From Chloroflexota bacterium (GTDB lineage Bacteria; Chloroflexota; UBA6077; FW602-bin22; JAMCVK01): a stretch of 64,000 nucleotides of DNA. Numbering within the stretch: the stretch's first letter is position 1; the number at the start of each line of letters is the position of its first letter. Location of the stretch: contig JAMCVK010000035.1 of the NCBI GenBank assembly GCA_023475225.1, forward strand, positions 11,212 to 75,211, read 5' to 3'. Shown here in pieces: positions 1-64,000 of this stretch. Below the pieces are notes generated by a model. The model worked only from the letters and a program-made list of their open reading frames with translations. It had not been told where the DNA came from and did no database searches. A program made the position numbers and the translations under genes.

Positions 1-11
1 GAGCAGCCTAT

Positions 12-1385
12 CTAGTGACGACTGGTGGGGATACCAACCTCCATCGTCCCCAGCATCAGCCGACGGACCTCACGGATGCTCAGCACAGCGATGGCTAAGA
101 CTACTAGTCCCACGAAGGCGATCACTTTGTTGATGCCAAAGAGGTCAGCCAGGCTACCTAAGAAGAGTAGTGGTAACACTGAGGCAAGATTGCCCAACAT
201 TATCTGTACGGCAAAGATACGTCCCCGCGTTGAAGCCGGTGCTCTTTCCATCAGGATCGTCTGGGAGGGGATAGTAGTCAAGGCGAAGGCGTATCCTAGA
301 ATAAAGGAGATGATCATCACCGCTGGCACCAGTCCGCTCAGGGAGGGACGCAGGGACAATCCAAGGCGTACGATCAATTCCTGTAGAGCGAAATGTCGGC
401 CGATCCAGTAAAGGCTGGCCATCAAGAACAGGGAAGAACCCATCCCTATCAATCCCCCATTCACCAAGAGCGATTTACCAAACTTATCAGCCAGTCTACC
501 CATCATCATTGTCCCCAACAGCACCCCAACCCCGGCTGGAGCGAAGATGTAAACAGCATCGTCAGCGCGGATATTCAACACAGCCACAACGTAGCGTGGG
601 GTGAGCATAGCCAATACGAGCATCAGACAAGCAGCCAGGGTTAGGTGTACCATAGCTAGAGCAGTTCGGCGATCGGCGGTAATAAATTGCCAACCCTCAC
701 GAATCTCCATCCATACTTTACTTACTAAAGTTCCTCCTTGCAGCCCTGAAAATCTTCGGTGCGGATCCTCCTCTTTGGGTAGCAGAGACACAAGAAGGGT
801 AGCCACCACATAGATGAGGCTAGAGATGATAAAGAGACTCTGGGCACCAAAGAACTTGATCAAAGGTGGGGCTAAGACGACGAACCCCACCACCTGCGAG
901 GCAGTGAAGGTAAGGTTGAAAAGAGAGTTAGCTGTAATCAGCTGTCTTTTAGACACCAGCAGAGGGATAGTCGCGGCCTCTGCCGGGGCAAAGAATTGAC
1001 TTATGGAACAGAAGAGGAGGTTGATCAGGTAGACAGGGACGAGAGAATAGCCATAAAGAAGGTAGCCTAAAGCAACGATGGCGCGCAGCAGGTTAGTCGT
1101 GAGCAAAACCATCTTCTTGCGCATACGATCGACGAAGACACCAGCGATCATGCCTAACGCTATCGAGGGGATGATTGAGGAGAGGATGGCAATGCTGAGC
1201 TGCATACTGGAACGACTTTGATCCTCGACTACTACTATCAGGCCAAACCAGATAGCGTTTTGAGCCGTTTGGGTGATCGCTTGAGCGAGCCAGAGGAAGA
1301 GGAAATGGCGGTTGCGCAGCACCGACGTGGTGCCTATTTCTGGATTGTGTTGTGACATCACTCCTTGCCTATCCTCGAGAGACAA
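12..1385 (-). CDS. MFS transporter
   Basis: The 457-aa ORF has about 12 hydrophobic helices and an MFS-like basic loop ([10 protein letters not shown]) after TM2. The start is uncertain: TTG at 1385 overlaps the upstream gene by 17 nt, and the alternative is ATG at 1358 (MSQHNPE). Confidence 0.8.
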
Positions 1386-1557
1386 ATTCTTTTACTCGCC
1401 TCTCAAAGGTGCGGCGAGGCAATAGAACGCGATGATTACACTTAAGGCACTTAAGACCAATATCGGCGCCAAGTCTTACCACTCGCCACTCGTAGCCGCC
1501 ACAGGGATGGGGCTTTCTTAAGCGCACCACATCGTCAAGCCCAACTTCGAGGACCAT
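1369..1557 (-). CDS. DUF951-family small protein (Cys-pair, zinc-ribbon-like)
   Basis: The 62-aa ORF contains KPHPCGG...CLKCNHRV, which is typical of the small conserved DUF951 proteins. Confidence 0.6.
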
Positions 1558-1639
1558 TCACTACTACTCCCTAATCACCATTTCAGCCCATTATATCATA
1601 GCCAATATTGGCCGAGGGGAATCCACCCTTGGGTTCTTC

Positions 1640-2494
1640 CTATTCAAGTTCTCGCTGATGAACCTGGCGGAAACGGTTGATCTCCTCACGTAGACTTAAG
1701 GCTACCCTTCTAGCTGCCAGGGCGAAATCGCTCTCAACCGAAGCATACAGAACCTGACGCGAGGAGCTTATGATGGCTAATTCTCCGTGCTCATCGCTAC
1801 CATAGCGGACAGAGGCCTCCAAATCACCCTTTTGGGCTCCAATACCCGGGATGAGGATGGGCAAGGTGGGAGCTATTTCGCGCACCCGCTTCAACTCCAT
1901 CGGATAGGTTGCCCCGACCACCAGACCACAATTGCCATAGATGTTCCACTTGACCACACGCTCAGCGATTATCTCATAAAGGCGCTGCGCCCGTCGGGAA
2001 TCCGTGTCCGTAACGAAGAGATCCTGAAAGTCTGTTGCCCCCGGATTTGACGTCTTGCACAAGACAAGGACCCCTTTTTCCTTATAGTCCAGGAAGGGTT
2101 GTAAGGAATCATGTCCCAGGTAAGGGTTCACCGTGAGCGCATCGAAACCGAAGACCTCCAGGATGCTCCGGGCATAGCTTCTGGCGCTGGAGCCGATGTC
2201 ATTGCGCTTAGCATCGGCGATGGTGGGAATCTCAGCGGGGATATAGCGCAATGTCCGTTGTAGTGCCTCCAGACCAGAAATACCCAGGGCCTCGTAGAAG
2301 GCCAGATTTGGTTTATAAGCACAAACGACATCCACCGTAGCATCAATGATGGCCTTGTTGAAGGTGAAGACAGGGTCTTCGTGAGCGAGTACCCCCTTAG
2401 GAAGCAAATCGAGATCGACATCCAGTCCAACGCAAAGCCAACTCTTATTCTTCCGCGAAAGCTGGAGTAGCTTATCGACAAAGGCGACCATCAT
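1640..2494 (-). CDS. pyrF: orotidine 5'-phosphate decarboxylase (type 2)
   Basis: Motifs LCVGLDVD, KPNLAFYEA and DAKRNDIGSS are present. The 284-aa length fits the long PyrF subclass. Confidence 0.85.
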   Translation of the reverse strand: MMVAFVDKLLQLSRKNKSWLCVGLDVDLDLLPKGVLAHEDPVFTFNKAIIDATVDVVCAYKPNLAFYEALGISGLEALQRTLRYIPAEIPTIADAKRNDIGSSARSYARSILEVFGFDALTVNPYLGHDSLQPFLDYKEKGVLVLCKTSNPGATDFQDLFVTDTDSRRAQRLYEIIAERVVKWNIYGNCGLVVGATYPMELKRVREIAPTLPILIPGIGAQKGDLEASVRYGSDEHGELAIISSSRQVLYASVESDFALAARRVALSLREEINRFRQVHQRELE

Positions 2495-2946
2495 TCCCTC
2501 CTTTTAATTCTGTGTGTCCCTGGAAGGAATAGCTAGCGATCATCCCAGTCGCGAATAGAGTAATCTGAGATTGCACCGTAAGAGCAAGTGCTAATAATGG
2601 CTGGGGCTAGCCAGACGGAGCTCGTCCAGCTAGGATAGGAACTCTACCAAACGTTCTATAGATTCGCGCCGGGAGGTAGCACCATGATACAGTTTGGCGA
2701 GTGCGTTTGCAACCTCTGGGGCTATCCCGATGGCTTGGGCTGCTTGGTTATGCTAGGAGCTAAGCAGCTATGGCTGAGGGGAGGGGAAAAGGCAAGGGCT
2801 TCCACCAGGCGATGATCCCTGTCGCCAGGCTGATTTATTACCTATCAGAGGAAGATTCTGATGGGCATCTCCTCTATCAACCTTGCGCTTGATGCCACCG
2901 ATCTGCAGACGACGGCCAGGCACATTGTGACAGGGGTGAAGGTTTT

Positions 2947-4077
2947 CTATACCGCCTTGAATTTCGGCAGTACCCAACGGTGCCCGGCCAAAAAGGCGAG
3001 TGCAGCCAGCCCCACGATCCACACGGCCAACAACCATTCTGTCAGAGTAGGGAAATATTCGTAAGTCAATCCTGGTCCCGTGTAAGCCAGCCGCAGCGCG
3101 TCGAACTCGGGCACGGTCATTGCCGGAAAGACGATGTTAGAACGCGCCACCGCAAAGCCCAGGAGTATCAACATTCCCGCCCAACCCGCAAGCGCGGGTT
3201 GTCGGCCCCACCGGGGCACCACCAAAATGATCAGTGGAATCAGTGTCCCTAGGCCTATTTGCAGAATCCAGAACGCCCACCAGTAGGGGCCAAAAAGCAC
3301 CATATTGACCGCCGCGACGTTCTCGGGCACACCGCCGTACAGACTCTGTGAATAGTCTGCCCACAGAAAGTAGAGTTTGACGATTTGCAGTGCGATCGTC
3401 GCCAGGGCCAGGATGCCCAGCAGTTGGTCACGCCGTGGTACCGCCTGCTCGTCCACAAGTTCGAGGATAACCAGCATCAACGCCGCGCCGGAGGCGACCG
3501 AGAATACTGGAAACTGAGCAGGGAACAGGCCGACGTGCCAGAACAGCCGGCTGGCTTCAACGCCGAGCAGCGCGCCTACTGCGCCACTCAGGTACAGCGC
3601 GAGCGGGATGCCGAGCCACATCAGCACCTTGAGCCAGCGGTCGAACCCGCCACGCCATCGCAAGACCAGCGCGACGAGGATCAGTAAGCCGAACAGTGTA
3701 TAGCCCCACACGATTTGCGCCATCACTGAGCTGGGGCTGGGGCTCAAGTACACATTCCAGATTCGACTCATCCACCCCAGGTCGAGCCAGATTTGCAGTA
3801 GCCCCGCGCCCAGCGCGACTAACGCAGCGAACAGGGCGGCCGGCGCGACACCGGCGAAGATGCGAATTCCCAACGGAATATCGAGGGCAGCAATCAGGAA
3901 TATCCCCGCTGCCAGCCCGACAAAGAACAGATACATCGCCACCCACAAGCCCCACGGCACGTACGAACCGTAGGCTGTGTTCAGATGTCCAGTCGTCAAA
4001 CGTTGGAACAGCCCGATGCTGCCAACCGCGAATGCGACAACACTGAGTCCCCACAATATCTTAGTATTGATTTTCAT
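2947..4077 (-). CDS. NrfD/PsrC-type polytopic membrane anchor of a molybdoenzyme complex
   Basis: The 376-aa ORF is very hydrophobic with at least 8 predicted helices. It is the last gene of the FeS / Mo-subunit / chaperone operon and overlaps the chaperone gene by 4 bp (4074-4077). Confidence 0.8.
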   Translation of the reverse strand: MKINTKILWGLSVVAFAVGSIGLFQRLTTGHLNTAYGSYVPWGLWVAMYLFFVGLAAGIFLIAALDIPLGIRIFAGVAPAALFAALVALGAGLLQIWLDLGWMSRIWNVYLSPSPSSVMAQIVWGYTLFGLLILVALVLRWRGGFDRWLKVLMWLGIPLALYLSGAVGALLGVEASRLFWHVGLFPAQFPVFSVASGAALMLVILELVDEQAVPRRDQLLGILALATIALQIVKLYFLWADYSQSLYGGVPENVAAVNMVLFGPYWWAFWILQIGLGTLIPLIILVVPRWGRQPALAGWAGMLILLGFAVARSNIVFPAMTVPEFDALRLAYTGPGLTYEYFPTLTEWLLAVWIVGLAALAFLAGHRWVLPKFKAV

Positions 4078-4739
4078 GCTGTAACCTCCGTATCGATAGG
4101 ATGTTTCTGGACCTCCAGAATTTCACGCAACCATGCGGCGTCGGATTCCAGCAATGCGCAGGTCAGGTTAGCCAGGCCGATAAAGAATGGGTGAGCTGTC
4201 GCGGACACGACCGTCGATCCGAACCGTGGCACCCACGTCAAGAGATGTTCGCGCAGAAACGTGGCCGAACCTGCCAGTGCGCGCGGGGATTCGCCGTCAT
4301 GCGCTGCTATCTCGTATGCTAGATACGCCATAAAGCCGAGTTCCAGCGCGAGATGATCCGGCGGAACGCGTCCGTCGTCCCGCGGACGCACATTCCAGGC
4401 GAGATAGGCGCGGCGGGCCGCGAGAGCAGCGGGACCCATCAATTGCCTTTCGTTCAAGTAGAACGAGGCATAGGCGGGCGCAGCGGGTTGCCCAGGCCCT
4501 TCAAACAGCCGTGTTGCCTCGACGTTCAACGTCTCCACAAACATGGCGCGCTCAGGCGCCGCCGCAATGCGCGCTTGCATCACCACGAGCGCGTCGAACA
4601 GCGCAGTGGGCGCGTTCTCGACGCGGAGCGCCATTACCGCATCCAGCGCCGCGCTATCTAACGGGTAGGTATAGAGCCGCGCCAGCAAATCATACATTGC
4701 TGCACGCGCGTGCAGGAAATTCAATTCGCTCATCATCAC
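4074..4739 (-). CDS. TorD/DmsD-family molybdoenzyme maturation chaperone
   Basis: The 221-aa, all-helical-looking ORF has an N-terminus (ARAAMYDLLARLYTYPLD) typical of the TorD/NarJ (nitrate reductase delta) family. It lies between the Mo subunit and the membrane anchor. Confidence 0.7.
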   Translation of the reverse strand: MMMSELNFLHARAAMYDLLARLYTYPLDSAALDAVMALRVENAPTALFDALVVMQARIAAAPERAMFVETLNVEATRLFEGPGQPAAPAYASFYLNERQLMGPAALAARRAYLAWNVRPRDDGRVPPDHLALELGFMAYLAYEIAAHDGESPRALAGSATFLREHLLTWVPRFGSTVVSATAHPFFIGLANLTCALLESDAAWLREILEVQKHPIDTEVTA

Positions 4740-4779
4740 TTCTCAGGTGGGACACACTTGAAGTGCATCACACCTCTGC

Positions 4780-7593
4780 CTATACCTTCTTCACCTTCAC
4801 GAGCATATCCACATAGGCGGGCTGCCCCATAATCGGTGAGAGTGCAGCGGGATCCACCAGGGCATTGTGGTTGATGGTCACATCCTTGAAGTAATAGTTC
4901 TTGCCCAGACCGGGGCTGAATCGCCCACCACTGCCGAATGCCACGCGCAAGGTGCCGGGGCGGATTGTTTCGACCGCGAGGATTTTACCCCGCGCCTTGT
5001 GACCCAACGGCGTCTCTAACTCCACTAAGTCGCCAGTCTTGAGTCCGAGTTTGTCTGCGTCGGCGCGGTTCATTTGAATCACGCCGATGGACCAGGTTCC
5101 CCGGGCCATTTTCACGCGTCGCCCGGTCGGCTTAGGCCCATCTGGGCCAACAAGGATTTCGTCGTATTCGATTTCGTCGTTGAGTGGATACCAGATATCC
5201 TCGACCACAAACCGTCCCAACCAGTCCACCATTTGTGTGCCGGACATCGCGTGGTGGATGCGGCCAGAGATGAGTTGGAACGGATAATCGTTCTTGTACT
5301 TGGTAAAGGCTGGGTTAGTATACGGGTTCCACAACGTCTCAAACCAGTAGAAGGTGCTGGGGTAACGCGTCCAGCCGAGCGCGGCAATGCCGGGTGGCAC
5401 GTTGCCGCTCTCCTCGATCAGTTTGTTGTATTTGGCGTATTGCCCAAAACGCTTCTCGCCTACCTTCCAATCCCACTTGAACTCGATTTTATTGGAACTG
5501 GTCTTAAGGATACCACCGCCTTCGTAGCGATACCACGACATTGGCCAGACCGCAACGCCGTGGTGTTCGCGCAGCCATTTCACCGTCACCGGCTCGCCCT
5601 TAATCTCTTTCTTAGCGTCGTCGATCTTGACGCGCCCTGCTTCCAGGCTGTCCGGAGCGCCGATGAGCTTGTATCCTTTAGGCAAGTTGGGGTAGGGGAG
5701 AGGTGTGCCGATGTTTGGTTTACCCGGCGCGCCCGCGAGCGCTTCGGTCCAGAACTCTTCTTCGCTCTTGTATTTTTCCCAGAAATCGCTTCCCTTGATA
5801 TCCGGGTCGCCCCGGTCCACCAGCGCCTTGGCGAGTAGCAGCATAATGTCGAATGGCGTCTTGGACTCGAACTGCTTCTCGATGACAAAATCGCGCAGCC
5901 AGATCATCGGATGCGAAGGGTACACGTCTGATAGGCTCATCCGCTCGAGATACGACGCTTCGGGGAGCACTACATCGGCGTAAAGTCCGTGTTCGAGGAA
6001 CGGCGTGTCAATGTAGACCGACAGTTCGACTTTGTAGTTGCCCTTGTCGTCTTTCACCGTCAGCGCTTCGGTCCACTTATGCGTATTCGAGCCGGTAATG
6101 ACTGAATTGCCAGTGCGCAGAATGTATGCCTTGATGGGATATTTGTGACCACGGAACGGCCCCTGCTTCAGCGTCACGCCTTCCAGGAAGCGGCGTGGAT
6201 AATCGCCCACCACGTCGTCCCACGCGGCCGGCCAGTCGCCAAGGCCGTCCATGTGCAATTCTTCCTGCTTGCCTTCGACTTCCTTGTCGTTCACTGTACG
6301 CTTGACCTTGCGCGAGAGGAATTGCTTGCCCGTGGCGCTGCCACCCTTGTCCGATTTGACGATCTCGGTGTCAATCCCGCCGCCGGGCGCGTCAAAATTG
6401 CCGGTGATGACATTGAGCGCGGTGCCAAGGATGGAGGCAACGTAACCGTTGTAGTGATGGCCGATCCCGTTCATCCCCCAAACCAGTGCGGCAGGTTTAC
6501 TGATGCCGAAGGTATGCGCGAGTTCGACGATGCGTTCGGCGGGGATGTCGGTGCGCTGGGCCACCCATTCAATGGTAAAGTAGTCCAAGCCGTTGATGGG
6601 GTCTTTTTTGTTCCACCATGCTTTGAACGCGGCGACAAATTCATCCCACCCTTCGCTGTACTCTTTGAACGACCAGTCAATATAGCGGCGGAATGGATCC
6701 TTGGGGTTGTCGTTTTCGAGAATGTAGCGCAGTATAGCAGCGAACAAATCAGCATCCGTGCCCGTGCGAATGGGGATCCACTGGTCGGCCTTGCTGGCGG
6801 TGTTCGACAGCGCAGGGTCAATCACAATGATCTTGGCTCCTGCTGCCTTCGCGCCCACGGTGCCGCGCGATTCGTAATTGATGCGCGTGGCGGTAAAGGG
6901 ATTCCAGCCGGCGTAGATAATCAACTTAGTGCGGTAGGTGTAATCGTTCTTGAGTGTGCCGTCCACCTGCCGCAAGAGAACCGGGCGCATCACGTCTGGC
7001 TCGACGCGCTTGCCGCCAAACATCAACTTGGGTCCGTGGCGACGCGGGGTGTCACAAATTGCGCCATGTTCAGTGCAGTGAGGCGTGCCGAAGGCGAAGA
7101 AAAGACGCCAGTAACAATCGCGGTCGGTCACGTCGCCCGCGTCCATGATGACGGACTCCGGGCCGTACTGCTTCTTGATGGCGGTCAGTTTGTCGGCGAT
7201 ATAGGCGATGGCTTCATCCCAACTAACGCGCTTGAATTTGCCTTCGCCGCGTTCGCCGACGCGGATCATCGGATACTTAATGCGATTGGGGTTGTACACC
7301 ATTTGCAAACCGGCTGCGCCTTTGGCACATACTGTGCCGGCATTATACGGCACGTAAGGGTTGCCGTAGATTGCAGAGGCGACGCCGTTGACCACGTTGA
7401 CCGCGAGGCCACATTCGGCGGGACACATCACATCGGCAGTGTATCTCACTTGGGGCGTTTCCGCCAAGAGGCGCGCCGCTTCTGTGCTGCTCAGGCGTTC
7501 AAACAACCCCACGCCAGTCACTGCGCCTGCCGCCAGGCCACTGATTTTTAGAAAATCACGTCGCGAAATTTTTTTATTATTCATTGTTGTCAC
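4780..7593 (-). CDS. molybdopterin (bis-MGD) oxidoreductase catalytic subunit, Psr/Phs/Ttr/Arr-like, Tat-exported, substrate unknown
   Basis: The 937-aa ORF has the twin-arginine motif SRRDFLKISGLAAGA. The N-terminal FeS motif reads D-x2-C-x3-C-x27-C. A candidate Mo-ligand Cys lies in HGAICDTPRRHG, and the protein has a C-terminal molydopterin-binding beta-barrel-like tail. Confidence 0.9.
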   Translation of the reverse strand: MTTMNNKKISRRDFLKISGLAAGAVTGVGLFERLSSTEAARLLAETPQVRYTADVMCPAECGLAVNVVNGVASAIYGNPYVPYNAGTVCAKGAAGLQMVYNPNRIKYPMIRVGERGEGKFKRVSWDEAIAYIADKLTAIKKQYGPESVIMDAGDVTDRDCYWRLFFAFGTPHCTEHGAICDTPRRHGPKLMFGGKRVEPDVMRPVLLRQVDGTLKNDYTYRTKLIIYAGWNPFTATRINYESRGTVGAKAAGAKIIVIDPALSNTASKADQWIPIRTGTDADLFAAILRYILENDNPKDPFRRYIDWSFKEYSEGWDEFVAAFKAWWNKKDPINGLDYFTIEWVAQRTDIPAERIVELAHTFGISKPAALVWGMNGIGHHYNGYVASILGTALNVITGNFDAPGGGIDTEIVKSDKGGSATGKQFLSRKVKRTVNDKEVEGKQEELHMDGLGDWPAAWDDVVGDYPRRFLEGVTLKQGPFRGHKYPIKAYILRTGNSVITGSNTHKWTEALTVKDDKGNYKVELSVYIDTPFLEHGLYADVVLPEASYLERMSLSDVYPSHPMIWLRDFVIEKQFESKTPFDIMLLLAKALVDRGDPDIKGSDFWEKYKSEEEFWTEALAGAPGKPNIGTPLPYPNLPKGYKLIGAPDSLEAGRVKIDDAKKEIKGEPVTVKWLREHHGVAVWPMSWYRYEGGGILKTSSNKIEFKWDWKVGEKRFGQYAKYNKLIEESGNVPPGIAALGWTRYPSTFYWFETLWNPYTNPAFTKYKNDYPFQLISGRIHHAMSGTQMVDWLGRFVVEDIWYPLNDEIEYDEILVGPDGPKPTGRRVKMARGTWSIGVIQMNRADADKLGLKTGDLVELETPLGHKARGKILAVETIRPGTLRVAFGSGGRFSPGLGKNYYFKDVTINHNALVDPAALSPIMGQPAYVDMLVKVKKV

Positions 7594-7596
7594 CTG

Positions 7597-8505
7597 CTAT
7601 ACCAGATAGTACAACTTGGGTTCCGTGCCGAGTTCCTCTTTCAGACGCATCACGTTCGGCTGGCCGATAAGACTGCTCACCAAACTCTGCGCGTCGTTAG
7701 CATCGCCAAAGAACGTGGCACGCCCCATACAACTCAGAACACACGCCGGTAACTCGCCGCGCTCGATGCGGTGAATGCAGAAATGGCACTTGCGAGCGTT
7801 GCCAACTGGTGAGGCATGGCGCGTACGCACCCGCGGGGTTTTGTACTCTTGTGCGGCGACCTTTTCGTAGGGTTGGGGATCGCCCCCTTCAAAGTCACTG
7901 TAGAAATAGCCAGCGTCGAAGGTGCGCGCGCTGTACGGGCACGCGGTCAAGCAGTACCGGCAGCCGATGCAGCGCTCATAGTCGATCACGATGATACCGT
8001 CCACCCGTTTATAGGTCGCATTGACGGGGCATACATCAGTGCAGGGTGGGTTCTTGCACTGCATACAGGGACGGGGAATAAAACGGCGTGAGACGTTAGG
8101 ATAGGTTCCGCGGGTTTCAGTCATCACAGGGCGATACACGATGCCAGGCGGGAGTTTGTTTTCCGTCACACACGCGATCGCACAGCCTTGGCAGCCAACG
8201 CATTTCCGCAAGTCAATTGCCATAGACCAGCGGCGTTGATTGACCGGCTTGAGCAGCGCGCGGCGCAAGTCCTGCATCATGCGCAAAATCGGATCTTCAC
8301 CTGCGACGGCTGGCGGCAGATCAGGCAGTGGCACGAGGTCTGGTGCTTGGGCAGGGGGCTTGGCTTGAACCGGCGTCACACCACCGAGCACTGCCGGCGC
8401 GACCAAGCCCGCGAAAACACCACTGGCGAATTTGACCAGAAAATCACGCCGTGGCTCCTCCGTGTCCAGCGTCCCAAGGGCAGTCGTCTCCGGGATGTTC
8501 GTCAT
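7597..8505 (-). CDS. 4x[4Fe-4S] ferredoxin-type electron-transfer subunit with its own Tat signal
   Basis: Four Cys clusters are present: [37 protein letters not shown] and CHFC...CVLSC. The N-terminus carries RRDFLVKF followed by an h-region and AxA (VQAKP). Confidence 0.9.
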
Positions 8506-8649
8506 TTGCTCCTCCTTTCGATAATATGGAGCAATGGAATGGATCTAGAAATCTTCCTCTGAATACGCTACTGGAGATAGGCAGCGAAAACAACTGGGAA
8601 AAACCAGGGGAAGTGGACTAGGGATTTCCCTAGTTGTTACGGCGTTGAG

Positions 8650-8784
8650 GGTGCCGCTTCAACCGTTGCGCATCACTTACGTATGCTGGAAGAGGTGGAG
8701 CTAATCACGGCCTGGCAAGAAGGGAAGTTTATCCTGCATGTGTTCAACGTGGATTTGGTAACGAGGCACTGCGTGTTCAGATAA
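8650..8784 (+). pseudogene. ArsR/SmtB-family HTH regulator remnant (C-terminal part only)
   Basis: The frame containing 8641..8784 translates to GVEGAASTVAHHLRMLEEVELITAWQEGKFILHVFNVDL. This matches the recognition helix and wing of ArsR-family proteins (S-TVSHHL-xL--AGLV---R-G). No matching N-terminal half is present, and there is an in-frame stop at 8578. Confidence 0.45.
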
Positions 8785-8794
8785 CCAAGTCCGG

Positions 8795-9439
8795 TCAAGG
8801 GATCAACCCGCGCTGCACCGCATAGCGGATGAGATCGGCCCGGGTGGCGAAGCCCAGTTTGCGTAGAATGTTCGCGCGATGAAAATCCACAGTCTTGACG
8901 CTGATGAATAAGGCTTCGGCGATTTGCTGGTACGTCTGGCCCTGCGCAAGAAGCACCAGCACTTCACGTTCGCGGTCTGAAAGGGTCTCGTACGGATCAG
9001 CTGGGCTGGCGCCACGGCGGACGTCGTCGACGACGATGCCGGCGACAGAGGGATCCAGAAACATTCCGCCGGCATGAACGACGCGGATCGCGTTCAGCAA
9101 TTCGTCCCCCTCGGCACGTTTAAGGACGTAGCCGGACGCGCCGACGCGCAAGGCGGGGAGAATGTATTCCTTGTTCTCGTGTTGGGTCAGAATGAGGACA
9201 CGGGTGTGCGGACTGGTCTCGCAGATCTGCCGCGTCGCCGCGAGTCCGTCTAACCTCGGCATACCAATATCCATCAGCACGACATCAGGCTGGAGTTCGC
9301 GCGCTCGCGCCAGCGTTTGCAGTCCATCGCCTGCCTCACCCACCACCTGCATATCGGGCTGCATTTCCAAAAGGGCGCGGATCCCCGCGCGCAAGACGGC
9401 GTGATCGTCAGCAAGCAGAATTTTGATTTTGTTCGGCAT
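8795..9439 (-). CDS. NarL/LuxR-family response regulator
   Basis: The receiver domain has ILLADDH...VLMDIGMP and the C-terminus has a LuxR HTH ([36 protein letters not shown]). The start is set at ATG 9439 (MPNKIKILL), 2 nt after the kinase stop. The longer ORF to 9508 would overlap the kinase. Confidence 0.9.
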
Positions 9440-9441
9440 AT

Positions 9442-11331
9442 CTATCTTTTCACCAGGATCTCCACGTGCACCCGTGTGCCTTGCCCTACACGGCTCTCGA
9501 CGCCCCACCGTCCGCCGAGCAACTCGGCGCGCTCGCGCATTCCCAGCAAACCTAGGCCGCGCTCGCTCTCGCCCTGCACCGCGAAAACTTGAGTGACTTC
9601 AAACCCGATTCCATCATCCGCGATTTCTAGCCTGACGCCTTCCGGCCCCAAGTCCAGGACGATGTGAACGTGGCGCGCACTAGCGTGTTTGATCACATTA
9701 GTCAGCGCTTCTTGTGCGATGCGAAACAGCGCAGTCTCGATGTCTGCGGGCAAGCGCCGTTCGGGACCGCGCAGGTCGAACGTGACGGCAATTCCGTTTG
9801 CCTGGATACGACTTTCGGCAAACCAGCGCAGTGCGGGAATCAACCCCAAATCGTCCAGGACGCTCGGACGCAAGTCGTAGATGGTGGTCTGCAATTCACG
9901 GACGCTGTCTGCGGCCGCGCTTCTCAAGCGCGCAACCACCTCGCCCGCTCGTGCCGCGTCCCTTTCCAGTATGGCTTCGGCGGTTTTCAATCCGAACACG
10001 AGCGCATTGAGCGATTGCCCGGTTTGATCGTGCAGTTCCCGCGCGATGCGTTTCCGTTCTTCTTCCTGAGCGCGAATGACTTTGGCAAGCAACTCGGCCC
10101 GTACGCGTTCTTTAGCTTCGAGCTCCTCCCACAGCTGCGCATTCTCCAACGCAACCCCCATCTGGCGTCCCACGGCTTCCAGCAGCAGCATTTCTTCTTC
10201 GCCAATCTGCTCTGGGTCTGCGCTTGCGACACTCAACACTCCCAGAATTTTTCCTTTGGCCCTTACGGGCACGGTGGCGTGACAGCGCAGTGGCTGACCG
10301 TCTAGCCCCACACCCCCTTGCGCCGCGCATTTCTCTCCCAAGCTCTGAATCATCATCGGCTCGCCATGGCGCAGCACCTGACCACACAGACAATCGGGAA
10401 AGCCGCCGGGTAGGGCGTGGTGCGTGACTGGCGCCGGTAATCCTACGCACGTCACCAGACGCGGCGGGCCACCATTGGTCAAAAAGACCCAACCAGTGGA
10501 GAGTTCCAACGCGGCGAGTGACTGTGTCAAGGCGCGTTCCAGGGCTTGTTGCACATCCAGCGGGCCACTCGTGGCAGTCGCCACCGCGTTTAGCGCGGCC
10601 AGTTCGCGGTTGCGGCGGCGCATCGCGGTAATTGTCGTATGCAGGTCGCGTGCCATCTGGTTGAATGCGCGCGCCAGATCACCGATTTCGTCACGCCGCG
10701 CCGTGTCTATCGTTTTGTCCAAGTGTCCTTGCCCCAAACGCAAGGCGTGCGCGGTCAAGCCTTCCAGCGGACGTGTGATGCGGCGTCCCAGCCCCAACGC
10801 CGCGACGCTGCCGACGAGAACGCCGAGGAACGTCAAGCCGGCAATGATCAGCGTCACCTGATTGACCAAGCGGACAATCTCTTGCTCGCTAAACCCAAGA
10901 TGTAGCTCCGCATCAAGTCCATCGAGTATGCGCCATGCCACATCGCGCACTGGACCACGTTCGGTATCCAGCAGGCGCAGGCTGGCGCGTTGGTCGAAGG
11001 GCAAGCGGTTAGCGGTCAACAGGTCGGCTGGGAAACCAGTGGGCAAAGTGTGAATCACTCGCGTTTCGCTGGGGTAGATGACGTAGGCAAATATAAGATT
11101 CGGATTGTTAGCAGTGAGATCATCCAACGTATTTTGCACGACAAACCAATTGCCGTCGAGGAGTGCATTCGCCACACTCTCCCCCGTCACCTGGGCAAGC
11201 GAGAGACCTTTATCGCTGGACTCGCGACGCAGCGCGTTCTGCACGACGGTGTGGATGGAGATCATCGTCAAAAGTCCCATCACTACGATAATCGCGGTTG
11301 TGGTCAAAATGATGCGCGTGCTGAATTTCAT
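9442..11331 (-). CDS. sensor histidine kinase (TM - periplasmic domain - TM - HAMP - GAF - HisKA_3 - HATPase)
   Basis: The H-box is [12 protein letters not shown] (NarX/HisKA_3 type). Also present are an N-box ([10 protein letters not shown]), G-boxes ([17 protein letters not shown]) and a HAMP segment (RPLEGL...[10 protein letters not shown]). The start is set at ATG 11331 (MKFSTRIIL), which overlaps the upstream stop by 4 bp (ATGA). Confidence 0.9.
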
Positions 11332-12278
11332 TTGAGTAGCCCAAACCGCTCGGACCATACTTGTAGTTCCGCGTAGTCGCTGTGCTGCGCGCCGATAAAC
11401 CCGCGCGGCATTTCTGTGCGCTCCCAATGATACAACCCCGCGCTGTCTTTGCCTAGTGGATCAAACGCTAACAACGCCCGGCGTACCGCATCCACGATAT
11501 GGGGGTCAACACCTGGGCCAACCATGATGCCGCTCGATGGATAGTCCATTGAGAGCATGAATATCCGCACCAGGCCACGGTTCGCTAGACTCAACGCGAG
11601 GGTATCCTGCATGCCGCCCGCATCATAGCGTCCACTGATGACCGCGTTCGCGACTCCCACGTGCGAGCCTGTGTACTCGTAAGCAGCCAGGTCGCCCAGT
11701 TGAATGCCAGCCTGATCAAGCAGGATGCGCGGGATCAAATGCCCTTGCGTGGAATTTGCCGCGCCGAACGCAAAAGTTCGCCCGCGCAAATTGGCCAGCG
11801 TTTGAATCGGACTGGTAGGACGCGTGATAATCGCGGCACGATACACGCCACGTCCGTCGGCATTGAGACCGCGCACCAGTGGCTGCGCGCCGTATCGAGT
11901 ATGCGCTTGCAGATAACTTAGGGTACCGACGATGGCGAATTGAATTGTCCCGCGTCCCAGGTCGTCCACGACGTTACCTTCTTTGGGTGTTGGGTGCAAT
12001 TTGAAGCGATAGGTAGTCGTACGTTCGAGATAACGCAGGAGCGGGATGTACATTTTCACATCCTCTTTCGGCTCCAAACGCCGGTCAAAACCGATGTAAA
12101 GCGTGCCATCACCGATCGAACGCAGGCGCGCCAAATCGTTCGCGTCTGCCGCGCGCGCCAGGTTAACCTGGGTGGACGACTCGCGGATGTCACACCCTGC
12201 CAGGCCAAGGGCTATCGCAATAACACTAAGCCACAAAACGATTCGCGTTAAGATACTCCACCCCATTTCAAGTATCAT
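11328..12278 (-). CDS. PhnD-fold (phosphonate/oxyanion-binding type) periplasmic binding lipoprotein
   Basis: The signal peptide ends in a lipobox (LGLAGC). The motif FAFGAANSTQGHLIPR resembles the PhnD-family anion-binding loop. No ABC permease or ATPase gene is adjacent. The gene is translationally coupled to the kinase. Confidence 0.8.
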   Translation of the reverse strand: MILEMGWSILTRIVLWLSVIAIALGLAGCDIRESSTQVNLARAADANDLARLRSIGDGTLYIGFDRRLEPKEDVKMYIPLLRYLERTTTYRFKLHPTPKEGNVVDDLGRGTIQFAIVGTLSYLQAHTRYGAQPLVRGLNADGRGVYRAAIITRPTSPIQTLANLRGRTFAFGAANSTQGHLIPRILLDQAGIQLGDLAAYEYTGSHVGVANAVISGRYDAGGMQDTLALSLANRGLVRIFMLSMDYPSSGIMVGPGVDPHIVDAVRRALLAFDPLGKDSAGLYHWERTEMPRGFIGAQHSDYAELQVWSERFGLLK

Positions 12279-12281
12279 CCT

Positions 12282-13913
12282 CTAGGCCAAACCCAGTAAG
12301 CGGGACCGCAAAGCTCGCCAGAAGAGCCTGGCCTCTTCGACACGTAATAACCAGATCGCTACAAGGTAGGTTAGGACCCCCATGGCGATCGCTAACACAA
12401 CGTACTCTATCTGTCCCCCAATCGTTTGGGGGTTAGCTAGCCTGCCTAAAGCCGGAGCAAGCGGGTAGTACACCACAGGCATGCACAGGGCAGCCAGACC
12501 TGATTTAAGCACTGTGCTGGTCAACCCATACCCCTTAAGCCCAGCGACGATGCGCCAGAGCAAGGCGAAGAGCACCACCGCGTGCAGCGAGTTTTGGAGT
12601 GTATTAGCTAGAACTAGCCCAGGCATGCCCAGGGGACCGATGAGGCTGAGTCCAGCAACTAAGTATACAATGACACCCAGCAGACCGACGAGCATCGGTG
12701 TAAGAGTATTCTTACGGGCATAGAAGGCGAAGATAAGTAATTGATCGATGGCTACAAAAGGCAATTGCGGGGCATAGCAGAGGAAGGCGAGGGCTGTTAG
12801 TCGTGTCCCCTCCGCGTTGAAGGCCCCATGTTCGAACAGGAGGCGGATGAGAGGCAAACGCAGCATGACTAAACCGATGGTAGCCGGCAGAATGGCCAGA
12901 AGAGCCAGCTTCATTCCAAAGACAAGCGTCTCCTTGTAAGAGTCCAAGGACGAATCGCCGGTACTATTCTGACTGATTAGCGCCTCCCGACGTTCAGTTA
13001 CGATGATCCCGTTCACGGACATTTGCGCCGCTGTGCTGAAGCGTGACAGAGTAGGCAAGATGGCGAAGGCGGTGGCTGTCGCCACCAACCCAAGAGGGAA
13101 TTGAACTAACGTCGTCGCAAAGCGCATCACGGCCATACTTTCCTCGCCTGTGCGGGAAGCGAGGTTGCGGTCAATGATTACCCCGATTTGGGAAATTATT
13201 AAACCAAGGGCCACGGGCCCATACAGGCTGACTATCCTCTTCACCCCAGGATGACGCAGGTTAAGAGAAAAGGAAAAACGAAACCCCCGCAGTCCGGGCA
13301 ATTGGAGGATGATTTGCAGGATCGCTCCAGCCAATACACCAATGGCTAAGGCTGCTATACCAAACATGGGGGCAAGAGCAACAGCCAAAACGATGACGCC
13401 GAGGTTGAATGCGGCGACACAAAAGGCGGGATAAATAAACATCTGCCGCGCATAAAGGATAGCCGTGGTCACGCCCGATAGACCAAGAAAGATCACGGAG
13501 GGTAAGACGATACGGATCAGGCGGAGTGCTTCTGCTTGTGTTGCTTGATCTAGCCCGATGGCCAAGAGCCAAACCAATTGGGGAGCTAGAACGATCATGC
13601 TCACTGTAGCTATCCCCAGGATGAGTAGGGCGAAGTTCAGGATGATGCTGGCCACACGCCAGAGCTCATCCTTATCCTCCTGCTCAGCATAATCGCTGAA
13701 AACGGGGATGAGGGCCGCACTGATAGCTCCACCGATCAGCAGGTCATAGATCATGGTTGGCACAGTCAAAGCAGCCACAAAGGCAGAAGTAAGGCCGCTT
13801 GCGCCGAAGAGGATAGCGATAACCTGCTCCCGCACCAGGCCGAGGATTCGGCTAACCACATTGCCGAACATTATCAGCCCAGCGGCCGTAACAATCCTCC
13901 TCTTGGTTGTCAT
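12282..13913 (-). CDS. murJ: lipid II flippase MurJ/MviN
   Basis: The 543-aa polytopic ORF has an N-terminus (GNVVSRILGLVREQVIAILFGAS) characteristic of MurJ. Confidence 0.85.
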   Translation of the reverse strand: MTTKRRIVTAAGLIMFGNVVSRILGLVREQVIAILFGASGLTSAFVAALTVPTMIYDLLIGGAISAALIPVFSDYAEQEDKDELWRVASIILNFALLILGIATVSMIVLAPQLVWLLAIGLDQATQAEALRLIRIVLPSVIFLGLSGVTTAILYARQMFIYPAFCVAAFNLGVIVLAVALAPMFGIAALAIGVLAGAILQIILQLPGLRGFRFSFSLNLRHPGVKRIVSLYGPVALGLIISQIGVIIDRNLASRTGEESMAVMRFATTLVQFPLGLVATATAFAILPTLSRFSTAAQMSVNGIIVTERREALISQNSTGDSSLDSYKETLVFGMKLALLAILPATIGLVMLRLPLIRLLFEHGAFNAEGTRLTALAFLCYAPQLPFVAIDQLLIFAFYARKNTLTPMLVGLLGVIVYLVAGLSLIGPLGMPGLVLANTLQNSLHAVVLFALLWRIVAGLKGYGLTSTVLKSGLAALCMPVVYYPLAPALGRLANPQTIGGQIEYVVLAIAMGVLTYLVAIWLLRVEEARLFWRALRSRLLGLA

Positions 13914-13915
13914 AA

Positions 13916-15151
13916 TTATAGAGCTATCCTCTCCACTATCCCCTGCTCGACTCGAAAAAGAGCAGCTTGATCCAGGAACTCCGGGGTGAAATGGTGCAAA
14001 TCGGTGGTGGTGATGATCACCTGTTGCTCGGGGCCGATGATGGCTAAAACATGATTTCTTCTCGCCTCATCCAGCTCTGACATCACATCGTCCAGCAGCA
14101 AAATCGGCTCTTCATCAGTCATACTGCGCATAAAGCGGGTCTCAGCTAATTTCAGCGATAAGGCTATCGTGCGTTGCTGTCCTCGTGAGCCATAGATGTT
14201 CATGTCCCTCTCGTTGACCAGGAAGACAAGATCATCGCGATGTGGTCCCAAGAGGGACAATCCGTAGGCGATCTCCTTTGTTTGTAAAGAGTCTAGCTGC
14301 TGCTTGAATGCCTCACGTAGTCGGCCTAGATCCTCGCCCAGGTCACTATCACTGTTTGAATCGACCATCCCCCGCGACTGAATCTCATCTCCAGACCATT
14401 CCAGGCTGGACCGATATTGTATGCTCAGACTCTCGCCATCAGCCAGCTGTCGATGAATGGTATGAGCTAAGGAATTCAGACTAGCCACGGCGGCCAACCG
14501 CTGCCAGATCAGGTATGACCCGGCGTTTACCAATTCCTGATCCCAAAAGAGCAATTGCTCTGGTCGGCCATGACGCTCGCGAATCTGCCGGAGAAGATAA
14601 TTGCGTTGTAATAAGACCTTACTATAGTGAGCCAAGGTTCGAACGTAGCGTGGGTCAACCTGCGAGATGGTCACATCGAGATATCTGCGCCGCATATGTG
14701 GTGCACCCTGAATAAGATCAATATCCTGTGGTGAGAACATAACCACATTGACCTCCCCAATGATGTCAATGGCGCGCTTGGTCACATTATTAACTTTTAT
14801 GCGTTTGACGGTTGTTCTGAGCGGAGATATCAGCGCCGGGCCCAGGCCTGGTTCCTCCCTGGGAACTTCCTCTTTAATGAGAATCTCTATATTTAACACG
14901 ATATGTCCTCGTCGTACACGGGCAATGAGGCGAGCGAAAGCAGTCCCTTCGGTATTGGCCAACCAGTTAACCAGCTCTCGATCTGAACCGGCTCGGAATG
15001 ACTTTGTCGTGGCCAGGAAGTAGATCGCCTCCAAGAGATTGCTTTTCCCTTGAGCATTGCCCCCCAGCACGACTGTAACACGTGGTGGCAGCTCCAGATC
15101 TAAACGCGCATAGTTTCGAAAGTTGGTCAGCGAAAGATAGTTACAATACAC
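13916..15151 (-). CDS. recF: DNA replication/repair protein RecF
   Basis: Present are Walker A (GGNAQGKSNLLEA), an ABC-like signature (GSRGQQRTIALSLKLAE) and Walker B (ILLLDDVMSELD). Confidence 0.9.
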   Translation of the reverse strand: MYCNYLSLTNFRNYARLDLELPPRVTVVLGGNAQGKSNLLEAIYFLATTKSFRAGSDRELVNWLANTEGTAFARLIARVRRGHIVLNIEILIKEEVPREEPGLGPALISPLRTTVKRIKVNNVTKRAIDIIGEVNVVMFSPQDIDLIQGAPHMRRRYLDVTISQVDPRYVRTLAHYSKVLLQRNYLLRQIRERHGRPEQLLFWDQELVNAGSYLIWQRLAAVASLNSLAHTIHRQLADGESLSIQYRSSLEWSGDEIQSRGMVDSNSDSDLGEDLGRLREAFKQQLDSLQTKEIAYGLSLLGPHRDDLVFLVNERDMNIYGSRGQQRTIALSLKLAETRFMRSMTDEEPILLLDDVMSELDEARRNHVLAIIGPEQQVIITTTDLHHFTPEFLDQAALFRVEQGIVERIAL

Positions 15152-15408
15152 TTAAGGTGACTCAATCTTACAGCGTGTAGGAAAACCGAAATGTACCTTC
15201 CTTGGCCAAGCAAACACTGTAGCGATTATAACAATCACCCAGGGGGAGGGCAAGGAAAAGAGAGGCCCGAGGTTTAGGTCTAGCGACTAAGTTTCGGGTA
15301 CGGTTGTCGCTGGAGTGCTCCTGTGTTATATTGTGGTAGCCCCGCTGTAACTTCTGCAGAGATTTCACTCGAAGTTAAGATGATAAATGGTCTTTCGGGG
15401 AAAATAGA

Positions 15409-16425
15409 GTGAGCGAGAAGGTTACTGTAATCGTCGTCAACTGGAATGGAAGGGATTATCTCGAGACATGCCTCTCTTCAGTGTTAAGACAAAGCTACCC
15501 CAACTTTGAGATACTTCTTATCGATAATGCCTCAACCGATGGCTCGCTGGATCTGATAGAAGAGAGATTTCCTCAGGTGGGGGTGATCAGAAACAGGGTG
15601 AACTTAGGTTTTGCAGCGGCCAATAACATTGGTATCCAGCAAAGCAGTAGTGATTACATAGCTACGTTAAACAATGACACGAAAGCCGAGGAGACCTGGC
15701 TGGCAGAGCTGGTCAAAGCTGCCAGAACAGGTCCCGATATTGGCATGTGCGCCTCCAAGATGCTTTTTATGCACCAGCCGGCGATCATCAACTCGGCTGG
15801 CATCGCCCTGGACCGGGCAGGTATCGCCTGGGATAATCGTGGTGGAGAAGAGGATACACCGGACGATAGCAAGCCATATGAGGTGTTTGGTCCTTGCGCC
15901 GGGGCCGCCCTTTATCGCCGCGAGATGCTGATGGGGATCGGCTTATTTGACGAAGATTTCTTCGCCTACCTTGAGGATGTCGATCTGGCTTGGCGGGCGC
16001 GCCTGGCCGGCTGGCGCTGCCTGTATGTCCCGACCGCCAAAGTCTACCACATCCATTCAGCCACAGCCCGCGAAGGATCATCGTTGAAGACTTACCTATT
16101 AGGACGCAATAAGATTTGGACGATAATTAAGAACTATCCCTCACCTCATTTTTGGCTTTTCTGGCCAATTATCGTGGGTTACGATTTTGGTTCCGTGCTT
16201 TTTGCCTTGTTCTCCCGAAGAGATATTCGCCCTTTACAGGGCAGGTTGTCTGCTCTGACTCGCTTTGCTCCTATGTGGCGGAAGCGGAGAGTGGTGCAGC
16301 GGAATAGAAAAATATCCCCCACAGCAATGTGGCATTTGATGTATCCTCTGGAAAGGCCAGACAGGGTATTCAAGAGATATGGTCACCTTCGAGGCTATGA
16401 GAAACCGGAAGGGGACGGCCGGTGA
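15409..16425 (+). CDS. family 2 glycosyltransferase
   Basis: The N-terminus is VIVVNWNG, followed by IDNASTDGS and DxD-like LEDVDL, which is rhamnosyltransferase-like GT2 architecture. It uses a GTG start. Confidence 0.8.
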   Translation: MSEKVTVIVVNWNGRDYLETCLSSVLRQSYPNFEILLIDNASTDGSLDLIEERFPQVGVIRNRVNLGFAAANNIGIQQSSSDYIATLNNDTKAEETWLAELVKAARTGPDIGMCASKMLFMHQPAIINSAGIALDRAGIAWDNRGGEEDTPDDSKPYEVFGPCAGAALYRREMLMGIGLFDEDFFAYLEDVDLAWRARLAGWRCLYVPTAKVYHIHSATAREGSSLKTYLLGRNKIWTIIKNYPSPHFWLFWPIIVGYDFGSVLFALFSRRDIRPLQGRLSALTRFAPMWRKRRVVQRNRKISPTAMWHLMYPLERPDRVFKRYGHLRGYEKPEGDGR

Positions 16426-18935
16426 AGCGTATCACCGTCAGGGCTCTGCTCATACTACTACCTTTACTCTTACTTACGATCACCAGTTGTATTAGTATGA
16501 CTGACAATAAACAAGGTAGCGCGGCGCGTCCTGTCGGAGAAATCTATGGTTCGCAGCAAGTTGGACAGAGTTTCGTTTCTCATTACGCCGGTCTTAGCCA
16601 TATTGACGTTCTTTTAGCCACTTACGCCAGACAGAATACCGAGGAGGTCTCCTTCCACCTCAAACATAAGCCCTCTGACCCCAAAGATCTGATCACCATC
16701 ACGGTTAACGCCTCGGCTATCCAAGACAACGCCTTCCACTCCTTCGGTTTCCCTCCTCAGCCTGATTCGGCTGGTAAGTCCTATTTCTTCTATTTAAAGT
16801 CACTTCGTTCGAGACCAGGGGATGCTATCACCGTTTGGTACGACCCAGTGGATGTTTATGGCGAGGGCAGTCGTTACCTGAACGGTGAGCCGACCAGCGG
16901 TGATCTGGCCTTCGCCACTTACTACGAATATAGCCCTATGAGGGCCCTGGCCGACGTTTGGCATGGTCTGAGTGATAACTGGGAGCTATCTTTATCGGCT
17001 TTCCTCCTTTTCGTTCTGCCTGGTTATGCCCTCCTTTCTTTATTGTCTTTGTACCAGAGGGATATTATTGAGCGATTTATCATCTCAATAGGACTAAGTG
17101 TGGCCCTTATCCCCCTGCTATTGTTTATGGCCACGATGGCTGGGGCGAAGCTGAACAAAGATTGGCTCCTGGGGCTTATAGCTGCGAGCACGATCGTGGT
17201 TGCCGGACATCATCTAGCGAACCTGCGGCTACGGCCAAAACCTACCTCGGCCACGAGGGGGATGGCCCTCGAATCCGAGATGAGCATAGAAAGCAACAAG
17301 GCCCACGAGCTCCCCTCAATGTCCAGGGAAGAACTGATCATATCTTATTCAGTTTTGGGGGTCATTTTTCTGGTCTCTATGGTTGTTAGATTGCTTGTCG
17401 TGCGCCATCTTATGACCCCCATGTGGGGAGATTCATATCATCACACCATGATCGCCCGTCTCATTGTTGACAAAGGCAGCGTGCCAGACTCTTATTTACC
17501 GTATGCCCCGTTGTTCTCGTTTACCTATCATTTCGGCTTTCACGCTGTAGTAGCTTTCTTCCACTGGCTCAGTGACCGGCCCCTAACTGAGATGGTGATT
17601 CTGGTAGGGCAAATTCTGAATGGATTTGCGGTGTTGGGATCTTATCTACTTGCGGTCAAGCTGACGGGAGACAAGCGTGCTGGTCTGGTAGCCGCATTGA
17701 TCACTGGAACAATTTCATTGATGCCGGCGTACTACGTGAACTGGGGGCGCTACCCGCAGCTGGCAGGACAGGTGATCCTCCCCTTTGCCCTTGTGAGTGT
17801 GATGGAGGCTGTCGAGTGGCCAGGGCGAGACTGGCGTCGTTTAGGTTTGGCTGCCGTTTTTCTAGCTGGTTTGACCCTTACTCATTATCGCGTGCTTCTG
17901 TTCTCGGTGGCCTTTATTTGGCTTTATTTGCTCTGGGTGACGTGGATCCGCCGAAGGCGGATGAAGGATAAGCGCTCTCTCTGCGAACCGTGGATCAGGG
18001 GGATGATCATGGCCATAGCAGCTATCGTGCTTGTGGCTCCCTGGTTGGCGAATATTCTGATTAATTTTCTGCCGAAGTTCGTCTCCTCCCTGGCGATAGC
18101 GGCTAAGACAAGTCCAGCCTTCTTGGCCGAGTATAATGCCATCGGCGATCTCTGGTTTTTCGTTAGTCCCTATCTGCTTTGTCTAGCTATCGTTGGCGCT
18201 CTGCTGTCCATTTTCCTCAGACAAAGTAGGGTTATCCTAATCATCCTCTGGGTTATCCTTCTTTTTCTTATGGCTAATCCGGGTTACTTGAGATTGCCAG
18301 GCACAGGGGCGATAAACAACTTCACTATCCTCATCGCCCTATACTTGCCAATTTCCATCCTCATCGGCTTCCTCGCCGGTCGGGCTATAGAGGCCATCAC
18401 TATCCGTCTACCGCGCCTTCGGCACCTGTTGGCTCTCGCTCTGATCATCGTTGCGCTCCTAGGGGCTAAGAATATGCTTAGTCTTCTCGATCCGAGCTAT
18501 GCCCTGGTACTGGGTCCAGATGAGAAGGCGATGGAATGGATCAGGAGTAACACTCCAGTAAAGGCGAAATTTTTAGTAAATTCCTTCTTCGCCCGTGGTG
18601 GGGCAGTAGTGGTGGGTTCCGATGCTGGATGGTGGATTCCCTTACTGGCTGATAGGCAGAACACAGTGCCCCCTGATCGGTATACTGCAGAAAAGAAGGA
18701 GAGTCGCCATGAGTCCCAAGTAGCCGCCTTGGCTAAAGCGACAGAGGGCCCTTTAGATTCCGCTGATTCCCTGAGCCTTTTCCAGAGACAAGGTATAACG
18801 CATGTTTATATCGGCGCACGTGGGGGAATCATTAAGCCAGAGGAGTTGCTTAGCAGCCCACATTATCGTTTAATCTACCACGATGACGGCGTTTGGATCT
18901 TTAAGATAGAGTACGGGACGAAAGTGGACAAATGA
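16422..18935 (+). CDS. large polytopic membrane protein, GT-C-like glycosyltransferase candidate
   Basis: The 837-aa ORF has an N-terminal signal/anchor, then a soluble domain of about 170 aa, then at least 13 hydrophobic helices, then a soluble C-terminal domain of about 190 aa. The loop motif MWGDSYHH follows an early helix. The start overlaps the upstream stop by 4 bp. Confidence 0.55.
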   Translation: MKRITVRALLILLPLLLLTITSCISMTDNKQGSAARPVGEIYGSQQVGQSFVSHYAGLSHIDVLLATYARQNTEEVSFHLKHKPSDPKDLITITVNASAIQDNAFHSFGFPPQPDSAGKSYFFYLKSLRSRPGDAITVWYDPVDVYGEGSRYLNGEPTSGDLAFATYYEYSPMRALADVWHGLSDNWELSLSAFLLFVLPGYALLSLLSLYQRDIIERFIISIGLSVALIPLLLFMATMAGAKLNKDWLLGLIAASTIVVAGHHLANLRLRPKPTSATRGMALESEMSIESNKAHELPSMSREELIISYSVLGVIFLVSMVVRLLVVRHLMTPMWGDSYHHTMIARLIVDKGSVPDSYLPYAPLFSFTYHFGFHAVVAFFHWLSDRPLTEMVILVGQILNGFAVLGSYLLAVKLTGDKRAGLVAALITGTISLMPAYYVNWGRYPQLAGQVILPFALVSVMEAVEWPGRDWRRLGLAAVFLAGLTLTHYRVLLFSVAFIWLYLLWVTWIRRRRMKDKRSLCEPWIRGMIMAIAAIVLVAPWLANILINFLPKFVSSLAIAAKTSPAFLAEYNAIGDLWFFVSPYLLCLAIVGALLSIFLRQSRVILIILWVILLFLMANPGYLRLPGTGAINNFTILIALYLPISILIGFLAGRAIEAITIRLPRLRHLLALALIIVALLGAKNMLSLLDPSYALVLGPDEKAMEWIRSNTPVKAKFLVNSFFARGGAVVVGSDAGWWIPLLADRQNTVPPDRYTAEKKESRHESQVAALAKATEGPLDSADSLSLFQRQGITHVYIGARGGIIKPEELLSSPHYRLIYHDDGVWIFKIEYGTKVDK

Positions 18936-20029
18936 TTCTTTTTATTACACGCAAATATCCACCATCGGTGGGAGGAATGCAAGAACTGAGCTATCACTTG
19001 ACCACTGAGATAGGGAAGGTTCGCCAGAGCAAGGTCATCGCCTGGGGGGGATCCCAGCTCTTCTTACCCCCCTTCCTAATTTATGCTCTGGCCAGGAGCA
19101 TTCCCCCCCTGCTGAATAGGAGGATAACTCTTCTCCATCTGGGCGATGTTATACTGGCACCGTTAGGATTGATCCTCAAGCGCATGTTCAGGGTACCAGT
19201 GGTAGCTAACGTGCACGGACTGGACCTTGTCTACCCTCATCCCCTCTACCAAACACTCATGCCCTATTTCTTAACCCGACTGGACAAGTTGGTCTGTATC
19301 AGCCATCATACCAAAAATGAATGCCTCAAACGCGGCATCCCTGATGAGCAGTGTGTGGTCATCCCTGTTGGGGTGGACATCAACGAATTCGCTATGTCTA
19401 AGGAAACGGCTAGACGGACAGTGGAGAGAATCATCAGACGGCCATTAAAAGGGGTAAAGGTGTTGCTCACCGTAGGAAGGTTGGTCAAACGAAAGGGGAT
19501 AAGCCACTTTGTGACGCATATCTTGCCTGGCATAGTAGCCAGACGGATGGATGTAATCTACCTTATAGCTGGTGAGGGGCCGGAACAGGCCCAAATAATT
19601 AAGGAAATCGATACGCATAACCTGCATTCGCATGTTTTCCTGCTGGGGAAGGTAGATGAGTGTACGCTGCCTGCCTTGTATGCGGCGGCCGATCTCTTTG
19701 TTATGCCGAATATATCCATCGCTGGTGATACCGAGGGCTTTGGTATCGTGGCCTTGGAGGCTTGCGCGGCCGGCTTAGGCGTGGTAGCTTCCAGGTTGGA
19801 GGGCATTCAGGAAGTTATCGAACCTGGCAAAAATGGCCTCCTGTTAGACCCGACCGACATAGCTGGCTATGTGGACACTATCCTGAATCTCCTGGCAGAT
19901 GACGCTGGTTGCCAACACTTGGGGCTAAAGGCAAGAGCATACGTAGAACGGCGATTCAACTGGCCTGGCATTGCCGAGCAATATTTGCAGGTCTTTGACG
20001 AAATCAGGAACAAGAATAATGGCCGCTGA
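18932..20029 (+). CDS. family 4 (GT-B, GT1-type) glycosyltransferase
   Basis: The C-terminal motif is EGFGIVALEACAAGLGVVAS...G.NGLLL (E-x7-E type). Confidence 0.8.
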   Translation: MILFITRKYPPSVGGMQELSYHLTTEIGKVRQSKVIAWGGSQLFLPPFLIYALARSIPPLLNRRITLLHLGDVILAPLGLILKRMFRVPVVANVHGLDLVYPHPLYQTLMPYFLTRLDKLVCISHHTKNECLKRGIPDEQCVVIPVGVDINEFAMSKETARRTVERIIRRPLKGVKVLLTVGRLVKRKGISHFVTHILPGIVARRMDVIYLIAGEGPEQAQIIKEIDTHNLHSHVFLLGKVDECTLPALYAAADLFVMPNISIAGDTEGFGIVALEACAAGLGVVASRLEGIQEVIEPGKNGLLLDPTDIAGYVDTILNLLADDAGCQHLGLKARAYVERRFNWPGIAEQYLQVFDEIRNKNNGR

Positions 20030-20903
20030 AGTATCAGTCATCATCCCCAATCTGCATTCGCCTATCGTTGACAGGACCATTAGATCTGTCGAGAGCCAGG
20101 CAACGGATAACTTTGAGATAATCGTTGTGGGGCTTGACCGTCATGGCTTGATCAACACAAACAATCATATAACCTTCGTTTCAACAGGGCGGTCGGTATA
20201 TCCCAGTGTGGCGCGAAACATTGGCCTGGACCGAGCGGTAGGGCAATATGTGATATTCCTGGATGCGGACTGCGTCGCTGCACCGGGATGGCTGGACGCA
20301 TTATTGTTCCATTTACGGCAGGAACCGTGCGCTGTCAGCGGGTCAATGCATCTTACCAAGGATAACTTCTGGATCCTCTGCGACAACATCGCTACTTTCC
20401 ATGAGTACCTTTCCAATTTGCCTCGTGGTACACGCCCTTACCTACCCAGTTTTAGTCTGGCCATACATCGGGAAGCGTTGCTAGCAGTCGGAGGTTTTGA
20501 TGAATCCCTACCCACTGCCGAGGACCTGGACCTGAGCATCAGGATAGCCAGCGCAGGATATAAGCTCTACTTTGAGCCCACCGCCGTCGTTTACCATTAT
20601 CCGGAGCGACGCTCAGCGATATCCGTCTTCGCCCATTCATCTGTTAGCGGACAGAACTCGATGCGTGTTAGACTAAAGTATGGCCCCATCTTTCGCATGC
20701 CGTCTATCGTCCAAAACCCCCTGGGGCTACTCGCCCTTTCTCCAGTCGTGGCGGCCTACGTGACGCTGAAAATATTCCTTGGTGATCCTCATCTTTGGAT
20801 TTACTGGTACACCTCACCAATCATCTTTTTGTCAAAAATAGCCTGGTGCCTGAGTGCTAGCAGAGCCCTGGCCGATCGGCAGGCGATGCAATCAAGGAGG
20901 TGA
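20019..20903 (+). CDS. family 2 glycosyltransferase
   Basis: Present are VSVIIPNLH and FLDADC (DxD). The start is set at ATG 20019 (MAAEVSVII), overlapping the upstream gene by 11 nt. Confidence 0.75.
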   Translation: MAAEVSVIIPNLHSPIVDRTIRSVESQATDNFEIIVVGLDRHGLINTNNHITFVSTGRSVYPSVARNIGLDRAVGQYVIFLDADCVAAPGWLDALLFHLRQEPCAVSGSMHLTKDNFWILCDNIATFHEYLSNLPRGTRPYLPSFSLAIHREALLAVGGFDESLPTAEDLDLSIRIASAGYKLYFEPTAVVYHYPERRSAISVFAHSSVSGQNSMRVRLKYGPIFRMPSIVQNPLGLLALSPVVAAYVTLKIFLGDPHLWIYWYTSPIIFLSKIAWCLSASRALADRQAMQSRR

Positions 20904-21847
20904 TCGGTGAAGTGATACGGGGTATGCCCCTGGTCTACGTCATTATTCTGACCTGGAATCACAAAGAGGATATGCTTGAATGTGTCGATTCCGCTCTTCA
21001 GCTGGATTATCCACGCTTCAACGTGCTCGTCGTTGACAACGGCTCTACCGATGGTGGCCCAGCTCTTCTAAGGGAAAAGTTCCCCGCAGTGGAACTCATT
21101 CTTAACGAGGATAATCTGGGCATCGCCCGTGGCTATAACGTGGGCATTCGACGAGCCCTGGAGTGTGGTGCCGATTACGTTTTTATACTTAATAATGACA
21201 CTATTCTAGACAGATATTTACTAGCCAATATGGTACAAGTAGGAGAGGAGATGCCTGAGGCTGGGATACTTATGCCGAAGATATACTACTATGGCGGTCA
21301 GGAAAGGATTTGGTCCGCTGGCGCCAGGCGACGTCTCTTTCCGCCTGGTATTGTGTTCCTTGGACTCAATGCCCTCGATGGACCAAGGTATGCCTCGCTG
21401 CGCGAGATTGCCTATGCCCCTAGCTGTGGACTTCTGGTGAGAAGGCGAGTGTTTGAAAGGGTTGGTGGTTTTGACCCTGGCTATTTTATGTACTACGACG
21501 ACTGGGATTTTTGCGAGCGGGTACGGCAAGCCAACCATAAAATAATCTATGTGCCTCAGGCGAAGATGTGGCATAAAGTTTCCCTTAGCACGCAGAGGGG
21601 AAGGCAACCGGCGAGATGGTGGTATGTTATGGGTCAAAGTAGCGTTCGCTTCCATTTAAGGCACCGGGGGTTGGTTGAATTGGGATTCAATACCCTTTGG
21701 GTCGTTCTGCGTGAGCTGGCCAAACGTAATTTCAAAGGAGCTCTATCCTATCTGGCTGGAATCGGAAGAGGATTATTCTCATCCCAGGGCAGGCATATAG
21801 CAGAGGAGCAATCTTTATTTGTCGGCGAGACGAAGGACGATTCTTGA
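20900..21847 (+). CDS. family 2 glycosyltransferase
   Basis: Present are VYVIILTWNH, VDNGSTDG, ILNNDT and YYDDWDF. Confidence 0.8.
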   Translation: MIGEVIRGMPLVYVIILTWNHKEDMLECVDSALQLDYPRFNVLVVDNGSTDGGPALLREKFPAVELILNEDNLGIARGYNVGIRRALECGADYVFILNNDTILDRYLLANMVQVGEEMPEAGILMPKIYYYGGQERIWSAGARRRLFPPGIVFLGLNALDGPRYASLREIAYAPSCGLLVRRRVFERVGGFDPGYFMYYDDWDFCERVRQANHKIIYVPQAKMWHKVSLSTQRGRQPARWWYVMGQSSVRFHLRHRGLVELGFNTLWVVLRELAKRNFKGALSYLAGIGRGLFSSQGRHIAEEQSLFVGETKDDS

Positions 21848-21869
21848 TCTCTTAGGATGAGATGCAGAG

Positions 21870-22802
21870 ATGGAAAACGTAAACTGCAATTTATGTGGCT
21901 CAGCAGAAAGAGAGCCGTTTTGCTCTGGACGGGATAGATTATACAGGTTAGAGGGCGATTTTGAATTAGTCAGGTGTCCGCATTGTCACCTCATCTATCT
22001 TAACCCGCGACCATGTAGAGATGAGATAGAGAGGTACTATCCGCCAGACAGTTATAAAGAGTACCTAAGTGATTCGGATAGACAGAATTGGTTCCTGCGA
22101 CTCAATCGCTGTTACGGGATGAAGAAACGTTGTCGGGCAGTGCTAAAGATGAAAAGAGAAGGTAGACTCCTGGATGTTGGCTGCGCTACCGGCGATTTCT
22201 TGGCTGCTATGCGCAGACACGGGGGTTGGGAGGTCTGCGGGGTAGAATTGAATGCTGAGGCTGCCGCTTATGCCAGGCAGCATTTTGGATTACCGGTGTT
22301 TGCGGGACAGCTGGAAGAGGCTGGTTTTCCAGCAGCACATTTTGACGTGGTCACCTTGTGGAATGTACTCGAACATCTACCCGACCCCACAGGCAGCTTG
22401 AAGGAGATAGAGCGTGTCTTAAAAGAAGATGGGCTGCTTCTGCTCACGATACCGAACCTGGACAGCGTTGATAGCCGACTCTTTGGCCCGTATTGGGCCC
22501 TTCTGGAGATACCACGGCATCTGTACTTGTTTCCATCAGATGCCCTTGAGAGAATGTTGACCGAGGCGGGCTTCAAGATTGTAAAAAGGGAGTGCTTTTT
22601 TGGGGGTTGGTATTCATTCATCACCAGCCTTCAATTTCTATTCGAGGAGAAGACAAGACGCATGGGTTCTGGTAAGAATATTTGGGCTGATCGCCCTCTC
22701 TCACAAGGTCTGCGATTTCTACTGCAGCCATATTTCTTCCTGGCAGATAGATTTTTGAAGGGACCATTACTCACCCTATCTTGTCGTAGGATGCAGGCTT
22801 GA
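21870..22802 (+). CDS. class I SAM-dependent methyltransferase with N-terminal 4-Cys zinc-ribbon
   Basis: The zinc ribbon is CNLCGS...CPHCHL. SAM motif I is LLDVGCATGDF. Confidence 0.75.
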   Translation: MENVNCNLCGSAEREPFCSGRDRLYRLEGDFELVRCPHCHLIYLNPRPCRDEIERYYPPDSYKEYLSDSDRQNWFLRLNRCYGMKKRCRAVLKMKREGRLLDVGCATGDFLAAMRRHGGWEVCGVELNAEAAAYARQHFGLPVFAGQLEEAGFPAAHFDVVTLWNVLEHLPDPTGSLKEIERVLKEDGLLLLTIPNLDSVDSRLFGPYWALLEIPRHLYLFPSDALERMLTEAGFKIVKRECFFGGWYSFITSLQFLFEEKTRRMGSGKNIWADRPLSQGLRFLLQPYFFLADRFLKGPLLTLSCRRMQA

Positions 22803-23791
22803 GGCCAGAGTGGGGAGGCATTTTGCTCAAAAATACTCAACAAAGAGTTATTACAGCCTTATTGGTCGCCCTGACCTTCGTATTCCTGGGATACAGCTTA
22901 TATCAGAGCTGGCACGAGCTGTCCAGGTACGAATGGGCAGTGAATTACCTTTACTTATCATTCTCGTTTCTGCTCTATCCAATTACCTTTCTCCTGCTTG
23001 CCTGGGGATGGAGCTCGATCATCAGGGGATTAGGAGCAGCTTGTGGCTTCTGGTTGAACCTGCAGATTTATGCTCAGGCAGCCTTGGCTAAGCGGATACC
23101 AGGTACACTCTGGTACGTAGCCGGGCGGGTGTATCTATATAACCAACAAGGAGTGCATCGTTCGGTCACTTTGATGGGTACTTTCATCGAAATAGCCCTA
23201 ATCATTTTGTCAGGGGCATCGCTCAGTCTTCTGACCATCCCATTTTATTTTGAAACCGTAAATAACCAAATAGGCTTCTTTATGGTCTTGCCCCTGTTGT
23301 CCGTACTCATTCTCGCTTCCCCAAAAATAGTGAGCGCTATGGGACGCTTTTTTTGGAGAATGGACAGAGGACAGAGTGCCAGCTTGCCAGAGATGAAAAT
23401 CGCTGATATCTTAGGATGTCTATTAATCTACATTGTGACTTGGGTTCTTGGCGGAGTGGTGCTGTATTGTTTAACTAAGGCCATTTACCCCCTGGAGGTA
23501 CAACAATTGCCGCAGATTATCAGCGTTTGGGTAGTGGCGGGGACGATCAGCTCAGTAGTACTTTTTGCTCCGAGTGGCTTAGGTGTTAGGGAGATCAGCC
23601 TATCCCTCCTCTTGAGCCGCTATTTACCCTTATCCATTGCCATAGTCGTGGCCCTGTTATTTAGGGTCTTGCTGACACTTGGCGAGGTGGGCAGTGTTCT
23701 CTCCTCGCTGGCACTCACACATTACATTGCTAAGAGGAGAGGAGATCACTCTCTAATAGCCACCGAAGGGGGTCCTCTAGACAATCACTAG
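22799..23791 (+). CDS. UPF0104 / lysylphosphatidylglycerol-synthase-TM-region-like membrane protein
   Basis: The 330-aa polytopic ORF has a conserved C-terminal (PSGLGVREI) motif typical of this family, which is frequently linked to GT2 genes. Confidence 0.6.
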   Translation: MRPEWGGILLKNTQQRVITALLVALTFVFLGYSLYQSWHELSRYEWAVNYLYLSFSFLLYPITFLLLAWGWSSIIRGLGAACGFWLNLQIYAQAALAKRIPGTLWYVAGRVYLYNQQGVHRSVTLMGTFIEIALIILSGASLSLLTIPFYFETVNNQIGFFMVLPLLSVLILASPKIVSAMGRFFWRMDRGQSASLPEMKIADILGCLLIYIVTWVLGGVVLYCLTKAIYPLEVQQLPQIISVWVVAGTISSVVLFAPSGLGVREISLSLLLSRYLPLSIAIVVALLFRVLLTLGEVGSVLSSLALTHYIAKRRGDHSLIATEGGPLDNH

Positions 23792-23816
23792 ATGTTTCTA
23801 AGGAGGAGCGGTAGAG

Positions 23817-24590
23817 ATGACTAGGGTCGTGGGTTTGATCCCAGCAGCTGGACAAGGCACGCGGTTAGCGCCATTTCCCTGGTACAAAGAGCTGTTCCCC
23901 ATCGGCTATCAAGATATGTTAGTCAATGGGTGTATGCAGCGAAGGCCCAAAGTTGTAGGCCAATATTTGATTGATAACATGATTAGAGCCGGGGTGAGGA
24001 AGATTTTCTTCATCCTGGGCGAAGGTAAACATGACATTATGCGCTATTATGGCAATGGGCAACGATTTGGCATTGACATCGCCTATCTCTTTCAAGAACA
24101 GCTGACCGGCCTGCCAGCGGCTCTTGACCTGGCTAGAAATTGGCTAACAGATGAGACAGTCATTTTCGGGATGCCTGATACAATCATCCAGCCAGCGAAT
24201 GCCTTCATCCAGCTGTTGGATGCTCATGAACACGGTACTGCCGCAGTGACCCTGGGCGTGTTCAAGACGAATACACCAGCCAAGTTCGGCATGGTTGAGA
24301 TTGCCCCTGATGGTATGGCGGTTGGCTTTGTGGACAAACCAGCCCACACCTCCTTGAAGTATATGTGGGGCGTTGGTTGCTGGTCCCGTGCCTTTACCGA
24401 GCTTATGGGGGCCTTTTTGACTGAAAATCCCTACCAGGGCAAGGAAATTATCTTAAGCGATGTCTTTCAGCGGGTCGTAGAAAGCGGTTTACGGATACAA
24501 ACAGTGCGCTTCGATGAGGGGATTTATATCGATGTCGGCACACCGGAGGGGCTAAATCAGGCCATCGAAGAGTTTGGGTCAACCATGTAA
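23817..24590 (+). CDS. sugar-phosphate nucleotidyltransferase
   Basis: The N-terminus is GLIPAAGQGTRLAP (GxGTRL pyrophosphorylase loop). The 257-aa length fits the family. Confidence 0.8.
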   Translation: MTRVVGLIPAAGQGTRLAPFPWYKELFPIGYQDMLVNGCMQRRPKVVGQYLIDNMIRAGVRKIFFILGEGKHDIMRYYGNGQRFGIDIAYLFQEQLTGLPAALDLARNWLTDETVIFGMPDTIIQPANAFIQLLDAHEHGTAAVTLGVFKTNTPAKFGMVEIAPDGMAVGFVDKPAHTSLKYMWGVGCWSRAFTELMGAFLTENPYQGKEIILSDVFQRVVESGLRIQTVRFDEGIYIDVGTPEGLNQAIEEFGSTM

Positions 24591-24601
24591 ATGAGATCAT
24601 C

Positions 24602-24820
24602 CAACAACGGGGGTTCCCAGGGGGTGCAGCCTTTCTGCGGGCCTGCCCACCGCAGGCAGGGGTTTGGGGTACCCCAAACCTTCGTTCCCCTTTCCAGCTG
24701 GAGAGGGAGTAGTCCAGAAGGGGGGCAAGCCCCCTTCTGGGAGGGTCCTAGGGCTCCGCCCTAGTTATAATCCCCCCTTCTCCCGCAAGGCGGGAGAAGG
24801 GGGTAGGGGAGATGAGGGCT
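24602..24820 (+). repeat. copy A of a modular hairpin-rich intergenic repeat
   Basis: The 5' module caacaacgggggttcccagggggtgcagcc matches copy B. It is followed by five perfect GC-rich hairpins and a 3' module, aagggggtaggggagatgagg, that resembles the ends of copies B and C. Confidence 0.7.
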
Positions 24821-24826
24821 TTTTCC

Positions 24827-25561
24827 CTATAAACCAAAGGAGAGGCGGGCCGCCAGACGAGGCGGTAATCCTAGAAGTCTCATTTTCTCCTGCGTCTTGC
24901 GCGTATCATAATATACACGGCGAAATCGGAGCATTCTACGCTCCACGTCGAGGATGGCATAACTGGCCGCAGGATTGCCATCGCGTGGTTGCCCAACACT
25001 TCCGGGATTAATGATAAGCTGCGTCCGGGTTAAGTCTAACCGTCCACTGATAGGCAGATCAATCATCTGGCATTCCCCGTTCTTGTCCTCATCTCCATAA
25101 GAGAAGACCAGGGGAATATGGGAATGCCCAATCAGACAATGCTTGGTGTGGAAATAACGAAGATTGGCGTTGGCCTGTTCCTCATCCAACAAATACTCCC
25201 AAATAGGGTCGCGTGGGCTGCCATGAACCAGGGTCGATTCCTCTCTTTCGAGTGTCACTGGAAGATTGCGCAGATATTCCTTATTCTTCATGGTGAGCTG
25301 CTGGCCAGTCCAGAGGCAGGCCGCAGCGGCATCAGGATTGAAATAGACTGTCTCCACAAGTCCGACAGCTGCCCAATCATGGTTACCGGCCACAGCTATA
25401 TGCGGGTAGCGGCGAATCATGTCGATACACTCGTTGGGATCCGGACCGTAGCCCACAATATCGCCGAGACACCAGATCTCCTCAAAATTGCCCGCATCGG
25501 CGAGTACAGCTTCCAAGGCCGCCAGATTGCTATGGATATCCGAGATTATAGCGATTCGCAT
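24827..25561 (-). CDS. metallophosphoesterase (YfcE/MJ0936-like)
   Basis: Motifs DIHSN, GDIVGYGP, GNHD and GHSH are present. The start is set at ATG 25561 (MRIAIISDIH). The longer ORF to 25777 would translate the repeat element. Confidence 0.85.
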   Translation of the reverse strand: MRIAIISDIHSNLAALEAVLADAGNFEEIWCLGDIVGYGPDPNECIDMIRRYPHIAVAGNHDWAAVGLVETVYFNPDAAAACLWTGQQLTMKNKEYLRNLPVTLEREESTLVHGSPRDPIWEYLLDEEQANANLRYFHTKHCLIGHSHIPLVFSYGDEDKNGECQMIDLPISGRLDLTRTQLIINPGSVGQPRDGNPAASYAILDVERRMLRFRRVYYDTRKTQEKMRLLGLPPRLAARLSFGL

Positions 25562-25641
25562 TCCTTCTCCATTGGGCCGGTTGGAATCCCCGCCAGTATA
25601 GCATAAGGTTCCCCCTCCAGCCAACCAGAGGAGGAGAACGT

Positions 25642-25859
25642 CGAACAACGGGGGTTCCAAGGGGGCGCAATCCCTTTGGCAGGGGTCTTTCGGATATGCC
25701 CCAGAACACAAAAAGCCCATAGGGTTTCCCCTATAAAACGGGGAGTGCAGGGGCGAAGCCCTCCTGACGGGGGTCACAGGGGGTGTCCCCCCTATTTCAA
25801 CAAAAAGCCCGCAGGGCTACCTTGAACCCCCTGGAAGGGGGTTGGGGGGAGGTATTCAC
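25642..25859 (+). repeat. copy B of the modular hairpin-rich intergenic repeat
   Basis: With the reverse complement of 62258-62379 it shares the blocks cgaacaacgggg, ccctttggcaggggtcttt(c/t)ggat(a/g)tgccccagaa(c/t)acaaaaagccc and ctaccttgaaccccct...ggggg(t)ttggggg.ag.tattc. It carries an extra internal hairpin cassette of about 95 nt. Confidence 0.75.
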
Positions 25860-25874
25860 TCTCGAGCAAACCCC

Positions 25875-25903
25875 TTGACAACTCTCCCCTCTGCTTATAT
25901 AAT
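25875..25903 (+). promoter_or_regulatory. perfect consensus sigma70-type promoter (TTGACA-17 nt-TATAAT)
   Basis: TTGACA lies at 25875-25880, the 17-nt spacer actctcccctctgctta follows, and TATAAT lies at 25898-25903. It faces the RHS region. Confidence 0.55.
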
Positions 25904-26223
25904 TCAAGCAATGGGCGAACGGGCACCCTATCACCCATCCCTTAGGAGGGTCTTGTGGGAAGGACAACCTGGCCGTTGACCTTCAACCCCCTCATAAGCA
26001 GCAAGGGCGTTTCCCCTAGCGATCTATCTCTCCAACCTGGCCTTATCCCTCTCCCTTCGAAAGGAGAGCGCTGGCCATCCGCACTGGCGATGGGTCGTGC
26101 CCCATAGGGGCCGTAAACGGCAGCGTCAGCACGGGCAACTACCTGCCACCGGTCCACTTCTCCTACTACGAGGGCCTAGACGCCTACGGCAGCGGGCTCC
26201 ATGGCAAGCTGCACCTCAAGAGC

Positions 26224-29200
26224 GTGACCAACGACCTATTGGGGGGCACGATCACCTATGCCTATGAGCGCTACACGCCCATGAACCCAGCGGGGCTGAA
26301 GTACCGCTACCGCGTCTTGAAGCAGACGAATAGCGGCGGGGCGGGCACCAGCGATGTAGTGCGCGATTTCAAGTACACCTGTGCCTGGCGGGATAACACT
26401 ACAGGCGAGTTTCGCGGCCACGATTACGTCGCGGCGGTGGACAGCGCTGGCTACTGGCAGATCAGCAAGTTCTATACCGCCGCCGGGGCCAACGGCAAGT
26501 CGCAGGAGGACTGTAACTTCCTCAAGGGGAGGGCCTACAGGGAAGGCACCCTCAAGGATAATGAGGTCGCCTACGCTGTGAACAATTACGCCAGCGACCT
26601 GTCCGCCGCTGACTACGGCCGGGGTGGCTGGAGCTATGCGCCGGGCAAGTTCACCCTCAGCACGAGCGGGGTGCTGTACATCGGTCTTATCCGGGGCACG
26701 ACCTACTACCCGATGGAGCATAGGGGCAAGCTCTACCACGCCCCACCCAACACGGTGATCACCAGGGTGGAGTTCGATTGGGAGAGCAACTACAATAACG
26801 CCCACTTCATCCTCGCCATGGACTACCCCGACCATCCGGAGGCCTGGGCCAGCGATCAGTTTGGCCCGCAAAGCGGCCACCAGGTGGTGGAGATAGCGGG
26901 TGGGGCCGATTGGGTGGCCTTCGGTCTCTTCACCAGAACCATCTTCGACCACTACGACTACACCTATCCCACCGATGAGTGGCACGGGCGCATCTCCAAC
27001 TTAAAGATTTACTACCGCAGCGTGCTACAGTCCAGGGATAACACCTGGGACTACGTGACGACGCTGGGCGAGGCCCGGCACATCCGCCTGACGCGGCTGG
27101 ACGAGACGCTGGACGGGAAGCCACGGCGCACCGACTACGCCTACGATACCTACGGCAACTGTACCAAGCGCGAGGAGTACGGGGAAGGGAGCAGTCGCTA
27201 TCGGGCCTGGCGGGCGAGCTACTATGCCAACCAGGATGCCTGGATCGTGGAGAAAAAGCAGTGGGAGGAGGTGGTGGAGGATGTGAGTGGGGTGGAGACC
27301 CAGCGGCGCTTGACCCGCTACTACTACGATGGATTGGGCTGGGGGGTGGCCCCCAGCAAGGGGGACCTCACCAGGGTGCAGAGGGTCTATATGGGCGACG
27401 AGTCCAAGAACTCCTCTACGGACTACTGGTACGATGCCTACGGCAACCTGATCAGAGAGCAGGATGGGCGGGGCAACCAGACCAGCGCCACCTATGATGC
27501 TACCTACCACACTTTCCTGGCCACTATCACCAACGCTAAAAACCAGGTGGAGACAAGGGCCTATGACCCAGCCAGCGGCCGGCCCACCAGCGTCACCGAC
27601 ATCAACGGGCAGACGACCACCTACGAGTACGACGCCTTCAAGCGCCTGATCAAGGTGAGGAGGCCCGGCGATGGGTCGCCGGCCCCACCCACCATCGAAT
27701 ACGTTTACTTCCACAACCCGAGCCAGCCGCCACCACGCTTCACCATCACCACCAAGCGGCGGGAGTCGGGCAGCAGCGTCTATGAGACGAAGTCCTGGTA
27801 CGATGGGCTGGGCCGCGTGGTGCAGAGTCGCCGCGAGAACGCCGCCGGGGCCAACCCCCTCGTCGTGGATACCAACTACGACGGGCGGGGGCTCCAGTCC
27901 AGCCAGTCGGTGCCCTACCCCTCGGCCAGCAACACCTGGGACTATACCACTCCTGACACAAGCCAGCCCAAGACCACCTACCTCTACGAGGGTCTGCGCC
28001 GCCCTCGTGAGGTGACCAACCCCGAGGGCACGACCAAGAAGTGCTACTATGTGGGGCGCACGACGGTTGTGGTGGATGAGAAGAACCATCGCCGCGACCT
28101 GATCAACGACCCCTTCGACCGGCTGGTGAAGGTGGAGGAGTACAGCGGCGCTGACCCCAATGTCACCCTCTACGCCACCACCACCTACAGCTACGATGTG
28201 CTCGACGACCTGGTTCAGGTGAGCGACCAGGCCGGCAACGTCACGAAGATGGGGTACAATCCCCTGGGGCAGAGGGTGAGGATGCACGACCCCGATAGGT
28301 GTGGCAGCAACAATCCGGCCGATGCCTCCTACTGGTGGAGCTACGAGTACGACCTGGCCGGCAACCTCACCAGCCAGACCGATGCCCGGGGGCAGACCAT
28401 CACCTTCACCTATGATGAGTTGAACCGCCCCAAGCGCCGCTACTACCCTATGCGCTGGACGGTTAACGGGGTGGAGGAGAGCCACTGGGTGAGCGAGATC
28501 GTGGCTGGGGTGAGCAAACCCTCGGTCTACGATCTGATGGAGCTGCGCTCGGCCGTGGGCACGGCCCACGTCGCGGCGCAGCGGGGGGAGTTCGCCTTCA
28601 GTGACGCGGCCATCGTGGCCGGCCAGGGGGTGAAGGTGCGCGGCCTGCATTTCAACGAGCTGCGCTCAGCCATGCAGAACCTCTGGACGGTGGGCAATCT
28701 GGGGATCATCCCTGAGTTCAGTCGTGGTCCCATCGTCGCCCCGCCGACGGGCTATCGGCTGATCAGCGCCCAGGACCCCCAGGACCTGCGCAGCTGGCTG
28801 GAGGATTACGATGGGCGCACAAGCGTCCCTGACCTGCGGGCCAGGGTCTTCTACCGCTACGACGATTACACTGACAATGTGAATCGAGGCTACCCGAAGG
28901 GGCGGCGCACCGAGATGTGGGATGCCGCGGGTCATACCCGCTGGACATACGACGAGCGTGGCCGTATGCTTACGGAGGAGCACTGGACGGATGGGCAGCT
29001 CTATACCACCCAGTGGAGCTACGATGCCATGGATCGAGTGAAGACGCTGGTCTATCCTGATGGGGAGACGCTCACCTACACCTATGGGGAGCAGGCCCAG
29101 CTTGTAGCCATCGCCAGCAGCACGGGTGTAAGCTATCTAGCGAGCACCACCTACAACCAGCTGCTCAAGCCCAAGGTCTTGACCCTGGGCAGTGGGGCGA

Positions 29201-30177
29201 CGACCACGTTTTCGTATTATGGTACTGGGCTGGACGCGGCGGGCGCCCCCTACGGGGCGCTCAAGGGCATCGCCACGAGCAAGGCCGGGTTGCCCACCAT
29301 CCAGGAGCTGCAGCAGGCCTACGACAACCTGGGCAACCTGACAAGGTGGCAGGACCTGGCTGCTGGCGAGGACTTCACCTACGAATACGACGACCTGGAC
29401 CGGCCGACCAAGAGGAAGGTCACCAACGGCGCCGACCTGGAAACCCTCGCCTATGACCAGATCGGCAACATCACCAGCCAGAACGGTTCCCTCTACACCT
29501 ACGGGAACCCGCCCGTCCACGGGGTGAGCGCCTTTGCTGGTGTCGGCTACAGCTACGATGGCAACGGCAACATGGTCAGGAGTGGCAACTGGTACCTGAA
29601 GTACGATGCCGAGAACCGCCTGGTCAAGGTCTCAGGCGATGCCGCGGGCTACCAGTTCGTCGCCCGCTTCGCCTACGATGGGGATGGGGCGAGGGTGAAA
29701 AGGGTGGACGACTATGGTACTATCCACTACGTGGGGAGGCATTACCAGCGCAACGTGGGCAACGGGCAGGACACAAGCGAGAAGATAACCAAGTACTACT
29801 ATGCCACCCTGGGGTCTTTAAATAGGCTGATTGCCCTGCGCCGGGATGGGGTGCTATACTATGTACATAGCGACCATCTGGGGGGCACGGTGAGGGTGAG
29901 TGACGCTGGGGGGAATATCGTGGACTCGATCACCTACACAGCCTATGGTCAGACCCGCTCCGGGGGCGCGAACTTGCCCACCGACCGAAGGTTCACCGGG
30001 CAGACGCTGGACCTATCCACGGGCTTGTACTGGTACTCCACCAGGCCATACAGTGCGCTGCTCGGCCGCTTCACCCAGCCCGATACCGTAGTTCCCGATT
30101 ACCAGAACCCCCAGAGCCTGAACAGGTACGGCTATTGTCTGAATAACTCCTCGAGGCATAAGGTTTTACATAAATAA
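26224..30177 (+). CDS. RHS/YD-repeat protein, apparently truncated at both ends (probable pseudogene or toxin-less shell)
   Basis: Dozens of YD repeats are present (YxYDxxGN(L/R)..., e.g. YAYDTYGNCT, YWYDAYGNLI, YEYDAFKRLI, YSYDVLDDLV, YEYDLAGNLT). The RHS core end is ...RPYSALLGRFTQPDTVV...LNRYGYCLNNS, followed by only 8 more codons. The frame is open upstream to 26020 without ATG, GTG or TTG. GTG 26224 has no SD. Confidence 0.85.
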   Translation: MTNDLLGGTITYAYERYTPMNPAGLKYRYRVLKQTNSGGAGTSDVVRDFKYTCAWRDNTTGEFRGHDYVAAVDSAGYWQISKFYTAAGANGKSQEDCNFLKGRAYREGTLKDNEVAYAVNNYASDLSAADYGRGGWSYAPGKFTLSTSGVLYIGLIRGTTYYPMEHRGKLYHAPPNTVITRVEFDWESNYNNAHFILAMDYPDHPEAWASDQFGPQSGHQVVEIAGGADWVAFGLFTRTIFDHYDYTYPTDEWHGRISNLKIYYRSVLQSRDNTWDYVTTLGEARHIRLTRLDETLDGKPRRTDYAYDTYGNCTKREEYGEGSSRYRAWRASYYANQDAWIVEKKQWEEVVEDVSGVETQRRLTRYYYDGLGWGVAPSKGDLTRVQRVYMGDESKNSSTDYWYDAYGNLIREQDGRGNQTSATYDATYHTFLATITNAKNQVETRAYDPASGRPTSVTDINGQTTTYEYDAFKRLIKVRRPGDGSPAPPTIEYVYFHNPSQPPPRFTITTKRRESGSSVYETKSWYDGLGRVVQSRRENAAGANPLVVDTNYDGRGLQSSQSVPYPSASNTWDYTTPDTSQPKTTYLYEGLRRPREVTNPEGTTKKCYYVGRTTVVVDEKNHRRDLINDPFDRLVKVEEYSGADPNVTLYATTTYSYDVLDDLVQVSDQAGNVTKMGYNPLGQRVRMHDPDRCGSNNPADASYWWSYEYDLAGNLTSQTDARGQTITFTYDELNRPKRRYYPMRWTVNGVEESHWVSEIVAGVSKPSVYDLMELRSAVGTAHVAAQRGEFAFSDAAIVAGQGVKVRGLHFNELRSAMQNLWTVGNLGIIPEFSRGPIVAPPTGYRLISAQDPQDLRSWLEDYDGRTSVPDLRARVFYRYDDYTDNVNRGYPKGRRTEMWDAAGHTRWTYDERGRMLTEEHWTDGQLYTTQWSYDAMDRVKTLVYPDGETLTYTYGEQAQLVAIASSTGVSYLASTTYNQLLKPKVLTLGSGATTTFSYYGTGLDAAGAPYGALKGIATSKAGLPTIQELQQAYDNLGNLTRWQDLAAGEDFTYEYDDLDRPTKRKVTNGADLETLAYDQIGNITSQNGSLYTYGNPPVHGVSAFAGVGYSYDGNGNMVRSGNWYLKYDAENRLVKVSGDAAGYQFVARFAYDGDGARVKRVDDYGTIHYVGRHYQRNVGNGQDTSEKITKYYYATLGSLNRLIALRRDGVLYYVHSDHLGGTVRVSDAGGNIVDSITYTAYGQTRSGGANLPTDRRFTGQTLDLSTGLYWYSTRPYSALLGRFTQPDTVVPDYQNPQSLNRYGYCLNNSSRHKVLHK

Positions 30178-30216
30178 GCTATCGCTAACCTTACCGGTAA
30201 AGGTAACCAGAGGTCG

Positions 30217-31395
30217 GTGGGAATGTCCGAGAAACGCCTGGCGCTCTACATTCATATACCGTTTTGTCTTAAAAAGTGCACTTATTGTGATTTCAATTCC
30301 TATGTGGGATTGTGCGGGCTCAAAGAGGGGTACGTTGAAGCCTTACGCCGTGAAGTTTCCATCGTAGCCCAAATGCTCAGAACAGAACCGTATCAATCCC
30401 TCCTGCCAATGGGCACTATCTATTTTGGTGGTGGAACCCCCTCCCTTCTGGATACGCGACAGATTGCCCATATCTTGACGACGTGCCAAAGATTGCTCGG
30501 CTCGGCCGATGACATCGAAATCACCCTGGAGGCCAATCCAGGTACAATCAACCGGTCCTACCTTCATCGACTGAGATCTCTTGGCATCAATCGGCTCAGT
30601 CTGGGTATCCAAAGCTTCGATGATACGCTATTGCGATTACTAGGCCGAACGCATACAACTAGGGAAGCATTGCTGTCCTATGAGTTCAGTCGTTCAGCGG
30701 GTTTTGATAACGTAAACCTGGATCTGATCTATGGCCTCCCTGGACAGGATCTCTCCCGCTGGGAAGCGGATTTGCGCAGGGCTGTGTCCCTCGCCCCAGA
30801 TCACCTATCGCTTTACTCTTTAACACTAGAGCCGGATACACCCCTTGGCTACGCGGTGCATAGCGGCCAAATCGCGTTGCCAGTGGATGACACAGTTGCG
30901 GAGATGTATGAGCTTGCAGAGCACCTGTTAGAGGAGTACGGTTATGAGCATTATGAGCTCTCTAACTGGGCCAGGCTTTGTCCAGATCATCCCAAGCGCT
31001 GTCGACACAACCTGGTGTATTGGTACAACGAACCATATGTGGGGCTGGGGGCAGGTGCTCATTCATGCCTCGGACGTCGCCGCTATTATAATGTGCTCTG
31101 GCCACCAGAATATGTCGAAAACATTCGACATAACCGGTCAGCGGTGGCCCATTTGGAGCATATAGATGTACGCTTAGAAATGACCGAAACGATCATTTTA
31201 GGGCTCAGGCTTAGCGAGGGCCTCAGCGTTGATCGTTTTGAGGAGCGATTTCACCAGCGATTGCAAGATATTTACGGCGAGGCGATTCAGCAAGCAGAGG
31301 GCTTGGGACTACTCAGCACAGAGCAAAACTATCTTAGATTAACAGCTAGAGGCAGGTTGCTCAGCAATGAAGTATTTGTATTATTCTTACTATAG
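30217..31395 (+). CDS. hemW: radical SAM heme chaperone HemW (HemN-like)
   Basis: Present are YIHIPFCLKKCTYCDFNS (CxxxCxxC), GGGTPS and a HemN_C-like tail. Confidence 0.85.
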   Translation: MGMSEKRLALYIHIPFCLKKCTYCDFNSYVGLCGLKEGYVEALRREVSIVAQMLRTEPYQSLLPMGTIYFGGGTPSLLDTRQIAHILTTCQRLLGSADDIEITLEANPGTINRSYLHRLRSLGINRLSLGIQSFDDTLLRLLGRTHTTREALLSYEFSRSAGFDNVNLDLIYGLPGQDLSRWEADLRRAVSLAPDHLSLYSLTLEPDTPLGYAVHSGQIALPVDDTVAEMYELAEHLLEEYGYEHYELSNWARLCPDHPKRCRHNLVYWYNEPYVGLGAGAHSCLGRRRYYNVLWPPEYVENIRHNRSAVAHLEHIDVRLEMTETIILGLRLSEGLSVDRFEERFHQRLQDIYGEAIQQAEGLGLLSTEQNYLRLTARGRLLSNEVFVLFLL

Positions 31396-31426
31396 ATAGG
31401 ATGACCTACACATTTTATCGGCACGC

Positions 31427-32461
31427 CTAATAGGTTCTAGATACTAGGAAGGCCGCTAGCTGCTTGAGCTGGTCTGCAGCCCAGCCCTGAGGGGCTGCTC
31501 TGTTCAGCTCAACTAAGGCTGCTTGATACCAGGCATTGGCTTCCTCCTCAGCATGGCGATGGGCCCCTAACCTCTCGAGGAGGGCGATCACTTTCGTAAC
31601 ATCATCACCACCTAGCGTATCCTTTTGATAGATCTCAAATAGTTGGTGGCGTTGCTCCTCTGTGCTCTTCTCTAAGGCATAAACTAGCGGGATGGTCTTT
31701 TTCTTATGGAGAATATCATCGCCCTTAGGTTTACCAGTGACCTTCTCATCACCCCAGATTCCCAGTAGATCATCCCTAATTTGGAAAGCGATGCCGATCT
31801 TTGTTCCGAAGAGGCGATAAAGCTCGGCCAGCGGTTCCTGTTTGCTGCCTATCAAGGCCCCCAACTTAGCGGCGCAGCCCAAGAGGGCAGCGGTCTTCTT
31901 TGCCGCCATTGAGATATAGGACTCACTGCTTATGTTCATCATTTCTTCGAAACTGATGTCTAAATATTGTCCTTCACAAAGCTGCAGGCAGGCTTGAGCA
32001 AGGTCTTGCGTCGCCTCCAAGACCAAGGTTGGTTCTACGCCACGTAACAAGAGCCGTCTCATCGCCAGAAAGGCCAGCGTGTACATAGTATCACCAGCCG
32101 TGATGCCATGAGGTACACCCCAAATACTCCACACGGTGGGTTGATGACGTCGCTCATGACTGGCATCCTGGATATCGTCATGAATCAGGGAGAAGTTGTG
32201 CACCAGTTCCAAAGCCACCGCCGCAGGTAGCACTTGGTGATAATCGCCCCCACTGGCCTCACAAGAAAGCAGGCAGAGTAATGGTCGAATCCGTTTGCCA
32301 CCTTCGGTCTGCCGCGGCCGAAAATCCTTATCGACCCAACCTAAATGGTAATGGAGCATGCTGTAGAGCTGTCCTGCTTCCCCTGGGGATGGTATACAGG
32401 CAGCAATCTCTCTGTTTAGTTCTGACTCGTATTTGGCCAGGATACCTTGAAGACTCAGCAT
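31427..32461 (-). CDS. polyprenyl diphosphate synthase (trans-IPPS, GGPP/FPP synthase-like)
   Basis: The first Asp-rich motif is LIHDDIQD. The second is FQIRDDLLGIWGD. Confidence 0.85.
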   Translation of the reverse strand: MLSLQGILAKYESELNREIAACIPSPGEAGQLYSMLHYHLGWVDKDFRPRQTEGGKRIRPLLCLLSCEASGGDYHQVLPAAVALELVHNFSLIHDDIQDASHERRHQPTVWSIWGVPHGITAGDTMYTLAFLAMRRLLLRGVEPTLVLEATQDLAQACLQLCEGQYLDISFEEMMNISSESYISMAAKKTAALLGCAAKLGALIGSKQEPLAELYRLFGTKIGIAFQIRDDLLGIWGDEKVTGKPKGDDILHKKKTIPLVYALEKSTEEQRHQLFEIYQKDTLGGDDVTKVIALLERLGAHRHAEEEANAWYQAALVELNRAAPQGWAADQLKQLAAFLVSRTY

Positions 32462-32473
32462 GCTAGGGTTTAC

Positions 32474-34372
32474 TTATGTGCGGTGGCTGACGATGGCGAT
32501 AGGGGTCAACCGTTGTAGATCAGGGAAGGCGTTCCTTACGGTCTGGGAGATGCCCTGGGGGGTCAGTCCGATCTTCTCGCGGAGCACATCTTGTGGGCCA
32601 TGATCCACAAACTCATCGGGAATGCCTATTCTTTTGACAATGGTTTGGCTCAACAAGCCCCTCATCTCCAGGATCTCAAGGACACCACTACCAAACCCAC
32701 CGGCCAAGGCATTCTCTTCGATGGTAACCAGGCGATGGAAACGTCTGGCCATATGTATGATCAGGTCCGTATCCAGTGGTTTAACAAAACGCATATTCAC
32801 GACGGCGCAGGAAAGGCCATGACGTCCTAAGATGTCAGCCGCGGCTAAGGCTGGATAGACGGTCGAGCCAACGGCCAGGATAGCCAGATGATCCCCTTGA
32901 CGGAGTATCTCCGCTCGTCCCCATGGTAGAAGCTTCATAGCATCATCGAGAGGAACACCAATGCCATCTCCCCGAGGATAGCGAATGGCCACTGGCCCAG
33001 CATAATTGAGTGCTGTCCAAAGCATATGCTGAAGCTCATTTTCATCCCTCGGCGTCATAATAGCCAGATTGGGAATAGCACGTAGATAAGACAGATCAAA
33101 CGTTCCCTGGTGAGTACGACCATCATCCCCAACGATCCCTGCCCGATCAATGGCGAACACGACGGGCGTATCCTGCATACACACGTCGTGAATTATCTGA
33201 TCGTAAGCCCGTTGCAAAAAGGTACTGTAAATGGCCACAATGGGCCTCATGCCTCTGCTGGCTAATCCCGCAGCGAAGGTGACCGCGTGTCCCTCTGCTA
33301 TTCCAACATCGAAGAAGCGCTGGGGAAATTCCAGGGCAAAGCGGACTAATCCGGTACCCTCGGCCATGGCGGCTGTTATGGCCACTACCCTTGGATCGCC
33401 ACGAGCAATCCTGGCGACAGTCTCACCGAAGATCTTGGTGTAGCTGGGAACATTGCTCTTTGGGCCACCGTTCGGTGGCACCCCGTGAAACCTCACCGAG
33501 TCTTTTTCCGCCGGATCGTATCCTCGCCCCTTCACGGTACAAACGTGCACGAAGGCTGGCCTTTGAAGCGTTTTCGCTCGCTGAAGGGTTTCTTGCAGTA
33601 ATCCGATATTGTGTCCATCCACCGGGCCAATATAAGTGAAGCCGAGCTCTTCCCACATCATTGTAGGGATTAGTAGCCCTTTAAATTTGTTTTTTACTGC
33701 TTTTAAGGCATCAAGACTCTTCTTCCCAAAACGCCACCGCATCAGGGTATGTTCCAACCCACTCTTAGCCTGATAGTAGCGGGGATCAGTGCGAAGGCGA
33801 CCCAAATATTTGGCCAAGGCGCCCACGTTCGGTGATATCGACATCTGGTTATCATTCAACACTACAATCAATCTGCTGGCGGAATGTCCGGCGTTATTCA
33901 ACCCCTCGAAGGCCAGCCCACCTGTCAAGGCCCCGTCTCCAATGACGGCGATGACATAGCCGTCCTCCCCCAGGCGATCACGCGCTACAGCCATACCCAA
34001 CGCAGCTGATACAGAAGTGCTCGCATGGCCAGTACCAAAGGCATCATGGGGACTCTCATTAGGCGTAGGGAAACCGCTGAGTCCGGAGAACTGTCTAATA
34101 GTATGAAACTTATCCTTGCGCCCAGTCAGCATTTTGTGCACGTAACACTGATGGCCAACGTCCCAAACGATTTTATCTTTTGGGCTATTGAAGACAGAGT
34201 GCAGAGCAAGGGTTAGCTCCACAACACCCAGGTTAGAAGCTAAATGCCCACCTGTCTGGAAAACTGTGCCGACTAGCTCCTCTCTTATTTCACGGGCAAG
34301 CCTCTCTATCTCTCCGGTGGTCAGACGCTTTAAATCAGCCGGTTCGTTTATACTATCCAGTAACCTGGCCAT
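32474..34372 (-). CDS. dxs: 1-deoxy-D-xylulose-5-phosphate synthase
   Basis: Present are GGHLASNLGVVELT, GDGALTGGLAFEGLNN (TPP motif) and transketolase-like C-terminal domains. The start is set at ATG 34372 (MARLLDSINEP). Confidence 0.9.
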   Translation of the reverse strand: MARLLDSINEPADLKRLTTGEIERLAREIREELVGTVFQTGGHLASNLGVVELTLALHSVFNSPKDKIVWDVGHQCYVHKMLTGRKDKFHTIRQFSGLSGFPTPNESPHDAFGTGHASTSVSAALGMAVARDRLGEDGYVIAVIGDGALTGGLAFEGLNNAGHSASRLIVVLNDNQMSISPNVGALAKYLGRLRTDPRYYQAKSGLEHTLMRWRFGKKSLDALKAVKNKFKGLLIPTMMWEELGFTYIGPVDGHNIGLLQETLQRAKTLQRPAFVHVCTVKGRGYDPAEKDSVRFHGVPPNGGPKSNVPSYTKIFGETVARIARGDPRVVAITAAMAEGTGLVRFALEFPQRFFDVGIAEGHAVTFAAGLASRGMRPIVAIYSTFLQRAYDQIIHDVCMQDTPVVFAIDRAGIVGDDGRTHQGTFDLSYLRAIPNLAIMTPRDENELQHMLWTALNYAGPVAIRYPRGDGIGVPLDDAMKLLPWGRAEILRQGDHLAILAVGSTVYPALAAADILGRHGLSCAVVNMRFVKPLDTDLIIHMARRFHRLVTIEENALAGGFGSGVLEILEMRGLLSQTIVKRIGIPDEFVDHGPQDVLREKIGLTPQGISQTVRNAFPDLQRLTPIAIVSHRT

Positions 34373-34446
34373 GAGATGGGCAGACCTCCTTGGAGGGCAT
34401 GATTGCTGAAGAACGTCAGCATAGCATCCGGGCACGTATAATAGGA

Positions 34447-34770
34447 CTACTCCTCTTCTTCCTCTTCTTCCTCAAAATACTCATCGCTATACAAGCCCAG
34501 GTCACGTCCCTGGTAGACGGATACAACAAAATCCTCACGGGTCACATCAGCAGACATCACCAGGTCATCATCGATCTTATCAACCAAGTCAGCGATCTCG
34601 TCCTCACCCATTTCGCGCTCAACGATCAGCGTACCATAGACTACGTTGGAGGCGAAATGCAGCTCAACACGGCCAAGGCGCTCTTCATCCTGCATTATCA
34701 GATATCCCTCAGAATGGGGGGTGCGATACTGGCGCAAATAGTGCAATTCTTCAAGGTTCCATTCTGGCAT
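34447..34770 (-). CDS. hypothetical highly acidic protein with C-terminal poly-Glu tail
   Basis: The 107-aa ORF has GGAGG 6-7 nt upstream of its ATG and ends in EEEEEEEE. It is the first gene of the apparent acidic-protein / dxs / prenyl-synthase transcription unit. I recognise no family. Confidence 0.5.
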   Translation of the reverse strand: MPEWNLEELHYLRQYRTPHSEGYLIMQDEERLGRVELHFASNVVYGTLIVEREMGEDEIADLVDKIDDDLVMSADVTREDFVVSVYQGRDLGLYSDEYFEEEEEEEE

Positions 34771-34934
34771 CCTGCTCCTCCTTGCCCTTAATTTGGGCGT
34801 ATCTGGATTTTGACGCTTGAATTAGTAACGAGGATAAACTTTACCTCCGGGGATGATCGCTTTAGCTATTGGCCTGACATTTTGGGACATTCCTTAAATT
34901 AGCAAGGAAGGTGCTCACCTTTCCGTACAGTCAC

Positions 34935-34963
34935 ATTTTAGTCCGCCCGGTGCATAGTGTCAA
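34935..34963 (-). promoter_or_regulatory. sigma70-type promoter candidate (TTGACA-17 nt-TAAAAT) for the acidic-protein/dxs unit
   Basis: The minus strand reads TTGACA ctatgcaccgggcggac TAAAAT. On the plus strand this is tgtcaa at 34958-34963 and atttta at 34935-34940. Confidence 0.45.
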
Positions 34964-34995
34964 TGATTTTGGGCTTGATCCGGAACAAGTGAGGC

Positions 34996-35325
34996 TTAGA
35001 CACGCTCGAAATATTCTATGTCTATAACGAAGATAATTGCTCCCCCAATTTTCACTTCGATGGGTGTTGGCACATAGCCTTCGACCGTAGTCAGGACTGG
35101 TGGGGGAGGGTAGAAAACCTCTGTGCGAGCGCGGCAGATCTCTCGAATTATATCGATCACATTTTCTATCTCCTCCGCCTCCACACTGACCAGAACGGTA
35201 GTATTCTTCTTACGCAGGAAGCCGCCTACGCTCCCAATGCCAGTTGCGGAATAGCGCTTGGACACGAGAGCATCAAGCACTTTGTGTGCGTCCTGTTCAT
35301 GGACGATGGCCATAACCAGCTTCAT
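34996..35325 (-). CDS. darA: cyclic-di-AMP receptor, PII-like DarA/PstA (YaaQ family)
   Basis: The protein aligns along its whole length with my memory of B. subtilis YaaQ: MKL..A.V.DQD...L...L......T.....GGFL...NTT..., ...YVP.P.EV..GGA..FV. Confidence 0.8.
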   Translation of the reverse strand: MKLVMAIVHEQDAHKVLDALVSKRYSATGIGSVGGFLRKKNTTVLVSVEAEEIENVIDIIREICRARTEVFYPPPPVLTTVEGYVPTPIEVKIGGAIIFVIDIEYFERV

Positions 35326-35419
35326 CAGTCAAGCCTCTGTTTTGGGCCGGACCATCCATTACCTCCATTGATGCGAGCAAAGGCAATATATAACATAAAT
35401 GAATCCTGCGCAAGTGCCC

Positions 35420-35449
35420 TTGACAGTTCCTTTCCCCCTCCACTACTAT
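35420..35449 (+). promoter_or_regulatory. sigma70-type promoter candidate (TTGACA-18 nt-TACTAT) for ccdA
   Basis: TTGACA lies at 35420-35425 and TACTAT at 35444-35449. An imperfect palindrome, ccacta(ct)atttgtaaatagtgg, overlaps the -10 element. Confidence 0.35.
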
Positions 35450-35509
35450 TTGTAAATAGTGGGTTGGACTTAATATCATAACCTGTTGTTGATTAGCGGA
35501 GGAATCTTT

Positions 35510-36226
35510 GTGACAACGGAACCCATCCTGCCAATAGCCATCGCTTTTGCTGCCGGCGTGCTCTCTTTTATCTCGCCCTGTTTTCTGCCGCTTGTACCTG
35601 TATATATTAGCTACCTGGCTGATTCAGCTCTCACCGATGAGCAGGGCTACAAAAGGATGGCAGCTGTCCTACATACCCTTCTATTTGCGGCCGGTTTTTC
35701 GCTCATCTTCATCAGTCTTGGTGCCTCGGTCAGTTTCCTTGGCTATCTCATATACGGTTATATACCGATCATCAGAAAAATAGGTGGGGTCATCCTAATC
35801 ATCCTGGGGCTCCAAGTGGCCGGGCTATTACAGATTCCGGCGCTCTCCAAGGAGAAACGCCTCCATTTCGGACACGAATTATCCCATGGCTACCTGACTT
35901 CCTTTCTCCTGGGATCCGTCTTCGCCTTCAGCTGGACGCCCTGTGTTGGGCCGACGCTTGGGGCTATCCTGCTTCTGGCTGGTACACTACAGACAGTGTG
36001 GCAGGGTAGCACTCTGCTGGCCGTTTATTCCTTAGGACTGGCCTTCCCCTTTTTACTGGCTGCCCTGTGGCTAAGTGCCGCTGTCCGCTTGGTAGGCCAG
36101 TGGCGAAATCGGCTTCGCTTTATGCCTTTCGTAACAGGATTTTTTCTGATCGCTTTGGGACTGCTCATCCTCACCGACCAATTGTCATGGCTATCGTCGC
36201 TGATCAGCTTTGGAATTTCATTTTAG
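35510..36226 (+). CDS. ccdA: cytochrome c biogenesis / thiol-disulfide transfer membrane protein CcdA (DsbD TM-domain family)
   Basis: The two conserved Cys-containing helices are (SFISPCFLPLVPVY and SWTPCVGPTLGAIL). The start is set at GTG 35510, 7 nt after GGAGG. The ORF track starts at 35486. Confidence 0.8.
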   Translation: MTTEPILPIAIAFAAGVLSFISPCFLPLVPVYISYLADSALTDEQGYKRMAAVLHTLLFAAGFSLIFISLGASVSFLGYLIYGYIPIIRKIGGVILIILGLQVAGLLQIPALSKEKRLHFGHELSHGYLTSFLLGSVFAFSWTPCVGPTLGAILLLAGTLQTVWQGSTLLAVYSLGLAFPFLLAALWLSAAVRLVGQWRNRLRFMPFVTGFFLIALGLLILTDQLSWLSSLISFGISF

Positions 36227-36296
36227 GCTATCTTGCCCCATTTGGTTCACAAGGTAAGTGATGAAGGATAATCAGATGTCACCAAAGGGCAGCTAA

Positions 36297-37250
36297 ATGA
36301 GATTACGACTTTACACTATTAATTTCATCGTCATCTTGTGTATGACCCTATCCTTAGGTTTGGGATGCCGCACACTCTCAGGCTATCCTACAGCGATGCC
36401 AACAGCTCTCTCCACATCCACAAACAATATGCCTGTATCTGGAATTACAGAACCAACCGAGAGTTATCCAGGTCTACGGCCTCCTAGGGAAGCATCCATC
36501 CCGCAGTCTACTGCCACCCCACTTCCTAACTCCCCCACAACCCCGTCTCCGACCCCCTCGCCCGTGAGCACACCAATCCCACTGCCCACCGCAACAGCTA
36601 CACTAAAGAGCGCGCCCGCAGCCGATGGCCTTCCTATACAAATGCCGACCGAGGCGAAGGTGATAGTCCGGGGTAATCCGAATTCCCCTTATGTAGCCCT
36701 CACCTTTGATCTCGGAGGTGCACCCGGCAGTACGGCTGTCGTCCTGGAAATACTACGCCAGAACAGTATTAAGTCCACCTTCTTCACCACAGGGGAATGG
36801 GCTGAGGCGAATCCAGCCCTCTTAAAACAAATTGTGGCTGATGGACACGAACTGGGAAACCATAGCTACTCTCACCCAAACTTCACTAAACTGAGCGAGG
36901 CACAGATGTTGAGCGAAATAAAGCGTACCGCGGAGGTGATACGGCGCCTCACCGGGATTAGCCCCAAGCCCTATTTTCGCCCCCCGTTCGGTGCCTACGA
37001 TCAACGCCTTCTCAGACTACTATCCAGAGAGGGCTATCAGTGCATCTACTGGACGCTAGATTCCACTGACTGGCGCAATGATTCTACCACCCAGAGTGTG
37101 ATCCAAAGAGTGGTCAACAATGTCAAAGGGGGTACCATCGTCATCAACCATGCCGCACTAGAAAAGACTGCTCAGGCCTTGCCTGAAATCATCAAGGGGA
37201 TAAAGGCCAAGGGATATCGCTTCGGCACTCTCTCGCAAGTTTTAGAGTAA
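36297..37250 (+). CDS. polysaccharide deacetylase (NodB-type) lipoprotein with Pro/Thr/Ser linker
   Basis: A lipobox-like LGLGC is followed by a PTS-rich spacer. NodB motifs are TFDLG, HSYSHP and RPPFGAY. Confidence 0.8.
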   Translation: MRLRLYTINFIVILCMTLSLGLGCRTLSGYPTAMPTALSTSTNNMPVSGITEPTESYPGLRPPREASIPQSTATPLPNSPTTPSPTPSPVSTPIPLPTATATLKSAPAADGLPIQMPTEAKVIVRGNPNSPYVALTFDLGGAPGSTAVVLEILRQNSIKSTFFTTGEWAEANPALLKQIVADGHELGNHSYSHPNFTKLSEAQMLSEIKRTAEVIRRLTGISPKPYFRPPFGAYDQRLLRLLSREGYQCIYWTLDSTDWRNDSTTQSVIQRVVNNVKGGTIVINHAALEKTAQALPEIIKGIKAKGYRFGTLSQVLE

Positions 37251-37269
37251 GGCTGCATACTACAAACAA

Positions 37270-37575
37270 ATGGCGAAGCTCAAGATACGCCTACAACCCA
37301 ACTCGTCGAGGAATAGCATAGAGCGCTTCGAGCAGGGGATCCTGAAAGTTAAGGTGACTGCGCCACCGATTGAGGGACGGGCAAACGAAGCCTTGATTGA
37401 GTTGCTGGCTAAGGCACTATGCCTCAGTCAGCCGGATATCGTGATTTTGCACGGTGCGAGGGGGCGAGATAAACTTATCAACGTGCCCATCCTGAGTGAG
37501 GAACAGCTCCTCGAGCGCTTAAAACCCAGTCAGCGAAGCGAGTATAAGACGGTGCAAAAACATGAGCAGGAATAG
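37270..37575 (+). CDS. DUF167 (YggU) family protein
   Basis: The core is KVKVTAPPIEGRANEALIELLAKAL in a 101-aa ORF. The 3' end overlaps convergent yggT by 57 nt. Confidence 0.7.
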   Translation: MAKLKIRLQPNSSRNSIERFEQGILKVKVTAPPIEGRANEALIELLAKALCLSQPDIVILHGARGRDKLINVPILSEEQLLERLKPSQRSEYKTVQKHEQE

Positions 37576-37803
37576 AGCAACGATAGGGGTGATGTCGATC
37601 ATCCCTAGTGGTGGAATCACGCGCCGTAACGGAGCCAGGATTGGTTCTGTAACCTCATAGAGAAGACGCACTAGCGGGTTCTCCGGACCAATCCCAAACC
37701 AGGACAGAAGAGCCCTAGCCAGGATCGCTATAGTCAAAGCATTAAATAGGAGATCTATAAAATTGTAGAACCAGGTCGTCATTACCCTCACCCCCTTCAG
37801 CAC
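37519..37803 (-). CDS. yggT: YggT family membrane protein
   Basis: The 94-aa ORF has two hydrophobic segments and the central motif EPILAPLRRVIPPLGMIDITPIVA. Confidence 0.8.
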   Translation of the reverse strand: MLKGVRVMTTWFYNFIDLLFNALTIAILARALLSWFGIGPENPLVRLLYEVTEPILAPLRRVIPPLGMIDITPIVALFLLMFLHRLILASLTGF

Positions 37804-38019
37804 ATCGGCTAAATCTTTACCTCTATATCGGTGGCATCTCTATGGCAGCTAACCCCCAAGTCGTCTTCTCTTGGGATTTCCCCTCTCGACTACCCTCGAT
37901 GGGAGAAGGGTAGCACCTGACTGGTGATACCCTCTAACTCAGGTAAAGAACCAGGCCCGTCGGGACTCCCGATTGTGTGCTTAAGATGACTGACATTGTA
38001 GTACGGCTGCCCCCTGATT

Positions 38020-38757
38020 TCAACGGGGCGATCCGAAGATGGCCCGTCCTAAGCGGACTAAGGTAGCACCTTCTTCGATAGCTACCTCAAAATCGTCGGT
38101 CATTCCCATAGAGAGATGGGACCACCTAAGCGCGGGGAAGGCTTGTCTCAACTCATCGCGCAGCTCACGGAGACGACGAAGGATAGGACGGGCATCTTCA
38201 GGATCAGCCACGATGGGAGCTATAGTCATTAACCCCCTAATCTGGATACCAGGCAAGCAGGCGATTTCAGATACGGCCGCTGGCACATCCTCCGCTGAAA
38301 ACCCAAATTTAGTGGCCTCACCGGATATATTCACTTGCAGGAGGATAGGCACCATTAGTCCTAACTTCAGGGCGCAATCGCTGATAGCTGTGGCCAGCCT
38401 CAGGCTATCTACAGAGTGAATGAAGTCGAAGAGCTTTACGGCCGCTTTAGCTTTATTTGTTTGAAGGTGTCCGACCATATGCCAATGTATATCTGTCTGC
38501 GCGGTTGGACTGGTAGGAATCTGCGACCTCAAAAGGGTGACCTTCGCTTGAGCTTCTTGCACACGATTCTCCCCAAAGTGGCGCAGGCCGAGTTTGTAAG
38601 CCAACATGATCCGTTCGACATCGATGGCCTTGGTTACAGCGACGATAGTCACCTCATCTGGATCGCGACTCACCCTTTGGGCAGCCAGCGCCACTCGGCG
38701 GCGTACGTCCCGCAGGTTCTGCTCAATGTCCCACATAAGTCGATATCCCAATCCCAC
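38020..38757 (-). CDS. yggS: YggS-family pyridoxal-phosphate homeostasis protein
   Basis: Present are the VAVTKAIDVE (PLP Lys) motif, HMVGHLQTNK and LSMGMTDDFE. Confidence 0.85.
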   Translation of the reverse strand: MGLGYRLMWDIEQNLRDVRRRVALAAQRVSRDPDEVTIVAVTKAIDVERIMLAYKLGLRHFGENRVQEAQAKVTLLRSQIPTSPTAQTDIHWHMVGHLQTNKAKAAVKLFDFIHSVDSLRLATAISDCALKLGLMVPILLQVNISGEATKFGFSAEDVPAAVSEIACLPGIQIRGLMTIAPIVADPEDARPILRRLRELRDELRQAFPALRWSHLSMGMTDDFEVAIEEGATLVRLGRAIFGSPR

Positions 38758-38765
38758 TGAAATAG

Positions 38766-39590
38766 TCAGTGCAACCCGATTATAGCCGCGAAGCGGCCGG
38801 TACGCCCACGCTCTCTTCGATGGGAGAAAAAATCCCCAACCCGACAGCTGGTGCAGATACGAGTCACTTCTAAGTGAGTCTCGTTGACCCCTGCTTCAAG
38901 AATAGCATGATGGTTGAGATTCCATAAATCCAAATGCCGTCTCCCATCAACCTGGTGGGCAACATCGTCAAGGTGGTCACCCCAGGCTCGGCTGACGAGC
39001 GCCATAACCTCATCGCCCACCTCATAACAGCAGGGACCAATGGATGGCCCAATCCCAATAATCAAGTCCGCTGGATCTGTGCCAAAGTCCTGAGTCATTT
39101 TCCCCACAACATGACGGGCGATCTGATTTACCGTACCTTTCCATCCGGCGTGAGCCAGGCCGACCGCTCTTTTGACCGGGTCATAGAACAGCAAAGGTAC
39201 GCAGTCGGCGAAGGTGATCAGCAGAAAAAGACCTGGGCTATCGGTGATTAAGGCGTCACTTACTGGTATACCGGTCCCACCTCTCAGTGCGCCCTGTCCC
39301 TTATCGTTACTGCTGACTACGGCAACGTTACAGCTATGAGCCAGCTGAGGGACCACTATAGCCTCCGCTGGAATGTTGAGAGCCCGGCATAGAATAGCAC
39401 GATTAGACACAACGTTATCTGTTGCGTCGCCTACGGAGAAGCTCATATTCAGGGACCTGTATATTCCATTACTGACGCCGCCGTGACGCGTGGAAATAGC
39501 GTGAATGATCTCCTTGTATCTCACTAAATTCTCAAACTGCAAATAGACCAGGTCACCCGCTTGGTGCCTAATCAAATTGGTCGTCTCCAA
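38766..39590 (-). CDS. pgeF: peptidoglycan editing factor PgeF / YfiH (DUF152, laccase-domain protein)
   Basis: Present are ADCVPL, HAGWKGT and CTSC...FFSHRR. Confidence 0.85.
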   Translation of the reverse strand: METTNLIRHQAGDLVYLQFENLVRYKEIIHAISTRHGGVSNGIYRSLNMSFSVGDATDNVVSNRAILCRALNIPAEAIVVPQLAHSCNVAVVSSNDKGQGALRGGTGIPVSDALITDSPGLFLLITFADCVPLLFYDPVKRAVGLAHAGWKGTVNQIARHVVGKMTQDFGTDPADLIIGIGPSIGPCCYEVGDEVMALVSRAWGDHLDDVAHQVDGRRHLDLWNLNHHAILEAGVNETHLEVTRICTSCRVGDFFSHRRERGRTGRFAAIIGLH

Positions 39591-39593
39591 TCA

Positions 39594-41339
39594 CTAATTG
39601 TAGGCTGGAATCCGGGCGAAGTCGGGTGGGCAGACACCACATTTCCGGCATCCCCTTGCTGGACACGGATCTGTAACCAGTAGCCGTTCGCTTTCGACTA
39701 ATTCGCGACGCAAAAATGCTTTGCTGACATTCACATCAATCGTTGACCAAGGCAACACTTCATTGTCTTGGCGCTGACGGGTGGTGTAGAACGATTGGTC
39801 AAGCCCGCTCTCCTTCATTGCTCTAACCCAGGCGGTGGTTGATACCTCGTGGATTGCAGACAAGGCCCTAGCCATACGCCGATCCCCTCGTGCCAGCGCT
39901 GCTTGAACGGTAGCCCAGGCCGGACTTTCCACCCTAATCACGATACCCTGTTGTCCCTTCAATCCCATCTTGATCAGGTGGATGCGCTCAGTCATCTCCT
40001 CGCTGGGAAGCATTGGTAGCCATTGGAAAGGCGTTTGGGCCTTCGGTACAAAAGGGGTGAGGTTCACTGTAAGATTAGGTGCGGCTCCCCCTTTTTCAAT
40101 CCGCCTCTTTATGGCCAGGGTCAGTTTGGATACCTCCTTGACGTCTTCCTCTGTCTCTGTCGGCAAACCGACCATATAATATAGTTTCACTCTATCTATT
40201 TTATAGTGAGCGATCAGGTCAATAGCCCGTAAGACCTCATCGATGGAGATATTTTTGTTGATCAATCTCTGGAGACGCTCAGAGCCAGTTTCCGGTGCGA
40301 TGGTGATTGTTCGTATGCCACTCTCTACTAAGGCGTTAAGAAGTTGTTCAGATTGCGGATCGATGCGCAGGGAGGCGACGGCCACTTTTGCTCCCAACCT
40401 ACGCAACCCGGTGGACAGCTCACCAATGGCAGAATAATCGGAGATCGCAGCCCCTACCAGCCCTATGCGCCGACGATAGCGCATCCCATCTTTAGCTTGC
40501 TCTAAAAGGCGGGCGACGGATCGTTCGCGCATAGGGCGATAAGAATAACCGGCCAGGCAGAAACGGCAGCCCCGGCTACAGCCGCGGGCGATCTCTATCA
40601 GGTACATATCGCCCAGCTCCGTATCAGGCGTGAGCACCACCGAGGTGGTGGCGAAGTCGTCCAGATCTAAGGCCCATTGTCGCTGGACAGGCAGAGGAAT
40701 CGCCCTGCGCTTCCGTTTTATTGAGGCTATAGAGCCATCAGTGGCATATTCAACCTCGTAAAATTTCGGGATATAAACGCCGGGAATCTTAGCCAGGGCC
40801 GCCAGTAATTCCTCTCTTCGGTCACTGATATGGTGCTCCAACTCAGATATAACACCCGGTAAGATCGCCTCGGCCTCCCCTATGATGAGCGCATCGAAAA
40901 AAGGGGCTAGTGGCTCTGGATTAGCGAAGACGCATGGTCCACCGGCCATTACTAATGGGTGAGCCTCAGTGCGCTCCTCAGCCAACAGGGGAATCTTAGC
41001 CCCCCTAAGAGATGAGATAACATTAAAGTAATCGAGTTCGAAAGATACGGAGAAGGCGATAACAGCAAACTCAGACAATTCACGCTGGCTCTCCAGCGAG
41101 AGAAGAGGTTCCTCCCGAGACGAAGGGTCGGAGGGATCATAAAAGGCACGCTCGCAAACGATATTGTCCTGACGATTAAGTAATCCGTGGACCGTTTGGA
41201 ATCCCAAACTGGACATTCCAACATAATAAGAGTTTGGATAAACAAGGGCGATCGGTATCCGTCCGCCCCAGTCCTTGCTGATGGTTCCCACCTCTCGTGC
41301 GAGCCTACGCCTCGCCTTAGCAATGCGTTCCCAGCTCAC
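39594..41339 (-). CDS. B12-binding-domain radical SAM protein
   Basis: Present is the EIARGCSRGCRFCLAGY (CxxxCxxC) motif, plus an N-terminal Rossmann-like B12-binding-type region. Length is 581 aa. Confidence 0.75.
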   Translation of the reverse strand: MSWERIAKARRRLAREVGTISKDWGGRIPIALVYPNSYYVGMSSLGFQTVHGLLNRQDNIVCERAFYDPSDPSSREEPLLSLESQRELSEFAVIAFSVSFELDYFNVISSLRGAKIPLLAEERTEAHPLVMAGGPCVFANPEPLAPFFDALIIGEAEAILPGVISELEHHISDRREELLAALAKIPGVYIPKFYEVEYATDGSIASIKRKRRAIPLPVQRQWALDLDDFATTSVVLTPDTELGDMYLIEIARGCSRGCRFCLAGYSYRPMRERSVARLLEQAKDGMRYRRRIGLVGAAISDYSAIGELSTGLRRLGAKVAVASLRIDPQSEQLLNALVESGIRTITIAPETGSERLQRLINKNISIDEVLRAIDLIAHYKIDRVKLYYMVGLPTETEEDVKEVSKLTLAIKRRIEKGGAAPNLTVNLTPFVPKAQTPFQWLPMLPSEEMTERIHLIKMGLKGQQGIVIRVESPAWATVQAALARGDRRMARALSAIHEVSTTAWVRAMKESGLDQSFYTTRQRQDNEVLPWSTIDVNVSKAFLRRELVESERLLVTDPCPARGCRKCGVCPPDFARIPAYN

Positions 41340-41394
41340 CTCAGGCCTTAACTTGTCTATTATTCAAGTTCGAAGGCTACCTCCACGGCGATGC

Positions 41395-41964
41395 TTACTT
41401 ATCTTCATAGTTGAGATAGAAACGACTAGGCGTTGGGCCCGTCTGCCCTTGATATTTACTCTGGAGGCCTTTGGAACCGTAAGGTTTCTCGACACTGGTG
41501 GTCATCCGAAAGAATGAAATCTGGCCGATCTTCATCTTATAGTAAAGCGTAATTGGCAGGTTAGCGACATTGCTGAGCTCAAGGGTCAAATTGCCGCACC
41601 AACCGGGATCCACATAACCAGCGGTTGAGTGGATCAAAAGTCCCAATCGGCCGAGGGAGCTTTTGCCCTCCAGCCTGGCAACCAGGTAAGTGGGGAGAGC
41701 TACATACTCAAATGTGCTGCCCAAAACGAATTCCCCGGGATGAAGGATGAATGGTACATCCTCTGGCACCTCGACCAGGTCTGTCAGATCATCCATATTC
41801 TTGCGAACATCAATATAGGGGTAACGCGAGTTTCGGAAAACACGGAACTTGTTGTCCAAATGAAGATCAATGCTGGATGGCTGAATAGACTTCGGGTCAA
41901 ACGGCTCGATTATGATATGTCCCTTTCTAATCTCTTCCCTGATTGTTCTATCACTTAATACCAT
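41395..41964 (-). CDS. dcd: dCTP deaminase
   Basis: The N-terminus is [10 protein letters not shown]...I.PSSIDL, followed by [10 protein letters not shown] and GNLTLE in a 189-aa ORF. Confidence 0.85.
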
Positions 41965-41985
41965 ATGGATAGATCCCTTTCTAGT

Positions 41986-44223
41986 CTAACCGCACTTGGA
42001 ATAACCACAGGACCGGCAGACGAAGCAGCCATCAACATACTCGATAAGACTGCTGCATTCCGGACACTCGCCCGCGATATTCCTGACCGTCACCGTGGTA
42101 TTAGCCAGACTGGTATCCTGCTTATCACAGTCTCCGTTTTTTGAGTATTTCTCCAAAACTTTGCTGACGGCATCCGGACAAGACAGTATGACACTCCCTT
42201 CCCGCCAGGCTATAGAGGGACACCTGATACCCTTCAATTGCCTCACTATCGAGTCAGGATCTACCCCTGAACGCAGGGCGAGGGAGATCAAACGCGCCAC
42301 AGCCTCTGCTTGGGCAGCAGCACAACCACCGGCCTTGCCCATTTGAGTGAAGACCTCACAAATGCCCTGATCGTCTGAATTCACGGTCACATAGAGATTG
42401 CCACAGCCTGTACTCACCTTCTCTGTGCTTCCTGTCGTTACAGTTGGTCGCGGTCGCGGTACTATTCTCGTCACAGCTGTCGCCTCCTTCTTTTTTACAG
42501 TTAGCACCTGTTTGTCTCGGCTGCGATCACGGTAAATGGTTATTCCCTTACAACCCTCCTGATAAGCCAGCAAATAAGCCCGGCGTACATCTTCCACGGT
42601 AGCGTCATGGGGGAAGTTAACCGTCTTTGAGACGGCATTATCGGTGTACTTCTGAAAAGCCGCTTGCATCCTCACATGCCATTCCGGGCTTACATCGTGA
42701 GCGGTGACGAAGATACGACGTACGTGGCTGGGAATCTCCGCCATATCTTGAATGGAACCTTTGTCGGCGATAGCTTCCATCAAAGATACACTGTAGAAAC
42801 CCTCCTCCCGTGCTATCTTCTCAAAAGCGGGATTCACTTCCAATAGATGGTCGTTATCCAGGATATTACGAACGTAACTAAGGGCAAACAGGGGTTCGAT
42901 CCCACTAGAGCAGTTGGCGATGATACTCAAGGTTCCGGTGGGGGCGATGGTGGTTATAGTGGCGTTGCGTAAGGATAAACCATCGGTTACATCGTAGATG
43001 CTACCCTGAAAATTTGGAAGGACACCACGCTCTTTAGCCAGTTCCACAGACACAAAGCGCGCCTTATCTCTGATGAAGCACATCAGATTTCTGGCAATCT
43101 CTAAATCTGCTTCAGAATCGTAAGGTATACCCAAAGCGATCAGCATATCAGCAAAGCCCATAACTCCGAGTCCGATTTTGCGATTTGCCTTAGTCATCTC
43201 GGCGATGATGGGCAATGGATAACGATTGACATCGATAACATTATCGAGGAAACGGACAGCTGTATTGATAGTCCTTTCCAGCTTGGCATAATCGATACTC
43301 GGCGTTCCATCCTTCTCGCAGACCATCTTGGCCAGATTGATGGATCCGAGGTTACAGGATTCGTAAGGTAACAGCGGTTGTTCACCGCAAGGATTCGTGC
43401 TCTCAATAGCTCCAATCTTAGGCGTAGGATTATCTTTGTTAATCCTATCTAGAAAGACTATACCTGGTTCGCCACTGCTCCAAGCCGTCTCGACGATCAA
43501 ATTGAATACATTTCTAGCTGAAAGTTTTCCGACCGTCTGTCCGGTCCGGGGATTAATCAGATCGTAGTCGGCTCCCCTATCAACAGCTTCCATAAAAGCT
43601 TCGGAGATAGCTACAGACAGGTTGAAGTTGTTAAAGGCATCGCTCTCTTCTTTAGCCGTAATAAACTCCAAGATATCGGGATGGTCAACAGATAGAATGG
43701 CCATGTTTGCCCCACGTCGCGTGCCACCCTGTTTGACTGCATCGGTGGCTGCATTGAATACTTTCATAAAAGAAAGTGGCCCGCTGGCCACGCCACCCGT
43801 TGACCTGACCCTATCGCCCTTGGGGCGCAGCCGGCTGAAAGAGAAACCGGTGCCACCACCAGATTGATGAATAAGGGCGGTATTTTTGATGGTCTCGAAG
43901 ATAGAAACCATAGAATCTTCGATAGGAAGCACGAAACAGGCCGACAATTGTTGGAGTTCTCGCCCGGCGTTCATCAAAGTAGGGGAGTTAGGCAAGAATT
44001 CTAGACTGGCCATCGCCTGGTAGAACTCCTCTTCCTTTTCAGCTACTCTTGCTTTAGCCTTAGGGTCGTAGATTAGCTCCGCGCTGGCGATGTTCTGAGC
44101 TACTCGTCGGAACATCTCTGCCGGCGTCTCAACTACCTGGCCCTGGTCATCCTTCTTCAAATATCTTCGTTCCAGAACGGTTAAGGCATTCTTGGTCAAC
44201 TGAGGCTCGATAGCTTCTGGCAT
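41986..44223 (-). CDS. nrdJ: class II (adenosylcobalamin-dependent) ribonucleotide reductase
   Basis: Present are the active-site region NPCGEQPLLPYESCNLGSINL, GGGTGFSFS, and a C-terminal 4-Cys zinc-ribbon (CPEC...CRSCG). Confidence 0.9.
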   Translation of the reverse strand: MPEAIEPQLTKNALTVLERRYLKKDDQGQVVETPAEMFRRVAQNIASAELIYDPKAKARVAEKEEEFYQAMASLEFLPNSPTLMNAGRELQQLSACFVLPIEDSMVSIFETIKNTALIHQSGGGTGFSFSRLRPKGDRVRSTGGVASGPLSFMKVFNAATDAVKQGGTRRGANMAILSVDHPDILEFITAKEESDAFNNFNLSVAISEAFMEAVDRGADYDLINPRTGQTVGKLSARNVFNLIVETAWSSGEPGIVFLDRINKDNPTPKIGAIESTNPCGEQPLLPYESCNLGSINLAKMVCEKDGTPSIDYAKLERTINTAVRFLDNVIDVNRYPLPIIAEMTKANRKIGLGVMGFADMLIALGIPYDSEADLEIARNLMCFIRDKARFVSVELAKERGVLPNFQGSIYDVTDGLSLRNATITTIAPTGTLSIIANCSSGIEPLFALSYVRNILDNDHLLEVNPAFEKIAREEGFYSVSLMEAIADKGSIQDMAEIPSHVRRIFVTAHDVSPEWHVRMQAAFQKYTDNAVSKTVNFPHDATVEDVRRAYLLAYQEGCKGITIYRDRSRDKQVLTVKKKEATAVTRIVPRPRPTVTTGSTEKVSTGCGNLYVTVNSDDQGICEVFTQMGKAGGCAAAQAEAVARLISLALRSGVDPDSIVRQLKGIRCPSIAWREGSVILSCPDAVSKVLEKYSKNGDCDKQDTSLANTTVTVRNIAGECPECSSLIEYVDGCFVCRSCGYSKCG

Positions 44224-44244
44224 CTCGGCTCCCCTTTCACGGTC

Positions 44245-44736
44245 TCAGAGTTTCAACTCAAGCTGACGCTTATCCTCAAGCGCCCTTCTTTTCCACTCTC
44301 GAAGTTCTTCTATTTCGGCGATGAGGCTTTCCACGTCCGTAAATTGGCGGTAAACGGAAGCGAATCGTACATAAGCAACCTCATCCAGTTGCCGTAGGCG
44401 AGACATAACCATTTCCCCAATTACCTGGCTGGGAACCTCTGGCTGTCCCATCTTAAAAAGTTCCAGCTCGATCTCATCCACGAGCTGCTGCATCCGATCG
44501 ACCGATATGGGACGCTTGGTGCAGGCCTTGCGGATACCCTCAAATAGCTTATGACTATCGAATTCTTCCCGCCGACCATCCTTCTTCACCACTAATAACC
44601 TGGCCTGTTCTACTCTTTCATAGGTAGTGAATCTAAGCCCGCACTTTAAGCACTCGCGCCGTCGTCTTATAGCCTGATCCAGCTCCCGCGAATCAACGAC
44701 TTTTGAGTCACCATGCCCGCAGTATGGACACTGCAT
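44245..44736 (-). CDS. nrdR: transcriptional repressor NrdR
   Basis: The zinc-ribbon is MQCPYCGH...[12 protein letters not shown] and is followed by an ATP-cone. Confidence 0.95.
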
Positions 44737-44801
44737 CTTCTGCCCCCAATTTATTCACAACCGCCCTGTAGTGAGGCCTCCAGGAATCGCCCACTCCTCC
44801 A

Positions 44802-44856
44802 GTACTATATATTGTATCCTAATATAAAATATAGCACAATATATTGTGAATGTCAA
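44802..44856 (-). promoter_or_regulatory. nrdR-nrdJ promoter with two NrdR boxes
   Basis: The minus strand reads TTGACA (44856-44851), a 17-nt spacer, then TATATT (44833-44828). Box 2, cacaatatattgtg (44835-44848), is a perfect palindrome that fills the spacer. Box 1, actatatattgt (44804-44815), lies just downstream. The centre-to-centre distance is 32 bp. Confidence 0.75.
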
Positions 44857-44917
44857 GAGCTTAATCTCTGAATTTTCTCTGAGAATTTTTTGTGTTGTCA
44901 ATCACGAGGGGACAGGT

Positions 44918-44950
44918 TTTTAGAGCGCCAGCGACGCTGGCGCTCTAAAA
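44918..44950. other. 33-nt perfect palindrome / 16-bp hairpin between ftsZ and the nrdR promoter
   Basis: The sequence is ttttagagcgccagcg a cgctggcgctctaaaa. The T-run precedes and the A-run follows the GC stem on both strands, so it is not a canonical intrinsic terminator. Confidence 0.6.
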
Positions 44951-45061
44951 CAATGAAAAAGAGGCAGCTTAAAAGATGAGCACATACCCACGGGCATCTT
45001 TGAACCGCAGGTAGAGCTACCGCGCTTGTTGAGTCACCGTTTCTCGACTGCAAACAGCCCC

Positions 45062-46156
45062 TTAACGGCGCCGCAGGAAGGCGGGGATATCCAGGTCATC
45101 ACTCTCGAAATTCGGCAGGGGTACCTCACGCAGTTTAGTAGGTGTTACCGGCTTTACTATGGACGGCTTACCATCAAAGCCTGTAGCGATCACCGTGATC
45201 TTTATCTCACCCTGCATCCGCTGATCAATCACTGCCCCAAAAATGATGTTGGCATCGGGATGGGCCGCTTTGGCAATGATATCGGCCGCTTCGGTCACCT
45301 CAAATAGGGTTAAGTCAGGTCCACCGGTGACATTGAAAAGCACGCCTTTAGCCCCTTCGATGGAGACCTCCAGGAGTGGACTAGCTATCGCTTCTTTGGC
45401 CGCATCAATAGCGCGCGCTTCACCTTCGGCCCGCCCGATAGCCATTAGAGCTGAGCCAGCTTGAGCCATAACTGATCTAACATCGGCAAAATCGAGATTG
45501 ATAATGCCAGGTACAGTGATGAGTTCAGCGATGCCCTGGATTCCCTGGCGCAGCACATCATCGGCGATCCGGAAGGCCGATTCGAGCGAAGTCTTTCGCT
45601 CCACCACCTGAAGAAGCCGGTCGTTAGGGATAGTGATCAACGCATCAACCTTATCTTTCAGCTGGGCGATCCCCTCCTCGGCCACCAAACGCCGTCTGGC
45701 ACCCTCGAAGCTGAATGGTTTGGTTACGACCGCTACAGTTAACGCGCCCTGCTCCTGGGCAACCTGAGCGATCACAGGAGCAGCACCGGTGCCGGTGCCC
45801 CCACCCATACCAGCACAGATAAACACCATATCGGCATCCTTCAGAGCCTCGAAGAGTAATTCGCTGGATTCCTCGGCTGCCTTGGCGCCGATAATCGGGT
45901 TGCCCCCTGCCCCCAAGCCCTTGGTCATCTTCTCGCCAATATGAACCTTACGGGCAGCCTCCGCTCTGGCCAGGGCCTGGGCGTCGGTGTTCACTGCGAT
46001 AAACTCAATTCCCCGCATGTCTGCTTCTATCATGCGGTTCACAGCATTGCTTCCGCCACCCCCTATGCCAACCACCTTTATGCTTGCAAATAAGTCTGTG
46101 TCAACCTCTGTTGCCATCTCTCGCCGCCCCCTTTCAGCGTTTAACTCTGGAAACAT
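45062..46156 (-). CDS. ftsZ: cell division GTPase FtsZ
   Basis: Present are [17 protein letters not shown] and [11 protein letters not shown] (tubulin signature), plus the C-terminal peptide [11 protein letters not shown]. The start is uncertain: ATG 46156 has GGAGG 8 nt upstream, and the alternatives are GTG 46174 and ATG 46117. Confidence 0.95.
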
Positions 46157-46204
46157 CAACTTTGCCTCCACCAAATTTGTCCAGAAGCCCTGAAGTAAAG
46201 CGAA

Positions 46205-47479
46205 TTAAGGTAAGAACGCCTTAAACCAATTCTTCACGCGCCCATACACGCTCACTCCCTCCTTAATTCTGCTCATCTGTTTAATGGCTGTTCCTCGACT
46301 ATGGCCAAAGGAACGCACAGCAGATGGCTCATCACCGAATCGCGCTCCCCAAAGGAGCAGTCCTACACTTGTCGAGTACGCTGCGCTTGTCAGGGAATCG
46401 ATCAGACCATGGATACCACTGGGTGTGCCGATGCGGACAGGTAACTGCAACATGTCCCGAGCCAGCTCAGCAATTCCTGGAAGCTCGCTTGTCCCACCGG
46501 TCAGTACAAGCCCAGCAGGTAAAAGACCATCATAGCCGGAGCGCTTTATCTCTGCTTCAATGAGAGCGAAGATCTCCTGGAGACGCGCTTCGATAACTTC
46601 ACAAAGGGCAGAACGGGGTACCTCTTCCTTTTGCGCACGGCCAAAGGTTGTAATTTCAATCCTATCATTTTCGTTAATATTAGTGCTAAGTGCATGCCCC
46701 CATTTGATTTTCAGATCATCGGCCATCGCCAAAGGGGTACGCAGTCCAACAGCGATGTCGTTGCTAATATGATTGCCTCCGACGGGTATGATAGCTGTGT
46801 GCCAGGCACTACCATCGATAAATATGGCTAACTCCGTCGTACCCCCACCGATATCAGCCATCACAACCCCCATCTCTCGTTCTTCGTCGGTTAAAACGGC
46901 CTCGCTGGAGGCCAGTGGCTCAAGGACAATCTCATCTATGTCGATCCCTAACTTGTGGACGCACTTAGTCAGATTCTGAATTGCTGTTACTGCGCCAGTC
47001 ACAATATGGGTCTCTACATCGAGCCGATAGCCGATCATGCCAATCGGATTTTTGACTCCTTCCTGACCATCAACTATGAAATGCCGCGGAATAGTGTGGA
47101 TGATCTCTCGATTACTGGGAACATTGATCACCCTTGCCGCCTCGATGGCCCTCTGCACGTCTTCCTGGGTAATGGATCGATCTGGGTGGGAGACGGCCAC
47201 AACGCCACGGTTGTTCAAGGAGGCTATGTGTCCACCGGCGATCCCAACGTAGGCACTGACAATCTTATACCCAGACACTCGTTCCGCTTTCTCGACGGAC
47301 ATCCCAATAGACTCTACCGTCTCATCAATATTGACGACGACGCCTTTGCGGAGCCCCCGTGAGGGACAGATCCCAACGCCGATAACATGGATGCTGCCAT
47401 CCGCGCCAACTTCGCCGATAAGGGTAGATACTTTAGTTGTACCAGCGTCGATTCCTACTATGGTCTTGCCCTTGGACAC
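46205..47479 (-). CDS. ftsA: cell division protein FtsA
   Basis: The actin-fold motifs are VGIDAGTTKV, DIGGGTT and LTGGTSELPG. The gene sits directly upstream of ftsZ. Confidence 0.9.
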   Translation of the reverse strand: MSKGKTIVGIDAGTTKVSTLIGEVGADGSIHVIGVGICPSRGLRKGVVVNIDETVESIGMSVEKAERVSGYKIVSAYVGIAGGHIASLNNRGVVAVSHPDRSITQEDVQRAIEAARVINVPSNREIIHTIPRHFIVDGQEGVKNPIGMIGYRLDVETHIVTGAVTAIQNLTKCVHKLGIDIDEIVLEPLASSEAVLTDEEREMGVVMADIGGGTTELAIFIDGSAWHTAIIPVGGNHISNDIAVGLRTPLAMADDLKIKWGHALSTNINENDRIEITTFGRAQKEEVPRSALCEVIEARLQEIFALIEAEIKRSGYDGLLPAGLVLTGGTSELPGIAELARDMLQLPVRIGTPSGIHGLIDSLTSAAYSTSVGLLLWGARFGDEPSAVRSFGHSRGTAIKQMSRIKEGVSVYGRVKNWFKAFLP

Positions 47480-47743
47480 CGATATTTCCCCTTTTTACCG
47501 TATGTCGGTGACTCCGGTACCGACTCTATAAGACAAGGTTTTTCGGGCTCTGCTAAGATGCGCTCTATCTTAGGCCAAAAGATTGACGCTCTGGATGGTT
47601 CTCAAACTTATCCCTGGAGAATCATTCTGCGCATGCCAGTCACCACACTGGTGGCGCTCATTATACCATACCACTTCAACTCAACATCAGTTTCAACGAA
47701 GACGCTGTCGAACATCCTTAAAAACCAATCCAAAGCATGCTGT

Positions 47744-48097
47744 TTAACCTGCCTCTTGCCCAGAGCGACCACGGGTAAGCAACCTCCGTCGGATAACGGC
47801 CAGATTATTGAATAGCCTCGTACCGAAGGCGACAATTGCAGCAAAATACAGCTCTACCCCCAGGCGATCTCCAATGTAAGTGAGCAAAGCAGCTAGCAGA
47901 GTATTGGCCAGAAGGCCTGAGATGAAAACCCTGTTATCATATTGTCCTTCCAATCCAGCACGGGTGGCTCCTAAGGTTGAATCCAGCGCTGCCAGGATAG
48001 CGGTAGCTGTATAACGCGCGTAGTTCAGGGGAATTGATAGTGAGAAGACAAGCCCGATTATGATACCCATGAGCAGACCAATAAGCGGTAACCACAT
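47744..48097 (-). CDS. sbp: small basic protein Sbp (DUF1290)
   Basis: The protein aligns nearly end to end with my memory of B. subtilis Sbp (MWLP..GL..GI.IGL...L.IP..Y..Y...A.LAALD...G..RA.L.G.YD...F.SG...N......). It occupies the same ftsQ-sbp-ftsA position. Confidence 0.85.
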   Translation of the reverse strand: MWLPLIGLLMGIIIGLVFSLSIPLNYARYTATAILAALDSTLGATRAGLEGQYDNRVFISGLLANTLLAALLTYIGDRLGVELYFAAIVAFGTRLFNNLAVIRRRLLTRGRSGQEAG

Positions 48098-48144
48098 CTC
48101 TCCTCGCCTTCCTTATTAAAGTGATAGGATGAGTAGCGCTTCGA

Positions 48145-48954
48145 TTAACGGAAATATGCCTGCCCTTTGAAGCGCAGATCGATGAACTGCATCTTCAAGT
48201 TGTCTTGTTTGGCTTTGTCCAGAATGGACTTTAGCAGCAACATTTTACTTTCAAGGTCCCCTTGCCTCCCAAAGCAAACCCTGATACCTGGCTCAATAGG
48301 AGCGATAATCCCCTGGGTGTGGGAATATTCAAAATATTTGGCCGTGACTCCGGATACAGTGGGCAATCTGTTGAACAGAATCTCAGCTGTGGCCAGGGCC
48401 TCACGATCCACCTGGTCTCCGATCTTTACCGGTTCGCCATCGACATCGACGATGCCGATGGGCAGACCGAGGGTAGCGGTAGTTCCAACAACGATGCCCT
48501 CCCTGGATACCACATATAAGTTTTGTCCAACTTTCCAGATATAGGCCGGTTGCCACTCTGTCACTTCGATGGTAACCTGATTGGGCAGGGCGCTGTGTAT
48601 ATTTACGCTCTTAAGCGTTCGCAGATTTCCTAGCAGTGCCTGCCCTATGGTCTTTTGGCTGATAAGAAAGATATTCTTGTCCCGGACGGCTGCTGCTTCG
48701 GCTACCTGTTCTACGGAGAGCATCTTGTTACCGATGATCTTCGCCTCCTGCACCTGGAAGCGAGGCGAGGTCAATAGAAAGTGACCCAGCCAAACAAGGA
48801 GAGCAAGTAAGAGAAAATAGAGCGATCTCTGGCGCAGCCAAACCAGCAACCTCTTTGTATAGTTTCTTCGCCGAAAACCAGCATCGCCTGGCAACAGCAG
48901 CCTTGTCTTTGGACGATTAAACCGGCTGTGCCTTTTAATCACCTGTTTCCGCAC
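48145..48954 (-). CDS. ftsQ: cell division protein FtsQ/DivIB (POTRA)
   Basis: It has a basic N-terminus, one TM (LYFLLLALLVWLGHFLL), and a POTRA-like segment (F.V..I.I.GN..LS...V). It sits between ddl and sbp-ftsA. Confidence 0.75.
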   Translation of the reverse strand: MRKQVIKRHSRFNRPKTRLLLPGDAGFRRRNYTKRLLVWLRQRSLYFLLLALLVWLGHFLLTSPRFQVQEAKIIGNKMLSVEQVAEAAAVRDKNIFLISQKTIGQALLGNLRTLKSVNIHSALPNQVTIEVTEWQPAYIWKVGQNLYVVSREGIVVGTTATLGLPIGIVDVDGEPVKIGDQVDREALATAEILFNRLPTVSGVTAKYFEYSHTQGIIAPIEPGIRVCFGRQGDLESKMLLLKSILDKAKQDNLKMQFIDLRFKGQAYFR

Positions 48955-48981
48955 TGACAGAACCTCAATGAGAGTGGCCGC

Positions 48982-50094
48982 TCAGGTCATAAGCTGGCGT
49001 TTCTCAGTGTGTCGCTCGATGGCCAGTTCGATCAAGCGATCAATCAATTCCCTATAGTTGATACCGCTCGTCTCCCATAGCTTTGGATACATACTCACGG
49101 CCGTGAAGCCAGGGATCGTGTTTACCTCGTTAACATAGATTTTTGAGCCATCTTTGGTGATAAGGAAGTCGACCCGTGCCATACCAGTGCAATCAAGGGT
49201 CTTGAAAGCCTCGATAGCCAGGTATTGTACCTCCCGAATGATCCCTTCTGGCAAATCCGCTGGGATTATTAGTTGCGTACGCTCGTTAACGTACTTAGAC
49301 TCGTAGTCGTAGAACTCACGTGCCGGTACAATTTCACCTGGTATCGAGGCGATAGGGTCATCATTTCCAAGCACGCTGCATTCTATCTCGCGACAATCAA
49401 CGACGGCCTGCTCAATCAATATCTTGCGGTCGTAAGAGGCAGCCAAATCTATGGCTGGAACCAGCTCCTCCCGCTGATGAACCTTCGTTACTCCCACACT
49501 CGAGCCGAGATTCGTCGGTTTAACAAAACAGGGGTAACCGAGCGTTTTCTCGATACACTCGACAATCTTTGTTGGATTCTGTTGCCATTCCTTTCGTCTA
49601 ACTACAATGAACTGGGCCACAGGAAGACCACGCTCTTTAAAAAGAGCCTTGGTGATGGCCTTATCCATAGCTACAGCGGAGGCTAAGACGCCAGCCCCAA
49701 CATAGGGAACATCAGCCATCTCTAAGAACCCCTGGACAGTACCATCCTCACCATATGGGCCATGTAAAATAGGAAAAATCACATCTATCCTCTGATCAGT
49801 AGGGCCCGACTTCGCTGTCTCGAAAATGATCATTCCCCTTTGGGTTGGATCGGCCCGCAGGGCAGTATCTTCACCACTCGCTGTCACGCCGGCCAGGAGT
49901 GCTTTCAGCGGGTCACCGGAGATCAGCCAACGGCCTTCCTTGGTGATCCCAATAGGCACTACATCATATTTATTAGGATCAATAGCCTTTATTACAGAGG
50001 CAGCAGATAGCAGCGAGATCTCATGCTCGCTGGAGCGCCCTCCAAAAATGACACCTATCCTAAGCTTAGCCACCCTCAGACCCACCCCTTTCAA
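48982..50094 (-). CDS. ddl: D-alanine--D-alanine ligase
   Basis: Present are GVIFGGRSSEHEISL, HGPYGEDGTVQG and an ATP-grasp tail (EVNTIPGFT). Confidence 0.9.
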   Translation of the reverse strand: MKGVGLRVAKLRIGVIFGGRSSEHEISLLSAASVIKAIDPNKYDVVPIGITKEGRWLISGDPLKALLAGVTASGEDTALRADPTQRGMIIFETAKSGPTDQRIDVIFPILHGPYGEDGTVQGFLEMADVPYVGAGVLASAVAMDKAITKALFKERGLPVAQFIVVRRKEWQQNPTKIVECIEKTLGYPCFVKPTNLGSSVGVTKVHQREELVPAIDLAASYDRKILIEQAVVDCREIECSVLGNDDPIASIPGEIVPAREFYDYESKYVNERTQLIIPADLPEGIIREVQYLAIEAFKTLDCTGMARVDFLITKDGSKIYVNEVNTIPGFTAVSMYPKLWETSGINYRELIDRLIELAIERHTEKRQLMT

Positions 50095-50100
50095 GCAGTC

Positions 50101-51045
50101 TTACCACTCTCCGACCAGCTCCACTTCCAGCTCAAGGATCACACCAAAGTGTTTATAGACTTGCTCACTGCATATATCGATCAAGGACATGACCTCTTGA
50201 GCTGTCGCCTTACCTAAGTTAACGATAAAATTTGCATGCTTGAGAGAAATCTGGGCATCGCCATAACGCTTACCCTTTAATCCTGCCCGCTCAATGAGGC
50301 GTGCGGCCGCTTGCCCGGGAGGATTCTTAAAGATGGAACCGGCGCTCGGCTCCATTGGTTGCATCAGCAATCTGGCCAGACGTTGTTGCCGAATCTTTTC
50401 GCACAGCATACGAGCATCTCCCGAATGCAGGATGAACTCAGCCGAAAGGATCACCTCCTGCTTAAATGGATCGATCCGAAAGCGGCTACTACGGTACTTG
50501 AGATGCAGATCCTCCACTGGCACTTGTGCTATGCAACCATCCGGTTCAAGCAAAGATACACGACGGAGTGCGTCTCCGACGCAACCATCGTAAGCGCCAG
50601 CATTATTCACAATGGCTCCACCCATCGTCCCAGGTATACCGGCTCCAAATTCCAGACCAGCTAGGCCTGCCCTAGCCGTCTGTTGGGTAACTGCTGCTAA
50701 CGATGCGCCAGATTCAACCTGTAATACCACTCCTTCGCCATCATCGTTTATCTTCCGCTTGAAATGTCTGGCTCTATTACGAATTACCAGGCCACTGATA
50801 CCTTTATCAGAGACGAGTAGATTGCTGCCACTACCTATGACCAGGTAAGGTAAACCTAGGTGTCGGGCAGCGGTAACGAGATGACCCAGCTCTGCGGCGC
50901 TTTCGGCTACAGTGTAGAACTCAGCCGGCCCGCCAATCCCAAAACTAGTATGCCGTCGCATCGGTTCGTTTATAGTTAGCCGATCTCGACAGATCAATCG
51001 TAATTTCTCAAGCACGGTACTTTGGCCCATCACTATCCTTCCCAT
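50101..51045 (-). CDS. murB: UDP-N-acetylenolpyruvoylglucosamine reductase
   Basis: The FAD-binding region is (FGIGGPAEF, GSGSNLLVSD). The C-terminal region has SAGSIFKNP. Confidence 0.9.
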   Translation of the reverse strand: MGRIVMGQSTVLEKLRLICRDRLTINEPMRRHTSFGIGGPAEFYTVAESAAELGHLVTAARHLGLPYLVIGSGSNLLVSDKGISGLVIRNRARHFKRKINDDGEGVVLQVESGASLAAVTQQTARAGLAGLEFGAGIPGTMGGAIVNNAGAYDGCVGDALRRVSLLEPDGCIAQVPVEDLHLKYRSSRFRIDPFKQEVILSAEFILHSGDARMLCEKIRQQRLARLLMQPMEPSAGSIFKNPPGQAAARLIERAGLKGKRYGDAQISLKHANFIVNLGKATAQEVMSLIDICSEQVYKHFGVILELEVELVGEW

Positions 51046-52409
51046 TGGCGACGTAGATCGGTGAGGACTCGCTCTGCCACTTGGTAGATATCTCCGGCAC
51101 CCATGGTCAAGATCACATCTCCGGCCTGTGCCTCGTGAGAGACGTAGCTCGCTGCCTCTTCCAGATCACCTATGTACCTCGCACCTCGGTGATTCATCGC
51201 TGCCACCAGATCAGGCGCGCCAATGCCCAGAGTATCTGCTTCGCGGCCTGGTGGCAGGTAAATATCGGTGACAATAACTACATCAGCCAACCCAAAGGAG
51301 GCAGCGAATTGATCCAAGAAGCACTTTGTACGATGGTAAGTGTGCGGCTGAAAAACGACCCACAGCCGACTGGAGTGATTCTCCCGAATTGCTTTCAGGG
51401 TGGCCACGATCTCGGAGGGGTGGTGAGCGTAGTCATCATAAATGGTAATTCCACCGACAGTGCCCTTCAATTCCAGGCGCCGCCGTGTACCTTTGAAGAT
51501 AACCAGCGCCTTCTTTATCAGGGAGAGATCTACCTTAAGTAAAGAGGAAACAGTGATGGCTGCGAGAGCATTACTTACGTTATGCCGCCCGGGAAGGCGC
51601 AGGTCGATCTCTCCAATATTCTGGCCCCCTTTACATAGTACAAAGCTGTTGCCTCCAAGGGCATTTTGATGCACATCAGTCGCTCGCCAGCAAGCGTCCT
51701 CACTAAATCCATAGCTTACCACTTCAGCGTGGCACGACCCGGCAATGGTCTGCAAGATGGGATCATCCCAACAAAGAACACCATAGCCATCGGTAGGCAC
51801 GAGAGCTAAGAAACGGCTAAAGGCGCTCTGCACAGCATTGTAATGGCCGTAAAAATCGAGATGATCCGCCTCCACGTTAGTTACGATAGCGATCCAGGGC
51901 GACAGCTGCCAGAAAGAGCCATCGAACTCGTCAGCCTCGGCTACTAGATAGGCACCGTGCCCCAGTTTGGCATTAAGGCCGATGATCTCACCGCCAACCA
52001 GGATCGTGGGGTCGAGCCCACCCTGTTCCAAGATTAAAGATATCATTGCACTAGTCGTCGTTTTACCATGGGTGCCGGCCACAGCGATGGTCTGTTGTCG
52101 CCTGGTCAGTTCACCAAGCGCCTCAGCCCGTTTAAGGATAGGGATGCCACGCCGCCGTGCTGCCTGCATCTCAGGATTCTTCTGCGGGATGGCTGATGAG
52201 ACGATGACTAAGTTGGCTTCGCCGATGTTCTTGTCCGAGTGGCCATAGGCAATCCTGGCCCCAAGGGCGGCTAGCCTGGCTGTTATAGCAGAGGGATATA
52301 GATCAGAACCAGAGATGACATGTCCAGCCTGGAGCAAGACTTCGGCGATGGTGCTCATACCGGCCCCACCAATCCCCACGAAGTGTATCTGTCTCTTAAC
52401 TTCAAACAT
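51033..52409 (-). CDS. murC: UDP-N-acetylmuramate--L-alanine ligase
   Basis: Present are HFVGIGGAGMS and AVAGTHGKTTTSAM. The gene overlaps both murG and murB. Confidence 0.9.
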   Translation of the reverse strand: MFEVKRQIHFVGIGGAGMSTIAEVLLQAGHVISGSDLYPSAITARLAALGARIAYGHSDKNIGEANLVIVSSAIPQKNPEMQAARRRGIPILKRAEALGELTRRQQTIAVAGTHGKTTTSAMISLILEQGGLDPTILVGGEIIGLNAKLGHGAYLVAEADEFDGSFWQLSPWIAIVTNVEADHLDFYGHYNAVQSAFSRFLALVPTDGYGVLCWDDPILQTIAGSCHAEVVSYGFSEDACWRATDVHQNALGGNSFVLCKGGQNIGEIDLRLPGRHNVSNALAAITVSSLLKVDLSLIKKALVIFKGTRRRLELKGTVGGITIYDDYAHHPSEIVATLKAIRENHSSRLWVVFQPHTYHRTKCFLDQFAASFGLADVVIVTDIYLPPGREADTLGIGAPDLVAAMNHRGARYIGDLEEAASYVSHEAQAGDVILTMGAGDIYQVAERVLTDLRRQWEG

Positions 52410-53568
52410 GAGACCTCACCAATTCCTGCCCGGCTAAGTGACATAGCGTCTCGGCAATCCTGCGGGCTGCATCAGGGATGGCTAGATGACTGGCCCTATC
52501 GGCCAAGCTACAGCGCAGCGACTCGTCCTCCAATAATTGTTTTATAGCTGTGGGTAATGCTCCATCAGCCAATTCATAATCCTCTATTTTCAGAGCTGCA
52601 CCACGGCTCACTAAGTAATCGGCATTTGCCTCCTGGTGGCCACCAGCGTATGGATAGGGTATCAAGATGCTGGCCAAGCCAAAAAGGGGGAAATATCCCA
52701 GACTAGATGCACCTGCCCTGGATACTACCAGATCAGCCGCAGTCAAGGCCGTCTCCAGCTCTTCATACAAATAGGGGTAGAGTCTATAACGCTTACGATC
52801 CTCCACTGATAGTCCGTTGCGCCTCTTCTCTAGCCAACCCCAATCCTGCTGGCCACTAATATGAATGATATAGCCGATAGCTAAAAGATCTGGTAAGGCG
52901 GCCGCGACGGCCTTGTTGATGCTTTGAGCCCCACGGCTTCCCCCCATAATGAGCATAACCCTCTCCGTTTCAGGAAGACTGAGCTGTTTCCTCGCTTCTA
53001 ATTTACTGGCCGAGGGTGATCTCCTCTTGAGCGGATAACCGGTGACGATCACCTTATCTGTCGGCAAAAGTGAGCGTGAATCGTTCACAGTGACCGCGAT
53101 CCTGGTGGCCAACCTGGCCAGGAACTTCACGGCCAAGCCAGGTTTAATATCGGGTAGATAGACAAGGATAGGCACACGCGCCAGCCAACCTGCCACTGCA
53201 ACTGGCACACAAACATAACCACCGGTGGCCAGGATGACATCTGGCTGGAAGCTACGTATAATTCGTAATGATTGCCACAGGCCAACACCTGTTCTAATCA
53301 GATTCAAGAAGATGGCCAGGGGCGACCGTCCTCGTACCGCACCGGCCGTGATGCCCCGGAAGGGAAGGTTGAGGCGCGCTACGATATCCGCTTCCATCCC
53401 GGCCCTATTACCCAGATAGAGCAGTTTCACGCCCGCCCGCTCTTCAGCAGCCTGAACACCAGGTAATTCAACGTGCATCTCCGGCTCTGCTCCAAGCAAC
53501 TCACTGATGACAGCCAGGGCCGGGTAAACGTGACCCCCCGTACCACCCCCAGTGATGATCAGACGCAT
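52402..53568 (-). CDS. murG: undecaprenyldiphospho-muramoylpentapeptide beta-N-acetylglucosaminyltransferase
   Basis: The N-terminus is IITGGGTGGHVYPALAV, with GT28 architecture. Confidence 0.9.
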   Translation of the reverse strand: MRLIITGGGTGGHVYPALAVISELLGAEPEMHVELPGVQAAEERAGVKLLYLGNRAGMEADIVARLNLPFRGITAGAVRGRSPLAIFLNLIRTGVGLWQSLRIIRSFQPDVILATGGYVCVPVAVAGWLARVPILVYLPDIKPGLAVKFLARLATRIAVTVNDSRSLLPTDKVIVTGYPLKRRSPSASKLEARKQLSLPETERVMLIMGGSRGAQSINKAVAAALPDLLAIGYIIHISGQQDWGWLEKRRNGLSVEDRKRYRLYPYLYEELETALTAADLVVSRAGASSLGYFPLFGLASILIPYPYAGGHQEANADYLVSRGAALKIEDYELADGALPTAIKQLLEDESLRCSLADRASHLAIPDAARRIAETLCHLAGQELVRSHV

Positions 53569-53569
53569 T

Positions 53570-54769
53570 CTACTCCTCCACCGAGAGTGGTTCAGCGCCC
53601 CTATGGCGACTCTTCTGTGGCCGAAATACCGGTCTATGCTTTGAAATATTCAGTAGCAGGCCAACAGCGGCCATTGAGACAACAAGGGATGACCCACCAA
53701 AGCTTACAAAGGGCAGGGTGATGCCGGTAAATGGAATCGTTGATGTAACTACAGCGATATTAAGCAGGGCCTGAAATGTCAGCCAGCAGGTGATGCCTGA
53801 GGCGAGCAGTTTCCCGAAGGCGTCAGGAGCCTGCAATATTATCTTGTAGCCACGGTAAGCCAGCAGAACGAACAGCGCCAGAACGGTTAAGGTTCCAATC
53901 AGTCCTAACTCCTCGCCAATGATGGCGAAAATAGAATCAGTATGAGCACTGGGTAAATAATAAAACTTCTGGCGACTGGCTCCCAATCCGAGACCAAGAA
54001 GCCCCCCAGATCCCAGGGCGATATTCGTTTGAATAATATGCCAGCCAACACCGAGGGGATCACTCTGAGGATCTAGAAAGGCGACGATCCTCCTGAATCG
54101 ATAGCCTGCCAAAGCGATAAGCGGAACTAAAGCAGCTGCTCCAAGGGCAAGTCCAGCTGCAAAGTAACGAAGGTCCGCACCCGCAATAAAAAACATGGCC
54201 AAACCGATGATGACGATAAGGAAAGAGGTGCCCAGATCCGGCTGTAACAATACCAATCCAGCCACCGTGCCAAGGGTCACGGCAAAGGGTAGCGAACTAT
54301 AGGAAAAGTCAGCCATACGATCCCGGCGGCGCGATAGCCAGTCGGCAAAATACATGATGAGGATCAATTTGGCTAATTCGCTTGGTTGTACGGATAACGG
54401 TCCCAGCTTTAACCAACGTTGAGCACCGTAGGCCGCATGCCCTAACCGAGTAAGCAGAATAACAATCAGTAAAACGAGTATAATTCCAGTGAGAGGCACC
54501 GTGAAACGCCTCCACCAATGATAATCAATCTGCATCATAGCTAATAGCCCTACACTGCCGATGCCAGCCCATAGAAGCTGTCGGGTAAGAAACCAAGTGT
54601 CGCTATTGTAGAGGGGGCTATTGTGAGCGATCACGAAGCTGGCACTGTAAACCATATTTACGCTAATAACCAGCAACGCCGCGACGACACCTAAGAGGAT
54701 ATAATCCGGCTTACCAGTCCTTTGATCTTCTCGTCGTGCAATCATTGCTGCTATACCCATCTCTGGCAA
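53570..54769 (-). CDS. ftsW: SEDS-family peptidoglycan polymerase FtsW
   Basis: The polytopic protein has the motifs QPSELAK, LQPDLGT, and P.AHTDSIFA.IGEELG. It sits in the dcw cluster between murD and murG. Confidence 0.85.
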   Translation of the reverse strand: MPEMGIAAMIARREDQRTGKPDYILLGVVAALLVISVNMVYSASFVIAHNSPLYNSDTWFLTRQLLWAGIGSVGLLAMMQIDYHWWRRFTVPLTGIILVLLIVILLTRLGHAAYGAQRWLKLGPLSVQPSELAKLILIMYFADWLSRRRDRMADFSYSSLPFAVTLGTVAGLVLLQPDLGTSFLIVIIGLAMFFIAGADLRYFAAGLALGAAALVPLIALAGYRFRRIVAFLDPQSDPLGVGWHIIQTNIALGSGGLLGLGLGASRQKFYYLPSAHTDSIFAIIGEELGLIGTLTVLALFVLLAYRGYKIILQAPDAFGKLLASGITCWLTFQALLNIAVVTSTIPFTGITLPFVSFGGSSLVVSMAAVGLLLNISKHRPVFRPQKSRHRGAEPLSVEE

Positions 54770-56164
54770 CTAGACTACCTTACTCTTCTCAAAGGCAAGG
54801 GCATTTACGATCTCTTTAAATCGGTGGCCACGCTCCTCGAAATCACGGAACATATCGTAACTGGTGCCTGCTGGTGAGAGCAGGACTATATCACCAGGCT
54901 CAGCCAAAGCTTTGGCCGTTTCAACGGCCTCTCGTAGGCTCGTGCAGATACGGATGCAGAACGAATTATTGTTCGCTGCTCTCGATACGGCCGTTGCCAG
55001 ATCAGAAGCCAATTCCCCCAACAGGACCAGGGCCTTCACTTTCTTAACTATCAAATGGGCCAAGTCATCGAGGGGGAGATGTTTGCCCCTTCCCCCGCCA
55101 ATCAAAATGATAGGCTGATTGAAGGCGTGAAGGGCAGCAATGGTTCGCTCCGGCGCGGTAGCGATGGAGTCATTGTAGTATTGCACTCCATCTATCTCCC
55201 AAACCAACTCCAAGCGATGCTCGACTCCATTGAAGCTGGTGACCGCTTTTCTGATGTTTTCCACACTAGCCCCTGCTGCCCAACCAATGGCCACCGCAGC
55301 CAACACATTTTCTACGTTATGCTCTCCAAGCAAGCGAATTTCACCCTTGTGACAAACAGTCTCCTCTTGTGCGTCATCTCGCACTATAATCCGGTTGCCA
55401 TTCAGAACGGCTCCGTAGTCTACACCATAACGTCGACTGAAAAGCCAAACCTCTCCTTTACATTCAGGAACCAAATCGCTCGTTACGGGATCATCCAGGT
55501 TCAAAATGGCCTTATCATCACCCTTTTGGAAATTAATGATATTTTTTTTCGCTGCAATATAGTCCTCCATGCTGGGATGACGATCCAGATGATTGGGTGT
55601 AATATTCAGTATGGTTGCAACGTGGGGACTGACCGTCATCGCCTCGAGTTGAAAGCTGCTCAACTCCAGCACAACATATGCCTGCTGATCAATCTGTGAG
55701 GCCATTTCGATCAGTGGTTTCCCAATATTGCCACCGACAAAGGTCGTTTTTCCCTCGGTCTTTAATATCTCACCCACCAAAGCCGTCGTCGTAGTCTTGC
55801 CACTGCTGCCGGTTATACCGATGATGGGAGCTGGGCACAATTCAAAGAATAATTCGATCTCGCTGCTAATAGGAATGCCCCGTGCCCTAGCCACAGCCAG
55901 GCAAGGGAGCGTACGTGGTGCTCCAGGAGTGACAAAGATGAGGTCCGCAGCCAGGACATCTTCTTCTCGGTGCCCACCTAGAGAAAGTTTGACCGGTAGC
56001 TCTTCCAACATAGCGATCTCATCCTTTAGCTGCCCCTTTTCTTTCAAATCACTGATAGTGACGATCGCACCTCGCTGGATTAAAAACTTAGCCAGCGACA
56101 CGTGAGTACGTCTTCCCAGTCCGATCAGGGTGATTCGCTTGCCGTTGAAGTCAGTCACCCTCAT
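54770..56164 (-). CDS. murD: UDP-N-acetylmuramoylalanine--D-glutamate ligase
   Basis: Present are the Mur ligase P-loop GITGSSGKTTT and an N-terminal Rossmann region (LIGLGRRTHVSLAKFL). Confidence 0.9.
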   Translation of the reverse strand: MRVTDFNGKRITLIGLGRRTHVSLAKFLIQRGAIVTISDLKEKGQLKDEIAMLEELPVKLSLGGHREEDVLAADLIFVTPGAPRTLPCLAVARARGIPISSEIELFFELCPAPIIGITGSSGKTTTTALVGEILKTEGKTTFVGGNIGKPLIEMASQIDQQAYVVLELSSFQLEAMTVSPHVATILNITPNHLDRHPSMEDYIAAKKNIINFQKGDDKAILNLDDPVTSDLVPECKGEVWLFSRRYGVDYGAVLNGNRIIVRDDAQEETVCHKGEIRLLGEHNVENVLAAVAIGWAAGASVENIRKAVTSFNGVEHRLELVWEIDGVQYYNDSIATAPERTIAALHAFNQPIILIGGGRGKHLPLDDLAHLIVKKVKALVLLGELASDLATAVSRAANNNSFCIRICTSLREAVETAKALAEPGDIVLLSPAGTSYDMFRDFEERGHRFKEIVNALAFEKSKVV

Positions 56165-56257
56165 CTCATACCATCCTCATCGCTTGCTTCTTAATGGTGT
56201 CTCCCATTCTAACAAAAGCTCAAGATCGAAACACAGCTAAAAGGTACTATCCGAGTT

Positions 56258-57217
56258 TTATCTGATAAGGGCCAGACCGACCCCGATAGCCGCGGCGACA
56301 GCTCCCAGTAACCAGAAACGTTGAACAATCTGTGCTTCCCCCCAGCCACTTAATTCAAGATGATGATGAATAGGGCTCATCCTCAAAATACGCTTACCGC
56401 CAGTAGCCCTAAAATAAGCCACTTGCACGATCACTGAGACCAATTCGATGACAAAAAGGATTCCTATCACCGGCAGCAATAAGACCCAACCGGTCAACAG
56501 ACTGACCATGGCCAACCCAGCCCCTAGAGCAAGGGAACCAGCATCACCCATAAATACCTGCGCCGGGTAGACATTAAACCAGAGGAATCCTAAAGTAGCC
56601 CCTATGACCGAGGCACAGAGGGCAGCCAGGGCAACTTGCCCTTGAAGTAGAGCAATGATCAAGTAGGCACTGTAAGCGATGGCCACCGTGCCACCAGCTA
56701 GCCCATCAAGCCCATCGATCTCATTGACACCACTGGCTGTGCCAAAGATGGCCAGCGCAGCCAGGGGAACATACCACCAGCCGAGCGTAAGCGTACCTAA
56801 ACCAGGTAGGGATACACCCTGTTTCCCGAAAATGATATAAAGGACCACACTGACGACCAGGGCAATGACCATGTGCCAAAGGAACTTGTAGCGTACCGGT
56901 AAACCGAGCCCCTCGTAGCTGCGGAGGTTAGCGTAATCATCAATTGATCCTATAAGGCCGAAGGTTACCATAACTAATACGCTTAAGGCTACTTCCCAGT
57001 GGCGGATAAAGGTCATACTCAGGGCAGCAGAAGTGAGGATGATCAACCAACCACCCATAGTAGGGGTTCCTGCCTTAGTTATATGTGTGCTTGGGCCATC
57101 AAGGCGAATCTGTTTGCCAGCCTTGCGAGCACGCAGCAGCGCGATAAGGTGCGGACCCCAAGCGATAGCCAGAAGGAAAGAGGCCGGCAACATGACCAAA
57201 AGGAGGAGCGGTGTCAT
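56258..57217 (-). CDS. mraY: phospho-N-acetylmuramoyl-pentapeptide transferase
   Basis: Present are GTPTMGG, NEIDGLDGLA, and MGDAGSLALG. Confidence 0.9.
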   Translation of the reverse strand: MTPLLLLVMLPASFLLAIAWGPHLIALLRARKAGKQIRLDGPSTHITKAGTPTMGGWLIILTSAALSMTFIRHWEVALSVLVMVTFGLIGSIDDYANLRSYEGLGLPVRYKFLWHMVIALVVSVVLYIIFGKQGVSLPGLGTLTLGWWYVPLAALAIFGTASGVNEIDGLDGLAGGTVAIAYSAYLIIALLQGQVALAALCASVIGATLGFLWFNVYPAQVFMGDAGSLALGAGLAMVSLLTGWVLLLPVIGILFVIELVSVIVQVAYFRATGGKRILRMSPIHHHLELSGWGEAQIVQRFWLLGAVAAAIGVGLALIR

Positions 57218-58620
57218 GGCGGCCCCCCATACTGCAGGTTGAGATGGTCATCTTTCCGCTTGAACTTCGTCACTATCTCCTCCATGCGCATGCCCCGTGA
57301 GCCTTTGACGAGTACATGGTCACCTGCCCTTAAATCTAAAGACACATCTTGGTTCGATCGGTAAAACTGGACCGTGGCCAGTCCTTGAGACTTCGCCTCC
57401 TCACCTATCCAACGGGCTCGGTCCCCCACGACGATCAGCATATCAGCGACCTGAGCAGCTCGTCGCCCAACTAGACGATGCCCCTCTTCCTCATAATCGC
57501 CAAGCTCCAACATATCCCCGAGGATGGCGATTTTGCGCCCCCCCGTCTCAGCCAGGAGACCCAAAGCGGCCAGCGTAGAAGCTGGACTAGCATTGTACGT
57601 ATCATCGATGATCACTGAGCCATTTGTACCAGGGATGACCGTTAGACGAAGCGACACTGGCGTACTGGCAAGCGCTTGTAAAATTTCCGGCCAGGTTAAA
57701 CCTTCGATACGAGCTACGGCGATAGCTGCTAAACAGGTGTAGACGTTATGCCTTCCTATTAATGAAGTAGTAATCGCTATCCTCTCTGAGCCAAACGCCA
57801 GCCTAAAGTCAATACCATCTAAACCTCGACTGTTTAAGCTGGTGGCCCTAAAGTCACAATCATCATTTAAGCCAAAAAGGAACGGCTTGGCTGATGTGTA
57901 CCGGGCCATCTGACGAACTAAGGGATCGTCTCCATTCAAGATAGCGTAGCCGTCGGCTGGTAAGGCCGCTACCAGCTCAGCCTTAGCCTGAGCAACATGT
58001 TCAATTCTTCTCAGACGCTCCAAATGGGTAGGGCCCACGTTAGTGATGACCCCTATTCGTGGTCGTGCTAAGCGGCATAATAAGTCGATCTCTCCTACGG
58101 CGTACATGCCCATCTCCAACACTGCCTTCTTGTGTTCTGGACCAAGGCGCAATAGCGTGATCGGCAAGCCGATTTCATTGTTAAAGTTTTTCTCCGTTTT
58201 CAGGACAGTGAACCTTTGTTCAAGAACAGCCGCGATCATCTCTTTAGTTGTGGTCTTCCCCACACTACCGGTAACGGCTATGACCTCAACATCGTGCTTA
58301 CTACGCCAATAGCCAGATAGACGCTGCAAGGCAGCTAGAGTATCATCTACGATAATGTAAGCAAATGTTCTGTCTGGATAGTCCGCTATCTGCCCCCTTA
58401 TATCAATGAAGCGCTCGCTCAGGACCCCGGCCGCACCACGGTGATAGGCATCGATGATAAACTCATGTCCATCGCGTTCAGCGCGTAGAGCCACAAAGAG
58501 AGCACCAGGCGAAGCCAGGCGCGAATCATGGATGATGTCAGTGAAAGAGATGTTACTTCGCCACCCATAGGGGAGTGAGTACGAACCTACCCCTTCCAGA
58601 ACATCTGATAGCTGAAGCAC
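57214..58620 (-). CDS. murF: UDP-N-acetylmuramoyl-tripeptide--D-alanyl-D-alanine ligase
   Basis: Present are VTGSVGKTTTKEM and the MurF-diagnostic NFNNEIGLP. It overlaps mraY by 4 bp. Confidence 0.9.
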   Translation of the reverse strand: MLQLSDVLEGVGSYSLPYGWRSNISFTDIIHDSRLASPGALFVALRAERDGHEFIIDAYHRGAAGVLSERFIDIRGQIADYPDRTFAYIIVDDTLAALQRLSGYWRSKHDVEVIAVTGSVGKTTTKEMIAAVLEQRFTVLKTEKNFNNEIGLPITLLRLGPEHKKAVLEMGMYAVGEIDLLCRLARPRIGVITNVGPTHLERLRRIEHVAQAKAELVAALPADGYAILNGDDPLVRQMARYTSAKPFLFGLNDDCDFRATSLNSRGLDGIDFRLAFGSERIAITTSLIGRHNVYTCLAAIAVARIEGLTWPEILQALASTPVSLRLTVIPGTNGSVIIDDTYNASPASTLAALGLLAETGGRKIAILGDMLELGDYEEEGHRLVGRRAAQVADMLIVVGDRARWIGEEAKSQGLATVQFYRSNQDVSLDLRAGDHVLVKGSRGMRMEEIVTKFKRKDDHLNLQYGGPP

Positions 58621-58689
58621 CGTACTATATCACCCTCTGTAAACCACATTATACATTCTATACACTATCAATAATATCTCGCCTCAGGT

Positions 58690-60414
58690 TCAGCGCTCAG
58701 CAGTCTGAGTTTGGGTAGGAGGTATCTTCATATATACAAAGAGCTGCTGACTTATAGACCGAAAAACAGGTGCGGCGACAGTTTCACCCCAAGGTGTATC
58801 CTTAGGTGCCACGACCTTTACGACGATGACGAAACGGGGATCATCGGCTGGCCCGAATCCTATAAAGGAGGCGATAGTCTCGTCTGGGTTATAGCCTCTG
58901 GCTCCGGGAACCTGGGCTGTGCCAGTTTTACCCCCTGTACGATAGCCAGGGACACGAGCGAGCCGTACCTGTCCTCCTTCGGTGACCTCGACGACTGAAA
59001 CCAACATTTCCCTGAGGGCCTGCGCGGTTTCTGGGGAGATAACCTGTCTGACGACCGTGGGGTAATATTGACGGTGGCCACCAGGCCCGTTCACCTCCTT
59101 GACCACATAGGGCTTCATCAAGATGCCGCCGTTGACGACAGCACTCAGGGCGGTGGCCATTTGGAGGGGGGTAACAGATATACCTTGTCCGAAGGCGTTG
59201 GCGGCTAAGTCAAATGGGTGCCAATCCGGTTGAGTAGGAAATCTGACGATGCCCGGAGACTCTCCATCAAGCTCGATGCCAGTCGGCTGGCCTAACCCAA
59301 AAGCCTTTACATAATGATAGAATTTCTCCGCCCCTAACCGTGTGGCCACGTAGGCGGCCCCGATATTAGAGGAGCGTTGCAATACTTGGGTCATCGTTTC
59401 TGGACCCGGGGGACGATATGCTGCGTTACGCACGATACCCCCACCGTAGGCGAAGAAGCCCTGATTCATATAGGTGAAGTCAGGGGTAACGGCCTTAGCA
59501 TCAAGAGCCGCAGCCATAGTGACGACCTTAAAGATAGAGCCAGGTTCGTAGACATCACTTATGGCCGGGTTTTTGTACAGTGGCACTTTAGAGGGTTGGT
59601 AAAGAGCGGGGTCATTCAGATCGACGGTTGGCTGATTGGCGACCGCCAGAATCGCTCCCGTTGTCGGATCCATAACCAAAATAGTTCCTCCGGCCGCCTG
59701 ATGCTTTCGCACAGCTGCCTCTAATTCCCGCTCAGCCAGGTATTGAATATAGCGATCTATAGTCAAGGTGACATCCGCGCCATCGATGGGGGGCACATAT
59801 TGGCCCATGCTCAGGTAGATTTCATCACCGCTGGTGTCCCTCTCAGCCAGGGATGAGCCTGGCTGACCGGCCAGATCCTTATTGAATCTGGCCTCGATAC
59901 CTGACAGTCCTTGCCCATCAGCCCCGATGACTCCTATCAATTGAGCACACAGGCTTCCCTGGGGATAGACCCGCTTCTCCTCCATCTGCAAGATTAGCCC
60001 CCATACCCCTAATTTGTGCACCTTCTCAGCAACTTCGAAGGGTAGAAAGCGTTTAATCAGGACTGGGGATACCTGTTTAACAGCTAGCTTAGCTTTAATA
60101 TTATCTGGCGTATCACCCAGGATTGGGGCGAGAAGACCGGCTACCATATCTGGATGGCTGATTTGTCCTGTATCAGCATATAACGATTCGAAGGAGACAC
60201 TCTCAGCCAAAGCGCTGCTGCCGGAATCATAGATCGTACCGCGATGGGCGGGAATAGCCTTAGAGCGCCAGTGCTCTTTTGCCGCCAGGGAGCGATAGTA
60301 GTCATGCTGCACCAATTGAATGTAGAATAACCTGAAGACCAGAACGATGATGCAGCCGATGATGATGGCCATGAGGGTATAGAGACGCCAATGGCGATCC
60401 TCTAGCTCGGACAA
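58690..60414 (-). CDS. ftsI: class B penicillin-binding protein (FtsI-type transpeptidase)
   Basis: It has an N-terminal TM and the motifs SIFK (SxxK), SSN (SxN) and KTGT. Confidence 0.9.
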   Translation of the reverse strand: MSELEDRHWRLYTLMAIIIGCIIVLVFRLFYIQLVQHDYYRSLAAKEHWRSKAIPAHRGTIYDSGSSALAESVSFESLYADTGQISHPDMVAGLLAPILGDTPDNIKAKLAVKQVSPVLIKRFLPFEVAEKVHKLGVWGLILQMEEKRVYPQGSLCAQLIGVIGADGQGLSGIEARFNKDLAGQPGSSLAERDTSGDEIYLSMGQYVPPIDGADVTLTIDRYIQYLAERELEAAVRKHQAAGGTILVMDPTTGAILAVANQPTVDLNDPALYQPSKVPLYKNPAISDVYEPGSIFKVVTMAAALDAKAVTPDFTYMNQGFFAYGGGIVRNAAYRPPGPETMTQVLQRSSNIGAAYVATRLGAEKFYHYVKAFGLGQPTGIELDGESPGIVRFPTQPDWHPFDLAANAFGQGISVTPLQMATALSAVVNGGILMKPYVVKEVNGPGGHRQYYPTVVRQVISPETAQALREMLVSVVEVTEGGQVRLARVPGYRTGGKTGTAQVPGARGYNPDETIASFIGFGPADDPRFVIVVKVVAPKDTPWGETVAAPVFRSISQQLFVYMKIPPTQTQTAER

Positions 60415-60418
60415 CTTA

Positions 60419-60748
60419 CTACCTCATTGGTCTCAGCGGCACAAACAAAATCTCCTTGGGTGGCTGCATATGCAGTCTCAAACGGGCAGCTTGCTCAATG
60501 TGCTTAATCGATTGGAGCTCAGCAATTTGGAGGCGAAGCTGCTCGTTTTGGGCCAGCCACTGTTCCCTCTCTACTTCAAGCCGTTTAATATCGTAGCCGG
60601 TAGTGGCTATCCCGCTCGTTTGGGTAAGATAAAGCAGACCAATGAGTCCCCCCAGGACGAGGACGAGAACAAATAAAGATGGGCTAAGGAGACGGCCACG
60701 AGCGGATCTTCTAGCCATTGGTATGGAACGCAGGACAGTGGTAGTCAT
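60419..60748 (-). CDS. ftsL: FtsL-like cell division protein
   Basis: The 109-aa ORF has a basic N-terminus, a single TM, and a leucine-rich coiled coil (LEVEREQWLAQNEQLRLQIAELQ). It occupies the canonical slot between rsmH and ftsI. Confidence 0.65.
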   Translation of the reverse strand: MTTTVLRSIPMARRSARGRLLSPSLFVLVLVLGGLIGLLYLTQTSGIATTGYDIKRLEVEREQWLAQNEQLRLQIAELQSIKHIEQAARLRLHMQPPKEILFVPLRPMR

Positions 60749-60782
60749 CGTTTACCTCCTCCCCTCCACAGGAAGGGAATCC

Positions 60783-61733
60783 TTACCACCCAACCGACTC
60801 GTGGCGAAGAGCGCGGGCGACACGCATCCTTGCGCTCCTGCTTCGTCTATTCCTGGCCACTTCGGCTGGCGACGGTCTGACCGGCTTTTTGGTCGATAGT
60901 TCCAAGCTAGGCTTCCATCCACAAACGCAGATAGGCGAACTGGGCGGGCAGACGCAGCCCTTTGCTTTATTCGCCAAAAACTGTTTAACGATCCTATCCT
61001 CCAAAGAGTGGAAGGAGATGATGACCAGTCTGCCCTCGGGGGACAAAAGATTAACTGCCTCCTCTAGGGCCACTCTTAGGTTATCCAACTCATGATTGAC
61101 AGCGATGCGCAGTGCCTGAAACGTCTTCGTTGCTGGATGGATTCGCCCCTGTCTGCCTGGTAAGACGGTCTTAATGATATTGGCTAACTGCCGTGTCGTT
61201 CGTATTGGCTCTCGCTGCCGAGATTTGACAACGGCTTTGACAATCACCCTTGCTCTATGTTCCTCGCCAAAGCGGTAGAGCAGATCAGTCAGCTCATCCT
61301 CACCGAGCCGATTGACTATTTCAGCCGCTGTCACCCCTTGATTCTGGTCGAACCGCATATCTAAGGGAGCATCGACCTGAAAACTAAATCCACGTGCTGG
61401 ATCACCGAGTTGAAACGATGAAACTCCTAGATCGAAGAGTATGCCATTGGCTGGCTTAAAACCGTACTTCTCCGCCACATCCTTCAAGCGGATGAAATCC
61501 TCCCTGACCAGGGTAACTCTTGATCCAAAAGAGTCTAACCGTTCCCTGGCAAGGACGATGGCCATCGGATCGATATCTAAGCCTAAAAGAGTGCCATCAG
61601 GGCTGGATAGCTCTAGAATGCCGGCCGCATGCCCGCCTGATCCTACTGTGCAATCGATGTAACGCCCACCGGCTCGAGGCTCCAGCGCTTGAAGCACCTC
61701 GTCATAGAGCACCGGGATGTGAACAAAAGCCAT
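60783..61733 (-). CDS. rsmH: 16S rRNA (cytosine1402-N4)-methyltransferase
   Basis: Present are HIPVL, DCTVGSGGHA, FDLGVSS.QLD and ISFHSLEDR. Confidence 0.95.
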   Translation of the reverse strand: MAFVHIPVLYDEVLQALEPRAGGRYIDCTVGSGGHAAGILELSSPDGTLLGLDIDPMAIVLARERLDSFGSRVTLVREDFIRLKDVAEKYGFKPANGILFDLGVSSFQLGDPARGFSFQVDAPLDMRFDQNQGVTAAEIVNRLGEDELTDLLYRFGEEHRARVIVKAVVKSRQREPIRTTRQLANIIKTVLPGRQGRIHPATKTFQALRIAVNHELDNLRVALEEAVNLLSPEGRLVIISFHSLEDRIVKQFLANKAKGCVCPPSSPICVCGWKPSLELSTKKPVRPSPAEVARNRRSRSARMRVARALRHESVGW

Positions 61734-61768
61734 CGTCCCTTCTCAGATCCAAGGATCAACCTGGCCTG

Positions 61769-62200
61769 CTAGATTCCCAAGCTGGCCAGGTGCTCGGCGA
61801 TGAACCCGCCCTCTTCCTCCACTTTGATTCTCATCGTTCGCCAATTCTCCTTGTCCCATATTTCCAGGCGGGTATTGACACCGAGGATGACCACCGTATT
61901 TGTTATCCCGGCGTATTCACGTAGGTAAGCGGGAAGCATGATCCGTCCTTGGCCATCGATCTGGAGGTCAGCTGCCCCCGAGAACATCATCCGGGCAAAG
62001 ACGCGTGCCTCTGGATTGGTCAGGGGTAGACTTCCAATCTTCTCAGCCAGGGTCTCCCAATCCGACGCTGTATAGACGAACAAGCAGCGATCCAGACCGC
62101 GGGTGAGTACCAGACCACCAGCAAATTTGGCCCGAAACTTTGCCGGTATGGACAAGCGGCCTTTATCATCGACTGTGTGCTCGAACTCACCCATAAACAT
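61769..62200 (-). CDS. mraZ: division/cell wall cluster transcriptional regulator MraZ
   Basis: The two SpoVT/AbrB-like halves carry DDKGRLSIP and DGQGRIMLP. Confidence 0.95.
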   Translation of the reverse strand: MFMGEFEHTVDDKGRLSIPAKFRAKFAGGLVLTRGLDRCLFVYTASDWETLAEKIGSLPLTNPEARVFARMMFSGAADLQIDGQGRIMLPAYLREYAGITNTVVILGVNTRLEIWDKENWRTMRIKVEEEGGFIAEHLASLGI

Positions 62201-62257
62201 AGGCGAAGTCTTTGAAATGGGAGTCCGCCTCCTGTCAAGAAGATATCAAAGGGCGTT

Positions 62258-62379
62258 GAATATCTCCCCCAAACCCCCATAGGGGGTTCAAGGTAGTCCT
62301 TCCTGCGGAAGGACGGGCTTTTTGTATTCTGGGGCACATCCAAAAGACCCCTGCCAAAGGGGCTGCGCCCCGTTGTTCG
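62258..62379 (-). repeat. copy C (short form, inverted) of the modular intergenic repeat, inside the mraZ leader
   Basis: The reverse complement reads cgaacaacggggcgcagcccctttggcaggggtcttttggatgtgccccagaatacaaaaagcccgtccttccgcaggaaggactaccttgaaccccctatgggggtttgggggagatattc. This is collinear with the terminal modules of copy B. Confidence 0.75.
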
Positions 62380-62474
62380 ATGGTCTCTATCACTGGGAGC
62401 AGGTGAGTCCGTGGAGCATTAAGGGATGAAGGGCGATGTAACCCACTTCATCCCATCTTAGCCCACTATATAAC

Positions 62475-62502
62475 ATTCTACACCAGGATAGCGCATTGTC
62501 AA
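62475..62502 (-). promoter_or_regulatory. sigma70-type promoter candidate (TTGACA-16 nt-TAGAAT) for the dcw operon
   Basis: The minus strand reads TTGACA atgcgctatcctggtg TAGAAT. On the plus strand this is tgtcaa at 62497-62502 and attcta at 62475-62480. It lies about 275 nt upstream of the mraZ ATG. Confidence 0.45.
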
Positions 62503-62607
62503 GCACTTTTTTGGGGGAATTTTAAGGTGATTTTTGGGGAAACTGAAAAGGGGGCGATCCTTGTAGACAAAAGAGGTTCGCTTCGATATCTCAGCCAGCG
62601 CTGAACG

Positions 62608-63408
62608 TCAGATGGCGATGTCTCTACGATCGAAGGCCCACACTGAGACTAGAACGAGGAGGGTCGTCAGACCCAAAAGTAGTCCGAGGTGAGCCCAATT
62701 AAGCCCAACGGTCAAGATGCTGTAGCCATTATAGTAATAAAAGATTGACGCCCATCTGAATCGCTCGAGGAACTCAACCAAAACAGCCAGCGAGTTCAGA
62801 AAGTAGAACACTACAGTGAGCCCAGTGGCCATCAAAGCGGCGGACTTGCGGCTCGGGAGCAAACATGAGCCGAGGAGCGAGTAACCAGCGATGGTCAGGA
62901 TGAGTGGTATAGCCCCCACAGTAGCGGCCAGGACTCGGTCGTAGCCAATATTTACTCTCACTATAGCCAATGAAATTACAAAGCCGACGATGATGAGCAA
63001 GGCGATAAGCGCCACCGCCACAACAAGGGCAGCGAACTTCTCCAACACCGTTCTCCAGCGAGGGATGGGGTTGGACAATAGCAAGTCCAGCGTGCCACGG
63101 TCCTCCTCACCGGCTATGAAGCTAGTGCCCTCAATAATAACGAATACTGCTCCCAGGAGTGGCAAAAGGAGATTGAAAAACTCTACACTTAAGAACCCTT
63201 CGATGCTGGTTAGATTGGGAAGCTCCCCGATAAAGGCCTTGGCTAGTGCTGGATAGCTTTGCACCAGGGCATCGAGCTCAGGAAAGCGACTAATGGAGGG
63301 GAAAAGCGTAACACACCAAGCCGCGAAGAGGGCTAACCCACATCCGTAGCTAAGGATAGATCCTCGTTCATCGCGCAAGGTCTTAATGAAAAGGCTAGTT
63401 AACTTCAT
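62608..63408 (-). CDS. ABC-2 type transporter permease
   Basis: The 266-aa ORF has 6 hydrophobic helices and overlaps the upstream ATPase gene by 14 nt. Confidence 0.7.
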   Translation of the reverse strand: MKLTSLFIKTLRDERGSILSYGCGLALFAAWCVTLFPSISRFPELDALVQSYPALAKAFIGELPNLTSIEGFLSVEFFNLLLPLLGAVFVIIEGTSFIAGEEDRGTLDLLLSNPIPRWRTVLEKFAALVVAVALIALLIIVGFVISLAIVRVNIGYDRVLAATVGAIPLILTIAGYSLLGSCLLPSRKSAALMATGLTVVFYFLNSLAVLVEFLERFRWASIFYYYNGYSILTVGLNWAHLGLLLGLTTLLVLVSVWAFDRRDIAI

Positions 63409-64000
63409 TGTCCTCCTTGTAATAGGCCAGAAAGATGTCCTCCAGGGTGGCTTCGTGGTAGTACATGTTCACTACAGGGAAACGGGCAGCTGCCTTTATG
63501 ACACCATCAATATTACCGTGCACGAAGAAACGCAGGTGTTTGTCTTCCTGGACCACATTCGTTACCTCAGGGAGAGCGAACTCCTGAGGCGGCACAGGAT
63601 GGGCAAAGACAAGCTCCATCCGGCGCGGGGCTTTACGCTTCAGCTCCGCTACGCTTCCCATCACTACCAAGCGTCCCTCGCGAATCACAGCTACCCGGTC
63701 GCATATCCGCTCCACCTCTGGAAGGATATGGGAGGAGAAGAAGACGGTACGACCTTCGGCGCGCGTCTCTTCGAGGAGATTATAAAACTCCTGCTGGACC
63801 AATGGATCAAGACCTAGGGTTGGCTCATCCAAAATGAGCAGAGGGGGACGATGCATCAAGGCTTGAATGAGCCCCACCTTCTGCTTGGTACCGTGGGAGT
63901 AGTGTTTTATGGGCCGAGAGAGGTCCACATCCAGTCTTTGAGCCAGCTGCTGACGATAAGACTGGTCCCTCGTACCACGGAGGGAACCCAAGAATTCCAA
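63395..64000 (-). CDS. ABC transporter ATP-binding protein (5' end outside window)
   Basis: Present are the signature-like YSHGTKQKV, Walker B LLILDEPT and the H-loop SSHIL. The N-terminal Walker A lies beyond position 64000. Confidence 0.85.
   Translation of the reverse strand: MEFLGSLRGTRDQSYRQQLAQRLDVDLSRPIKHYSHGTKQKVGLIQALMHRPPLLILDEPTLGLDPLVQQEFYNLLEETRAEGRTVFFSSHILPEVERICDRVAVIREGRLVVMGSVAELKRKAPRRMELVFAHPVPPQEFALPEVTNVVQEDKHLRFFVHGNIDGVIKAAARFPVVNMYYHEATLEDIFLAYYKEDNEVN

Follow-up and report, generated by a model that had tools for sequence, protein, structure and literature searches.

A putative antimonate reductase operon with its own binding-protein sensor in a Chloroflexota-like bacterium

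A cluster of seven genes in a 64-kb stretch of DNA (64,000 nucleotides, called the window here) probably constitutes an operon for the respiratory reduction of antimonate, anrXSR-BAD plus an NrfD anchor, in a Chloroflexota-like host, although this function is putative. The cluster encodes a molybdoenzyme and a three-component sensor. The enzyme belongs to a family spread over many phyla, in which the linkage of sensor to enzyme is conserved, as is a palindromic box upstream of the enzyme genes in loci with a NarL-type regulator.

Organization of the cluster

All seven genes are on the minus strand. Their positions, domains and overlaps, as originally predicted, were all re-found by ORF calls, Pfam searches and direct reading of the junctions. 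From upstream to downstream, the features are:

11328..12278, minus strand: anrX-like PhnD-fold binding lipoprotein, sensor partner (Pfam Phosphonate-bd, E 8.5e-54)
9442..11331, minus strand: anrS-like sensor histidine kinase, TM/134-aa outer domain/TM/HAMP/GAF/HisKA_3/HATPase_c (Pfam)
8795..9439, minus strand: anrR-like NarL/LuxR-family response regulator (Response_reg and GerE)
8506..8794, minus strand: intergenic region of 289 bp, presumed regulated promoter for the enzyme genes
8618..8633, no strand assigned: 7-2-7 palindrome CTAGGGA-AA-TCCCTAG, candidate operator of the NarL-type regulator
7597..8505, minus strand: anrB-like four-cluster ferredoxin (FeS) subunit with its own Tat signal (4Fe-4S dicluster, Fer4, domains)
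4780..7593, minus strand: anrA-like bis-MGD Mo catalytic subunit, Tat-exported (TAT_signal, Molybdop_Fe4S4, Molybdopterin, Molydop_binding)
4074..4739, minus strand: anrD-like TorD/DmsD-family Tat-proofreading chaperone (Nitrate_red_del, E 8.5e-25)
2947..4077, minus strand: NrfD/PsrC-type integral membrane quinol-interacting anchor (NrfD, E 2.9e-25)

The genes for the binding protein and the kinase overlap by ATGA, as do those for the chaperone and the NrfD anchor, and 2 nt separate the kinase and regulator genes; all three junctions were read directly from the sequence. The binding protein may start at a second ATG, at 12266, which is better spaced from a GAGG. Since the binding protein, kinase and regulator genes (X-S-R) come after murJ with a gap of only 3 nt, they lack a separate intergenic promoter. 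The sole sizeable gap in the cluster is the region between the regulator and FeS genes, which holds the palindrome and has a GC content of 49%, compared with 57-61% in the flanking genes. The neighbors of the cluster are MFS, pyrF, murJ, recF and glycosyltransferase genes. Pfam and NCBIfam searches of the neighbors revealed no ABC permease or ATPase within 5 kb of the cluster, and there are no ars genes in the window. DNA of the window is present in mine-tailings metagenome runs.

The catalytic subunit and its family

The Mo subunit is 937 aa long and carries the twin-arginine motif SRRDFLK. As had been noted from the sequence, it has neither an (R/K)GRY nor a GRGWG motif. Its Mo ligand, Cys180, aligns with Cys193 of ArrA, and its predicted fold is nearest to those of ArrA (6cz7, E 5.6e-36) and PsrA (2vpw). 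Assignment to ArrA, ArxA, Psr, Phs or Ttr was considered and rejected, as the protein falls under every NCBIfam cut-off and as R165/Y166 of ArrA are replaced by D154/V155. The FeS subunit, in which RRDFL (residue 19) precedes a hydrophobic stretch (22-40) and which contains 16 cysteines, matches DsrO, TtrB and ArrB best, and the chaperone matches TorD/DmsD models, in all cases under the NCBIfam cut-offs. The NrfD anchor has about 10 hydrophobic segments.

The window Mo subunit nests in a clade whose 94 distinct members, drawn from many phyla, show pairwise identities of 54% or more (median 63%). The clade also contains OEH84960.1 of the antimonate respirer Desulfuribacillus stibiiarsenatis, to which the window protein is 59% identical. 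A sister paralogue is 47-55% identical to the clade, whereas identity to ArrA-like proteins does not exceed 30%. OEH84960.1 is probably AnrA (BHU72_07145), in line with the primer match described below. Abin and Hollibaugh (2019) reportedly gave the name anrA to a strongly antimonate-induced gene of the DMSO-reductase family in D. stibiiarsenatis, and Kambara et al. (2024) reportedly detected the AnrA protein itself in Geobacter sp. SVR, where it is encoded in an anrXSRBAD operon. The gene letters of that operon fit the window cluster one for one. Geobacter sp. SVR was absent from our homologue lists and genome scans; the scans also missed the known carriers D. hafniense and N. humiferrea.

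The qPCR primers Desul-anrAF/R, published in the supplement of PMC13284237, match two members of the clade (L087 and L115) with 3 mismatches each, at convergent sites that lie within the Mo gene at a distance of 234 bp, and two others (L075 and L111) with 4 mismatches each. Against the Mo gene of the window they have at least 8 mismatches and would not anneal. Because the clade includes the D. stibiiarsenatis homologue and is the target of published anrA primers, the original prediction that the substrate cannot be read from the sequence does not hold. That prediction had also regarded placement inside a characterized clade, with the substrate residues conserved, as evidence against itself, and such a placement was found in part. 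The signatures MD-x-GDVTDRD-x-Y and EHG[AS]ICD[TV]PRRHGPK are essentially invariant in the 91 members covering those positions. Where ArrA has the basic R165/Y166, the family has the invariant acidic GDVTDRD stretch, which would be suited to Sb(OH)6-, a hydroxylated species.

Metalloid genes are common around the family: ars genes (Acr3, ArsR, ArsC, ArsM-like) or an ArrA-like operon flank 20 of the 94 loci, among them those of D. hafniense, N. humiferrea and Desulfosporosinus. It is therefore conceivable, though unlikely, that the enzyme acts on, and the binding protein senses, an arsenic species, be it arsenate (the enzyme then being a second reductase independent of ArrA), a thioarsenate or a methylated arsenical. 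Besides these flanking genes, the ArrA-like fold of the Mo subunit and the fact that the closest sensor-type solved relative of the binding protein is the arsenate sensor ArrX would agree with such a substrate. However, the arsenate-binding R165, Y166 and S190 of ArrA are replaced by D154, V155 and G177, the NCBIfam model of ArrA gives 160 bits where 1600 are required, and it is as anrA that the primers matching the family were published. Moreover, true ArrA-like genes coexist with the family in the same loci and genomes; in L016 and L023 a separate ArrA-like gene adjoins the family member, which speaks against arsenate as the substrate.

A sulfur compound (thiosulfate, polysulfide or tetrathionate) as the substrate is highly improbable. 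PhsA and PsrA are indeed the best sequence matches in NCBIfam and PDB, JGI labels some members thiosulfate/polysulfide reductase, and in the genome paper of D. hafniense, Dhaf_1206-1209 are described as a putative phsABC with a chaperone gene (PMC3306737). Some members are ordered FeS-NrfD-Mo like ttrBCA, with NarL output like TtrR, and rhodanese, DsrE and Se/S-carrier genes are found near two Firmicute loci. But the scores stay under the cut-offs, with 249 bits for PhsA (694 required) and 80 for TtrA (1750 required), identity to PsrA is about 20%, and the D. hafniense assignment was based on a BLAST match only (PMC3306737). The enrichment of ars/arr genes would also not be explained by sulfur chemistry.

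Within the clade, the sub-clade of the window (Chloroflexota, Rokubacteria, Acidobacteria and Rhodospirillales) differs from Firmicute and Nitrospirota members in having a longer FeS subunit with a Tat signal (35-42% identical to theirs), a terminal 10-helix NrfD anchor and Asp in place of the first FS0 cysteine. These differences, and the lack of ars genes in the window, speak against the antimonate reading. This distinctness in tree and subunits, and the presence of lineages not known as strict anaerobes (Thermoflexus, Rokubacteria and Rhodospirillales of oxygen-deficient waters), would be consistent with an oxidative direction in this sub-clade, from Sb(III) or As(III) to the quinone pool, much as Arx compares with Arr; the sequence itself does not reveal direction. 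We consider this quite improbable, however, since the active-site signatures are identical family-wide, the D. stibiiarsenatis member included, identity between sub-clades is still 59-65%, and the candidate operator is common to Desulfosporosinus, a strict anaerobe.

The sensor, its regulator and the conserved box

The binding protein had been proposed to have the PhnD fold and to serve as a sensor partner rather than a transport component. The Pfam search confirmed the former, and the latter is borne out by the rarity of transport genes: an ABC gene lies within 4 kb in only 3 of 59 distinct homologues. Its lipobox, LAGC, ends in Cys29, which is kept in 53 of 57 homologues. The family invariants are G118, Y146, S176-T177-Q178-G179, S205-H206, Q224-D225 and E289-M290. 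The nearest solved relatives are PtxB (9e-21) and ArrX (1e-14), and AioX found no match by sequence at E 0.001. At the position of the cysteine diagnostic of AioX/ArxX/ArrX sensors, 56 of 57 homologues have Gly, and the window protein is among those lacking the cysteine, which also speaks against an arsenic ligand.

The adjacency of sensor and enzyme genes is not due to chance. Among the 94 distinct related loci compared, from about ten phyla, a PhnD-type binding-protein gene adjoins the FeS-Mo-chaperone genes in 60, and in 37 of the 50 with long flanks. In Chloroflexota loci, the NrfD gene follows the chaperone gene. In the kinase, hydrophobic segments (8-26 and 161-179) flank the outer domain of 134 residues, and the H-box HDQTGQ is at 434.

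The palindrome precedes the start codon of the FeS gene by 113-128 nt and has a single match in the window (0.15 expected). As the box CTRGKRA-NN-TYMCYAG, it occurs once per locus, upstream of the FeS gene only, in 19 other NarL-type loci, some of which are the same contig retrieved again. They are loci of Thermoflexus, Anaerolineae and Desulfosporosinus. The box was found neither elsewhere in 2.4 Mb of loci nor in NtrC-type loci, in at least 6 of 17 of which -24/-12 sigma-54 elements occupy the same place. Because the linkage is kept across phyla and the box is conserved upstream of the FeS gene, the triad appears to be functionally tied to the molybdoenzyme. The original description of the locus as a mix of two designs, one Aio/Arx-like and one Ttr-like, was half right: a single family pairs the same binding protein with either a NarL-type or a sigma-54 NtrC-type regulator, depending on the lineage.

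Relation to known systems and proposed mechanism

The closest system is the anr cluster of D. stibiiarsenatis MLFW-2 (L147), which has the same six protein types: Phosphonate-bd binding protein, GAF-HisKA_3 kinase, NarL-type regulator, FeS and Mo subunits, and TorD-like chaperone. The active-site signatures are identical, and identity is 44% for the binding protein, 50% for the regulator and 32% for the kinase, which is collinear over its full length. The X-S-R genes, however, are upstream of the enzyme genes in the window and downstream in D. stibiiarsenatis. The membrane link also differs, being the 10-helix NrfD in the window, whereas D. stibiiarsenatis has a small cytochrome with two haems and an FeS-rich protein of 362 residues. 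The window FeS subunit exceeds its counterpart by 110 residues and bears a Tat signal of its own.

Other systems share parts of this design. The closest solved fold for the enzyme is that of ArrAB of Shewanella ANA-3 (6cz7), yet identity is only 18-26%. As in the window, the Mo subunit of ArrAB is Tat-exported and has its Cys ligand where the two proteins align, and a PhnD-fold protein, ArrX (Chrysiogenes arsenatis structure 6x6b), feeds the two-component system of ArrXSR. As in the family, ars genes are often nearby, but the gene order is A-B-D rather than B-A-D. PsrABC/PhsABC (2vpw) combine a Mo subunit, a four-cluster ferredoxin and an NrfD-type quinol anchor; unlike them, the window has a dedicated X-S-R sensor, a Mo protein about 170 residues longer and a family linked to ars genes. 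TtrSR/TtrBCA resemble the window in the PhnD-fold sensor module, NarL/LuxR-type output and FeS-first operon, but in TtrS the binding module and the kinase form one protein, whereas here the module is a separate lipoprotein, and similarity to TtrA is negligible. In AioXSR/ArxXSR, the binding protein is separate and the trio adjoins the molybdoenzyme it controls (PMC5908839), as in the window. Half of the anr-type family (Nitrospirota, Desulfobulbales, Rokubacteria) has the sigma-54 NtrC-type regulator of AioXSR/ArxXSR, in contrast to the NarL type of the window. Cys106 and Ser163 of AioX are Gly and Gln, respectively, in the window protein.

Under the antimonate reading, the lipoprotein AnrX would bind an antimony species outside the cell and dock on the outer domain of the kinase AnrS, which would phosphorylate AnrR; a dimer of AnrR on the palindrome would then turn on the enzyme operon. 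Apo-AnrA would be held by the chaperone AnrD until cofactor insertion, and the Tat system would export it together with AnrB. Electrons may pass from menaquinol through NrfD and AnrB to the Mo center, where Sb(V), as antimonate, would be reduced to Sb(III). The locus would thus be not an orphan system but a further copy of the recently described anr cluster.

The gene cluster and its setting

The window carries seven co-directional genes, all on the minus strand, at the coordinates and with the Pfam domains of the original prediction:

11328-12278, minus strand: binding protein (Pfam Phosphonate-bd, E 8.5e-54)
9442-11331, minus strand: sensor kinase (Pfam HAMP, GAF, HisKA_3, HATPase_c)
8795-9439, minus strand: regulator (Pfam Response_reg and GerE)
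7597-8505, minus strand: FeS subunit (Pfam 4Fe-4S dicluster domains)
4780-7593, minus strand: Mo (catalytic) subunit (Pfam TAT_signal, Molybdop_Fe4S4, Molybdopterin, Molydop_binding)
4074-4739, minus strand: TorD-like chaperone (Pfam Nitrate_red_del)
2947-4077, minus strand: NrfD anchor (Pfam NrfD)

Direct reading of the DNA confirms the ATGA overlap of the binding-protein and kinase genes and the 2-nt gap between the kinase and regulator genes, and shows that the chaperone and NrfD genes overlap by ATGA as well. The binding-protein frame stands as predicted (11328-12278), but its start may be at 12266 instead. In the kinase, two hydrophobic segments (residues 8-26 and 161-179) flank a 134-residue outer domain; kinase and regulator together form a NarL/FixJ-type two-component pair by their Pfam domains (HisKA_3, HATPase_c, Response_reg and GerE). 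The Mo subunit has the Tat motif SRRDFLK, the FeS subunit its own RRDFL signal and 16 cysteines, and the NrfD protein about ten hydrophobic segments.

The neighbors of the cluster are genes for an MFS transporter, pyrF, murJ, recF and glycosyltransferases. No ABC permease or ATPase is among them, which bears out the claim that the binding protein has no such partner. Because the murJ stop is only 3 nt (12279-12281) ahead of the binding-protein start, the three sensor genes have no intergenic promoter of their own; transcription probably reaches them from recF-murJ, or starts at a promoter within murJ. A generic scan of the window for promoters and terminators gave background level only and nothing usable, and the window has no tRNA genes.

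The G+C content of the cluster (2947-12278) is 58.1%, against 52.4% elsewhere in the window, and its genes have a GC3 of 62-72%, where the housekeeping genes on either side have 55-62%. Together with the cross-phylum identity of the catalytic subunit described below, the raised G+C content suggests that the cluster was acquired horizontally, between pyrF and murJ-recF. The Dxs of the host is only 57-60% identical to its best matches, which are from Chloroflexia bins; the host therefore belongs to a Chloroflexota-like lineage without a close representative. Elsewhere in the window, and divergent from recF, a run of plus-strand genes for glycosyltransferases (GT2, GT4), a DUF6541 membrane protein and a methyltransferase (15409-23791) looks like a cell-envelope polysaccharide cluster. 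Further on, a plus-strand gene for a 1317-residue RHS-repeat protein (26224-30177; RHS_repeat, DUF6443) adjoins a HemN-like radical SAM gene and contains a long antisense ORF (27025-28650).

The catalytic subunit and its family

The Mo subunit scores under every NCBIfam equivalog cut-off. By sequence its best solved relatives are PsrA (2e-38) and ArrA (2e-35), and its AlphaFold model is closest to ArrA 6cz7 and then to PsrA 2vpw, at 18-20% identity; the model is only of medium quality, with a mean pLDDT of 73 and values under 50 in the active-site loop (174-201). Membership in PhsA/PsrA is rejected, as the PhsA score is 249 bits against a cut-off of 694 and the alignment does not extend past the N-terminal 590 residues; TtrA is rejected at 80 bits against 1750. 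A reductase of a sulfur compound is, on these scores, highly improbable. Dms is also ruled out on NCBIfam cut-offs, and Nao is ruled out because it has a Rieske subunit and is NapA-like.

The case of ArrA can be considered at the level of the active site. As predicted, the (R/K)GRY and GRGWG motifs are absent from the Mo subunit. In the alignment the Mo ligand of ArrA, Cys193, corresponds to Cys180 of the window protein, His189 is kept as His176, and Lys198 corresponds to Arg185. However, Arg165 and Tyr166 are replaced by Asp154 and Val155, and Ser190 by Gly177, and an ArrA-type arsenate site is accordingly rejected. These replacements, and an NCBIfam ArrA score of 160 bits against a cut-off of 1600, make reduction of an arsenic species an unlikely function, in spite of the structural resemblance. 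Two stretches, MD-x-GDVTDRD-x-Y (150-161) and EHG[AS]ICD[TV]PRRHGPK (175-189), show essentially no variation among the 91 family members with coverage there, one of which is the protein of Desulfuribacillus stibiiarsenatis, a known antimonate respirer. We infer that an acidic, hydroxyl-accepting stretch of this kind would be a better match for octahedral Sb(OH)6- than for tetrahedral arsenate. The FS0 motif of the window protein reads D-x2-C-x3-C-x27-C, with Asp at residue 54 in place of the first Cys. This position is Asp in 58 of the 91 members and Cys in 32, and the iron-sulfur cluster may be Asp-ligated or three-cysteine.

More than 120 protein clusters are 60-89% identical to the window Mo subunit, and none of them carries a specific name. 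Their hosts are Chloroflexota, Rokubacteria, Nitrospirota, Bacillota, Proteobacteria, Acidobacteriota, Marinimicrobia and archaeal bins. Species-representative genomes and exact-protein look-ups gave loci for 94 distinct members of the family, the two most distant matches (L032 and L033) being left out as fragmented genes. Pairwise identity among the 94 is at least 54% and reaches 98%, with a median of 63%; a sister paralogue is 47-55% identical, and ArrA-like proteins of the same loci at most 30%. The family spreads over at least ten phyla, its hosts including hot-spring Thermoflexus, groundwater Nitrospirota, Rokubacteria, Rhodospirillales of oxygen-deficient marine waters, and some archaeal bins. 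On a Thermodesulfovibrionales contig, a family member adjoins a full-length ArrA-like gene (1083 bits on the ArrA model). In Thermodesulfovibrionales, L023/L050 (3370-16760) has three tandem molybdoenzyme operons with a sigma-54 regulator gene upstream: FeS-paralogue-chaperone, FeS-family member-chaperone, and ArrA-like-FeS-chaperone, the paralogue being 49% identical to the window protein.

The accessory subunits vary depending upon the host. In Chloroflexota, including the window, the FeS subunit is a 300-residue Tat protein and a 376-residue NrfD gene follows the chaperone gene. In Bacillota, a Lentimicrobiaceae bin, one Deltaproteobacteria bin and two archaeal bins, the FeS subunit is short and an NrfD gene of about 300 residues lies between the FeS and Mo genes. 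The FeS-NrfD-Mo order is also that of Acidobacteriota and Symbiobacteriaceae, yet their FeS subunit is long and, like their NrfD, of the window type. The Nitrospirota and Desulfobulbales clusters are without NrfD, and D. stibiiarsenatis has a small cytochrome in its place. The sub-clade of the window, with members from Chloroflexota, Rokubacteria, Acidobacteriota, Symbiobacteriaceae and Rhodospirillales, has three marks: its FeS subunit is long and has a Tat signal, its anchor is a 10-helix NrfD at the end of the cluster, and its first FS0 position is Asp.

The sensor and its coupling to the enzyme

The binding protein had been predicted to have a PhnD fold, and the HMM check is positive, at 182.9 bits for Phosphonate-bd (PF12974) against a gathering score of 27. 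It does not reach the cut-offs set for PhnD and TIGR01098, which are transport equivalogs. The lipobox is LAGC, and 53 of 57 homologues retain its cysteine (Cys29). PtxB (9e-21) is a closer relative by sequence than ArrX (1e-14), and AioX is undetected. Residues common to AioX, ArxX and ArrX are Tyr88, Cys106, Tyr131, Ser161, Ser163, His192 and Asp210 (PMC5908839). Tyr131, Ser161, His192 and Asp210 of AioX are kept in the window protein; Cys106 is replaced by Gly118 and Ser163 by Gln178 (each in 56/57 homologues), the latter within an invariant STQG. Glu100, at the position of Tyr88, is not conserved; the position is variable and is Tyr in 29 of the 57. The pocket differences and the proximity to PtxB thus place the protein outside the AioX/ArxX/ArrX group, with the same fold and logic. 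Unlike TtrS, in which the binding module is fused to the kinase, the window has a separate gene for the binding protein.

Homologues of the window proteins were placed by tblastn in every locus, and re-fetched contigs were removed before counting. A PhnD-type binding protein adjoins the FeS-Mo-chaperone genes in 60 of the 94 loci, and in 37 of the 50 whose flanks extend 5 kb or more on each side. An ABC ATPase or permease homologue is found within 4 kb of only 3 of 59 distinct binding-protein genes. The regulators are of two types. A HisKA_3 kinase with a NarL-type regulator is found in 30 loci (Thermoflexus, Anaerolineae, Caldilinea, Desulfitobacterium, Desulfosporosinus, Gracilibacter, Symbiobacteriaceae and Eggerthellaceae), and an NtrC-type, sigma-54 regulator in 29 (Nitrospirota, Desulfobulbales, Thermodesulfobacteriota and Rokubacteria). 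In the window, one element stands between sensor and enzyme genes:

8618-8633: perfect 7-2-7 palindrome, CTAGGGA-AA-TCCCTAG, in the 289-bp gap ahead of the FeS gene

The 64-kb window has no second match; the expected number is 0.15. A degenerate form of this box, CTRGKRA-NN-TYMCYAG, turns up a single time in each of 19 further fetched NarL-type loci, a set that includes re-fetches of the same contig. Its place is always upstream of the FeS gene; the rest of the 2.4 Mb of locus DNA is free of it, and no NtrC-type locus has it. At the equivalent place, NtrC-type loci have a -24/-12 sigma-54 element in at least 6 of 17 cases. That the promoter elements track the regulator type is the strongest evidence that the sensor triad controls the adjacent operon, and the palindrome is a candidate operator of the NarL-type regulator. 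The proposed sensor-enzyme unit is thus strongly supported, and extended, by the linkage across loci and by a box specific to the NarL type.

In Neomoorella humiferrea (L036, CP136419.1, 3062-8208) the kinase gene of the triad is split, with an IS (DDE_Tnp_1) after the HAMP part. Beyond it, in inverted orientation, are the HisKA_3/HATPase part and the regulator gene, and then another copy of the IS. The arrangement suggests an IS-mediated inversion, which has probably inactivated the sensor.

Probable relation to antimonate reductase

A homologue search with the Desulfitobacterium hafniense protein lists OEH84960.1 of D. stibiiarsenatis, which falls in one clade with the window Mo subunit. Its locus starts with genes for a small dihaem cytochrome, FeS subunit, Mo subunit (942 aa), TorD-like chaperone and a 362-aa FeS-rich protein, followed by a Phosphonate-bd protein, a GAF-HisKA_3 kinase and a NarL regulator. 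The window proteins are identical to their counterparts there at 59% (Mo subunit), 44% (binding protein), 32% over the full length (kinase), 50% (regulator), 38% (FeS subunit) and 31% (chaperone).

To our knowledge, antimonate respiration has had a named enzyme only since 2019-2024, from two cultured bacteria. In D. stibiiarsenatis, Abin and Hollibaugh reportedly gave the name anrA, in 2019, to a DMSO-reductase-family gene strongly induced by antimonate. In Geobacter sp. SVR, Kambara et al. are said to have identified AnrA in 2024 by activity staining and mass spectrometry, with an operon anrXSRBAD. We take OEH84960.1 to be the product of the gene named anrA, and the Geobacter AnrA to lie in the clade of the family; the gene letters fit the window cluster one for one. 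The window order is X-S-R (binding protein, kinase, regulator), B-A-D (FeS, Mo, chaperone) and then NrfD, with all six anr gene types present and B ahead of A. Loci of the family likewise show B ahead of A with an X-S-R triad, as in anrXSRBAD. The Geobacter sp. SVR protein was found neither in scans of species-representative genomes with family alignments nor in a homologue search from a deltaproteobacterial member; its absence from the scans is uninformative, because D. hafniense and N. humiferrea, both carriers, were missed too.

A second line of evidence comes from the qPCR primers Desul-anrAF/R, printed in a published supplement (PMC13284237). They match the family members L087/L115 with 3 mismatches each, at convergent sites 234 bp apart inside the Mo gene, and L075/L111 with 4 mismatches each; we estimate the chance expectation to be of the order of 1e-6. 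The primer match, and the clade shared with the D. stibiiarsenatis homologue, supersede the earlier view that the substrate could not be read from the sequence. The window locus is probably a new Chloroflexota-type member of the anr clusters, with putative antimonate reductase activity. The weakest link in this assignment is that to the published AnrA, the grounds for which are the primer match, the homologue in the right organism and the two reported studies.

Metalloid genes accompany some of the clusters. The orthologous cluster of D. hafniense DCB-2 has an ArsR/ArsM-like pair on one side and ArsC-ArsR-Acr3 on the other, beyond which comes ArsP, and that of N. humiferrea follows ArsR-Acr3; altogether, ars genes or an ArrA-like operon flank 20 of the 94 loci. 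The D. hafniense genome paper lists Dhaf_1206-1209 as putative phsABC plus chaperone from a BLAST match alone, adjoining arsC (Dhaf_1210) and an arsenite-pump gene (Dhaf_1212) (PMC3306737). From the matching layout, we infer that these genes are the D. hafniense cluster of the family. Genes with a possible link to sulfur or selenium trafficking also occur a few kb from the cluster in D. hafniense (L034, 1865-2347 and 20151-21601) and D. stibiiarsenatis (L147, 18242-21251). Both have C_GCAxxG_C_C, a cysteine-desulfurase-like aminotransferase and a Se/S-carrier (PF11823), and the latter also rhodanese and DsrE.

Given the marks that set the sub-clade of the window apart, it could be functionally shifted and comprise no antimonate reductase, acting for example as an Sb(III)/As(III) oxidase or as a reductase for another hydroxylated metalloid oxyanion; or the whole family could be mis-equated with AnrA. 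We consider such an outcome unlikely, and a variant working in the oxidase direction very unlikely. A mis-equated family would be an orphan molybdoenzyme, widespread and linked to metalloids, that has a three-component sensor of its own.

As a probable anr-type cluster, the window locus also bears on surveys of this gene. Runs labelled as mine tailings metagenome contain the window DNA at 100%. Desul-anrAF/R map to 4870-5106 of the window with at least 8 mismatches each and would therefore miss this Chloroflexota variant, so that surveys of mine sites may undercount the gene. The locus provides three new handles: the candidate operator at 8618-8633, a single binding-protein family wired to two transcriptional outputs, NarL or sigma-54, and, at the place of the arsenate-binding Arg-Tyr of ArrA, an acidic active-site stretch that is invariant. 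The general picture is of one enzyme family, highly conserved across many phyla and usually accompanied by its own binding-protein sensor.
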